A stretch of DNA of 64,000 nt from Lingula anatina. Its lineage: Eukaryota > Animalia > Brachiopoda. The stretch spans positions 744,001-808,000 of the forward strand of contig CM120649.1 of the NCBI GenBank assembly GCA_051362555.1, read 5' to 3'. The notes under the pieces were generated by a model. It ran no database searches. It was given only the letters and a program-made list of their open reading frames with translations, and was not told the DNA's origin. The position numbers and the translations under genes were made by a program. Of the stretch, positions 1 through 64,000 are shown piece by piece; the stretch's first letter is position 1, and the number at the start of each line of letters is the position of its first letter.

Positions 1-1129
1 TAATTATATACGCTAATTATGGTCCAACACGCCACGTGGAGCTGACAAGAAGGGATGAAGAGGGCGATATGGGGAATAATGAGCCTTTTCTTCTCAGAGG
101 TTGTCCTCTGGCATGGCCGTGAGGGTGATTATCTTCTATGATAAATTCTGACGTCTCCAAAGATTGCCTTGTGACATACATTTATAACCTGGTATGATGG
201 TATAATGCATTGGCGTAGGGCTGGAGAGACTGAGGGAAGGGGGGGTAAGCCCCACCCCACTGTTTTCAATTGAGTCATGATTGCAGAAAGAAGGGGACTA
301 AAGGGTACCTTTCCAGGTTGCCATGTATATATTTTTTCTGAATGGTTACCGCTTCTGACCCCCACCTTACACACACACGCAAACACACACACACGCGCGC
401 GCGCGCGTGCACCATTAAAATTTCAGCATACCTGCCGAGGTTAGGAAAGTGTAGGAATATTTCTGCACAAGTGGGTGACTGATAACCTCTGCCAACGCCT
501 CAGTTATTATTGTGGACATTTTTGCTGAATCGACATCAGACCAAAATGACTGTCTATTTATCTAGAGACCTATCTGTGAATGTCTTTGAAAAATCAATCT
601 GTCGCCCTGGTAGAGGGTAGGTGACCGATACCGATAGCCAGGAGGACCCAAAACACGTAGGGCGTATTTACAGTTCGGGGAGGGGTGTTGTTACATCAAG
701 AAACAACAGCAAGAGACAGGGTTTTATTAAAGTAGTCCAGGGATGATTCCTTTTAAAGAGAGTGACGGCAGTCTTGGGTTTAGAATTCTATTTAGTTGTA
801 ACATCGTTTTCTGCTCAACAATTTAATTTTTTTACTTAAACAAACTCTTGTTACCTTACAATGATTCAGTCACAAACAAATGTCAGGGTGGGGTTAGCCT
901 CTACCACGTGGCCATCTTTAGTGGTTCTTCCTTTTAAAATAGAAGACGATTGTTTGCCCTAACCACCAGCATAATAAATGCATAATAAATGGCTCATTTT
1001 CGTGACACCTGCGTTTAAGGAGTCCCCGAGTAAATTATATGTATGTGTACTTGTGAACAGACGAGTGAGGTGTGTGGCTCTTTAATATGAAAAGATGATT
1101 TTTTTCCTGATAACATTATGTTTTTGTCC

Positions 1130-1134
<5 letters not shown>

Positions 1135-1177
<43 letters not shown>
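1135..1177. repeat. (CT)n microsatellite
   Basis: Seen directly; similar CT/GA tracts at about 40447-40487, 55381-55416 and 61694-61722. Confidence 0.95.
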
Positions 1178-1179
<2 letters not shown>

Positions 1180-4100
1180 GAATCGCTCTGTCTTCCAAGA
1201 AGACTCCAACCTGATGTTATGCTTCATGTTTGTTTATACAAATTTGATCTCAAGTGCAATGTACATAAAAACAGTCAGTTAGTTGGTTTGTTTTGGGAAA
1301 AGTTATGATTGTATACAGAAATGACGCCACCGACTATGTATCATTTAATAACATGACATGACAAATGCAGGTTCGTGAGAATTCAAAGCCTTCAGCTTCG
1401 AAAGCCACTAAATATACGTCTTGTTATCTTATCGTAAGGTTTATGTAGTACAAAATGTGGCATAATGCAAAACAGTTCATAAATGATGACGTTTCCTTAG
1501 CATATTGGAGACATCAAGTCATCTTTACTTTTAAAACATATTGCAAAGGTTTTTCTTGGTCTTTTTAAAAATAAGACAACTTACCCAGAGACCACAAAAA
1601 GTTTGTCATAGAACACTGTGAGTTACTCTGAAATTTGACCAACATTTACATAAAAAATAATAATGACATCTCCAGTTTTAAAAGATGAGCAGAAATCCCC
1701 ACTACACGACAGAGGCATGTTGCTGAGAAAGGCCAGTTGCTTACAATCTTTAAAATTCAGGGTTAGTAATGTCAGTCTTAAGGACGATATGAATGCAAAC
1801 TGTCGTTGTAATAGGAACATCTACCATTGTTCTCCTCTGATGGTCGCCTGAGCGATTATAATATTTGGAGTGCAAGGTGATACGAGCCGTAGCAATGGGG
1901 ATTATTTTTTTATTTATTTTTCTCCACCTAGGTGTAGCCCCCCCCCCCCCCCCCCGCCATCACCCACCGCCCCAATGATGACTAGTCACAGGTACCAAAT
2001 GTCTTTGATTCATCGGGCGTGTCACCAGCTCCGTGTGTCACCACTTGACAGTGTTGACATGTCACTGTCATCTCCCGTGTGTCAGAATCTGACATTGTCA
2101 CCCCCCCCCCCCCCCAATTAACCGAGGGCGTGACACACTGACCATGAGAATATCCACGCTGTTGACACTGACTGTAACTCTCGGTGTGTTGGGTGTGTCA
2201 ACCAAGCATGGATAGGCGTGTCATCACTGCCCATGTTTGATTAAATAAACTCCCTCCATCCCCGATAGGTACTTCTGAGCGTGAGTCACTGTTAGATATC
2301 TTAAGGTGTGCCCTGTAACTGTAAGGTTAAGAAAACATAACCTTGGTCCTCGTCATGTGACAGTGAACGTGAACCTAACTTAAATTAAATTTTAAATTCT
2401 CTTAATTTCGAGTCAGCCGACCCCCCCCCCCAAAAAAAAGACAATAAAATAAATTAATTGAAACTATAAAAAATACTGCATCGAAGAATATCAATGCACA
2501 TGCGTAGCATCATTTAAGGCTCTTACAAACTCCTTAAACGCGAAGGATATCATTGTATCATTGTTTTATCATATATAATATATTATAGTTTTTCAAACAT
2601 GTTTTGTGTAGGTAGACAACCGTCTACGTCCGTGATTCATACTGAGAGTATTACATAGATTTACAAGACATTTACTCCTCCAATTTTGAAATATGAAGTC
2701 TCACCCACTGATAGTTTAGATAAACTTGATAAATACAAGTTTGAGTTGGTAATGACTGGAGACGAACGAGACCATGCTTTCTGTAAATAATTTAAGGTAA
2801 ATAAAGAAAATAAATGAAAGGAAATTTTCTAAAACTTAAATTTACATTTTGCTTAAATTTATTACAAAAACACACCTTTCTTTAATGTAATATATATATG
2901 CTTTTTTATATCAATATCCGATGTTCACGAGGTAACTTTTATATAGCACTGGACTCACAAGAGCGTGCCCCATCTTCATTTACCTGTGTTATTATAAAAT
3001 GAATATTCCCCAAATATTGTCACTCTTGCCTTAAATGACCGCGGAGGTATAACCCTACTGACTTAAACATAACCAGGTGTAGCACCCTACACAGATGTCT
3101 TATCTCTTTTCACCCGCACAACCTTTGTAACGAACTGATGGAGTCATCAGAAAACAAGATTAAAATGATAATCGCAGGAATATTGTAGAATAAAAAAGGG
3201 CGTCAGAGGATGAATCAATTTAAATCTTTTCAGACCTCAGTCCTACATATCCTTCGTCTGATTGAAATCAAGTATAAAACACGTGTCGGTGTTGAGTTTA
3301 TCAAAATATTGAGGATGACGACCACGCCCTGTGTACTCTGTCTCTCAACGCAAGTACAGATTATGATAGCATTCGTAATTTGTCAACAAGATAAATTGAT
3401 ATTAAACTTGTATAGCACATCGTATTGCCAAAACACGCCACGCCCAACTCTTCTAACATTTAACACAATTAAACGCTGCGGAGGATAACATTAGCCACTG
3501 TGTATTTGGAAAAAAAAACATAGCATTATTTTAAAATTGAAAATAAAATAATAGTAATTAATATAGTATAAATGGATACGAGCAGTTCTGTGTAAACAAT
3601 CTGTGTACACGGTAGGTCTTAGTAGCGCTGATTGAAGTTTGTCACACCCATGTCTGGCTGATAACACCCGGGTTAAGAGATAATGATGTTAATATTTGTA
3701 ATTCTGATTACCATAATTTGCTATCTAGGTTTATCACCTCAGATTTTGATGTTGATGCGGCAAATGATGTCAGAAATGGTTTTAGGGTGTGAATTATTTA
3801 CCGAATAATGAATAATGTATTTATAATTTATTTATTTATATTTCTTAATTAGGAGGCTGATCATATAAGTTTTAAGATAAGCAATACAGTGCATTAACAG
3901 CAATTGCCCTTTTTGAATTAGTAGCTTTCTCAATCTTTATCATAACAAGTTGATACACATTTAATATAAATTTGTAGCCGTTACTTGTCGAAGAAATCCC
4001 TCGCCTGCAAATCTCATGGGCTCTACGATATAATTTCTGGTCTATATAATATGCGACACTCTCACTCTTATGGTTTAAATGAATGTCTCTTCATCAAGCT

Positions 4101-4527
4101 ACCAGCAATTGTCTTATATTTCATTCTTAAATTCTCTCTCTCATTTCTGTATAGTAAACACAAAGTGGGTTGTTTGAGCACAGATCTGTGACACATATAA
4201 GTATCATTATATAGCAATCGTTGAATTTAAAGCCACTCTGTTTCCAACATAGTGTGTAATAGCTACAGTCTTGTGACCTTTGATATATGGTTTAGTATAC
4301 CTGATGGCATATTAAACCCAGAAGGGACGCAGCTATGTATAAATCATATTTGTTATCAGAACGTGTATCTCTGATAAGAGGTACGTATAACCTTATGGTG
4401 TATTTCCACCTCCTCTTCCTCCGTGTTTTATACAACCGTGGAAATAATTTTCACACAGGTGAATTCTTCTCGCGCTAGGACAGTGGTCTTACAAGGTGAC
4501 CACACACATTGTTGTTGACCACTCTTT

Positions 4528-4540
4528 GTTGCCTAGCAAC
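4528..4540. promoter_or_regulatory. RFX X-box-like palindrome GTTGCCTAGCAAC upstream of the M6-like exons
   Basis: Direct match to the RFX X-box consensus, 1.3 kb before the first identified exon; function untested. Confidence 0.4.
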
Positions 4541-5803
4541 GGAATTTATTCATTTCTTCTTTTTTTAAACAAAGTCAACTGTCATAAGTATTAAGCGTCG
4601 CCGCTCCTTTTTAAAGCAAACCAAAAAAAAAAAAAGGATGAGACTCTCATGAGACAAGAAAGGCAAAGTCAATAAGTATGAATTAGAGCATTTAGTACCC
4701 TATAATGAGAAAGCAGGTCTGGGTGTTAAAAACAGTGGTCTTTTTGTGTCAAGAACTTTGATCTCTCCATATTAACCCACGTGGCTACTGCCTTTTTGCG
4801 TGCGCTTGTTCCATTAATCCGTGTAATATATAGTTCAGCTTGTATGTTGCGCACAAACACTCCTATGACTCTAAAACAACCAGTTTCCTCCAGATAAACA
4901 TGAGTAAGCATTCCGTTGGTAGACGCACTATCAAGCATATTTTTTATTCACTTAACTGTTTATTTATTTGTTTGTTTATAGAGCACCACGTGCAAAGATA
5001 TTCAAAATGTTCCTCCAAGCACGAATGTTAACATGAGGAAAAGTGTGAAAATAGGGAAAAAATAGTACATTGGCAATGTCATCAATCACCTGAGTTATTG
5101 AAAAGTAAATTGTGTCATTGTTTCATTTGATTTTTTTAAAATATAGATGTATCTTCTGTGGAGTGATACCATCATTTACGTATATTGACGCTAAAATATA
5201 ATATATATGAAATGTTTGCTATGTTAACGCATTCCAAAGATTACTGAGGTTTCTGTCTGACATGATGAGATTGAAAAAGGTGTCTTGTCATGAAATGGCG
5301 TTGCATGTTATTTTTGTGTTTCATGACTTGAAAATTGTAAGGCTTTGACGCCACGTGTTGCGGCAAGAAACTCAAGCTTATAAATGATACGATGAAATGT
5401 TAAGATGAAAGGCAATAACATTCATCATGGTTTTATATGAAACTGCAACAGTGTAAGGCATTTGTGAAAAAGCCAATTTGGCTTAGGCTTGACGAAAACA
5501 AGTTATATTGTCGGCTTGGATTATTATCATGGTTTTAGACGACTGAAGCTGTCATTCATTCAAATAGATTTTTATCGTCCTGTTGTTACTTAGTATCAGT
5601 TGCAACAGTATCATTATCAACAGAAGATCTAATTGTCTTCAATCACCTATTTCGTCTGAATCGTCTATTAATGCTTTTAAAATTCTCCTAAATATTTCTA
5701 TATTTTTTTCTGCTAGACATTGAAATATTGGAGGTAAAAACTATTTCAATATCAAGCTGTTGACTGAAGAAAAATTAATTCATTCTATATTTTTACTTTT
5801 CAG

Positions 5804-8666
5804 GATGCAACAACTGTTGCCGCAGTATTCCGTTTGCCTCGATCTTCGCCACCATTCTTGTCGTAGGTGGAGTGGTCGTCTTCAGCCTTTACCTTTATGA
5901 CGGCATGCAGACAGTCAAGGTCATCATGTCCGACCACTTTCTCATGTCGGCTGACACGATACAATGGTAATTATTTTCATTATATCAAGTGTAATTCTAA
6001 CAAAATCCAAGATAGATTAATAAAGTTGAAATAATCATATACATGGTTTGGAAAAATTAATTAATTTTGGCATCAAGAATTCAGAAAATTTCGTCAACCT
6101 ACGTCTTCTGGTTAATAAAGCGAGAACGTAGAGTCGTTGACTGACTTACAGAATGGCCCCATTCAGAATAGGGGACTAACTAGTCCGAGGGCCAAATATG
6201 GCCGACCCACTTGAATACTTCCCTACGGGATATCTATTCTGTGTCTGTTAGCGGATTAGACGAGAAGCTTTGTAGTGGGTCGCCATATTTGACCCTCGGA
6301 CTAGTTAGTCCCCTATTCTGAATGGGGCCAAAGAAGTTTGGCGTTAGTGGGAATGGTGTCTTATATTGTCGCCTATTTAATACACTGTATCTGTATAGCA
6401 TTTAAATCTAATGAAAATGATTGGCCTTTCTCCGTCCGCACTACTGTATATTGTCAATCAAAAGATAAAGTAAATGATGGAATAATTCCTTACAGTGACG
6501 CACATTGAAATGTGAAATGTTTTAGGACTTTTCCTCTGTCCCTAACGGTCCCATGGGCGAAAAATTATTCATTTACCATATATATATATATGTATACTCT
6601 TTGTATTGACCAAAATATGGTACTGATTACTGTACATTATGTGTGTATATATTTCATTAATGATACATGTATGGTACTGACATGCAAGCATACCCGCTGA
6701 TTGTAATACTGAACACAGTATACTGACAAGTTCTTCTCTGATTTCCAGGGTGGATCAGCTGAGGACTGGCCTGATTGCTGTAGCAGCTGTGATGGCGTTC
6801 TGCGCTCTGTTAAAGCTTCTGTTCGGTTTCATGGTGACTGGTCGCACGCGGGAAGACTGCTGTAGGAGGGGCTGCCCCAACGCCTGTGGGAAATTCATGG
6901 GAGGCCTGGTGAGAATTTTTATTTATTTATTAATTTATTTATTTTGAATTAATCAGAATATTGAATGACAATAAATACATAACTTGTAAATTTTTCAATT
7001 GACATATATAGAAATCTGTGTTGAATTAAAGAGAACCGGCCACTTCTTTCATATACTGTACAAATCCATTTGGCCCTGTCATTCTCTGTTGAAATCAAGG
7101 TAAAAATGACCTACAGAAGTAACTTTCCTAATGCTGAAAAACTTCATTCAGACTTTTTCACGGCAATATATCATCCGTAAACTTAACGTTTCAGAATATT
7201 TATAATCATGTTTATGTTATGTTTTAAATTTCAAAGATTTTTTTCAATTTAGTTCATCCTCCTCACATGGCTGTTCCATATCGTCTGGCTTGCTGTCACG
7301 TGCTGTGCTGCTGTCCTCCTATTGGCTCAAATGATGATGTCAAGCATGTGTGATCTTAGAGAACCAGGAAGCTGTTTAGATCTCACAAATTATGGTAAGT
7401 AGTTTTATTTTTAGACAACGGATGCGGAACTGGGGTTTTTCGAGTAGACTTGGACAGTTCCAAAACTTTTTTTGTGAAAAGGTTGAAGTACATGTATGAG
7501 CACAGCCCTTCGGAAATAGGAAATTGAAACAACAGCGCTTTCTAGTGGTGAATGTTAGGCACATGAACAAGACAAGGTATTACTTGTCCGCCTACTTTCA
7601 AAGTGATACAGGGAGGATAACCTAATATATTATCTATGAAAATGGGGCTTTTTTTTCTTGTCCATTTTCCTGTCTGTAAAAGTCAAGGTTGTCCCGGCTT
7701 TTTTCATCCTACTTATGCTTCTTTATTTCGGTGACAAAATATTTTTGGTTATGTTCTCACATTCGATACTAATGTAATAACTATATTCCAGGTATTGAAA
7801 CAGGCAGCTTCAACGGCACTACTTACAAAATATGTGACCAGGATACCATACTTGCCTTCTGCGACGATGTAAGTGTTTCCATATCTTTACAATCCATGAG
7901 CGGTGATCTTTTATTTAACAAAATTTAAACACTCTGAAAATTCCAACACTGTTCATGAATTACCAAGGTACATTCTTTCCAAATTCATTGAGAAAAGCAG
8001 TCCGTTTTCGAGTTCTAAATTCCAAATTTTATCCGTTATGGGTGAAATTAACAACCAGATTTACCCAACAATAAATGGTTTGAGTTAGTGATTGTACTTC
8101 TATTTACTGTACATTGTATGAATCCTCTGAATTTGTCATTGTTTCCTCAATTTTAGGTGGATTACATGTGGGTGCCGGGTATTGGAATCTTGGCAGGAGC
8201 TGCCGCCATTGTTCTCGGATTCGTAAGTATCTTGTATTTTGACGTTTAAGCAGTGATTTTGCCTTTAGTATGTCTTTCAATAAGGATACTTTTCTACGCC
8301 TCTGACCTGGGTCTATTTACATTTATTTTCTTCGTCTTTAAGTTTATAGTGTTTCAAGGAGATAATCTGACCAGCCGCTTTTTGCCCCCCTTTTCGGAGT
8401 AAACAGATAGAAGAGTGTGGGCTAAAAAGAACTGAATCGACAAAATTACCAAGCCGTCGTTTTTTTTTTTTCTCTTCTCTTTTAATTATCTATTTATTTC
8501 GTTTATTTTTAAAAATCAGGTTTATGTGAAATAATGTTCATTTTGATGTTTATTTCAGTTGCACTACATGGGAACATTGACAGCTAATTACGTCTACTTG
8601 AAGAAGGAAGAATGGTTTGAGGAAAACTACAACCAAGATATGGCTATGATGCACATGAAAGCATAA
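5804..8666 (+). CDS. Myelin proteolipid protein family (PLP/DM20/M6, GPM6-like) tetraspan membrane protein; exons 5804-5966, 6749-6908, 7253-7394, 7792-7868, 8157-8222, 8559-8666; first (ATG) exon not located
   Basis: Six AG/GT-bounded exons with matching phases splice into one frame: xCNNCCRSIPFASIFATILVVGGVVVF...WVDQLRTGLIAVAAVMAFCALLKLLFGFMVTGRTREDCCRRGCPNACGKFMGGL-FILLTWLFHIVWLAVTCC...CLDLTNYG-IETG...KICDQDTILAFCDD-VDYMWVPGIGILAGAAAIVLGF-LHYMGTLTANYVYLKK...MKA*. The motifs IPFAS.FATIL, GF..TG, F..LT.LF...WL.VT, CLDL..YG, LAGA.A and HY...L.AN are the PLP/M6 family signature. Confidence 0.9.
6154..6330. mobile_element. MITE family A, copy 1 (intron of the M6-like gene)
   Basis: About 55-bp near-perfect terminal inverted repeats TGGCCCCATTCAGAATAGGGGACTAACTAGTCCGAGGG... 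/ ...CCCTCGGACTAGTTAGTCCCCTATTCTGAATGGGGCCA; homologous copies at 24458 and 59924. Confidence 0.85.
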
Positions 8667-9756
8667 ACAAATCAGCTGCCTTGACAAACTTAAACATTTA
8701 ACAGCAGACGACAGCATGGCATTTGATCATTTTTTGGAAAATATCGGGATAAAATAGCTACTTAAGAGATGTGTATTCCCACGTATTTGAATTGTCGTCA
8801 AAATCGAAACTCTTTGGATCTTGTAGTGGACGGAATACCACGAAATTGTTCGAAGAGGTCCGAATGAGTTTCGACTGTGGAATCAAAGAAAGTCCCAGAT
8901 TATGGTGTCAAGATTCGGGAAATCTTCTAAAAATGAATATAATAGATTGCAAACTTTAGGCAAACGTCCCGGCATCATGAACCGAACCGATGGCCACAAA
9001 GGCGTACAGGAAGTGGATTCGCAATACTCTATTCATACAAAATGCCAGAGTGATGTTGTTGTGGTACTCGCAATTTGGATTGAAATGTGAGGTTACCACT
9101 CCAATATGGCGTCCTATAATACTGCCTAGGGGGAATGTACTTAATATGTATATTTATGGATTCTCTGTACCTCGTTTCAGCGTGTATGATCAAATATTGT
9201 GCAGTGTGTTATGACTGGAATATTTTGTCAAACATAAGCCGAAACATTGGCTTTGCAATGTGGGAAACTCATTCTAGCTCTAATAAGTGACCTTAAAAAC
9301 TCATGCCATTGGAATAGTTCATGTTGCTTATTGCATGTATCATTCCAAAGTAAGAATCTCAAACGTTTATAGTTTACTGCCAAGGACTTTATTCATTCAT
9401 CTGTATTTGAAATTGAAACTTTTTGTACAGAAGGAAACGTGTCAGGTAGGCCTACACGTTACTTGTTTATTCTTTGACTTTAATGATTCCGACTGGAATA
9501 GAATGCCATACGCAAACTTTCACTGTACGACTTAAAACCCAAGTCATCTTTTTTTAATCACCAAAAAGATGGCAGGGATTATTGTAGATTCCTTGTAGTA
9601 AAGGCCACAAGATGCAAATTTGAATGGATTTATTTATAGGCAAGTGATGCATTAGTTTATTAGAGTTTGATATACACGTGTAGGCTGTATATAAAGCTTC
9701 TTTTAGTTAAACAACGTCAAACTGTGTGTATCAAAACTGAAAGACATTTTACACAA

Positions 9757-9762
9757 AATAAA
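9757..9762 (+). terminator. Candidate polyadenylation signal (AATAAA) of the M6-like gene
   Basis: AATAAA about 1.1 kb after the stop codon, followed by an (AT)n and T-rich tract. Confidence 0.35.
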
Positions 9763-11070
9763 GTCATAAAAACACGAAAGTTGTCGATATATATATATAT
9801 ATATTTTTTTTTTGACTGGTCATTTACTACAACGGCGAGTACGTGGGAGAGGACCTTTCCCCCTCCCTCCCCCACAGCACCACGAAAAACGTTTAACTAA
9901 CCAAACGGGATAAAACGAAGCAAAATTAACACCATCAGTATTATGGCAGAAAATCAGCTTTTATTATAAATTTATTACCTATTATCTTTATATAAAAAAT
10001 ATACATATAATATATAATATATAAAATATATTATTACCAATTAGAGAATGGTATTACATCAATTGTATTGTCGTAATTATATTATATTGTACAAGGTCAT
10101 GATAATTTATGTACTAGTACAGAAATAAATTTAATTCAATTGAACATAAATTGCGCGAGTCGCGCTCTCTAGCACGCTGTGTTTTCCCAGTCTTCTCTGA
10201 CACAATCATCGCCCCGTGATCCACTTCTACTACAATGGCATTGTTATTCAAATTATACGAACTCCAAGTGATAGGTAGTCAGGAAAGCATGATGGAGGAC
10301 ACAGATTCCAAAACGTGGTGGTGGTCCTCGTGGACGAAACATGGTATATTCAAAGCTGCTTGCTTGAAATAGACAGAACAACTGGTAAGTAAAACATGCA
10401 CGTTGCTTTTCTCATTACTGGAACGGATGCCGGAACGTAAACTTCTTGTAAGAAGGACATTTTTAAAAGTGTACCCTGATGTCAGTTGAGGTGATTATCT
10501 AATCATTACACTACAAGGGTTGGGGAGTTGGAGGGGGGGGGGGCACAGTTTACCCGTGCCAGTCGAGGGATATCTACATGGACTACCCGGCTGATTTTGC
10601 ATGTCATATGTTGATGGTTTCTCCTCTTGAAATAAGCAAAAAGTATGCACATTTAGACTTTGGCGATATCAAACGAAATTATAAACTTCCTATGTTATGT
10701 TTCTATCTTATTCCAGTCGTCAACGCCCGCAGGAAACAAAGATGTGTAGGAGAAGTGACAACAGTTCTATCGCATCATCTGCTAGCAGTATCAGCATGTT
10801 AGACGAACGGGACACAAATATGGGATGAAACTAAAATGCAACCAGCGTGAAGCTCAAAATGTTACTCACCTTTTTTGGTTTTGTAGTTAAATGTGTATGA
10901 ATGAAAAATATATGTATAACAATACTTATCATGTATGAATTCTAATGCTTGCTAGTTTCCTACCTTTGTAACATCAAAACGTTAAAATAAGAATAAATTA
11001 AAACTGCACATAATTAATCTGCGTCCCTGGTAGAGGGTACCTTTCTACCCGCATTTAATGTACAAAAATA

Positions 11071-11295
11071 AACGAGAGCGCAGACCTCCGCCAAGGCAGC
11101 GATTTTTGATTATTATTGATTATTGATCCGGATCACCACTTAAAACTAACCACTTCTAAGGTAACCCATTTCCCACCTACCCTGAAAATTTCATCAAAAT
11201 CGGTCCATAACTTATGTTGATGACAAACAAACAAACAAACAAACAAACCGACAGACAGACAGGAGTGAAAACATAACCTCCTTGGCAAAGGTAAT
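11071..11295 (+). mobile_element. Non-autonomous Helentron-like (HINE/DINE-1-type) element
   Basis: 5' subterminal ACCTCCGCCAAGG (11084-11096), internal (ACAA)n(ACAG)n microsatellite, and 3' end ACCTCCTTGGCAAAGGT with an inverted copy/hairpin; this is the typical architecture of the class. Confidence 0.55.
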
Positions 11296-11775
11296 TAATT
11301 AGTATTCAATGTTCGTGCCTGAGAAGTCCACAACTATTGTGTTGGCAACATTTTAAGGAGCCTTTCAGAAAAGGAAGTTATCGATTAGCCGAATCGATTG
11401 ACTACACAAGGAAACTTTGTAAATGAGCGACACGTTTTAAGCACCATATTTATAACATTGTATTGTGGTCTGCATGTAGTTCATCTCATTGTAGTCACTG
11501 TATTAAAGATACACAGTGTTTGTAGATTGCAATAAATTTCATAGTAAAAGTTCACTTTGTGTCACATTGAAAATTGTATAGTTGATATCAGTTTGTAATT
11601 TTAGCAAATATTAGCACGACTTGGCATGTCTTTTAGCAACACATTGAATGCCATATTACTTTGATATTGAAAACACGTACGTTTAAAATGTCATTGAAAT
11701 GAAATAAATCTAAACAACCTGGGGTAATATTTCAGTAGTTTTTCTTTTCACATTTCACTCTCCAATGGATATATA

Positions 11776-11848
11776 TACCTCTTCTCTAGTACTTTTACAA
11801 GTCAGAGGTGTAACACCTCTGACTTGTAAAAGTACTAGAGAAGAGGTA
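11776..11848. repeat. Perfect palindrome, 36-bp arms with a 1-nt centre
   Basis: TACCTCTTCTCTAGTACTTTTACAAGTCAGAGGTGT-A-ACACCTCTGACTTGTAAAAGTACTAGAGAAGAGGTA. Confidence 0.95.
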
Positions 11849-12114
11849 CAAGAGAAAGAGATCGAGTTCAACAGAAATTAAACTGATAAAAACTTTTTGT
11901 CTCTCATCATTAATTGGAATTTTTCTAAAATATATATATATCCATTGTAGTCACTGTATTAAAGATACACAGCCGGCCGGGGAGAAATCAAGCACTACAA
12001 ATGAAACCTTTATAGTGAACTCCGTGCTTCAATTTTTTTCTTCAAAATAAAACCTCTGTAGGATTCGATCCTGTCATCTTCTGGTTCCCAGTCTACCGCG
12101 TTACCGATTCGTGT

Positions 12115-12362
12115 TAAAGTATTCACTGGTTCTACTTACGGAGTGAGATTGTAGATCACTGTGTATTGTGTCTCAATTCTGATTATTTTTTGTCGTCTGT
12201 ACCGTACACGTCTGCACGGTAGCTGTGGTTGAGTTGTACTCACCGGGATCAGGCAGGGAAGTTGGGCTCTCCACCTGGTGTGCGCAGTACTTACCGTAAT
12301 TGCGCGCTCTCCGCGCAGGGAGAGCACACCGGGTGAAGGTAGGAAAATGCACGAACACAACA
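12115..12362 (-). repeat. 3' LTR (248 bp)
   Basis: Identical to 21094-21341; element-sense termini TGTTG...CTTTA; preceded by the PPT. Confidence 0.95.
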
Positions 12363-12380
12363 TTCCCCCCACTTTTATTT
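12363..12380 (-). other. Polypurine tract AAATAAAAGTGGGGGGAA
   Basis: Purine-rich run abutting the 3' LTR on the element strand. Confidence 0.8.
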
Positions 12381-12477
12381 GAAAGGAGCTACTTATAAAT
12401 ACATGTTTGTCCATGTACAAACTCAAAATTCCTTTCGATAAATAAAATAAAGTGGATTCCAGTTGAAATATTCGTAC

Positions 12478-12956
12478 AGACTGTCATTAGCTGTTAGTGC
12501 TAACAACATCACCGAGGTGATAGTCCGCCGAAAAAAAAAATACAAAAAATAAATAAACAGTAGAACAGACTGTGATAGGCTGTTCATTCACCAGCCAGTC
12601 ACATCACCAAAAATATAGTGATAGTCCGTTCCAAAAATTCTCATAAATAAATGAAAAGAAAAATGGAATGCTAAAATAAGATCCCGGTATTTCAAAAATT
12701 TCATCAAATTAGACTGTAGTCACGTGTTAACACAAAATAAAGCTACATAACAGTTATAGTCCATTGATCACAATAGACTGTAGCGATTTATTAACACAAA
12801 ATAAACTACATCACAGAGTGACAGTCATATGGACTGTAGTCATGTGTTAACACAGAAATAAGCTACATAACAGTTATAGTCCATTAATTGATCTTAATAG
12901 ACTGTAGCCATTTTTCTTAAACACAAAAATAAACTACATCACAAAGTGATAGTCTA
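12478..12956 (-). other. Six putative RNA three-way-junction motifs in the LTR element's 3' UTR
   Basis: Units at 12478-12526, 12567-12627, 12711-12762, 12775-12826, 12831-12882 and 12898-12956 share (+ strand) GACT-GT..AC-AT(C/A)AC..GT(G/T)A(T/C)-AGTC with compensatory stem changes and variable loops. Confidence 0.6.
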
Positions 12957-14408
12957 ATTCTTTAAGGATATTGCTAGCAATATTTTTAATTTTCCCCATT
13001 GGAAATTTTTCACCGTGACGTCACGTTTTCTTATTTAACACTGGTGCTAATGTCCACACAAACTGAGACTCTTGTCAGCCTTGCATGAATCCGGTTGTTA
13101 ACATTCCGTTAACAATGCCCCCTATGCTTTCTGCATGACACACGCAAGCATCCACCGCATACGCGATTTAAGGGATTCGGCATTCTCGGCTTCATTTCCA
13201 CGTTGAGTGACTTAAGACCGACCAAGATCAAAATTGTCTCTAGTAAAAACATATTTCAATTTAGAAAACACCCCTTCTAAATTTGATTCTGCACTAGTAC
13301 TATTCCCTTTAGATACTTTAAACATCACTTCCAGATGTCCAGGGATAACCTGTTTTACTAGAGACACGCAACCCGAAGAGTCTAGCCCGATGTGAACGTC
13401 ACCAGCGGTTTTATTTAAATTTGGACTCCCGATGTTTGGAGTCTTGAAAGATGTTATACTACCGGTAGTTTTGTGTTAATTTTTTAGTTTTACAAACGTC
13501 TTCCAGTGAATGGGGCACTTGAAGGGCCCTTAGTGCTTCCACCCACCTTCAGAGTCTGTGACATTTAGTCCTTTTCAATCGGTTACTTGTTCTAGGGATA
13601 TTCTCGAAATTAGGGGAATTAACACTTGAAACCCCTGCAGAATTTAATCCCACAAGTTAGGTCTTGGTTCGGGTGTACACTTGTTATAGGGATGTTACCA
13701 GTTATAGGAGGGTGAATGAAAACCTCCACTAGTATGTTTTATCCCACAAGCGTATTTTAAGATTCGATACCGGTTTTAGGGACAGCTGATTTTACGAATA
13801 ATTTCAGGTGTTCCCACCGGTACATCGGTACATGTTGTCTCATCAGCTTTGTAACTGATAATGCAGGCACAGATTTTTTTTTTCAACTTTACAATCCACC
13901 CCCCTAAGCTAATATCAATCCAATTTAGAGATTTCCAAAATATCATTTGCTACTGTAGCTACCACATGACTTTATCGCATGAAGTTTTCTTTATTGATCG
14001 GAATTTTCGGACAGCACCATTCTCTGAATCAGTAACCCCATTTTACTCTTTATTTCTTTCCATGACTACCTTTCAGTCTGTTTATTGATTTCGCATGGAA
14101 TCATGTTCCGATTTTGGGGATACCACTGTCCTTTTCTTTTCGCTACACTTACTGGTGCTGTTTTATCTGTGAATCTGTTTTCTTTTTATATCATTTTTTC
14201 CGTCAATTTCCAGAAAACCTAAATTGCACTGAGCATATGCATTCAATTTTCAACAGTCATTGGTGCTACATGTACAAGAGTTAATCTCACCACTAAATTT
14301 TGTCGCAAACCTGTATTTCTAAATTTCCAATTCCCTGCAGCAAGAGATAGTAGGTCAATATAACTAAAAACTGGTGGCTAACATTAAATACGCGCAATGC
14401 ACTCTCCC

Positions 14409-14441
14409 TGACATTACAGAAATCTGCGCGCCCACGTCCAC
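14409..14441 (-). pseudogene. Relic of a retroviral-type aspartic protease (VDVGAQISVMS)
   Basis: Directly after the gag stop, the motif resembles VDTGAQISV with the catalytic DTG changed to DVG; the downstream sequence is broken by stops and frameshifts. Confidence 0.6.
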
Positions 14442-14453
14442 TTTTCCACTGAT

Positions 14454-15778
14454 CTACACCCGAGACCACTTAATGGACGAAAAATTGCCTGAAAGCCCAG
14501 GATTTTGATCTATACTAGGACCAGACTCCCACTCGACGCCCCTACGTTGATTTTGCTGCAATGATTGTTTTACTAGGTGAGGTTTTTCTGTGCCATGCAT
14601 TTGAGACGGTGTATTTGAACATGTACTCGATGCTCGAACCTTATGTTTAAATGACTCAGCGTTATCAGCTCGCTTTTGTTTTGCGAGTTCTTTTTCAGTA
14701 ATTTTTCGTTTTAAGAACTCTTTATATTTCTGGCAATTTCTTTTAAAATGGTCTTTTCTTTTACAGAAGAAACACACACTTGATGTTTTAGGTGTGGACT
14801 TCCTGACCAAATGTTCAACCGTTTTTTCCAAGTCAGCCCTTGAATTAAATTGAATTGTGCTCAATTTTGGCTGCTGGCTGACACGTTTCTCTATGATGGA
14901 CTCAACTAGTTTTTCAACATTTTCAGATGGAGATTGTTGATTTTCTCTAGCTGTAAGATCAAGAGAACATATTTGAATTTTTTCACGAATTTTTCTTGTT
15001 TCTTTTTGACTATTCGTGGGTTTACAAACATGTTGATAGTCCACCATATGTGTTATTGCGTCGCTGATGCTTGCTGGATGCTTTAAACTAGTATAACGCC
15101 CAGCATCCTGATCAATACAGTCTTGACAAAATTTTGATATTGTTTCTTTTGTCCTAAAAGACTCCGATTTATCAGGATAAGCATCTCTGACCAATAACAA
15201 AACGCGGCAAAGCCATTGGTTTAACGTTTCGTTTTGCGATTGAACGGCAGTAAGAAATGCCAGGCGAGCCGAATCGGGATGTTTTTTAATCCCGAACACT
15301 AAGTCCATTTCTTTCATTATAGATGTGTACGACACATTTTTATTTGCTCTGAGATGGCTATTATACAGAGCCAAAGCCTCGCCTTCAAGACACCACAGAA
15401 GGTAGTCCAGACACTCGTCTTCTGACCACTCTTTTATCTGGCGATAACTTTCATATCTTTTTCTGAAAGACTCCCAGTCGTCACTGTTTCCGTCAAACGA
15501 TAATTGTTTAGGTAAATCACTGGGGTCTACTCTGTCCTTTTTACTTTTTGGACCTACTTTTTCTGGTTTGGGTAGCCGAAAGTATTCTTTTTCAATGTTA
15601 TCCCTTTCATAAATTAGTGGTTCGTCACAGAAAACGGGAGGCGAGATTCTAGGGCGCGTATAATGTTTTCCTATTGAACTAGACCGGTATTCATGATTTT
15701 GTTGAACTGTATCGGCAAAATTTTGCTCAACATGTCGTTGCCGCCTTCCGGGTTTAGGAACATGAAACTGATACAGAT
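14454..15778 (-). CDS. gag: gag, 3' part (capsid-like region plus CCHC zinc knuckle), separated from the 5' part by the LINE
   Basis: The frame is open from the LINE junction (DLYQFHVPKP...LPKQLSFDGNSDDWESFRKRYE...WSEDECLDYLLWCLEGEALALY...) into ORF 14454..15374; it includes the knuckle CFFCKRKDHFKRNC. Confidence 0.85.
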
Positions 15779-15998
15779 TTTTTTTTTTAACAACGTTTAT
15801 TCAAAAGAATGAAGTGGAGGCAAGGCGCTGGAAGCATTATATGCTCTCCACAAAATTAAATTAAATAAGTAAATAAATAAATAAAACAAATGGATAGGTA
15901 TATACATATATACAACAGAGTAAATGTAAAACTTCATATATATATCAGGAGCACAAGTTAAGTACAGAAAGAAAGAAGAGGAAAAGAGATAATACCTA

Positions 15999-18900
15999 TT
16001 AAGTGATAACAAAGTTTACGAGAAGAAAATTTGCAACAGTGTCGAAGATAATTTCATTTTGGGTGGGTGATAAGGATTTATGACCGTAGAGAAATAACGA
16101 CAGCTTTTCTTTTTGTGTTTTGAAAGAGGTCTTGCTTGCATGTAGAGTTTCATTTATTTTTTGGTAAAGGGGAGGGTACTTTGAATTGAGTAAAGGGCAT
16201 CTGAAGAAAAAGTGAAGAGGGGTTTCAAGGGCACCACAGGTGCAGTGTGGTGTATCAATAGTAGTCCAGTTATGCCTAAACAATTCTGCTCTAAATAAAC
16301 AACCGACCCTCGCTCTGTTAAGAATTTTTTCATGATTTCTGTTCAAGTTTAGTGTTGTTGTTGAAAGCGACCCAGCAGTGAGGTGTTTTTTTATCGAGTT
16401 CTTGAAAGATGAGATTGAAGGTAAAGATTTAGTGGAGGAGGAGAGTTGATCCCATGAAGACATCAGAAAATAGTTAACTGAGGTACGGGGGTATTTAGGA
16501 GGAAGTTTAAAGTCTCTTTTGTTATTTTCTCGGGTTATGATTGGAAAAGGGTTTCTGAATGGGCGGAATATATCAGAAACATAGGAGGGGACCAAATTCG
16601 CCATGACTGAAAACATAATTTTTTGAGCATGCATTTTTCTTCTATCAAATAGAGAAATCCAATTTAGTTGTTCAAATATTTTGGAGGTACAAGAGCTAGG
16701 TAAGGCTCCCAGTACTATTTTGCCGGCTTGGTATTGAAGAGACGATAGTTTCGATAATTTCTTCTGGAGTGAGTTATGATAGAAGATGTCACAGTAATCA
16801 AATTGTGATTGGATAAAGGCATTATATATAACATTTAAATGTTTGGACCTAACTTTGCAGTATAGAGGTTTTAGTGCATTTACGGCCCGTTGAACCTTTT
16901 CGCAAACATGATCAATATGATCATTAAAATTTAGTTTTGAATCAAGTACTAGTCCCAGGTGTTTGTGGCTCTTTGTCCTAGGTATCATGGTATTGTTTAT
17001 ATACAATTCAGGGTATGTACTATTATCATTTTCTTTGCCGAATATAATTTCGCGGCACTTTGCCGGTTTAAAATTGAGTTTCCATTTATTGGACCAATTT
17101 TCAATGGTACGTAGGTCACCTTGTAATATAGCATGTGAATCAACATCTCCCCGACGCGAGGGCATAAAGAGGGAAGTATCATCCGCATAGATGAAACAAT
17201 CAGTAGAGAGTCCGTCAGGGAGGTCATTTATATATATGAGAAAAAGTAATGGGCCAAGTATGCTACCTTGGGGTACACTTGTATTTATGTAACCTCCCTT
17301 AGATAAATTAGACGATTTCCCACCAACACGTACTTTAACTCTTCTATTAGACAAGTACGATGACAATAGTGCATGAAGTTTGCCGGTTAGACCGTAAGAC
17401 TTGAGTTTAAGGAGAAGGAGTGAATGGGGAACTCTGTCGAATGCAGCCTCTATATCGAGAAAGACTCCTCTGGTGTCATAACCATTAATAGAATTACTCG
17501 TAATTAAATTATGAATCGCCAAGAGCTGGTGCTCTGTGCTATGACCCTTCAAAAAGCCGGATTGTTTAGGGTATAGGAGTTTGTTGTTCAGAATAAAGTT
17601 AATCACTCTATTATATATTATTCGCTCTAAAATCTTAGATATAATACTAAGTAAAGAAATTGGTCTATAGTTTAAAATAGATTTTTTATCATCTTTTTTA
17701 AAGATTGGGCAAATTTCGGCAATTTTCCAGATGTTGGGGAAGGTATTAGACTGTATAATTGCGTTGAACAGAATATTTAGGGGCTTCACCACGGAGTTTT
17801 TGGTAAGTTTTATCATCTTGACGGTAATCAGGTCAGGGCCGTTAGCTTTAGATGGGTCTAAATCATCAATTATCGATTTAATTTCACTAATAGTGGATTG
17901 TATCTGAGATAGGGAAGCATCAGTTCTTACAGGAAAGAGAATTTCGCCAACATTTGCTACAGAGTCCGAGTGGTACATTGATGAGAAATAGGACAGAAAT
18001 TCATCAGCCTTTTCTTGATCAGTAGAAGCGACAGATCCATTTCTCGGGTTATTGAGAATAGGAATAGAAGACGATCGCTGTTTCCCAAGAATATTTTTCA
18101 TTACGGTCCAGTATGATTTACTATCATCACCTTTATTGTCGAGGCTCTCTATTTTAGAATTAAGGAATGATTCTTTTGTTTTAATTATTAATTCTTTAAC
18201 TTTTATCGCCTGATTTTTGTAATTATTTTCATTCCTTTCTGAAGGTTTAATTCTCATTTTTTTATATAGTTTCTTTTTCTTATTTAACTCATGCTTGATT
18301 TGGTCATTAAACCATGGCTTGTCATTTGACCTGATCAGCCTCCTTTTATGGGGTATATGGCGTTTGTAAAAAGAGAGTAAAGAATCAGTAAAAACTTCAG
18401 TTTTTTCGTTCATATCATAATTATTTTTTAAAAATAGAGTTTCCCAGTCATATTCACTTATGTCTTTGTCTAAAGCCACCAAATTAGCCTGATCGTACTT
18501 CCATATTGTTCTATATACAGGATCGTGTTTGGGTTGAGTAATACAAAGTTCAGTAACGAGGGTACTATGATCCGTTTGGCCAATGGGCGGGTCAACGAAG
18601 GCACTGTTAATTAAGTCGGGTCTGTTTGTCAGAGTCAAATCGATACAAGAAGCGGATTTTCCTTGTATCCTGGTAGGCTCGTGGATCAGTTGATCGAAGC
18701 CTTTTTCTAGAAACAAACTGCTCAAAAGCTTACCCGTGAGGTCTTCCTTACCTTTTCTGAACCAACTAAGAGAGTGAGCATTAAAGTCTCCATTAATAAA
18801 AATACCGTTTGAATTTAGTTGGCATGCTTTTTCGAGACTCATTTTACATAAGTTCACAAACTTGTCTCTTTCGGTTGATGTTTGACTAGGCGACCTATAG

Positions 18901-19751
18901 AAGATGCCATATAAAAACCGCTTAAACTGTAACTGAAATTCAATCCAAATGCAGTTGAGATCGTCACTCTTTAACTCAGGACATTCTTTGTAAACTATTT
19001 TCGAGCTGACATAGATTAATAAGCCTTGGCCAATGTTGTAGTAGATGGGAGAATGGTAACCCTCGATGTTGTAGACAGTGTTTAACTGATAAGAAGATAA
19101 CTTTCCCACCTCACATAAGCCGATGATTGACGCTTTTAGGAGTTTGGCTCGGATCATTAAGGCCTCAAATCTTGCACCATTTTCCGCACTGATGCTTCTG
19201 ATGTTTGAAAACAAAAAATTGACTTCCTCAACCCGATTTTGCAGACGTTTATGTGGGCCTGGATTTGGGTGGATATCACCTGAAATTAAGAGCAATAGAC
19301 ATAAATTAATTTTATAGGGCAGACCAGGAGTTATTGGTAAGATAAACAGAGAGGATGGAAAAAAGGTACCGGTAAGAAAAGACATACTTTTGGCCAATCT
19401 ATTGTTTAGCACATTATTTCGGTTGTATATATTGAGATAATTTGTACTGTTATTAAAAGTAGCAGACACTAAAATTGTTTCCACTTTCCAAGACTGAGAG
19501 TCACCGGGGCTTGGGTAGATTTCCCCTGAAATTAAGAGCAGTAGAAGTATAATAGTCACCAGAGGTAACCAGCAGCAAGTTACGGGTGTTGGAGATAAAG
19601 AAGATAATGAAAATAAGGATATAACGTAATTTGGCTCCGTTTTGCATTTTGCTATACTAGTAGAAATTTGACTATAAGAATAAATCGAGTTAACAAGTCT
19701 ACTAGGCAAATTGCCGACTATGTCAGTTGTGATCAGTTGAAAATGATTCAA
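15999..19751 (-). CDS. LINE ORF2: AP-endonuclease, reverse transcriptase and C-terminal CCHC, 1250 aa, uninterrupted
   Basis: EN motifs NIRS, LCE, YRSP, GDFNAH, CIDL, TDH. RT motifs KANGPD, YRPISLL, QSGF, FLDIEAAFDRV, VPQGSILGPLLF, YADD, HLG. C-terminal CTCGALETPLHFFFRC. Confidence 0.95.
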   Translation of the reverse strand: MNHFQLITTDIVGNLPSRLVNSIYSYSQISTSIAKCKTEPNYVISLFSLSSLSPTPVTCCWLPLVTIILLLLLISGEIYPSPGDSQSWKVETILVSATFNNSTNYLNIYNRNNVLNNRLAKSMSFLTGTFFPSSLFILPITPGLPYKINLCLLLLISGDIHPNPGPHKRLQNRVEEVNFLFSNIRSISAENGARFEALMIRAKLLKASIIGLCEVGKLSSYQLNTVYNIEGYHSPIYYNIGQGLLIYVSSKIVYKECPELKSDDLNCIWIEFQLQFKRFLYGIFYRSPSQTSTERDKFVNLCKMSLEKACQLNSNGIFINGDFNAHSLSWFRKGKEDLTGKLLSSLFLEKGFDQLIHEPTRIQGKSASCIDLTLTNRPDLINSAFVDPPIGQTDHSTLVTELCITQPKHDPVYRTIWKYDQANLVALDKDISEYDWETLFLKNNYDMNEKTEVFTDSLLSFYKRHIPHKRRLIRSNDKPWFNDQIKHELNKKKKLYKKMRIKPSERNENNYKNQAIKVKELIIKTKESFLNSKIESLDNKGDDSKSYWTVMKNILGKQRSSSIPILNNPRNGSVASTDQEKADEFLSYFSSMYHSDSVANVGEILFPVRTDASLSQIQSTISEIKSIIDDLDPSKANGPDLITVKMIKLTKNSVVKPLNILFNAIIQSNTFPNIWKIAEICPIFKKDDKKSILNYRPISLLSIISKILERIIYNRVINFILNNKLLYPKQSGFLKGHSTEHQLLAIHNLITSNSINGYDTRGVFLDIEAAFDRVPHSLLLLKLKSYGLTGKLHALLSSYLSNRRVKVRVGGKSSNLSKGGYINTSVPQGSILGPLLFLIYINDLPDGLSTDCFIYADDTSLFMPSRRGDVDSHAILQGDLRTIENWSNKWKLNFKPAKCREIIFGKENDNSTYPELYINNTMIPRTKSHKHLGLVLDSKLNFNDHIDHVCEKVQRAVNALKPLYCKVRSKHLNVIYNAFIQSQFDYCDIFYHNSLQKKLSKLSSLQYQAGKIVLGALPSSCTSKIFEQLNWISLFDRRKMHAQKIMFSVMANLVPSYVSDIFRPFRNPFPIITRENNKRDFKLPPKYPRTSVNYFLMSSWDQLSSSTKSLPSISSFKNSIKKHLTAGSLSTTTLNLNRNHEKILNRARVGCLFRAELFRHNWTTIDTPHCTCGALETPLHFFFRCPLLNSKYPPLYQKINETLHASKTSFKTQKEKLSLFLYGHKSLSPTQNEIIFDTVANFLLVNFVIT
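19254..19298 (-). other. 2A-like (StopGo) peptide LLLLISGDIHPNPGP upstream of the endonuclease
   Basis: A hydrophobic tract plus GDIxxNPGP; it differs from the canonical D(V/I)ExNPGP by E>H. Confidence 0.6.
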
Positions 19752-19768
19752 AACACTTCCTCCTAACT

Positions 19769-20505
19769 AACTGATACAGATCACAATTCACATCACCCTT
19801 ATGGACAGACGGAGCAAAGTGCCGACTACTGTCCTTACCATTCGGAAAGGAAGTAACAGTATCAGGGTTCATGACGCGGCCTGGAGACTTTGCATGCACA
19901 GAAGATGTTACTTTTTTATCTTTGTTATTGGCACGCAGCCTCTCAATAGGCAGAGCAAAAATGTCGTATTCAGAGGCTAAAGTGGCTGGCTGCGATGTGA
20001 AAGATTTTGGGTCAATAGCTGAGTGAAAATGAGATTTTGAACAATATTTTAATTTAGAATATGTTGATGGTGAAAAATTAGCAGCGTTTTTTATATTTTT
20101 ACTGCGAGAAATTTGTTCTTTGTGTTGAATTTTCTCACCCAGTTTGAGAATTTTTTCAAATTCCGCCCTATATCTCTCAGCAGCCGCCCTTCCTTCATGT
20201 TGAATGTAGGAAGTCACTTTAGAAGTTGTTTTATGACTTTTTTCAGTGGATAATACGCTAGGGTCTAGGTCACCCATCTTGACTTCAGATCCTATTTCAC
20301 TTCGGTGAGTACTTTCAAAACAGAGATTTTTGCTTACATTTGATCCAATATTTGATCCACAAATCTCAAAAACGTTGGATCTGGTCAGCGGGATCCCATG
20401 TTCTCTAGCATATATCCTTTCTGCACGCTTAGGACCTATACCTGGCAGTGTGACGAGCTCATCGGAAGTCTCACGATCGATTGGCAACCTTGATGCACTC
20501 GCCAT
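19769..20505 (-). CDS. gag: gag, 5' part with an N-terminal helix-hairpin-helix motif
   Basis: ORF 19723..20505 begins MASASRLPIDRETSDELVTLPGIGPKRAERI (ComEA-like HhH). It is in frame with the 3' part once the LINE and one TSD copy are removed (241+135+306 = 682 codons). Confidence 0.8.
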
Positions 20506-21079
20506 TGTACATTAGTAAGCGAGAATTAAATTGATTCAAAATAATTTCACCTATCAAAGCACAATACACTACCAAGCTTATAGCGAAATTCACTATAAAT
20601 AGAATCCAAAAACGTACAGTTAATTCAAATTTGGGGAAGGAAGACTTCGGCACACAACGCAATAAGTTGAATTTAGACAGAAATTCTGTTCAGAAACCTA
20701 TCTAAAATACAAAAGAATAATCAACAAAAACACTGAAGTCAATATTTTATTCTTTCAAATAAACTAAAGAAACAAAGAAACTAAAATATTACGTGTGCAC
20801 CTCAGTCTTGGGGAAAATTCAGCTTTGATAACAACACACAGGGGAATGAGACCAACGTCTCCTTTATATCACAATTCACACACGTAAGCACTGAAAATAC
20901 AGTAGATACGCAACAAATACCAGTGTCTCCTGAAGCGGTAACCTTTATGATCCAAAACTGAAACTACAATTTTGACCGCCGCTCCACCCAATTATTCAAA
21001 AGGATGTTAGACAAAGGAATTTCCCGCGTAATCTACTTTCAGCTAGATCGCAGCGAAAACTAAGCTTTAGGCCCGCAAA

Positions 21080-21092
21080 ATCCTTGTCGCCA
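21080..21092 (-). other. Primer binding site TGGCGACAAGGAT, probably complementary to the tRNA-Ser(GCT) 3' end
   Basis: Starts with TGG directly after the 5' LTR; one mismatch to TGGCGACGAGGAT, the complement of the metazoan tRNA-Ser(GCT) 3' end as I recall it. Confidence 0.7.
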
Positions 21093-21093
21093 A

Positions 21094-21341
21094 TAAAGTA
21101 TTCACTGGTTCTACTTACGGAGTGAGATTGTAGATCACTGTGTATTGTGTCTCAATTCTGATTATTTTTTGTCGTCTGTACCGTACACGTCTGCACGGTA
21201 GCTGTGGTTGAGTTGTACTCACCGGGATCAGGCAGGGAAGTTGGGCTCTCCACCTGGTGTGCGCAGTACTTACCGTAATTGCGCGCTCTCCGCGCAGGGA
21301 GAGCACACCGGGTGAAGGTAGGAAAATGCACGAACACAACA
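21094..21341 (-). repeat. 5' LTR (248 bp)
   Basis: Identical to 12115-12362; followed after 1 nt by the PBS. Confidence 0.95.
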
Positions 21342-22980
21342 GTGTATTCGCCCAACCACCCACCCTAAACTTTCGATCTTTCCTTTATAGTTACTGATGA
21401 CGTAGGCCAAACAAGCTTCAATTGAAAATAAGTACTCCACAAAACGAATCGGTATGATTTTTACAGATTTCAAACTGAAATATATGCAAGAAAAAGATTT
21501 AGCTGTTTTTTTAAGGAATGGCTTTAATATAGTTTTTGTCAATATTGAAACAAGTTATTTAGTAAGTAATTTCGTAAAATAGTGACCTCTTCATTTTACG
21601 AATTGTTCCTAAGGTTTTTTATCTTCAAACCGAGAAGTTCGGGAAATATATTTATTGTTGAATGATAGCTCCAGCACCGAATATTTGGACTTAGATTTTC
21701 TCTGGCATCGATTTACATTTTGGGTAAAATAATTTAGACATCTCTACAAACCAAAAATTCAGTGCAATGACAGATGGCACAATGCACATGTATGACAACA
21801 GCTAACGAAATGCACGACCACGTAATAAAATCGAACTGATAAAGAGAATTCAAACTTACAAAACTTTTATTCACATTACAATAAAATAAATCAATGTTGA
21901 AAATACTAGTAACAATGTACATTTCTCAGCAAAAAAGTATTTATGTACTTTATGATTTGACAAAGAAATAAAACTAAATCAAATTTTGACAATTCTTTCA
22001 CAGAATAATAACTCGCTTGGTTAATTTTAACTTACACAAACTATAATAATGACGATTTCACTTACTCTTTATACTTTTTGGATGACACATATCGTCATAT
22101 TGTTATTATCATGAGCATGTCCGTATTGCATTCACTGCCCTATCTCAATGTTACTACTGACTATTCCATTCCACGTTTGCCTTATATACTATATACCACG
22201 TATATTGCCAGCTCCTTCTATTGTCAGTCTAATCAATCCCAAGTTTGTCAACTTTTCATCGTGAATCACCATCAATTATTCCTATATGTGCAGCTGAATC
22301 AGTGTCTAGGATAGGAAGAAATATTCCCATGAACTTCACTTGCGATGACCATTTTTTCGCAGAGGCCACGTGGTCGTTTGTCCCCTACTTTCGTCAACAG
22401 TTATCACCGTGGTCCTTTTCAATATTCTAAGTCGAATGACACAAATAAACCACGAGAATGCCCAGAACATTTACGTCTTCCAGACCAGTAAAAAGTGACA
22501 TTAATTTTTAGAAATAGCAATGTCTTCTTCACCGCCTGCACTGAGGTCTCGCTGCCCATGCTCTGCTATAACCGACTGGTCAATTCTCCGGCAACCTTGA
22601 CAAATTGTCATCTTTCTTGCCGTTACACTGTATGTAGGCCACTCCACAAAATGTGAACACATTTTGCGCAATATTTACATACTTCTAACTCCCCCTAATT
22701 ATTTTTTCCGTCCTATGATGCAGTACCCTCCTATACGGCATGAAATCAACAATGGTTTTAAAATGTATTAATACATTAAATATTACTTAAAATGATAATG
22801 GAGATTCAAATGTTCAATTTTTTAATCACACATATGGCTTTCGGTGAAGACTTCTCTGACACAAGTAATAAAACCAATGGCCTAGACAGATTTCTCTCTC
22901 TCTAATTTTGAAAGAAAAATAAAAACATTTAGATTTGAAATTAAAGTTAACCTATAACAATTTTTGAAACTATTGAAAAA

Positions 22981-23012
<32 letters not shown>

Positions 23013-23108
23013 ATTAGTGCCAATAAGGCCTATCACCATCGACATCAACCGGATTTACTTGAAAAATTGCAAAAAAACAAACAAACAAAAGTTAAAACTG
23101 TGACAGAC

Positions 23109-23114
23109 TTTATT
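23109..23114 (-). terminator. Candidate polyadenylation signal of the GPCR gene
   Basis: AATAAA on -, followed by a GT/T-rich tract (TTTTGTTTGTTTG); it would imply a 3' UTR of about 3.8 kb. Other sites are possible. Confidence 0.25.
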
Positions 23115-24457
23115 AACATTAACTGGCCAGAAGTTCACACAGGTAATATGTAAATATACGACTAGCTCTCACACCCCCAGTTTCAAGGTCCCAATATCTG
23201 TTTATCTTATCTGTACGACCACACCCATAAGAGTGCACAGGTGCTCTGAAACTCAGGGTGTAATACTGGGCCTTATACACAGTTTATGAGGAAAAACAAT
23301 TCAAATTCTGTTTTTTTAAAGAATAAATTATGTTTCATTTGGCTATGTACATTTTTTTTTTCATGGCAAGTAGATGAATAGTGGAAAACGACTGAAGGTT
23401 TCTGAAAGCAAATGAAGAATTGTGAAAAAAATGTTATCACTAGCTTAACTGAGTCACTGGGTCACAGCAATATTTTTTCACATCACATTTCATGAATATG
23501 TATTAACAATGTGCCATAAAACACTTTTCTGTACATAAAACATATAGAAAATAATTTCCAACTTTCATGATTAACTAGATATATATAGATTTTAACTCAT
23601 ATCACTCATTTTTGAATGTACATGTACAAATAATGTTTTCTTACTCACAGTAAGTACTAACAGCATAATCCCGTCAATACTACTTCAATGGAACATCTAG
23701 TGTCATTCTATAAATACATATCAAAACTTAACATCTTACATGTTCATTTATTTGCCAATTTTGTAGACAAATACGTGATAAACCTCCTTCACAATGGCAT
23801 TTTTTTTCTAGTTTATATACAAGGTAACAAGGTAAGAAGGTAACCAATTTGCTCAAGACTACAGTTCACTTCTTAATTTCAATCATCTTAACTCCCAAAT
23901 AATTGTTATTATGCAAAGTCTTTTGTCAGACTACTGCTATCTTGGTTCGTCTAAATGGACTAAAGGACAACTTTTGGTCTAAAATCTTTTGCTATACTGG
24001 CGGGTTAGACAGGGTCCCTTTGAGGTAGGTCCCAAGTTCCCACCAACTAAAACAGCTAAGTCCTGGCCTAGATTTTAACCCACGTGCATCCTAAACTGTA
24101 TGAATATAAAGTACGGTGGACTCTATGTTACACAGACTCTACATTTCTTTACACTAGTCCAATATGGCTGTGATAAAACTGCATATGTGGGCGTATTACC
24201 AGACATTTAGATCGATCTATCCCCGTGGGGAGTCTCACTAGATTACTTTCAGATAATCCGACTTAAATGTCCATCCCGCCTACTACAAGCTGTAAGAGGG
24301 TAATTAACTTTCGTGTCCGCCTGGCTGACAGCTATTTAGCGTGAACCCCCAGGGAGTTAGGTCGATCTAAAGTAGGTCGATCTAATCTATGGAAATGGGG
24401 TCTTAGTGAATGTTTTAAGTCAGCCAGTAGAATAAGTGTGAGAAATGTTTATAACTT

Positions 24458-24615
24458 TGGCCCCATTCAGAATAAGGGACTAACTAGTCCGAGGGTCAAA
24501 TATGACAACACACTACAAAGCTTGCCATCTAATCCGCTAATAGACACTGAATAGATATCCTGTGGGGAAGTATTCAAGTGGGTCGGCCATATTTGACCAT
24601 CAGACTAGTTAGTCC
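24458..24615. mobile_element. MITE family A, copy 2 (opposite orientation, one end truncated)
   Basis: Same TIR and internal sequence as 6154-6330. Confidence 0.8.
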
Positions 24616-24786
24616 TTTCACTAGGAAATTAGTCCTTTCACTAGGTAATAAGTATAGTTCCAGTATCTAAGTTGTACATATTTCTCACAACTACATATAA
24701 ATCCAATACCAGAGACACTGTGTATCTGGAATACATGTATGCCAAACGTGCTGTGATGCACGTCCTAAACATCACTCATCAACAAG

Positions 24787-24822
<36 letters not shown>

Positions 24823-26908
24823 ACGCGTGTGTTTGTGTAACATACACAATATGTGATTCCCACTCATGTATATCACATACCTACATGTATCACCTGCTCA
24901 TAATGTATCTTTTACTTTTTTACCCAACACCTAGTATAAGCTGTACAACATGATATTTCTATACATTCATGTCATAAAACAATATAAATACATTGTACAG
25001 GGTATCTTGTTGGTTAAAATAGGTTCTTAACAGGCAAAAAATTTTTTTTCTACATAGGAGACATAGGTACTATGATGCATTTGTGGTAGTGAAGCCTCAT
25101 CAGTAGAATAAAATGTTAAATCTTTATAGAAACTATTTATATTTTACAACTATCACACAAAAGATAAAGAAAAATCTATTTCTCCACATTATAAATATAA
25201 TTAAAACTACTATAGCATACAATAAGTTACCCACCATAAAAAGTAACAGATACATGAAAAAGTCTCATAAAGTTAAACATGATTTGGTCTCATATTCTTC
25301 ACTGTGGTCAAATTGTGTCAAATAATCTATCAAATTCGATTATATATTTCATAAACCTGACTTATTTCATACTTCATATTTGTTCCCTTTTAGATAACTT
25401 AATATCTGGATATGCACAGATAATTATTTGATAAACAAAACATTTTGGATGGACATTAACATCAAGACATTTCTAAGTTACAAAGTTAGTCACAGAAAAA
25501 GCATCAAAACATTACTGAAAATTACAAAATTAGTTCTAGATCTAAAAATAAAAATACATTCTACAAAACAGCTATAAAATGTCAGTGGGTGAAAAATAGA
25601 AATGTGAGTATTAAGTTTACATAGCATTTACAACCAACAAATAACTTCTCGGGTTGGAGACACGTTCTATTTTCTTTCAAATAAAATTATGCAAATTAAA
25701 AAAATTATTAAAAAGTTATAAGAAAAGTTATGGAAATAATTGTGGAGAAAGACATAGCAAAGTGGCTCCTAGTGAAGCCTGCTCACATACTTGACTAACT
25801 TAGGTCAGTCACAGACTAAATTACATCATTTGAGATCCTAGGACCTGTGGTCTGGTTCACAACAGAACAAGCTCTTTAGACCAAAATTTTAGTTTGTTTC
25901 GATTAAATGGCAAATGTAATCAATAGCAGTCTCCTTACAAGTGCTTGTTTTAAAAAAAGAAGGGTGGAACTCTTGTTTCAGACCAATATCCACTTTATCC
26001 CAGTGGATTACTAAGTCTTCATCTTGAACTGAGAAAGGCCAAACAATGGCATCAAAGTTTAGAACAGTTATAGGTCAAAGTTGTCTTGTGAAAATTGGCC
26101 ACGGTATTGCCACATGCCTCAATGCCATCCAATTCTAGGTGACCCATCTCATGTTTGTGAACAGACATATATATTACTAACTCACTGAAGCAATAGAAGG
26201 ACTCTACATAATATGTGCTGAATTGTGGGGCAATATGCTTTACTGTCACTGGTAAATCTAAAGATGTCAAAAGTGTGAAAAGAACAATCAAAATGTGACA
26301 AATTTGATTTAAAGTACCCTGCAGATCTCAAAGTGCTAGAACACAGTATGAGAGCCAAAGAAAACAGAACACAGATTTTACCCTACTATTACAAAAGGCC
26401 TCACACTGAGCCACACTTACTGAGCAGAATATTCCTACAGTTTGTTCAACTTCTGGCAAATTTACATCAAACACCAATAGACATAATAGCTTTTTCACAA
26501 GTGATTCTTCACGATATCTTGTTCTTTTTCAAAATAAGCATCATCAAGCATATTAATAAGCTCGCAAATGTCGAGATATGAAAAGCATAAAATAATTCTT
26601 TTGTTCGTGATATTAAAATGCTACAGAAAATTGTGTATACCTAGGTTTGCCACACTGAACACTTCATAATACGGGACAAAAATTTTGAAACGTTTCATCT
26701 TGTGCACCACTGCCATCTGGTGGACACAACTATAACACAATCTCTGGAATTGAGGAGAGTTCATGAATTAAACAAAATCAAAGTCAATCTTTCTATCATC
26801 CAACTTTTCAAATAATAAACCTGACATTTACCACAGATTTCACAAAACACAGCACTTTCATGTTTTTTGTGTCTACTGATCCTTCTATGTCTCCAGTGGA
26901 AGTAACCG

Positions 26909-27107
26909 TCATTGCTCTTGGTTGACACTGGGGTTGACGTCATCAGGGTCGGCATCGGGAGACTCAGTTTCTGTAGGAAACTCTTCAATGATGGACCTGC
27001 CTGCTCTCCAGCTCTGGATAGCCAACTGGAAACAATGAGGCATCTTTTATTAATTTCATCTCTTTTTAATTTTGTTATTTTATTGTTTTTTTAGTATACT
27101 ATCCCCC

Positions 27108-27154
<47 letters not shown>

Positions 27155-29691
27155 AAAAGGCAACAAAACACCCATATTTCTGAAATACATATATGTGCAG
27201 TTCTTGGTCTTTGGGGTAAGTGAGAAATGAACCCCATATATGCAGTCACAGGCCCTATAGGGTTTAAGGGCATCATGAATTTATAAACATATTGTGGATG
27301 TAGAGTTCTTTTCAACTACAGCACTACTTTCAAAAGTCACAGAATGAGACAAAGAGTTAATGCCCTTAAAACAATACCCTGTGAAACCTCTGTTAGTTTT
27401 TCCTCACCTTTATTTGACTGGGAGTCAGTTTGGACACTGTATCCTTGTCCATTCCAAACACAACTGTATTTAAGGCACCTGAAAAATAAATGTTTACCAT
27501 TAATAAACACAACAGAATGCAGTAGGGAGCATATCACCAGTCCAAGATAGTAGTTAATCAGTAGTGTAATCAGCATTTTCATTCTTTCTTAATTTTTATA
27601 ATTTTTATCTAATTATTAAATGTCTTTTTAAAATGAACCTTATTAATTCTGTAATTATTCATTTGTTTATGTCATTCAGTTAAACTGACTGCACTCAGCA
27701 AGAGTCCCTGCAGAGTTGGACAGATGGTATCTACGGCAATGGGGTTTTATTCTGATCAATCCAACTCTGCAGGGACTCTTGCTTAGGGCAATCAGCATAA
27801 CTGGATAACATGTCTCCTCCTGGCATTGAGCAGAATACAGGCAAGCTGGTGATAATACAAATATATACATTGGACACAAGAGGTGACGTAATTCAGTTAA
27901 GCTGATTGCCCTCAGCAAGAGTCTCTGCAGAGTTGGATTGATCAGAATAAAACCCCATTGCCGTAGATACCATCTGTCCAACTCTGCAGGGACTCTTGCT
28001 GAGTGCAGTTCAATCTTTGTAGATCCATGCTGTCTGTGGGAATAGGAGAATAGGGCTTTATTCTATTTATTTACCATGAAGTGGTGAGGAGATGACATGG
28101 AGTATTAACAGTGCAAACACAGGCTGGTGGTCTGAAGATACGGCATTCTGAATCCTGAAGTAGAAATAAAATAGTTCTGATGAAAATTATATCATGTAGT
28201 ACATGAAGTACGTGTTATGAATTAAAATGTTCCACATCTTAGTCTACACTGGTCTACACTTTTCAACTCCCCCCCCCACTCCCCGAATAAAAACAAATCT
28301 CATTTCAGTGCCCATTGAATACAATGAGGTGAAGATAATTCTCAACAAAGAAGGTATTCTTATTTGTTGTACGGCATAGAATTTTACCTGTTTATAAGTG
28401 GAAAGATGCTAACAGCTAAGTAAACAAATGGATACCCTCTCAGTGGCTTAATGTCTTCTTTCAGCATTTGCTACAAAAAGAAAATAAATTAAATATATAA
28501 TTGTTACTGTGCTGCATGTAAAGTAAGTTTCACTGAAATTAAGTTTCAACTGCGTCTTTCAGGTAAAAGTATGTCTCACAACCATATTATCATGATAAAT
28601 ATTGTTTTGTAGTCTTTTTTCAATAGAAAAGAGCACTGGCTAATAAATAAATAAACAGGTTGAAGTTCTTGAATGCAAAAAAACAATTTTGTTTCTCATG
28701 AATACCATGCAAAGTAGGATCCCTTCAAAACTGGTTTACATGACTGGTTGACATAAACTAACAAATACCAAAATGCTACACAGAAATGTATTTTAAATGA
28801 TTCCAAAATTATTCATGTGAAAAACTGACATTTTTTTCCAGTGAAAATGATTGAGCTGTTACCTTATTGTTTTGTAGTCTTCTTTTACCAGAAAAGAGCA
28901 TTGCCCAAAAAACAAATAAATAACAAGCTTGGTTGAAGTGCTCATATACAAACACAAGGAAACAAATAAAAAAAAAAAAATTACCTTATTTCTCTCCACA
29001 TCAGGGTCATAAGTGCCCTCCCAGGTGTGGACTCTCCTGTTGACTACCACCGTAATGTAGACGTAGACCACAAACAACAGGGCAATGATCAGGAATAGAG
29101 GCACATACCAGCTGAGAAAAGGACAAAAAAAGCTTTATTTATTTATTTATTCCCACCTCAGGGGTGAAAGACATAAAAGAGTACGTACATAAAATTGCAC
29201 ACAAAAGCCCAATAATAAAATCACATAATAAATCAGCTCTAGTATAAGTAATGAAATCATTCTAGAATGTGTTCAGGTTAAAATATAAGAAAGAGGAGTA
29301 TGAAAAATAAATAATACATATAATATATAATACAGAATACATGGTGTTTCACAAAAGAACTTTAGCTCATCAACTGGTCTGAACTATTAGGCCAGCCATT
29401 TGGTTGACTTTGGGTCAAGATCAATCCCTTGTAGTTCACTCAAATAAAGTACTCTCTGACCTCAGGGTGCTCTAGTAGTCTGTTATGTACAAAGTAAATT
29501 GGTCTGGCACCCTGTGTGATTTAAAGTTATTAGCACATCTGACATTTGTGACCCTCAATTCTTTAGTTTTAGTTAAAAATTGAAACATTTTATCTGCACT
29601 TAGGTTCATATCATTTTTACTTTTCTAGTTTATACATTTCTTATACTTACATGCCAAACCTCCAAGGCCACTCTGTGATCCAGCTAAAAAA

Positions 29692-29724
<33 letters not shown>

Positions 29725-32700
29725 TATAATAATAATAATAATAATAATAATAATCCATCTTGTCTCTGTGATTAGTTTCTTTAGCAAGTCAACATATGAT
29801 TACAGTTAAAATGTCTCTTTAAGTGATACTTGATAAACCTATCCAATCTTTACAAAAACTCCAAAATATCAGTTACAAAACACCGCAATTTTGTGTGACC
29901 TGAAATAAATTTAAGTATAAATATATCTTATAATCACCTTACTTGATAACATAGAAAATAGCTTGACTGAGACCAATAACTCTGTAACACATCATATGTA
30001 CTGTACATTCATGAGAGAGAGAGAGAGACAGAGAAGGAGGGAGAGAGACCTAAAAAAAACCTCTAAAGTTAAAACCCTCTCCCAGTGACAGCCATACTTA
30101 CCACCAAGCTCCTGATGGCCCGTATCTATCTCCAGCAAATGGTAGGCAGGAAATAATGATAGGTATAACCCAGCACACTATATGATATACCCTGAAAATA
30201 GACAGCATTAAGATAATTATGATAGGTATAACCCAGCACACTATATGATATACCCTGAAAATAGACAGCATTAAGATAATTATGATAGGTATAACCCAGC
30301 ACAATATATGATACACCCTGGAAATAGACAGTATTAAGATAATTATGATAGGTATAACCCAGCACACTATATGATACGCCCTGGAAATAGACAGTATTAA
30401 GATAATTATGATAGGTATAACCCAGCACACTATATGATATACCCTGAAAATAGACAGTATTAAGATAATTATGATAGGTATAACCCAGCACACTATATGA
30501 TATACCCTGAAAATAGACAGTATTAAGATAATTATGATAGGTATAACCCAGCACACTATATGATATACCCTGAAAATAGACAGTATTAAGATGATTATGA
30601 TAGGTATAACCCAGCACACTATATGATATACCCTGGAAATAGACAGCATTAAGATAATTATGATAGGTATAACCCAGCACACTATATGATACGCCCTGGA
30701 AATAGACAGTATTAAGATAATTATGATAGGTATAACCCAGCACACTATATGATATACCCTGAAAATAGACAGTATTAAGATAATTATGATAGGTATAACC
30801 CAGCACACTATATGATATACCCTGAAAATAGACAGTATTAAGATAATTATGATAGGTATAACCCAGCACACTATATGATATACCCTGAAAATAGACAGTA
30901 TTAAGATGATTATGATAGGTATAACCCAGCACACTATATGATATACCCTGGAAATAGACAGCATTAAGATAATTATGATAGGTATAACCCAGCACACTAT
31001 ATGATACGCCCTGGAAATAGACAGTATTAAGATAATTATGATAGGTATAACCCAGCACACTATATGATATACCCTGGAAATAGACAGCATTAAGATAATT
31101 ATGATAGGTATAACCCAGCACACTATATGATATACCCTGAAAATAGACAGTATTAAGATAATTATGATAGGTATAACCCAGCACACTATATGATATACCC
31201 TGAAAATAGACAGTATTAAGATAATTATGATAGGTATAACCCAGCACACTATATGATATACCCTGAAAATAGACAGTATTAAGATGATTATGATAGGTAT
31301 AACCCAGCACACTATATGATATACCCTGGAAATAGACAGCATTAAGATAATTATGATAGGTATAACCCAGCACACTATATGATACGCCCTGGAAATAGAC
31401 AGTATTAAGATAATTATGATAGGTATAACCCAGCACACTATATGATATACCCTGAAAATAGACAGTATTAAGATAATTATGATAGGTATAACCCAGCACA
31501 CTATATGATATACCCTGAAAATAGACAGTATTAAGATAATTATGATAGGTATAACCCAGCACACTATATGATATACCCTGAAAATAGACAGTATTAAGAT
31601 GATTATGATAGGTATAACCCAGCACACTATATGATATACCCTGGAAATAGACAGCATTAAGATAATTATGATAGGTATAACCCAGCACACTATATGATAC
31701 GCCCTGGAAATAGACAGTATTAAGATAATTATGATAGGTATAACCCAGCACACTATATGATATACCCTGAAAATAGACAGCATTAAGATAATTATGATAG
31801 GTATAACCCAGCACACTATATGATATACCCTGAAAATAGACAGTATTAAGATAATTATGATAGGTATAACCCAGCACACTATATGATATACCCTGAAAAT
31901 AGACAGCATTAAGATAATTATGATAGGTATAACCCAGCAGACTATATGATACGCCCTGGAAATAGACAGCATTAAGATAATTATGATAGGTATAACCCAG
32001 CACACTATATGATATACCCTGAAAATAGACAGTATTAAGATAATTATGATAGGTATAACCCAGCACACTATATGATACGCCCTGAAAATAGACAGTATTA
32101 AGATAATTATGATAGGTATAACCCAGCACACTATATGATACGCCCTGAAAATAGACAGTATTAAGATAATTATGATAGGTATAACCCAGCACACTATATG
32201 ATATACCCTGAAAATAGACAGTATTAAGATAATTATGATAGGTATAACCCAGCACACTATATGATACGGCCTGGAAATAGACAGTATTAAGATAATTACG
32301 ATAGGTATAACCCAGCACACTATATGATATACCCTGAAAATAGACAGTATTAAGATAATTATGATAGGTATAACCCAGCACACTATATGATATACCCTGA
32401 AAATAGACAGCATTAAGATAATTATGATAGGTATAACCCAGCACACTATATGATATACCCTGAAAATAGACAGCATTAAGATAATTATGATAGGTATAAC
32501 CCAGCACACTATATGATATACCCTGAAAATAGACAGTATTAAGATAATTATGATAGGTATAACCCAGCACACTATATGATATACCCTGAAAATAGACAGT
32601 ATTAAGATGATTATGATAGGTATAACCCAGCACACTATATGATACGCCCTGAAAATAGACAGTATTAAGATGATTATGATAGGTATAACCCAGCACACTA

Positions 32701-33726
32701 TATGATATGCCCTGAAAATAGACAGTATTAAGATAATTATGATAGGTATAACCCAGCACACTATATGATATACCCTGAAAATAGACAGTATTAAGATAAT
32801 TATGATAGGTATAACCCAGCACACTATATGGTACGCCCTGGAAATAGACGGTATTAAGATGATTATGAGCATATCCCAATATTGTATGTGCCAAGTGACT
32901 AAAAGGGTAGATTGTTTATTCAGCACACTGCCTCTAATGAAGCCAATAAACATTTTCTTAGCAATGCTAATTAAGACTCTGCTGTTAAGTTGCATTTCAC
33001 ATAAAACATTCTTTCAAGTTTGCAAGAGTGTGCGTGTGTGTGTGGGAGGGGGGGAGGGTAAGCAGACATCACACATGAAAAATCAGTTGGTCCAGTCTGG
33101 AGTAACGCTTTGGACTTAGTCTTGGTGGACACACTTTGAACTGATATCCAGTTTAAAGCTGTCCTGTCTTCACAGGCCTTAATGCAATCACCGGCTACTA
33201 AGTCTGACAACCTCTTACCATTCATATTTCTCAGTCTTCTTCATGGCTATCACCAGCATGGCAAGATTGAGAGTTATAGCACATACCCATAGCAGGACTG
33301 ACCAGTCTGAAAAGGACAAAAATATATTTAAACATCATAGTTTGACGTGGCACTTTTTGTGAGCTGGAATATTTACCTTCTAGTAGATTTATCAGAATGA
33401 GGTTGGGGTGTGTGTGGTAATCCATCCCCTCCCCCCCTTACAACAACCTCTTGTTACTGGGCTCTATTTACACACAAAAATATTTATAAGGATTGTTTTC
33501 TTTAAAGTATCATACTATCATTCCTCGTAACTAAAGGTAACCCTGTTAGGATAATAAAGAAGGAAATAAAAACAACAAAAACATTTTAAAAGCAGAATTC
33601 TGACTGAACAGACATATTGAAGTTAATATTTTGATAACACTAACCCAAACAATAATCAATATAAACAATAATTTTAAAACAAATATTATTTAAGGAGAGT
33701 AAACTAATCAAATAAATTATCTACAG

Positions 33727-33800
<74 letters not shown>

Positions 33801-35901
33801 GGTTGGAAACTCCTCCTAAAATTCAACCAGACAGCAGGACAGGTTACTCTTGAAAGTTACCTGTCCTACCATAAACCAACCTGTCCTCAAAAAATCGAGA
33901 GAATTATGATAATAATGTGCATGTATGACTAAATTTAATAATTCAAGACATTTTTGAATGTTGTTTTCTTTCAAACTTCATAAATAAAACTCATAATACC
34001 AGTGCTGTCTTGATACCAAAGAATCAAATTTATTTTTATATTCAGTTATGGTCTGTCCCCCCACCCATACATCATGGATTGCAAAAAAAAAAAAAAATAA
34101 TAATAATAAAAAAAAAAATAAATAAAATAAAATAAAATAATAAATATATATATGCACCATGCCAAATATCTATTAATACAAAATTATAGCAAAACCATTT
34201 GACAGAAACAAAATGCACCACAGTCAATACAGTCAGTACTGAAGAACAAGTATTTTAATTTAACTGAAGTATCTACATCACTGCAAATTTTCATGAAAGG
34301 AGCATTAAAATTCAAAACTGAACTATCAAATCATTGGCATGGTAAGCAGTAGCAGCTTGCAAGTAAAACAGTATCAGTTTGGTGAATAAAATTGATGAAT
34401 GTCAACTGCAAGTCACAGTGCCTGTCCTGATATATGAAAACCTCACTTGACCAAAGATCAAGTCATTCTGTTTGAATCTTCAAAATGTTAATTGAAAAAA
34501 AAAAACAAACTGCATTTACTCATGAGATTTTTGCTAAATGAATTCCTTTAATCATCTCCACCAGATTCACTGTAGTCATTATCATCCCTCTCTTCCATAT
34601 CTGAAAATCCGACTCGTAGCCCGAGTCAATAGATTTTGATGGTTGCTCACTTGGCATCTGAACGCTGGTGCCCTCCCTTTTACCTTGCTCCACATCAACA
34701 ATAATCTCCTCAAAGTGGTCAACAGCAGATTTGGGCTTGCATCTTTCCATGAAAGTTGGCCTTCTTGCCCCAGTGCTCCACTGAGTTATTGCTGGTTTGG
34801 GGACAAGTTCTTGAATTGTGCTTGAATGTAGCTGGATTGACATTAGCAGAATCATAGATTATGCTTTCAACTTGTTTTTATATCGATTCTTGATTATTTT
34901 CAACTGGGAAAACCCACGTTCACACTCTGCTGTATCAGCAAGTGTGAAAAAAAGCATACGTTTGGATTTCCTTCATCATAAGGCATTTTAACTAGTACTA
35001 TACAAAAATTTTTTTCAGTATTTAATAAAAATCTTTCTCCAATAAATTTACTGCATATTTTACCTGACTTAAATGGGTTACAAATGCGTGGTGACATTGG
35101 TAATATGATAAAGAAGACAATGTGGCAAACTAATGTAGCGTACATTTGAAATTTCTACGTCTTTAGAAGCACCGACATGCAACGAAAGTTTCTTGGCCTT
35201 CCTGAAAAAAATCATGAAAAGCGACCAGCGACGGAGGTCCGTAAAGACTACGACCAAAATAAGAGGCAGCGGACGATTGTTCCAAGTTGGAAAGCAGAGT
35301 TTAGTTGGCTGATATGTAACGAAAACCGTCAAATTTTATATCCGTTTATACCCGTTTATGGCCCGCTTTTGTCAAGGAAGAAATTTAACCGGTATAAAAA
35401 TGGACCCTTCGTTAAAGGATGCAAAAATTTAAGGCATCGTGAATTTACGCTACATTAGCTCACCATATTGTCTTCTTTATCATATTACCGATGTTACCTT
35501 GCATTTGATTGGCTTATTGCAGCGAATCTTCCCGCGACAAAAGTCGAGAGTAAGTCATTTAATGACATATCACTGACCTATATTCCTATATTTGGAATGT
35601 TCACGTGACTTATTGGTTTATCGCAGTGAAATTTTCCCGCGGTAAAAGTCGGAAGTACTCGATGTAATGACGTATCATTGACCTATTTTCCTATATTCAG
35701 AATGCTCATGTGATTTATATTGTAAACACTTATATATAAGTAAATGTGTGAATCTCAAAATCAAGAAAGACGCGATGTTTCACGCTCAGATCTACTGACG
35801 ACTTCAAAGTGCGGCCCGACCACAGGACGGTCTCCAAATTAATTTTACCCGTCCTCCATGAAATTAGACCGTCAAGGACGTTGGGACGGGCGGTTATTTC
35901 C

Positions 35902-35987
<86 letters not shown>

Positions 35988-37334
35988 AAATAAATTAAAT
36001 GAAAAATTAAAAAAGCTAATGGCGGGTTACTCACCAAAGAGAGTCATAAAGAAAGCCTGAAAATCACATAAAGGTCCATCAGGATGCATGTCTCCCTGAA
36101 ATGTGAAAAAAATCTAACATAGAAAAAACTATCATATTGACATACATATCATGGGCGTAACTAGGCATACGCACGGATGCACTGTGCGTACAATTTTTTT
36201 GCCAACCATGATATTATTTTATATAAATTTAGTGTATTTTTCACGGAATATAAAAGAAAATCCTCTGCTTATTAAAGTCACCTGTATGTACAAATCCTCT
36301 GTATCAATTGTAAAGGCACAGTTGTTCTGCCCCCCCTCAGTAAAGAAATACAAGTGTGTACAATTTTTAAAGGTCTGGTTACGCCCCTGCATATGTATAG
36401 TTCAAATACACTGAGCTTTATAAATTCTTCCTTTAAAAAGACACTGTCTATAGAAAAGTGTAATGAAGCTTACCTTTGTTTGAATAAAGGTAATTGTAAA
36501 AATATATTTATAATTATTAATATCATAAAAGCATATTTGGTTATATGCATTTTAATTTTACAGTTATATACACTTAACAATCAAAAATTATGAAAATATA
36601 ATACAGTGACTTTGCAATAATACTGAAAACTATATATTGATAGCTTTATACTTAAAAATAGTTTAAAACATCTTAAAGAGAAAAGGAAAGGGAGCAGAAA
36701 GACACTGATCATAAAAACATTTCAAAACTTTAATCAAACAAGTTTCTAAGACTTCTAGTGTAACTCCTCACCATTATATAAGCTATACTGTCCATAAATG
36801 CTGCTACACTAAGATATAAGATAAGTCTCTGAAAATGTGAAAAAAAAGTCCAAATAACTAAACTGTAATCATAATGCAAAAGATTGTGGTCAGTCTTATG
36901 CCAAGATGCAATTTTCAAAGTTAATATTTAACAAACAATAATAACACCAAATTAAATGTCAAATTTAAACGACCCTTCCTTCTTTAAATATGACAAGAAC
37001 AATAAAATTATCATTCTGTTATCTTTCATTCAGGTACTAGTAGAAACATAAACAAACAAACAGAGAAAATGCCCGTAAACAAAAGGTTGCTAGACAGGTT
37101 TGTGACAAACACTGTTAATATTAAGTTCCTTATCTCTTTGAATGACTGCAGTGAATTATCATTTCCGTATTTGATTCAACTCGACCTTTGTTACAGGTCA
37201 TTATGAGAACTGTCATAGTATTTAAGTTAGATAAATTTGATTGTTTGTGTGTGTGCATGTGTGTGTGTGTGTGTGGATCTGTATGTATTTGTGATAAGAT
37301 TGTGCATGTGCACTGAATGCTTGATCCAAGACAT

Positions 37335-37390
<56 letters not shown>

Positions 37391-37943
37391 TGTACATGTG
37401 TATGTGTGTGTGCAGGTGTGAGTACATTTGTGCACTACTTGTAATATATACATAGTATATAATCATGATATTTGTTTACTGACTCACCTGTGTAAATACT
37501 ATATATTTCCTAAATAATACAATCACTGATATCATGAAGATGCTGAAATATGGAAAAAAAAGAAAATGATTAAGAAATAAATAGAAAACAATAAGATCTT
37601 ACAATAAATAAATTTTCAGTAAAGATATATATACTTTCTACTCATCAAATATTATTGCTTAAGACCCAAAGAGTCACTGATACATATTTTATGTATAATT
37701 CATAACTTGAGATCAATTAACACATACTAGTATAGCATATCTGAAACCATATGTTTCTCCACAAATCATGTGTTAACATTTTGATCAGAAATGATGATGA
37801 TAATCCCAATTCACTCTCTTTGCAGATAACAGTCAAAGGCATTATCTCTTGGGTCATGTTTTTGAGCTTACCAATCTATTTACATAATAACACTATGTAC
37901 TAGTATATCTAGTATAATCTATATATATGATAAAATACTGCAT

Positions 37944-37988
<45 letters not shown>

Positions 37989-39025
37989 TGTGTGTATGTG
38001 TGTGTGTGTGTGTGTGTACATGCATGCATGTGTGTGTGTTGAGGATTAATGCTTGCACAATGTAGGATAAAAAAGATCAACCGACTTTACTCAGCATATC
38101 TACAGGCATAGAAATACAAATAAATATATTTAAGAGAGGTTTAATAAATGATAATATCTTCTTCTCTATAGACTTGTGTAGTATTTAGTATAATAGAATA
38201 TATTTTTTATCAATATGGCATCCTATACTCACCATCCTAGAAAGGATAAGGAGGCAGTTGTTCTTTTTACAGCAATGAGGATTTCCTGAATGTAGATAAT
38301 TTTAATTCTTACAAAATGCACCATCTTTTGATATTTCATCCATCTTTTGATATTTCATAGACATTTTTATCAAATGCTTAAATAATGAAAACCAAATGCA
38401 GAGACGGAGATAGATTCATAGTAAAATAGCACATAAAGTTACTGGTCTATTGCATGACTTATGAAATACTGTAATCTGTTTTAAAATGATAAAACTGACA
38501 AAGGCAAACCAAGTGTCATTTCATTTAAGATTGTCTTTAAACATCTAGAATTGAATTGATGAAAGTTTTAAAGACTGAAGAAACGACTTTGTGAAAAATA
38601 TCCTAGACTTCACGTTTTGCTGCTAGGATTCTGTAATTTTTATAATTATTATTATGTTTACACATTTCTAAAGCAAACGACAGGCACATAGCAAAAGCAA
38701 AACTTAAACTAAAAGCAATCTGCATTACAAAGAATTAAACACAAACTACAAATAACTCCAACATACCCGGCCCACCAGAATTTACCGGAAACAATTAATG
38801 TTCATATGACGTCGATTCTATTTCAAAACACCCCACAAAACACTTTCAACATCTTCTTATTTTTAGAAAAATCTGTGAAAAAACACTTTACATAAGTTTG
38901 ACATTTTACAGATAAAAGATACTTACACATTTATGTGGATCGTCTCTGAACATGGAACATGCCTGTTGAGGAGTTGTGGTGAAATTCATCGAGGAGTCAG
39001 CGACGACTAGTTCCTCCATCTCCAT
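26909..39025 (-). CDS. cAMP-receptor-like 7TM GPCR (Dictyostelium cAR/CrlA, GCR1, GPR157-like), 337 aa; exons 39025-38927, 38285-38233, 37542-37488, 36828-36772, 36095-36035, 33306-33219, 30191-30102, 29683-29651, 29111-28985, 28470-28388, 28154-28075, 27478-27408, 27025-26909
   Basis: 13 GT-AG exons with matching phases total 1014 nt from ATG to TGA: MEMEELVVADSSMNFTT...SLSFLGCIFMISVIVLFRKY..FTQRLILYLSVAAFMDSIAY...GPLCDFQAFFMTLFDWSVLLWVCAITLNL...EKYEWVYHIVCWVIP...YGPSGAWCWI...WRFGIWYVPLF...LRGYPFVYL...PLINRIQN...PLHGALNTVVFG...EQ*. RLILYLS, C..Q, YH..CW..P, YG..GAWCWI and YP are family hallmarks. Confidence 0.9.
27688..28009. mobile_element. Inverted pair of about 116-bp self-complementary MITE-like units in GPCR intron 11
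   Basis: 27688-27803 and 27894-28009 are near-exact reverse complements. Each unit also has its own inverted arms CAGCAAGAGTCCCTGCAGAGTTGGA / TCCAACTCTGCAGGGACTCTTGCT. Confidence 0.8.
29695..29753. repeat. (AAT)n microsatellite next to the acceptor of the 33-nt GPCR exon 8
   Basis: Seen directly. Confidence 0.9.
30156..32868 (-). repeat. 63-bp minisatellite, 43 copies; unit = 3' splice site plus the start of GPCR exon 7
   Basis: Period 63 (acceptor AGs at 30192-30193 and 32838-32839 are 42x63 apart). Unit on -: ATCTTAATACTGTCTATTTTCAG|GGTATATCATATAGTGTGCTGGGTTATACCTATCATAATT. The last unit runs into the unique part of exon 7. Confidence 0.95.
33732..33797. repeat. (TA)n microsatellite, left half of a tract split by the hAT element (right half 35909-35971)
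   Basis: Seen directly. Confidence 0.95.
33798..35908 (-). mobile_element. Internally deleted hAT DNA transposon inserted in a (TA)n tract in GPCR intron 5
   Basis: TIRs CAGGGTTGGAAA / TTTCCAACTCTG with (TA)n on both sides. hAT dimerisation-domain relic on - at about 34760-34935 (DTAECERGFSQLKIIKNRYKNKL*...PAITQWSTGARRP). N-terminal-like fragment KRQRTIVPSWKAEFSWL on + at 35177-35330. Confidence 0.8.
36150..36389. mobile_element. Small hAT-like MITE in GPCR intron 4
   Basis: Ends CATGGGCGTAAC / GTTACGCCCCTG; TSD not evident. Confidence 0.55.
37338..37412. repeat. (GT)n microsatellite
   Basis: Seen directly; similar tracts at about 24788-24820, 37948-38017, 56096-56138 and 63504-63546. Confidence 0.95.
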
Positions 39026-39522
39026 CTTGGTTGTTTTGGTCCAAGGAATTTCGTACCTCCTTTTTAACAAGATCAAGAGGCGACAAAGGGAGTCTGACTG
39101 TCAAACTGTCGCATTTCGTTCTTTTTCATATAAAATAAATAAAGCTTTAAAAGAGACGATTTTGGGGGTTGTATCATATTTATCGGATTATATCTTATTC
39201 ATTCATTAATTTTACATTAACACTTACGTGGCAACGTAAAGCGGTTTATTGCAAGCCGTTTTTAGAGGACATTGATGCGGTTAATTGGGTAAAAAAGGAC
39301 TGGGTTTTTATAGTAAAAGAAAAACAGAAACAATAAATAAATAAATAAATAAATAAATAAAATATAACAAACTTAGTGTAAGTCTAAGGTAGCCATGTGT
39401 TGGCACTCGAATGTGTCGTGTTATGCTCTCTATATTGTCTCACCTGTCGCACTGGCAATGGTGACATGCTCATCTACTACAATCGTTCCAGTCGATTTGT
39501 CACTCCATTAGGCGTATCTTCT

Positions 39523-39609
39523 CAGTGGCGGATTAATGGGAGGGGGGGGGGGGGCAGGGGGGCCTAAAAAATTACACACCCACTTCAAATAATCCTGGAT
39601 CCGCCCCTG
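39523..39609. mobile_element. Short hAT-like MITE relic upstream of the GPCR
   Basis: Ends CAGTGGCGGAT / ATCCGCCCCTG around a G-run. Confidence 0.45.
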
Positions 39610-40445
39610 CTTTTTACTAAATTTAATGCACATTTCATACAATAAAGGTATTTTTCATACCGTTTAGGCGGACATTCATTTTTAATATTTTTAAAATGAC
39701 TCGCTGAGCTGTAAGAAATAATTGCAATATGCACTTCTGTATTCATAAACATGCGATTCGACACTAAAATGAAGAATATAAAGTATGATTTGAACCTCTA
39801 AGAATGTTTTTTTATTTCATTTTATTCATATTGGATTATGAAAAGTGGTCAATGCCCTGGAAGAAGCAACTGATAATAGAAGCCAAGCTAAAAATTACTT
39901 TTTTACCCCAAAGAATATTATCCTTTCTTTGAATAAAATAGCATGTTTCGACTATGTGGCCCGGGGGAATGGCAACTCGACTACTAAGAGGGGTCAAGCC
40001 CTCACCAAGTATTAGTTGAATGTCAAACAAGCTGATGAAGATAATTTAAGACAATGGCTAATGAAAAAACACGATGAACAGAAAAATCAAAGTCGGAGAT
40101 GGTTTTAATTAGACTTATTTATTTCTCTCTGGAAATACATTCATTAGAGGCACAAATAAAAGATTTTCTGTCGACTTCTAGGAGTTTCTATTTTTAAATT
40201 GGCGGCCATACTGAAAAATAAGTAATGGTCATGATAGTTGAGCAGATATAATTTTATATTGTCACTGTATTACATTCTGACGAGCCGTAAGGCTCAAAGG
40301 TTTAATAAATTGAATTGAAGAAATTGAATTGAAAAATGTTCAAATGCAACAGAGCTAATCCTGGCTTCTCTATTACGTTAACAGATTTCCAACTTCAAGT
40401 AGGCCCACATAATTTTAATCCTTATCCATATCCTCGTCGCAAGTT

Positions 40446-40492
<47 letters not shown>

Positions 40493-42331
40493 CCCACACA
40501 CACATGCTCGCGCGCGTGCGCCTCTCTCTCTCTCTCTCTTGTCTTCCCCTCTTTACCCCTTTCTCATACATGTATTCTCATACAATTGATCGAAAGTGTT
40601 TGCAACACCAACCCTATCAGACGCAGCCAGTTTCGGCAGAAGAATCGAAAACAGACACTCTAGTCAATAATCGAAACACGTTCAGAATTAATTTGAGACC
40701 TGGATTGGGAAATAAATGGCGAAAATTATGTTGTTTCCAGCTGATTAACCCCCTGTTTATTCCCTTGCTCCTTCCTTTGCCATTTAATTGAGACGTGAAC
40801 TTCGGAAATAGGATCCTTATTCAGTGCAAGAGTTAACGTTAATGCGGCCAGTGTCGCCATGACGGATTGTTGATACGTCGTTTTTGCCAATAGTCTGTGA
40901 TATAAATTGCAAATCTGACAATAAAATCGGTAATGATTTTGCTCTCTAGTCATATTTAACAGTTCTTTGGATCAATTTCATTTTGGAATGTATCAAACGA
41001 AATGAAATGGCTCAGCAGCGCTCTTGGCTTGAATTGCGTATTTTTATGCATTGAAGATATTCAGCGCAAGATCATGCATTTGTTGTTCCTTAGAACTTTT
41101 GATGCGACTTATGCTCCAATAATGTCATTAATTACCAAATTTATTTATCAATTAATTTATCTCTCACATCTTGCAAACACTATAGCACACAGCCATTTGA
41201 GATGTCCATAAATATCTGAAGTAATGTATATACTAGTACAGTATGTGCATGAAGAGGTACACACACTCGACAATAGAAGTGTCACCCCCTGAATCAGAGT
41301 AATCAAAGTTATTAACCGAAAGAGGCGGAATATAAGCAATGTCAGAATATCGATACAGTTGAATTGTTCAGTCAGAACCGTTTCTTTTGAGAAATTTGAT
41401 GTTAATAAAATGATACCAGGAGCATATGATTCCACAGTCATTTATCTCCCCCAAAGTATCGGTTCAGTAGGGGTGACACTTCTATTGTCCAGTGTGTGTA
41501 AATATGAAAATGAGCAATTTAAATGATACATACTGAAGTTTAATATATCAGAATGTCCCAGTTTTGCTATGCAGTGTAGCACAGAATACTTATTGTCACC
41601 CTTTGCCCAAAGCTCCTTATTTCCTGTCTTACATAAATTTTGGGACAATATATAAATCTTCAGTGTTTAATGACTAAATTAAGTAATATTTTCACACATG
41701 TCATTTTACCGGTGACGTCATAATTGCGTTTTTGGGAAACATTGAAATATCGGCTCCTCATTTTCTCCTTTACCTGAGCACACAAGATAGATGGATTATT
41801 GAATAATTAGAGGCAAGAAAAAATTTTTGGTATCTGGATGATAATGAAGGGTTACAATATCCACTTCTTATGTCAGAAGTTGCAACATGGGGTAATTAAA
41901 AATAAATTAATCGTCATTTAAAACTTACAATTAACCCTCTAACCTTTTGAACGTTTATTAGGTATCAGCCTGGAAAGAATTAAAAACAATTTGCCTGCCA
42001 GAACTCTGTAGAGTCGAGGTCCGATTTATCGCTCAGCAAATTAAAGTGTTGAAGTCCACTGTTTTCTAGGAACTCTGATCAAATATATTGCCCACCTGGA
42101 CCTCACAGAGAAAGGTGAACTGTTCAAGGACAAGGACGACGTTGAAAGTCCGAAATTAAGGTTAACACTGATATTTTAGACATGCACGCCTAATTAATTT
42201 GCTGCAGTCGGTCGGGTACGTATCCGCTAAGAATTAATAAATATTTATTTTTCATTTCCTTTGGTGCACGTGATATTTTCCCCCTAAACAATATTTTTTT
42301 CAAAAAAAAAAAAAATAATAATAATAATAAT

Positions 42332-42362
<31 letters not shown>

Positions 42363-44914
42363 TAGACGAATCAGAAAAGGATAGTTTTCTATACATATTG
42401 AACAAACGCGACAAAATTTGGTTATCTTGAGCGTCATGTCCCATACGCGTGTCAGCTACTTCGTTTACATAACACAGTATGATATGTACAAGGTCACGGA
42501 ACTTTATTTTTACCCTCATATTTGACTGCGATTCTACTGTATCATATAGAGGGAATTTGACACAGTTTATTTCCCATGATCGACGCCATTAACTTCAGTC
42601 AAACACCACTGATATGAAGTTCAAGTTCAGCCGTAAAAAGCGGGCATGTATGAAGATTTATTAAAAAGGGTAAAAACTGGCCTGCGTCACCTCTGACTCT
42701 AAAATCCCAGCTTGCCTGCCCTATTTGCTGTCGTCCCTGAGCGTTAACATGAATTTTAGCTACCCATTAAATCAATCGCTACTCATTTAATAAAAGCATA
42801 TAAAGTTCAAGACCTTCTCTGTTTTCCTTAGTAATCAATACTCGAAATAGCCTCATAGCGCATTAGGAATGGCCTTTTAAAGCTATAGATGTCCAGTCCA
42901 TGTCGCTCTCGGAAAGACTGGATTAAACTTAATACATGACATTAAGCCGTGATCCGCGTGGAACGCTGATCAATAAGGGGAATAGAATTAATTGACCTTA
43001 ATGGACGCCGAGGCACGTCTTCATTAAAAGGTCGAGATCAGTTACTGACCAGGGAACTGTTTTATAAAAGAACGAAGGCCTGGAAATTGGTCTAAGCTTC
43101 GAGACAAATCACTAGGGTCCCTATTAAGTGAAATATTGCATCGGTTTGTATATCAAGGAAGTTGTGATGTAGGAGCCTAAGTTTGAGACCAATACCCACT
43201 TTACATGTGTTGATATCTACGAAAAATGTCCTGAAGTGGACCAAAGGTTGATCATTCTTCGAGCTGAATACTTTTTTAGAGGGCGTATTCTTTATAAAAA
43301 CCAAGTGGTTAAGGCATTTATACGTGCAAGAAGGGGTCGTGAACGAATTAGATAAGGGGAGAAAGAACACAAATCTATATAAAAAATACATGGGACACAT
43401 GCGCTGCGTGTTTCTTCGCAAGACTTTAAATGTTCAAGAGACGATTGCAGCTGAAAAACATCCCTAAACACAGAGGGAAATTTTTCGCTAGATATTTACA
43501 TTTATTTCCCCGGCTATTCACTATCTGTGCACGATTCTGTTCTGTCCAGCGAGGGTTTTTGCACAACAACTCCATGCACTACATCAACAAACCGTCCTCT
43601 GAGAGAGAGTACTCCTAATGAACGTGCACAGGCAGGTGGTCTTAATAAATGGAAGGGAAAGTCCGAATAGATTTCCTTTAAACATTATTAGCCGAAATTC
43701 ATCGCTAAATCGTGTTATCTTTTTGCTCATCTTCTGTGCTGTTTTGAACGTTCTGAATCCACACTCACTTGCTTTCTTTCCTCTCCCCCCCTCTCTCTCC
43801 ATTATCCTTTTCTGCCCTCTCTCTCTTTCCTCTCTCTGTGAACACGCAATTAACATAGACATCCCTCTTTCTACCGTAGCTCTATTCTTCGCAATTTTCG
43901 CAAAACACATTTCTCCAATTTTGCCCATCTTGTTGATTTGCTGAGTCTCTGCGCTGACCCTACAAACATTATTGTATAGCTGTCTATTCGTACTCTAACG
44001 ATCAATTTCGGGAAAAAAACTCCAATTGAAAAATCCAGGGTCCCCGTTAGTTCTTGTTAGTGCGTGACGTGAGATAATTTCTGTTGACTTGTATTGTTTA
44101 TGGACGACGCACGTTAACCTCTCAGCTTTGATGAATTAAGGGTCGCTTGGCCATTATTGAATTAAACTTTATGAACTGCTTCGTTCAACGTCAGTTGCCT
44201 TGCTGTAAACGCATGGATTCATAAGCGGAGATACAGCTTAACGTATACAGTGTACTTTTAATTCGTCCTTTTACCAATTGTCTTCTGTGTGAGTACTTAT
44301 TGGTTACTATTTGTTGGCCTCCAGATTCTGAGCTGAAACCGCATTGTGCAACCAAACGCAATTTGCAACCAAAGTAAAACGCGAAGACGCATTTTGCAAC
44401 CGCAATGCAATTTGCAACCCGTCTTTTTTCCTGCATCATATCACAAGGCAACACAAACGTGTGCCAGGGAAATATTGCAAGAAAGATTTTCCGTCATAAG
44501 ACTCATATATCAATTATTTATCATCTGGTGCTAATTATGTTGTAACTCTAACCCTTGGCATTGCCACTGTCGTCCAGTGATGTATTGTAAATGTAACTGG
44601 TCCGCAGGCAAGTTTTTTCATTTCTATTTTTTTAACAGATCGAACATGGTTTGGGCAGACTCGATCAAGCTACATACACGTCATTGGCGACCTATCCAGC
44701 GTGAATTGTTTTTGTTTCCAGTTAATTTATCTAAATACACAAAAAATACCCTTAACATATCGGTTCTTCCTGGTTGTCTGCTATAATAAGACAAAACGTC
44801 TGGCAACGGCAATAACACTATAAAAAGAAAGGCTTTTAACTTTATCTTTTTCAGACCCCTTTTCAGCTTATTGTCATTTTTTGTACCCATATCCACAGTG
44901 CTTTAATAAGAAGC

Positions 44915-45661
44915 TAAAATGGTTTCAGCTACTATTTCATACATTTAGGAAACACGACTTTACCACTATGCTTAATAAAACTTATTCCAAGAATTCATGG
45001 TTTAATAAAGAGGCATTTTAACACTAAAATGGTTTCAGCTACTGTTTCATATACATTCAGGAAACACGACTTTGTCTCTATATCTAATAAAACTTATTCC
45101 AATAATTCTTGGTTTGATAAGTTTTATTTTAACACTAAATGGCTTCAGCTACTGTTACATATATCCAGAAAACACGGCTTTGTCACTATGCCTGATAAAA
45201 CTTATTCCAATAATTCATGGTTTAATAAAGAAGCATTTTAACACTAAAATGGTTTCAGCTACTGTTTCATATATTCAGAAAACACGACTGAGTCACTATG
45301 CCTGATAAAACTTATTCCAATAATTCATGGTTTAATGGAGAAGCATTTTAACACTAAATTGGCTTCAGCTACTGTTTCGTATATATTTAGGAAACACGAC
45401 CCTGTCACTATACCTAATAAAACTTATCCCAAGAATTCATGGTTTAATAAAGAGGCTTTTTAACACTAAAATGGTTTCAGCTACTGTTTCATATATCTAG
45501 AAAACACGACTTTGTCTCTATATCTAATAAAATTTATTCCAATAATTCTTAGTTTGATAAGTTTTATTTTAACACTAAATGGCTTCAGCTACTGTTACAT
45601 ATATTTAGAAAACACGGCTTTGTCACTATGCCCAATAAAACTTATTCCAATATCTCATGGT
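44915..45661. repeat. About 110-bp tandem repeat, about 7 copies
   Basis: The unit TAAAATGGTTTCAGCTACTG...AAACACGAC...AAAACTTATTCCAA...TTTTAACAC recurs about every 110 bp. Confidence 0.9.
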
Positions 45662-48600
45662 TTTGTGCTAAACCAATCGGATCCATACTTCTGCGCTGGA
45701 CTGAGCGTGACATATCCCGGCAGAGATAACTGGCTGAAGATAGCTTTGTTTTCTGGAACCGTCAAAACCCAAGGCAATTGTTCTGTGGTAATCAACATTG
45801 TAGTTCATGCCCACCCGTATTGTGTGCCGAACGAAATATCTAATTTAAGGCCAACCAGACGAGATGAATCGATGCCTTGCTAGGCTTTCAAAGCTCTCAC
45901 TGTTGCACATTTAAAGGGACAGGTTCAAGATATCTCGCTCATATCACTAATAAAGTTAAGTTTTTCTATGAGAACTGGACAGTGATTGGTACAGCGCACG
46001 TGTCAGCAGAAGTTCCTAGTTAGACAACACTAGAGGAAACGTCTTCGGCTGTAATTATCTTCACCATAGGACAACATATGCCAGGACACTGGGGTTCTAT
46101 ATAGAATGGGTGGACATTGTCATATTGTGACCTAAACACAAGATTGAACTTATTTAGTGAGTCCCACAGAACTGTGACGTAATCGAAACAGCCATCCTCG
46201 TAGTAAAGTCGTCAGGGCGTTCACGTCAATCAGAAGGCTACAGTGTTCATTACTTTTGAACCAAACGATCCCCGACACAAATAACAGGTAGGTCTACTTA
46301 GTATATTGGGATAATAAAGCCCAAAATTTTCAGAGTGACGCCAATGCTCATTACCAAGCGCCGATACGCTGAGAGAAAGAGGTGGAAAAGAGTCGCTGTC
46401 ATTACCCTCAATATCAGGATAGAAGAGAGCTGCTATTTTCAGAGTCAGTCCTCAAGTATAAAAAACAATGAAGTTATAGATGTTTATTATTTCTTATAAT
46501 CGCTTGCTATTCGGATATTTTAATATTTTCAAATATAATTATATTTGTATTTGCATTTTCATTTTGTTTTGTGTTTTTCTTTTAAACAATAATGTGCCAT
46601 GTTTGGGTTTATCGTCTCTGATAAGAAAGTGAACATATGCATGACTGGAGTAACGTTCACTGTTATTCAGCAAAATAAACAGTCAACATAACAAATTACA
46701 TAATGAAGATATTAACTGAATATTTACAATATGAGCGTTCAAAATTGTGCATAAATATTTATTTGAGTATCACAAAGTTGCTCATTGGCAACCTTCCAGA
46801 ACAACTGCAGTTAATGGGTCAAAGGTTAAAAAAGAAATTGTTGGTTTCAAACGAATTAAGTCTATCAGGTGCAACTTAAAGGTACGGGGGTATGGGAGTA
46901 TTAAGATAATAGGTACATAGACTGTTTAATTGAGAAATACTGCATTAAAGCATAGTACAGTTAGCATTGTGTGTTAGAAAAAATGCAGATTTTATTGTAA
47001 ATATAGTTAAGATGGGATACAGTGCTCAAAAATGCAATTAAAATAGTACTGTTGGCAAGAGGTTCATTTTTCCATAACAAAACCTTGGTCCGCACCTGAA
47101 ATATGAAATATTTAGGCAGACACATCAACCAAAGTGAAGATATTCTCAAATAAGTAAATGAGATAATTTCTTATTAGAAAATCTCGCCTTGGGAGGAAAA
47201 TCATAAGAAACCAGGAGCGGCGTAATGATTTAATGACACTGACAGGCCAATGGAATCTTTAAAAGGAAACCTCCAAGGACAAAAATTATTTTCTTGGCTT
47301 TGGGTATTAACATCTCTCTAATCTAAGCTAATCGTGCATTGAAAGGTTGAAAATTCAGAGGAGAAAAAACCTCGGGCAAAAGCTTAATGCACGCCCAATA
47401 TTGTAATGTGTTTAATACCGTTTGAATTATTTAAGTTTAAATGTTCAACAGTTGCCAAGCACACGTTTAGATTGAAAGGGATTGAATTGGCTTATTCTTC
47501 TCAGAATCTACATTTAGCTCATATGGGTAATAAAGATAAATAGAGAGACAAGTGTATGTCTCTACATAAACGCATGCAAGCACCACAGCACAAAAAGTCA
47601 ATTTTCAGCTCTTTTACTCTTCAGGAAATGGATCTGAATATTCTCTTTACAAGCCTTTTCAACGGTGTAAAGCTCTACCGGAAAGGTCAGGGTCTGCGGG
47701 TTTACTACCCTTTTATGCCTAAGCTTAAAATTGTAGTTGCACTATTACTACGTCTTTCCGATCAAGTATAGGCGACTAAAAACAACCTTTTTACTTCTCC
47801 TTTCCGATCAAATATAGGCCATTTTTGACACGTCTTTATAACCCTTTTCCGATGAAGTAAATGCGATATGAGGTACGTCATTATAACCCTTTTACGATCA
47901 AATAAAGGCAATTTTAGGTAAGTCTCTACTTCCCTTATCTAATCAAATATGGACGTTTATAGTTATTTCAATTACTTATAGCACCGATAATGTTTCAAAT
48001 TAATGCAGCATTTCATTTAATGAGAGGAAGGCTTGTGAGTTTTCATTTATAATAATTTATTGCAAAAAAACAACAATAACCATTACAATGCAGTGGGAAT
48101 TATGTTTATAAAGCGCAACATAGCTACTATATTTCACAAGTGGAAAGTAATCTTATACTAATCTACTATTTTGTACACTCATTATACGCACACCCTAAAC
48201 AATAGCGAATACCATTAAAAATAATGTTAAATTTACCTAGTAAAATAATTACGCAAATAAATACGAACCACATTTAAAAACGACTTTCCAGAACAAAATC
48301 TAAGCAAAAGTACAATTATAGAGAGATACAGATTCATAAATAGTCAGGCTTTTTCCATTATTTATCGACATCTGGTAAACATATGATGAAAACGGAAACG
48401 ACTACTACTTATCCATCGACTTAATGTATTTGCAGAGAGTGGCCGCTCGTTAAATAACATGCCAATTATGTGTGCCCTAATTGCCCGACTCCGTTTTAAA
48501 AATTACACTCATTAGGTATTTTTGTTCACATTGAGTAAGGCGATGAAGCCTAGCTTCCAAGGAAAGATGTAATATTGTCACCAAAACCCCTACAAAATGC

Positions 48601-51600
48601 GTAGGCTAAAGAAATAAAATAACATTAAAAATACGGGAAAATTAATAATAAGAGAAACGCAACACATTATGTACCTGAAATATCCGACTAACTTAAAGCA
48701 TTTAATCAAAATCAAATAAATGCTGCTCAAATTCTAACAGAAAAATTTACTTTCAGAATAAATCTGTAGAAAATACAGCTATTTATTTCTTGAGGTGTGT
48801 GAAACGTTCATCTTATTTAGCGTGATTCGTGAAGCACCCCATTCACGCGACTTGTGAATGCAATTGTTTATTCTCAGCCCTTCGTGAAACGAAGACATTA
48901 TACCCGGTGATACGTGATTTTCAGGATATTTTTAAAATGCCTACTCTCAGTGAGATAATAATACACTGTAATTTGTGTATTGATGATTTAGCTTCCCGCG
49001 TACTGTGGTCATTCCCCTCCCCAAGAGGAGGGGACTTTCAAGACTGGGCCTGAATTTAAACATATCAGTTTACTTGGGATCACAGCAAAATAAATATACA
49101 AATATATGTTCAAATATAAGAAGTACTGATCTCGTTGTAATAACAATATATATAAAAACAGTAAGTAAAAATCAATCACCGTAAAGGAGATATATTAATA
49201 TTTTTCATGTTGAATACTGTTATATTATCTAATCTACAACTTTGGACTCTAATCGTCCTTGCGTGTAAATTATTTTCCACACATCAAATCGCCCTTGCGT
49301 GTAATTTATTTTCCACACATCAATTTGAGCACTTCTTTAGCCTGGCACACCCCCGCGTCAGATATTTCTGCCATTGCCCCTTTCAACGACTTCCCCTTGT
49401 TCAGTGCTGCCATCGCCCTTTCCTTTTTCCAGTGCGGTTTCTGTGAAGATATAACGAAATGATATCAAAATATAATGTGTAATAACGTATTAAACATAAC
49501 TGGGTAAAGGGAACAGCATGTCTGACTAAAAAAATTCAGAGAAAGTATCAGGATTGAGAATTACAAGAATGCATGTAGCCTACCATTACAACAGACATGG
49601 AGAATGTAATAAAATCAAAGACTTGGTAATTTATCAACACATTGATAATCAATTATTAAAAATAAAAATAAATGAATATTATGAAAATAACAAAAGGAAT
49701 AAAACCACTTACTGTCTTCATCCTCTCGTTTTTCCTGTACATATACTTTGTACTCTGTCTCTGTGGCTATCTTCACACCACACCACATCCTCCCCTTTGC
49801 AGTTGCGATTTAATATTCGTTGTTTAGGGGTGGTCGGCTCATGTCTTAGTTAAACTAACTCTTATCAAAGTAACACGATCCAGGACTGGGCCCCTGGGGA
49901 CGTGTGTTTTGACAGCGCCCCTGGTTAAAAGCTTTGAGATTGTTTTTGGGACGTTAGAGTTTAGATTGAAGTATAAAAGTCCCTAAGATGCGTAATCACG
50001 TGTTTGTGAAGAGATGACAACGGTGATAGAACGTGTCCGTCTTATAATTCTGATTCGAATTATGTTAGATAAGTATTTATTGCCGTATTCAATATTATCG
50101 GCTGTTGTTTCACTTCAGTATGATGTGAGAGAGGTCTCTCGCCTCTGTATTTATTTGACCTGAAGGGCCGACTGTACGAGATACACACAGTGCGGGTGGG
50201 GAAATGAAAAAAAAGGGGGGTTGGACTGGTTGCAGAAAGCGCTTTTCGGTCAACAAGTGACCTTCATCAGCTGTAGAGTCCTGAAAAAAGAGGGGGGGGG
50301 ATGTGCTTAAACAAAGAAGTGAGAAACCAAAACATTTGGTTTAAGCCTTCATCACCGCGGTTGGAGAGAGGCTACATGATAGATTAAATAGCTTATTGGC
50401 CACCATGCTGCTTGTTATACTGACCTCAGCTTATGAGTCATCTCTCGACCATCGTGTTTCAATGGTACTTCATGTGAAAACTGTGTTACTTACTGGTAGC
50501 AATGCCCATACAAATACAACCGAATCCGGCTGTCATCTAAAGCAGGCCTGTCCTTCTCTGTCAAAGCCCAGAACTTATAAACAAAATAGCCGTTTTTGAC
50601 TTGCGGCGATTTACTTATTTTCATGTGAAAATGAATTTCTATGAAGAAATCAGTATATTGCGATATGATACATTTTCATTAGCAGAAACCGTTTAATGTG
50701 CAGTGATTCTTCACTGTACGTGGTTTAACCACCCCCTTCTCTAGATCTTCGTCACCCACTATGAGCAAGATATCATCATCAATAGAAAAGTACTCCTGTT
50801 ATATACGTGTTACGGCACATCATACTGATAATGTTTGCTATATATCAACACATTTATCGCTGCTTAACCTTGCAAAATAACAATGGTCTTAAAGTTATTC
50901 AGTTTTTCAAGCAAGGTTTTTTATGACAGCTAGTTTAGAACTAATGGTTTACTTATGGTTCTAGACATGGTCTATCGAGCGAAATCTTATCGTGGGATGT
51001 ACTACGATCAGTTGTGGGGCAATACTTATTCATCAAAAAAAATTCTAATGCATCTCCAGTCAACATTGGTATTAAAGTATTTTTGTTTTCGTCTTTTAGC
51101 TGGATGAAATATTGAAGGTGACCGTGACGTACATTGTTGTTAGTCGGGCTTTGTTGAAATTTCCCCGGCCACCAGCGCATAGAGTGAAACATCTTTATTA
51201 CTTTTTTGTTTGTTCTCCGCTCAGTGTTGATTAAATATTAGAACGTTTAACGGTCACCCGCTGGTTCTTCCAACTCCCTTATTAATTAAATATTGGTTGC
51301 ACCACTACACACGCTGATTCAATGCATAAGCACTACGTCCATCAGTGTAATAAACTTAAGATCTATTTAAACTGCCGCAGTCTAAATCGCGATCGACTAA
51401 GGAATCTTTATTAATACACCTTATTAATTGAAAAAATTAAAAATTAAAAATGCACTGACTGTGTATCATGATTTCAGTGAAATGATTCTTACTCCGGAGA
51501 CACACACAAAACGTATCCTATAAAATCCAGATTGTAAACGCAAGTGTGATTAACAATTTCCATAGTACAAGCGACAAGTTAAATGGTAGTCAGTTATGTT

Positions 51601-54235
51601 GCTGCAACCAGAGTTGCATATCCAAGGCCGCGGCCAAATTTTTAATAATCAAACAGCATGGCCTTTGACCAAGTCTTATTCATTATAATTCATTGCAATC
51701 TTATGGAAATAATGATCATGCTTTAAATATAGACTTTGATATCGCTTCTAAGCAATCTGTATTAATTTAAAATGGTTTTTGAGACGACTGTGAATTGGAC
51801 TGGATTTGATAGATCAAATACAACTTTTAGGGATAAATGAGCAAAGAGAAATGAAATGATGAATAACAAAATATGATAAGCCCTCGGGGGAAGCTTCCTC
51901 AGGAGAGATATTCTTATGATCGGGATGATCACGACTTTCGACAGTATATATATGTAGCGCACCTAAGATAATAAAATGGAATTTTGAAAGGAATTAACAA
52001 TATAAATCTTTTAGTTCCATTGAAATCTCATGTTCTTAAATATCAGTCACAATCCAATAACGACCGTCACATAATACCAAGGCAAGACCCCTGCGGAAAA
52101 ACGTTGTTCAGTCGCGAAGAAAGACGAACGAGATTACGCCTGTTGAAAGGCCGTGTAAAAGAGAAAGGGGTACTCTGCGCGGAAAAACGTCATTCAGTCG
52201 CGCGTTGTAAAGGCCAGCTTGCACTGTTCCGACGTCATTCCGCGGAGGCTGAAAAATCGGAAAGATTTGTTTTTGTGCTGTGCACATACATTTTTTCGAT
52301 CACTTAGAAACAGCTGATCATTCATTAGAGGACCTTAGGAGAAACTCGCCTGATTTCTTGCACCATACTTTGGTACGGAAACAGCCGAGGTAACAAAACG
52401 AAAACAACCGAATGCGTACGCATCATACTAATGATTTCTGGCAAAGAACCGCGAGCACGATTAATGTAAAATAATCGATCACATTTACATTTCAAATAGC
52501 ATTGTCTGCAAGGGACTTTGCCTTAAATAACACTCGAATCCGCATCGTGCTATTTCTGGCTTTACTCAAATTCCAGTGCCATTCTGTGCTAATGGTTTTG
52601 ATTAAATAGTTCACAAGAGTAGAAAATGTATCATTTCCTATCTTCCACGAATTTGATTTGATTTTGTCTATTTTTGCAACGCATTGCTGCAACTATGTTA
52701 CCACTTCTAAGTGAATTTAGTATATAAATTGTCGAGCTAAGCTGGGCCAAAATAGGTGGATTCAAATATCTATAGATGAATAAAATCTGAAATATTCATT
52801 TTTCAAGAGTCAAGTTGCTCTCAAATTATGTTCCTATGGGCACCCGCTGCCCCCTTCACCCCACGAGAGCACCCCCCTCCCCCATTTCTGCTCACTAAAT
52901 TGCTTCAACCGAGATGAAAATAAAATCTTATCTTATGCATCAACTCTAGTTATAGAGCAAAAACTGCAGAGACGACCAAAGGCTTGCTTTACAAAATGAC
53001 TTTGAGCGATTTGTGCTCGCAACTTTAAGATTTCTAATCACATTTTAATTATCCTGTGCTTTTTAAAATGATCAACGGGAACGTGTTTCTCCCCAAACAT
53101 ACCCTGTGGATTTGTCAATGGGACGATTTAACACCTGAATAACGCACATCCCTATCTGTGTTACGTAAAGACCTACTCCAGATGCCAAACTGAATGATAA
53201 CCCCTACCCCCCTCTGCTGCTGAGCCTCTGTTTAAGGCAAGAGTACGGGTGGGGAGGTTTCATTACACCAGACAGGAAGATTGGATGTTTTCCCACAGGG
53301 CTCATACTTAAATTCTGCATACTATATTAGAACTTCCTGATATCAGAGGGAATTGCAGATAATATCTTCCATTTTGCGTGGCATTTGTCGTATAACTATG
53401 AACATCATCGGTTTGATACCATCTGCAGCATATATCCCAGTTTATTCCAGCAGCCAAAGGAATAATATCGCATACTCCCTCCAGATATTTCCACCAGTCC
53501 TCATGGCTGCCAAACTGATAAACCCAACATTTCCCTAGATGTTTCAAGCAGGTTATCGTTACTGCCAAAATGATGCTATCGACTTTCCCCTGACAAAATC
53601 AGCAAGTTAGCGAGAATGCATAATACCTGCTAAGTATTTCCCATGATACTTATTGCCTAATTTTTGAAACTATTGGTAATCATTGCTTTTGCTAGTTCGA
53701 GGAAAGGCATTTTAATTAAAATTGGAAAAGCATGCCAAAGTTTTGTGTATTAATAATCTTATTCAACATCGTGCCAAATGAATGAATCAAATTAAAATAT
53801 TTACTTCGCTAAAATCAAGTGAAATTGCATCACTTTAATCAAGCATCAACTTCCGTATTGTTATTTCTCTATGAATATTCCAATTGTCTCATTTCGAAAA
53901 GCGTGCTTCACGATGCAATGTATAATAGAAGCGCTCCTGAGACCTGTTACATAAAACATCGTAATTTGTTGGGCTTAGCTAATAAGTAGACAGCTATTAT
54001 AAGCTGAGACACCTGACTACGTGAGGACGACCTTGTTACGATTGGTTCGCAATAAATACATGGTGAATACAGTCGACATCTTAAACTGACTATTGCCACC
54101 CGTGACACAAAAATTGCCAAGCTGAAGCAAACCCCAATTTGCTCAAAATAAAACGAGCCAACCGGCCCTTTTGATACTTTGTAAAACGATGATAAACTTA
54201 GTAGTCTAAGATCTGTCATAGTCTACACTAAGACC

Positions 54236-54409
54236 GGGGGCGTCTCGATAGTCCGAAGGTTCATTAGTCCGAAGGTTCATTGGTCCGAAAAGTGGTAACA
54301 TTTTTATCGATTTTTTAATCAAGGGTTCATTGGTCCGAAGGTTCTATAGTGAACATTCGGACCAATGAACCTTCGGACTATTGAACCTTCGGACTATCGC
54401 TACGGCCCC
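54236..54409. mobile_element. MITE with subterminal repeats and an 8-bp TSD
   Basis: TIR GGGGGCGTCTCGATAGTCCGAAGGTTCA / TGAACCTTCGGACTATCGCTACGGCCCC; repeated GTCCGAAGGTTCA; TSD CTAAGACC at 54228-54235 and 54410-54417. Confidence 0.85.
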
Positions 54410-55377
54410 CTAAGACCAATGCTCTTCGTAATTCTCTCCAAAAACAGACCCTATGTTCTTAACACTCAGAAGTTGCTTTGCAATGCTAAAGTGCTCTCCA
54501 CAAAGCTGGCGGCTAATTCTTCTCTCCATACGTTCCACATACACCATCGCACGCCACGCCACGATTTGCAGCAATATGCACCCAAAATGACTGTCCTCAG
54601 GTTACGTTTGTGCAAAGAAAAAAAAAGAGAGTATGGCATGACATTCAACAGCTATTTGCAGAACAAATCCCATTTTCACTGGGGTAATAAGGTTATTACT
54701 ACAGTGTACTTTGTAGCCACCAGCATACTATCGAGGGGATGACGTCGCGGGGGGGGGGGGGGGGGGAGACCATCATACACCCGTTCAGCTAAGCACGAAA
54801 ATGAAAGAAAAGAAGTAATGCACGTTTTAAGAGTTTTAACTTAAAAGTTCTAGTTTATGGGGGTTCACAAAGGGGGTCTTTTTCTATACAATGTGGACAT
54901 GATCGAAAAAAAAGAAACAGGACGCGGGCCTTTCTGTTGTAAAGGAGGGGGTGGGGTTGGCGTGCTGGCAAGAATAATTTTTAGCTTTACCCAGAGAGGA
55001 AAATATTAAAAGTAGGTGAGGAAAATTTACTGTATGACAGTGGCGGTACAACAATAAAATGACCTTTTAACAATACAATGTTTTTTTCTCGTTTCGTTTT
55101 TTTTATGATTTTTTTGGTGTAGAGAGAAAAAGGAAAGGAGGTGCCTTCGGAACTAGAAGGGTGTTTCACGTGATCCACTGTTTCCCCTCTCCCCTACTGA
55201 ATCTGCCATTGAAAAAGTGCCAGCAAGCATGTTTGCCTGTCTGCCTGTCAGTCTGTCACCTGTCAGTGGACGACAAGCAGCAGCAGCAGCCGGTATTACC
55301 CAAACCAGCTTCCAATGCCACTTCACCACTCCATACAGATGCCAACCAGTTACAGGAGAATTGACTATTTTGTGCAA

Positions 55378-55424
<47 letters not shown>

Positions 55425-56093
55425 TCGAAATAAATAGTTTGCAACAATTCCAAATGTCTTCACACTTAACAATTTTTATTTCATATGGGCACTGGCAGTT
55501 TCATTGACCGCTCAGTGTTTCAAACTAACCTGTCTGCAAAATTCAGTAAAATGATAAGCCATGCATTATTGATATAAATGTACTCATCACACGATAACAT
55601 TGGGGTTCATTTTAAACGGTCATGTCACCACGCCGTTTTGAGTGCATTCGACAGTCGAAACTTTGACAGAAATCAATTCGTACGGTCCTGGGGGATTTCT
55701 GTCTACCAGGGCGGTGTTATATGAATGATTATAGTAAGCATGTTGTCAGTTACGTCCAACGTTTCGCGCTACAGTTATTAAGTTAGGATTGCCCGGGGGT
55801 TGTTCCTGTCATTTTGAATAATCGCCAGGGATCATTTAGTGTCAAAGAGTGTCAAAGAGATGTCAACGTCACCTGTAAAGGTCAAGTGAGATAGAGACAA
55901 CTGTCACTTCATATAACCATGTTATTAGTATCGTCCAGGTCGGGGCTCTGCCTTTGCCCCTTGGAGTTAAATTTGAACGCTGTACCCCAGAGAAATCAAA
56001 TTCGCTCTGTGCAAAATATTGAACCAGTTATAACTTGAAGCGGTATCAGTATTCTCTCAACTTCTTTTGGTCTTTTTGAAAAAGCACAATTCC

Positions 56094-56152
<59 letters not shown>

Positions 56153-56815
56153 CGTGCGTGTGCGGTGTGTTTTGTGTGGGGGGGGGAGGACTGCATTTCT
56201 GCAAAATATATGTATGTTAAAAGAAACAGCATTTACACTTTAATGAAAAAACAAACGGCATCGAGGTTAGAGACTTGAAGATAAGTAGGATGTGTCCCTG
56301 AAAAGGTCCGTGGGAAAAAGTAGTCAAAATTAGTCAATTAGAAAACGCAGCAATATAATAACATCAAACTGGATATTTCTCGTGAAAAAAAAAAACGTGG
56401 TAGTAGCACGTTTCTTGCTTCACAGTCCTTGGGTGTTTTTCAACTGCCTGACCAGGTATATTTTATTTGCCATTTGCTATTATGACAGCTAGGGAAGATA
56501 CTTGGTCTGCGCGCCATCTACCGGCGAATGACAACACTGAAAACATACTTCCAATCATACAAAAACAAGATGTTAGCAGTAGGAATATCTGTCACTTTGA
56601 TATAATACCTTCTAAATCCTAAAACACCCTTGGTGCGCGAGAAGGAAGCCAATAGAAATGATTGTGAATGATAATCCATAACATTTGCAAGCAATTGGCA
56701 GCAAAACACGCGAGAGGAATAAGATATTTTTTTGCAATTACTTCCTGAAAATGGTCGTGGTATCACGCCTCTGTGATTTGATCCTCCCCTCTTGAATTGT
56801 GTTATAAATTACATA

Positions 56816-57051
56816 CCCTGCAAAATTTGTCTCATTTAACGCTCACTTACGGTTCTCAATCTGTCCTAGAACATAATGTTCTTCTCTTTTAATGAAAAAT
56901 GTTTTAAATCTGTTCTAGGACATTCTGAAGGACTTTCCAAAAACTGTTCTCGAACATTACATAACAACATTAGAACTGTAAAAAAAAATACACAGAATGA
57001 TTGAGATTGAGAACCGTAAGTGAACGTTAAATGAGATAAATTTTCGCAGGG
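56816..57051. mobile_element. MITE with about 47-bp TIRs
   Basis: CCCTGCAAAATTTGTCTCATTTAACGCTCACTTACGGTTCTCAATCT / AGATTGAGAACCGTAAGTGAACGTTAAATGAGATAAATTTTCGCAGGG. Confidence 0.8.
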
Positions 57052-57820
57052 GATTGCCTCAGGTGCTGTTTATCTTTTGACGGGGTGTACCATATTTTGC
57101 TGATTGTTCACACATGTTCCCTGTTCTTGAGACATTGAATATATCAGGATGGGGTAGAGCCTGTATTTTGACCTCACCATTTGGCAGACTAATTTCAACT
57201 AGTAGCTTTTAAAATTTCGAAAGTTTTATTAAAGAGACTAGTTCACAAAGCCTCACATGCCACCAGATGCCACTTCAAGACTAGGTGATGGATACATTGT
57301 GGTTATTGTATCAGAATTTGGCATGTAATAGCCAAACACTACATCGTGCTCTAAAAGGTAAGGTACCGTCATTTGTTTGTGCTTTATGCGGCCACGTACA
57401 TTTGAATGGACACTTGTTCCCGAAGGTTGAAAATTGATGACGCTCTATTTTAGAACACCTGCCGCCTTCGTTTAACAGTCTAATTTAATCAACGGTTCAA
57501 AAAGCCACGTAGTTGATCATTCTGGGCATTTTGTGTAATGAATTAATTTCTTTCTCCTCTCTCTGTGTTTTGCCTGGGAATAAGTATTGATTGTTGGGCG
57601 GCAAAGGTAACGGGGTGGGGGGGGGGGGTGGGGGGTAACACTGGGCTATGTGCGCTTAAAATGTACTCCGGATTTTTTAAAATTTCTTTTGGAAGGGGGT
57701 GGGGGGTGGTTTTTCAAAACATGGTGGCTGAGATGGGTTTCATAGATTGATTTTTTTTTTTAATGTGCGTAGGCCTATGTATGGAAGCTCCAGCCCCTCC
57801 ATGATTGATTTTTCCAGGAA

Positions 57821-58072
57821 TCCAGGACATTTTAGCAATTTTGTACCTTTATCAACAAAATATGCCTCAACTAATAAACGGTTGGGAAAAACATAACTAA
57901 TTTTAAGTGAATTTGGACAGGCCGTAGGCAGTCCATTACTAATTTGATTGAAAAAATTCCAGGAAATTTCAGTATTTTTGTGTCTTTATCAACAAAATAT
58001 GCCTTATCTAATAAAACGGTTGGGGAAAACTAATTTTTAGTGAATTTTGACAGACCGTAGACTGTCAATTAC
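57821..58072. repeat. Diverged tandem duplication, period about 138 bp
   Basis: CTTTATCAACAAAATATGCCT...AACGGTTGGG...GTGAATTT.GACAG.CCGTAG occurs twice. Confidence 0.75.
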
Positions 58073-59099
58073 GAAAGTGGCCTTTTTTTTTTACATAAAT
58101 GCTGTTTTTACATAAGACGACTTATACACGGCTGACCGTACCTTTCAACAAAAAAGTGGCATTTGTCGTATTTGTGGCGTAAATGTGACTAAAAAATGCA
58201 TATTTCAAAATGGACATCATATATCCTTGATTATGGTTCCATAATCAATTCGATAATCAACTCTATAATTAAAGGAGCATTGCCCGTCTTGGGGGTTTGT
58301 AACCCGAGCTGTGGAAAGAGAATCGTGGATAACGCATCATTATATGCTCTGTATCTTGCCATTAATGTCCGTCCTTAGCCATAAGTGATGGATCGCCACC
58401 AAGTATAGGTCATCATACAGCGATTATTCAATAACGATAGAATCATACATTCAATTTTTCATTCGTCGATAGCAGTTAATTGAATGTGCCTTCGGTTTCA
58501 TTTTTAGAAATAGTGCTGTGCCCAAGTATATATATATAGAATAGAATTAAATATGTATTAAGTCAATTTTGTTTCAGGCTAGAAAATTGTTACGTACGTG
58601 TTACAGACGGGAAAGCTTGTGGGAAACGATTCTAAAAACGGGTGCCTCTGAAATATAGCATTTGAAATAACTTTTTCATTGCCTTTTGTTGGCGCTATTT
58701 TTGTTCATGCAGGGGAATAGCTATTGTCAACGTTCACATTAACGCATGCGCAGTCAAGCAAGGTGAAGAGACATGATTCCAGGCATCCATTTTGTTGTCA
58801 ATATTGGCCCGGGCAGGTTATTTCTGCTAAATGATCGTTTGGCAACCAGCGAATTATGGGTCATATCTGTCGTCTATCTCTCTCTCCTCCTCTGCACCAC
58901 AGTAAAACTAGTAAGATGGTCGATAAACAATCGCATCCATACCATCACAAAGACAAATTGTTCTCGTCTTTCTTTGATTTGCAGTCAAAATCCGCCCTTT
59001 GCCTCATTAATTCCAACCACCTGTGTTCCGGACTTAATGACCTTAATGCTCAGGTGTGCTTATCGCATTTCACTAATGCTTTCCAACATCATTGGAAGT

Positions 59100-59229
59100 G
59101 CAAACTTGATTTTTTGCTGCTGGTTACAAAGATGAATCCCCGTTCATGCGTTCCAAAATGTGTAAATGCAAATGTTTTTTGCTTCTGGTTACAAAGATGA
59201 ATTCCCGTTCATGTCTTTCAAAATGTGTA
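59100..59229. repeat. Tandem duplication, period about 66 bp
   Basis: TTTTTTGC..CTGGTTACAAAGATGAAT.CCCGTTCATG...CAAAATGTGTA occurs twice. Confidence 0.75.
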
Positions 59230-59923
59230 GATTAATATAATTGTTCACTGTGTCCTCAACGTGCATGACATCGTACAAACATAGTAGGAGCTCTGAAAGG
59301 GGTCAGGTTAATGCGTTTCGAGTTCAAACCATCTGTCACGTCTTCATGACTGGAAACGACACTTTTCGAGGCAGTGCCATTAGTAGCATGGAAACAGAGA
59401 TGCCAGCAAGAAAGATAGTAAATTTTGCAAACGTAATTTTGTCATGCAATGTTAGAGTCATGACACCTCCACTACAAAGAGGTAACGACAGTCAAAATTT
59501 CGAAGCAAAAATCTGAAACAAATTGATTCGGCAGCACTGACAATTACCCAACGTGACTTAGAAATGCCATCTCCTAATGTGCAAACATTTAGTTTTTCAT
59601 TAATTTGAAACTACAGGGACAGAAGGGCAATAAATAAAATAATAAAAAAGGAAATAACAAGACAATTGTGTAACTACAGATAGATAAGCAGGTGGAGAAT
59701 AAGGGATATTTGTAGATTTAGGGATGGGTCCAATGAGGAGATATCAGGGGAGATATAAGTTATAAGGGATATAAGAAAGAATCCGGACCGCCGCTGTATC
59801 AATCATGGCGTCCTTACATATTCGGTTTGTCTGTATGTAAACTTCTTTGCCAACTCAATTACTGAATGTTTTACATTCAAACAAATACAATGTACGACTG
59901 TACTCAAAAGTGAAGGAAGACTA

Positions 59924-60102
59924 TGGACGCATTCAGAACATAGGACTAACTAGTCCGAGGACCAAATATGGCAACCCATGTCAAAGCTTGCCGTCTACAA
60001 TCATCTAATAAACACTGAATAGATTCTCCGTGGGGAAGTTTTCAAGTGGGTAGGCCATATTTAACCCTTGGACTAGTTAGTACACTGTTCTGAATGCGAC
60101 CA
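59924..60102. mobile_element. MITE family A, copy 3 (diverged)
   Basis: GCATTCAGAAC..GGACTAACTAGTCCGAGG... / ...CCTTGGACTAGTTAGTAC..TTCTGAATGC; internal sequence matches copies 1 and 2. Confidence 0.8.
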
Positions 60103-60915
60103 ATGGTAAATGAAGAGCCGGTAAAAGGCAACTAGGTGCAATACGCAACACTGTCACCTAGTTTGCGTGGTGCGGCCAATGCCTGCAGATTGATGTCTTC
60201 TGGCACACGGAGCAGCTATGCGTAAAATGTCATTGCCCTCAAAATATGAGAAAAAGATTGCGTTATCTTATTTGAAAGTCTTCACAATGTCCTTGTTTCA
60301 TGTTGTAAATAAGTGTAGTGTGCAGACAGAAGTGCATGTAGAAGTCAATGTTTGCACTCATTCACAATTAGTTTTATGTGCCTCTATAAAAAAGTCTGAA
60401 AAAAATAGACAGTTAAGACATATGAATCTAGCGTTTGCTTTATGTCTTGCATGAAATCGCCAGGGTAGAAAGCGTATCAGTATGGATGTGGCTTAATTGG
60501 AAGTGTCATATACCTAAGCCCGTGTTACTCCGTTTGGAGGACGAATCCTGATCCACTCTTACCGCATGTATCAAAAGACATTATTAAAAATTATTTAACG
60601 CTAATGCATATGCATGGGCCCTATTTTGGCAATGAAGATTGGCCAGAGCTCCATCTCTGAGGAGAGTGCTCGAGAGTCCGTAAAAATTATTCTCCAAGCG
60701 GTAGCAGTCGCGATATAACAGAGTTTCGTCTGAATATGCCTGTCGTTTCTGTTCCATTTCAACTGAAGCCGCTAATTTCTCTAAGGAGCAGAACGGAGCC
60801 GTATCTCTGATTAGGTCCTAATGTTGTGAGCAATCAGAAAATTTCTTTACAAATGATGGACTGTAATGCTCTCTTCGATAACGTATGGGGCTCTTTTCTT
60901 TACATCTTAGAGCTA

Positions 60916-61290
60916 GGGTCTGTCTCACAAAAAGAACTTTAATCCAAAAAATTAGTCTAGGCATTCAGACAAAAAAATGCCGTCTGCTGTAGTTAGGGTT
61001 GGCTTTCTAGTGGTCCACGTAAAAATAGGTGTTGGTGTGAAACTTACGCCATGTCTTTTATGTGAAAAATAATCTTTTTTCTGTGGCTTAGTTATTCGAC
61101 CCATTTACGTTGGGTCCAACATAGGTATTTGGGAGAAACATAAAGTGTGACTGTTTTGTTATGAAAGAGGCACAATATTTCCTCACTTTGGACTATTGCT
61201 CTTATAATCATGGGCTATTTTACATACCAAATCCTTGGTTTCAATGCTAAGATCACATTTTGGGATAAATTTCCTTTGTGAAATAGACCC
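60916..61290. mobile_element. Older MITE with degenerate TIRs
   Basis: GGGTCTGTCTCACAAAAAGAACTTTAATCCAAAA / TTTTGGGATAAATTTCCTTTGTGAAATAGACCC. Confidence 0.55.
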
Positions 61291-61690
61291 CACCACTCAG
61301 GTCCAATTATTGCCAGTAAAGTAGTTTCGTGAAAAACTGCGTTCACTTTCGGTGACTTCTGAAATATTCTCCTGGGTCACGTGTCACAGTTACTTACAGC
61401 AATGCTGCATCTTTTAAGAAAATATTTCAAGAACAGCTCCTTATTAAATATTCGGAAGAATGGGCGTTGTTGTTATGGCGTTGGAGCCTACTTCATGCTT
61501 TTCGGTAGAATCTACTAGATTTTTGCTTCTAAATTGCTGGAAAAGAAAGTTTATACAATGTACTTTATGTGATTGAGAATCTTAACAACGTCTTCAAGAC
61601 AAGAAATATAAACGAGTTTACGGAAATATGATATCCTTTCTATGAGATATTTTTATTTTAGCCGAGCTTTCCCGTACGCTGAGCTTTCTC

Positions 61691-61726
<36 letters not shown>

Positions 61727-63507
61727 ACAGAACCACTGTGCAATCCCGTTGGTTTGGCTGCAAACTTTACCGCTTCGTTTCTTTAGCAGGGCTGCCATTT
61801 CACTTGATCGATATGCGGGTTAATAATTTGTGATAGCACATCCAGCCTTGCATTGTATTTCACCTCATTTTTATTCCATCGGACAGAAACAGATGATTCA
61901 ACAAGACATAAAATCCGGGAACATTGTTTTATGTTCAAATGATGGCTATTTAGGAGGTAAGACATATTTGCTAAAACAATTAGTGGTTGACTGCGTTGAA
62001 TATTGAATGGGCTTGGCTGACGTTTGCAACAATGGTTCCGTAGATGGCTGTGCATTTGTTTTGACTAATGTTAGTGGCCTGTCTATAACGGTTTGTTGCT
62101 ATGTGCTCTGACTGCAAATTTAGCGCGAATTCATGAATTTCATATCAGACATAAATACGATCAGGGTTGCATATTTAGACAATATATAGAATTTGGTGCG
62201 TCAAAAGTCTTACTTTATTTACTTGGGGAATGGATAAATCTCGCACTACAGAGGTGCGTCTTAAGGCAAATGATAATTAGATATTTTCTTCAAATACTTA
62301 TCCGAGTTGCAGAGGCATGGATATTAAGAGCTGATATGCACTGGGGTAAAGAGAGTCGTCTGGAAATACCTCCTTTCTTGCACCTGTTTTCTATGACTTT
62401 TGTACGAATCCAATCACTCATCGTTATCAGGTCTTCCGTTTGTGATTCACGCTTTCCCTGTTTTAAGACAAAATTAACAATGAAGTAATGAGAAAGGCAC
62501 TTTTAAGTGATGTCTTTGAAACACACTTCATCTCAAAGATAAAAATTGAATAAATTAAAGAAAAAAGCCCTGTGAATTTTTAACAAGAACATTGGAACAT
62601 GCGCTTAAGGATCCGTGCTTGCTTGTTCATCAGCGAAAAGTTTTGTCAGATATATTTGCGTTTGCTCTGCCAATCCAATATTCAAAGAAAATCTTCCTGG
62701 TCCTGGATCACTGACAACGATAATAACATAGATCTATCACCGGCAGAAATATGAGAGCTCACTTTGTGGAAATTACCCCGAAGACAACTAGGCACTTAAC
62801 ACTTCGCGCTGTCGTTTCCGGTGGCAATGACTTCATAACCCAGTCAACGCTTATAACGTTCCGCTGATATATGGCGCCATTTTGAAAGACATTTTATTGT
62901 GCAACAACAAATTGATTCTGTGGTTTCATGGAGTTAGAATTATGGACGGGTCTGACTGCTTGTTTGATTCTCCTTTGGCGTATTCCTCCCATCTCTCGTA
63001 CACCTTTCCTTCTGTCACTCCTTTTGTACCCTGTCGTTGCGCGTGGCTGTCCACTTCCTGTTGGAAGTGTCATGGATGCAATGCGGTTTGGCTGGTAGTG
63101 TAGTAAATATTGCTCTACCAGTAATTGCACACGTTCGAACTTCTTAAACTTTACTTAAAGCAACGCATACGGTATTTGCTTGAGGGCGAATGTGACAAAT
63201 AGACAACAACCATGGAAGACATTCGACAGTATTCAGTATCTGTTTTACCAACATGGGCAAAAGCCATTTATTAATTTTTCCTTTAAAATTGTAAATCACA
63301 CTACGCATCATTATCAATAGTAAAGGTATTTCATCACCTCCTACAATGTTACGCGACTTTTATACCAATATCAAATGCACAAATCGCAGTCTTTCGTTGT
63401 CATTCTTTGACCCAGCTTAGAGCTTTACAAGGGAGGTTTTAGCGGATGGTGACTATATATAAACAAAATGTTTTGAAGTGCTAAACGTAGTTGGAATGCT
63501 TTGCGTG

Positions 63508-63547
<40 letters not shown>

Positions 63548-64000
63548 GGGGGGGTGGAGGGGAAGGTACAGTTGTCCATCTAAGACTTCGTATGGTGACC
63601 ATCTTAAGCAGACGGTCAAGCACAGACAGGTAGCCCTTATCTCTCTCTTTACTTAGGCTGGCAAGTAACCGGAAAGGGGAGGGGGATTATTGTAACAAAA
63701 CACCAGTGCGTTATTTATGCACCTCAATAAAATGACAGGCCCAAAGCCAGAGAGGTTCAGGGGGGGGGGGGTCTAACGGCAACCGCCCTTTTTGCCGGAA
63801 AACAATCCGTTTTTGGTAAAATTTGGTGTAGGTACATGGTGAGAGGTCTACATTTCTGCGCCCCCCCCCCTCTTAAAATTGCTAGCTACAAGCCTGATTA
63901 ACTTTTCACACCTGAGTGTGGTGGTGCGTTTCCAATGTCAGCAAAAATATCCCCTTTTCTCCTGTATTTATTGTCAGCAACATGCAGTAATACCTCTTTT

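What the first reader, a model, noticed from the sequence alone, without database searches (positions are those of the whole stretch)
30102..32868. A splice acceptor amplified 43 times: in-frame minisatellite that could add transmembrane helices to a GPCR
Seen: the 63-bp unit is the intron 6/exon 7 junction of the cAR-like GPCR. Every unit has a branch-point-like CTTAAT, a pyrimidine tract and CAG (TTTTCAG or TTTCCAG), followed by the first about 12 codons of exon 7 (VYHIVCWVIPII, TM4). All 43 AGs are intact. The unit is 21 codons with no stop in the receptor frame, which is the 965-aa ORF ending ...SCLPFAGDRYGPSGAW. Exon 6 ends in phase 2 (TG|), compatible with every acceptor. The apparent original intron end is at the far copy (32838), while the unique exon body follows the near copy (30192). 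Inference: the near acceptor gives a normal 337-aa 7TM receptor. The k-th upstream acceptor inserts k copies of the hydrophobic 21-mer VYHIVCWVIPIIIILILSIFR, with odd k possibly flipping downstream topology. The array could be a copy-number-dependent splicing rheostat or decoy, or a snapshot of exon sequence becoming intron by tandem duplication.
Basis: partly seen in the sequence, partly recalled or inferred. Interest (0 to 1): 0.85.

Follow-up and report, generated by a model that had tools for sequence, protein, structure and literature searches.

The report
Brachiopod receptor's 43-copy splice-junction "mirage"
A 63-base piece spanning an intron end and the start of the next exon of a lamp-shell (Lingula) receptor gene is repeated 43 times, but every informative RNA read examined joins only the last, true copy, so it is most likely a tolerated repeat of a kind already known from lancelets ("mirage") rather than a switch that adds membrane helices.

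Summary
The array is real and as described: 43 intact acceptors at exact 63-nt spacing (30192-32838, minus strand), built from the intron 6/exon 7 junction of a 13-exon receptor gene. The 337-aa product is identical to Lingula anatina XP_013420698.1. DNA contigs show tens of copies in two runs and a single acceptor on both haplotypes of a third, so this is a presence/length polymorphism, not an assembly artefact.

RNA does not support the extra-helix reading. Of 68 reads laid from four runs, 51 carry exon 6 at the acceptor position; at least 38 run on into the unique exon body, and none is seen joining an upstream copy. Four reads lie inside the array, fitting about 1% unspliced RNA. Intact AGs and the open hydrophobic frame are within chance.

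This is a new member of the amphioxus "mirage" minisatellites and CBS 844ins68-type duplications; this scan has noted 15 similar findings in at least 6 genomes. One extra: array units and the coding copy share variants (V139A, I150V), hinting at sequence exchange. Minor upstream use (below roughly 8-15%) and exon-7 skipping remain untested.

The parts
30152..32868 (-). 63-bp minisatellite, 43.1 copies; unit = last 27 nt of intron 6 + first 36 nt of exon 7; 14 unit types with a 5-unit higher-order block repeated 4 times
   Evidence: block in 0 of 100,000 shuffles of unit order
30192..30193 (-). near (43rd) acceptor AG, the one used
   Evidence: exon 6 loose ends at 30192 in 19 of 22 (X12), 7 of 8 (X18), 25 of 36 (X13) laid reads and in the X8 contig
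32838..32839 (-). far (1st) acceptor AG, next to unique intron; the most divergent copy (6 of 59 letters from copy 43) and lowest crude acceptor score
   Evidence: X1 contig 3 runs from this copy into unique intron
30102..30191 (-). exon 7, 90 nt, phase 2-2, codons 138-168 (TM4 and following loop); first 36 nt shared with the array
33219..33306 (-). exon 6, 88 nt, donor TG|gtaaga
   Evidence: its 3' end is the loose-end consensus
29651..29683 (-). exon 8, 33 nt
   Evidence: loose ends before 30102 in X12, X13, X18, X8
32869..33218 (-). unique part of intron 6; ends in TCATAAT, the microhomology with exon 7 codons 149-151
   Evidence: allele 30155 A>T in X2/X15 makes the match 7 of 7
26909..39025 (-). 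13-exon coding region of a cAMP-receptor-like 7TM protein, 337 aa

Best explanation
This is a polymorphic splice-junction minisatellite in which the spliceosome joins exon 6 to the last of 43 acceptors, so the 42 upstream copies are removed as intron and the receptor keeps its normal 337 aa; it likely arose by one microhomology-guided duplication and likely grew by unequal exchange. Step 1 (inferred): a 63-nt duplication between TCATAAT in intron 6 and TCAT(A/T)AT in exon 7 copied the acceptor plus 12 codons. Step 2 (shown as pattern, mechanism inferred): block-wise expansion, seen in the repeated 5-unit block and in different depths between runs; one run lacks the array. Step 3 (shown for the reads examined): the donor-proximal acceptor is used. 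Step 4 (inferred): it wins by exon definition, because it gives the shortest exon (90 nt against 153, 216, 279 ... 2736) and sits next to the purine-rich unique exon body; it is not the strongest site by sequence, as 20 of 42 upstream copies score higher on a crude matrix. Because the unit is in frame and stop-free, nonsense-mediated decay cannot be hiding the upstream products (established knowledge), so the bias lies in acceptor choice. Step 5 (inferred, weaker): the coding copy is itself the last unit and likely exchanges sequence with the array, so codons 139-150 share a variant pool with non-coding copies.
For: RNA: 51 of 68 laid reads carry exon 6 at 30192; from the read counts at 30149, at least 15 of 19 (X12), 18 of 25 (X13) and 5 of 7 (X18) pass the point where units and exon body diverge; depth on the intron part of the unit is 0 in X12, X15, X18. 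X13 carries the array (4 sense-strand reads go back 63 nt) and still splices both of its exon-7 alleles to the near site. The X8 contig (869 nt, depth 195, 0 differences from the window in exon 7) reads exon 6|7|8. RefSeq model has 337 aa; no insert column in residues 134-158 among 15 aligned homologues. DNA: unit contigs at depth 1267 and 1700 against flanks 53-59 in X1; 1697 and 2090 against 44+45 in X2, whose flank alleles differ by 6-7 of 98 letters; X10 has two haplotype paths (17/37, merged 59, then 21/37) that leave for unique intron at 30219 with no high-depth unit. [quoted passage not shown] Shared variants: 4 of 5 differences seen in exon positions 1-36 of other samples are letters present in the window's upstream units, P about 0.002-0.005 under mutation-biased nulls.
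Against: Read numbers are small: 0 of at least 38 informative reads allows up to about 8% upstream use, and 0 of at least 18 in X13, the only RNA run shown to carry the array, allows about 15% (95% bounds, my arithmetic). Whether X12, X15 and X18 carry the array is unknown. The 4 array reads in X13 fit 0.6-1.4% unspliced RNA but also 4-9% of mRNAs with 2-5 extra units; only k=1 is disfavoured (P 0.03). Exon-7 skipping cannot be seen on the stretch laid. In PMC9225289 section 9 the exon-centric rule is weaker for 3' sites (upstream preference only 'significantly reduced') and the data are human. The shared-variant test is post hoc, n = 5, ignores which residues the site tolerates, and 3 of the 4 matches lie at CpG-related positions. 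Contig depth is only a rough guide to copy number, and X1 may be the window's own source.
Confidence: 0.82

Rival explanations
1. Upstream acceptors are used at a low but real level, giving receptors with 1-5 extra hydrophobic 21-mers in TM4, as the nearest pseudo-donors are used in human IFI6 (6-16) and CBS intron 13.
For: All acceptors are intact and in frame; 20 of 42 score above the used one; 4 of 36 X13 reads come from the array on the sense strand; human donor-side arrays use the two nearest pseudo-sites (PMC1557585, passages).
Against: No read seen joining exon 6 to an upstream copy among at least 38 informative reads; the 4 array reads appear to carry no exon 6 part (32 of 36 laid reads run on unlike; P 0.03 for k=1); 0 of 32 reads in three other runs touch the intron part.
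Confidence: 0.1
2. The array acts as a length-dependent brake: it slows intron 6 removal or promotes in-frame skipping of the 90-nt exon 7, as the ABCA7 VNTR does for exon 19.
For: Exon 7 is symmetric (phase 2-2), so skipping would escape decay; ABCA7 precedent (PMC5954066, passages); array RNA is detectable in polyA reads of X13.
Against: The dominant contig in X8 includes exon 7; in F7 minigenes the number of units did not change site choice (PMC1557585); the implied unspliced share is about 1%. Skipping itself was not measured.
Confidence: 0.06
3. The array, or most of its length, is an assembly artefact.
For: No long read spanning the array was examined; depth in X1 implies 33-41 rather than exactly 43 copies.
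Against: High-depth unit contigs in two DNA runs of different studies, one with clearly different flank alleles; unit-to-unit RNA reads in a third sample; 14 unit types in an ordered higher-order pattern.
Confidence: 0.02

Closest known systems
Amphioxus 'mirage' minisatellites (Adh3, globins BflGb6/BflGb9, troponin C, PGBD5; PMC3087553 passages, PMC3902484 passage)
   Same: Tandem repeats of an intron 3' end plus exon 5' start (BflGb6), splice signals kept in many units, normal splicing, length differences between haplotypes, divergent border units.
   Different: Brachiopod; 43 units against 3-6 in BflGb6; unit is in frame and stop-free; an array-free state is seen under the same species label; evidence of variants shared with the coding copy.
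Human CBS 844ins68 (PMC2630376, abstract and passages)
   Same: Duplicated intron/exon junction of similar size (68 nt); the downstream site is used and the upstream exon copy is spliced out; gene conversion from the duplicate allele into the coding sequence was proposed.
   Different: Two sites rather than 43; 68 nt is out of frame; mechanism studied by minigenes.
Human donor-side junction VNTRs: F7 intron 7, IFI6 (6-16), CBS intron 13, LMNB2, PDGF (PMC1557585, passages)
   Same: A minisatellite reiterates an authentic splice site; the site next to the exon body is used alone or almost alone.
   Different: Those repeat 5' splice sites; this repeats a branch-point-like motif, pyrimidine tract and 3' site.
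ABCA7 intron 18 VNTR (PMC5954066, passages)
   Same: VNTR that includes a splice site.
   Different: Donor side; a length-dependent effect (exon 19 skipping) is shown there and untested here.
cAMP-receptor-like / GCR1-like 7TM proteins (Pfam Dicty_CAR PF05462; zebrafish si:dkey-100n23.5 group)
   Same: Host gene: 66.5 bits against cut-off 21; 215 relatives at E <= 1e-10 from sponges to amphibians.
   Different: Ligand and G-protein coupling were not tested; the name is an annotation.

Membership tests
mirage minisatellite | tandem repeat whose unit spans an exon-intron boundary of the host gene | tested here: met
   27 nt intron + 36 nt exon, 43 copies
mirage minisatellite | units keep splice signals | tested here: met
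   43 of 43 AG
mirage minisatellite | regular splicing is not disturbed | tested here: met
   51 of 68 laid reads at the acceptor position, at least 38 unambiguous, none at an upstream copy; low-level use and exon skipping not excluded
mirage minisatellite | length differs between haplotypes | tested here: met
   absent on both X10 haplotypes; depth ratios about 19-23 in X2 and 22-32 in X1; rough
mirage minisatellite | homogenised interior, divergent border units | tested here: met
   mean pairwise difference 2.0 of 59 letters; copy 1 differs from copy 43 by 6, the maximum; repeated 5-unit block
mirage minisatellite | somatic instability (reported for Adh3) | not testable with these tools
   needs long reads from tissues of one animal
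intron gain by tandem duplication of an AG/GT proto-splice site (Rogers model) | a new intron position is created from a duplicated donor and acceptor | tested here: not met
   exon 6|7 junction is unchanged and no inserted letters or extra exon are listed in reads; the unit reads AG|G|GT, not AG|GT
splicing-modulating VNTR (ABCA7 type) | isoform share changes with array length | not testable with these tools
   no paired genotype and RNA; exon 6-8 reads cannot lie on the stretch used
cAR-like 7TM receptor (PF05462) | profile match above the curated cut-off | tested here: met
   66.5 bits against 21
cAR-like 7TM receptor (PF05462) | seven long helices | tested here: met
   predicted helices 30-60, 67-91, 96-129, 134-158, 173-209, 215-254, 262-284; mean pLDDT 71.7
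cAR-like 7TM receptor (PF05462) | ligand binding and G-protein coupling | not testable with these tools
   name comes from annotation

The most novel reading that the evidence does not exclude
In array-bearing animals a minority of transcripts (up to about 10%, or more in a tissue not sampled) use upstream acceptors and encode receptors with extra hydrophobic 21-mers in TM4, their share set by copy number, while unit turnover also feeds amino-acid variants (V139A, I150V) into the coding copy: a minisatellite that edits a GPCR both by splicing and by sequence exchange.
Probability: 0.1. Interest if true: 0.65.

Novelty: new member of a known kind. Interest (0 to 1): 0.3.

Why it matters
As a system it is known: junction minisatellites that the spliceosome ignores. 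Its value is as a clean natural experiment. The unit is in frame and stop-free, so decay cannot mask upstream use; 42 equal or stronger acceptors are still passed over in an invertebrate with short-to-medium introns, which argues for cross-exon selection of 3' splice sites outside vertebrates. An array-free state exists under the same species label, giving a before/after comparison. If the shared variants reflect exchange, such arrays are not fully neutral: copies free of coding constraint could supply amino-acid changes to the first codons of an exon, as proposed once for human CBS. If upstream acceptors were used in some tissue, repeat length would tune the number of membrane segments in a receptor, which would be new; the reads do not show this.

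Tried and rejected
No whole genome is held for this window, so I could not count such arrays genome-wide; the scan has no other notes on this genome. The run search listed no RNA holder; this blank is not evidence, and RNA runs came as same-species additions. X15 gave 2 reads and no listed junction. Selection on the AGs: rejected (P 0.65). Selection for an open hydrophobic frame: rejected as within chance. Near acceptor wins by being strongest: rejected on a crude 11-site matrix. Recursive (ratchet) splicing and Rogers-type intron gain: rejected, the unit lacks AG|GT and no inserted letters are listed. Excess of amino-acid changes in the shared 36 nt (2 of 5 against 0 of 9 in the unique body): not significant, P 0.11. 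Single-exon Pfam scans were weak. Paper searches: no paper holds brachiopod + Lingula + minisatellite + intron; mirage + minisatellite + exon + amphioxus gave 2 papers; a Lingula genome search gave nothing specific; some searches gave the other leads. Subscription journals are mostly not searched, and the original mirage paper (Canestro et al., cited in PMC3087553) and Romano et al. 2002 were not read. No supplements were read.

Full report
Observation. The minus strand of 30152-32868 is a 63-bp tandem array of 43.1 copies, 96% matches and no indels. A script found 43 acceptors, each exactly 63 nt from the next, from 32838 to 30192; each unit is the last 27 nt of an intron (CTTAAT, pyrimidine-rich stretch, CAG) plus the first 36 nt of the following exon. 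Twelve of 63 columns vary, giving 14 unit types; one 5-unit block occurs 4 times, a count reached in 0 of 100,000 shuffles of unit order. The receptor frame is open through the whole array.

Host gene. Thirteen exons from 39025 to 26909, all with GT-AG borders, give 337 aa when exon 6 is joined to the near acceptor. A search with exon 9 returned 3 proteins; the best is Lingula anatina 'cyclic AMP receptor-like protein A', XP_013420698.1, identical to my model, so the window is very likely from this brachiopod. The protein scores 66.5 bits on Pfam Dicty_CAR (cut-off 21) and has 215 relatives at E <= 1e-10. A predicted model shows seven long helices; the duplicated codons 139-150 lie in the fourth, 134-158. 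Among 15 aligned proteins there is no insert column in that helix. Intron 6 would be 381 nt to the far acceptor; ten of the other eleven introns are 233-690 nt.

Is it real? I laid 8 of 21 listed runs on 30055-30230, which holds exon 7 and one acceptor. In X1, flank contigs have depth 53 and 59 and unit contigs 1267 and 1700; scaled by how often those words occur in the window's array this implies about 33-41 copies. X1 may be the window's own source. X2, from another study and with flank alleles 6-7 letters in 98 away from the window, has unit contigs at 1697 and 2090 against haplotype flanks of 44 and 45. X10 shows two haplotype paths (17 and 37) that merge (59), split again (21 and 37) and leave for unique intron sequence at 30219, with no high-depth unit: I read this as a single acceptor on both haplotypes. 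Contig depth is a rough guide, but the array exists in more than one animal, differs in size, and is absent in one.

Which acceptor is used? In four raw RNA runs 68 reads were laid (22, 2, 8, 36). Fifty-one have a loose end at 30192 whose letters are the end of exon 6 (19, none listed, 7, 25). A read with 36 exon letters or fewer cannot tell the copies apart; from the counts at 30149, at least 15, 5 and 18 of these reads (38 in all) run on into the unique exon body and so come from the near acceptor. Depth on the intron part of the unit is zero in X12, X15 and X18. In X13 four sense-strand reads go back 63 nt, proving that this sample carries an array; since 32 of its 36 reads run on into unlike sequence, I infer that these four lie wholly inside the array, without exon 6. 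They fit 0.6-1.4% of molecules holding a long array (unspliced RNA or far acceptors), are unlikely from one-extra-unit mRNA (P 0.03), but would also fit 4-9% of mRNAs with 2-5 extra units. X8, on record as 'DNA?' but with no intron coverage, has one 869-nt contig at depth 195, identical to the window in exon 7 and reading exon 6|7|8. The 95% ceiling on upstream use is about 8% over all informative reads and 15% in X13 alone (my arithmetic). Exon-7 skipping could not be seen on this stretch.

Are the striking features selected? No sign of it. Both AG letters escape variation with probability 0.65 given 12 variable columns; 26 of 36 acceptor tails of this gene are stop-free in a given frame and many are hydrophobic because pyrimidine-rich codons are.

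Mechanism. Origin (inferred): the intron just upstream of copy 1 reads TCATAATC and the exon at the other breakpoint TCATTATT; the allele seen in X2 and X15 makes the exon TCATAAT, a 7-letter exact match, enough for slippage or unequal exchange. Growth (inferred from the repeated block and size differences): unequal exchange of blocks. Choice (inferred): both flanking introns exceed 250 nt, the size at which human exons are defined across the exon; the near site gives the shortest exon and adjoins a body that is 50% G+C with six purine-rich trimers against 32% and none in the unit. It is not the strongest site, as 20 of 42 upstream copies score higher on a crude matrix trained on the gene's 11 other acceptors. 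PMC9225289 (passages and section 9) reports an exon-centric proximity rule, though for 3' sites only as a reduced upstream preference. Because upstream products would be in frame without stops, decay cannot explain their absence (established knowledge).

One extra observation. Five differences were read in exon positions 1-36 of other samples' coding copies; four are letters that occur in the window's upstream units, including both amino-acid changes, V139A (20 of 30 X13 reads) and I150V (8 of 18 X12 reads, 7 of 28 X13 reads, one X2 haplotype). Under nulls weighted for transitions, silent sites and CpG the chance is about 0.002-0.005. The test is post hoc and small, its direction is unknown (X10, without an array, carries one of the shared letters), three matches are CpG-related, and both residues are common in homologues. 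It suggests exchange between array and coding copy; a precedent was proposed for CBS 844ins68 (PMC2630376, abstract).

Comparison. Earlier notes of this scan (15 findings in at least 6 genomes; listing only) led me to the name 'mirage'. PMC3087553 (passages) describes minisatellite-like duplications of an intron 3' end plus exon 5' part in amphioxus globin BflGb6, with kept splice signals, undisturbed splicing, length instability and divergent border units; PMC3902484 (passage) adds troponin C and PGBD5. Human parallels are CBS 844ins68, the F7, IFI6, CBS intron 13, LMNB2 and PDGF donor arrays (PMC1557585, passages), where at most the two nearest pseudo-sites are also used, and ABCA7, where length drives exon skipping (PMC5954066, passages). 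Five defining features of mirages were tested and met; no new intron position is made. I found no paper on this locus (limited library).

Verdict. A real, large, in-frame mirage minisatellite that is most likely spliced out whole. New member of a known kind; interest 0.3. The extra-helix or rheostat reading is not excluded at low levels (about 0.1) and is directly testable.

Noticed in passing
window 15999-19766 (-): Intact 1255-aa frame with endonuclease and reverse-transcriptase domains (LINE-like), lying between a 262-aa helix-hairpin-helix frame (19723-20511) and a 448-aa PNMA/gag-like frame with a CCHC motif (14454-15800); possibly a LINE inserted into a gag-like gene.
   Followed up: partly
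window 44914-45663: Second minisatellite, 110 bp x 6.8, 84% matches; not checked for an exon border.
   Followed up: no
window 33307-36034 (-), intron 5: Intron 5 is also long for this gene (2728 nt) and holds a 105-bp x 2 repeat, two (TA)n runs and a 112-aa frame at 34520-34858 without a Pfam hit; perhaps a decayed insertion.
   Followed up: partly
window 27676-28062 (-), intron 11: A 128-aa frame over what looks like an inverted repeat (about 27690-27790 against 27900-28010), MITE-like by eye.
   Followed up: no
window 30055-30230 in runs X2, X10, X12, X13, X15, X18: Runs under one species label differ from the window by 5-10% of letters on this stretch, nearly all silent in the exon body, consistent with very high diversity or a species complex.
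   Followed up: partly
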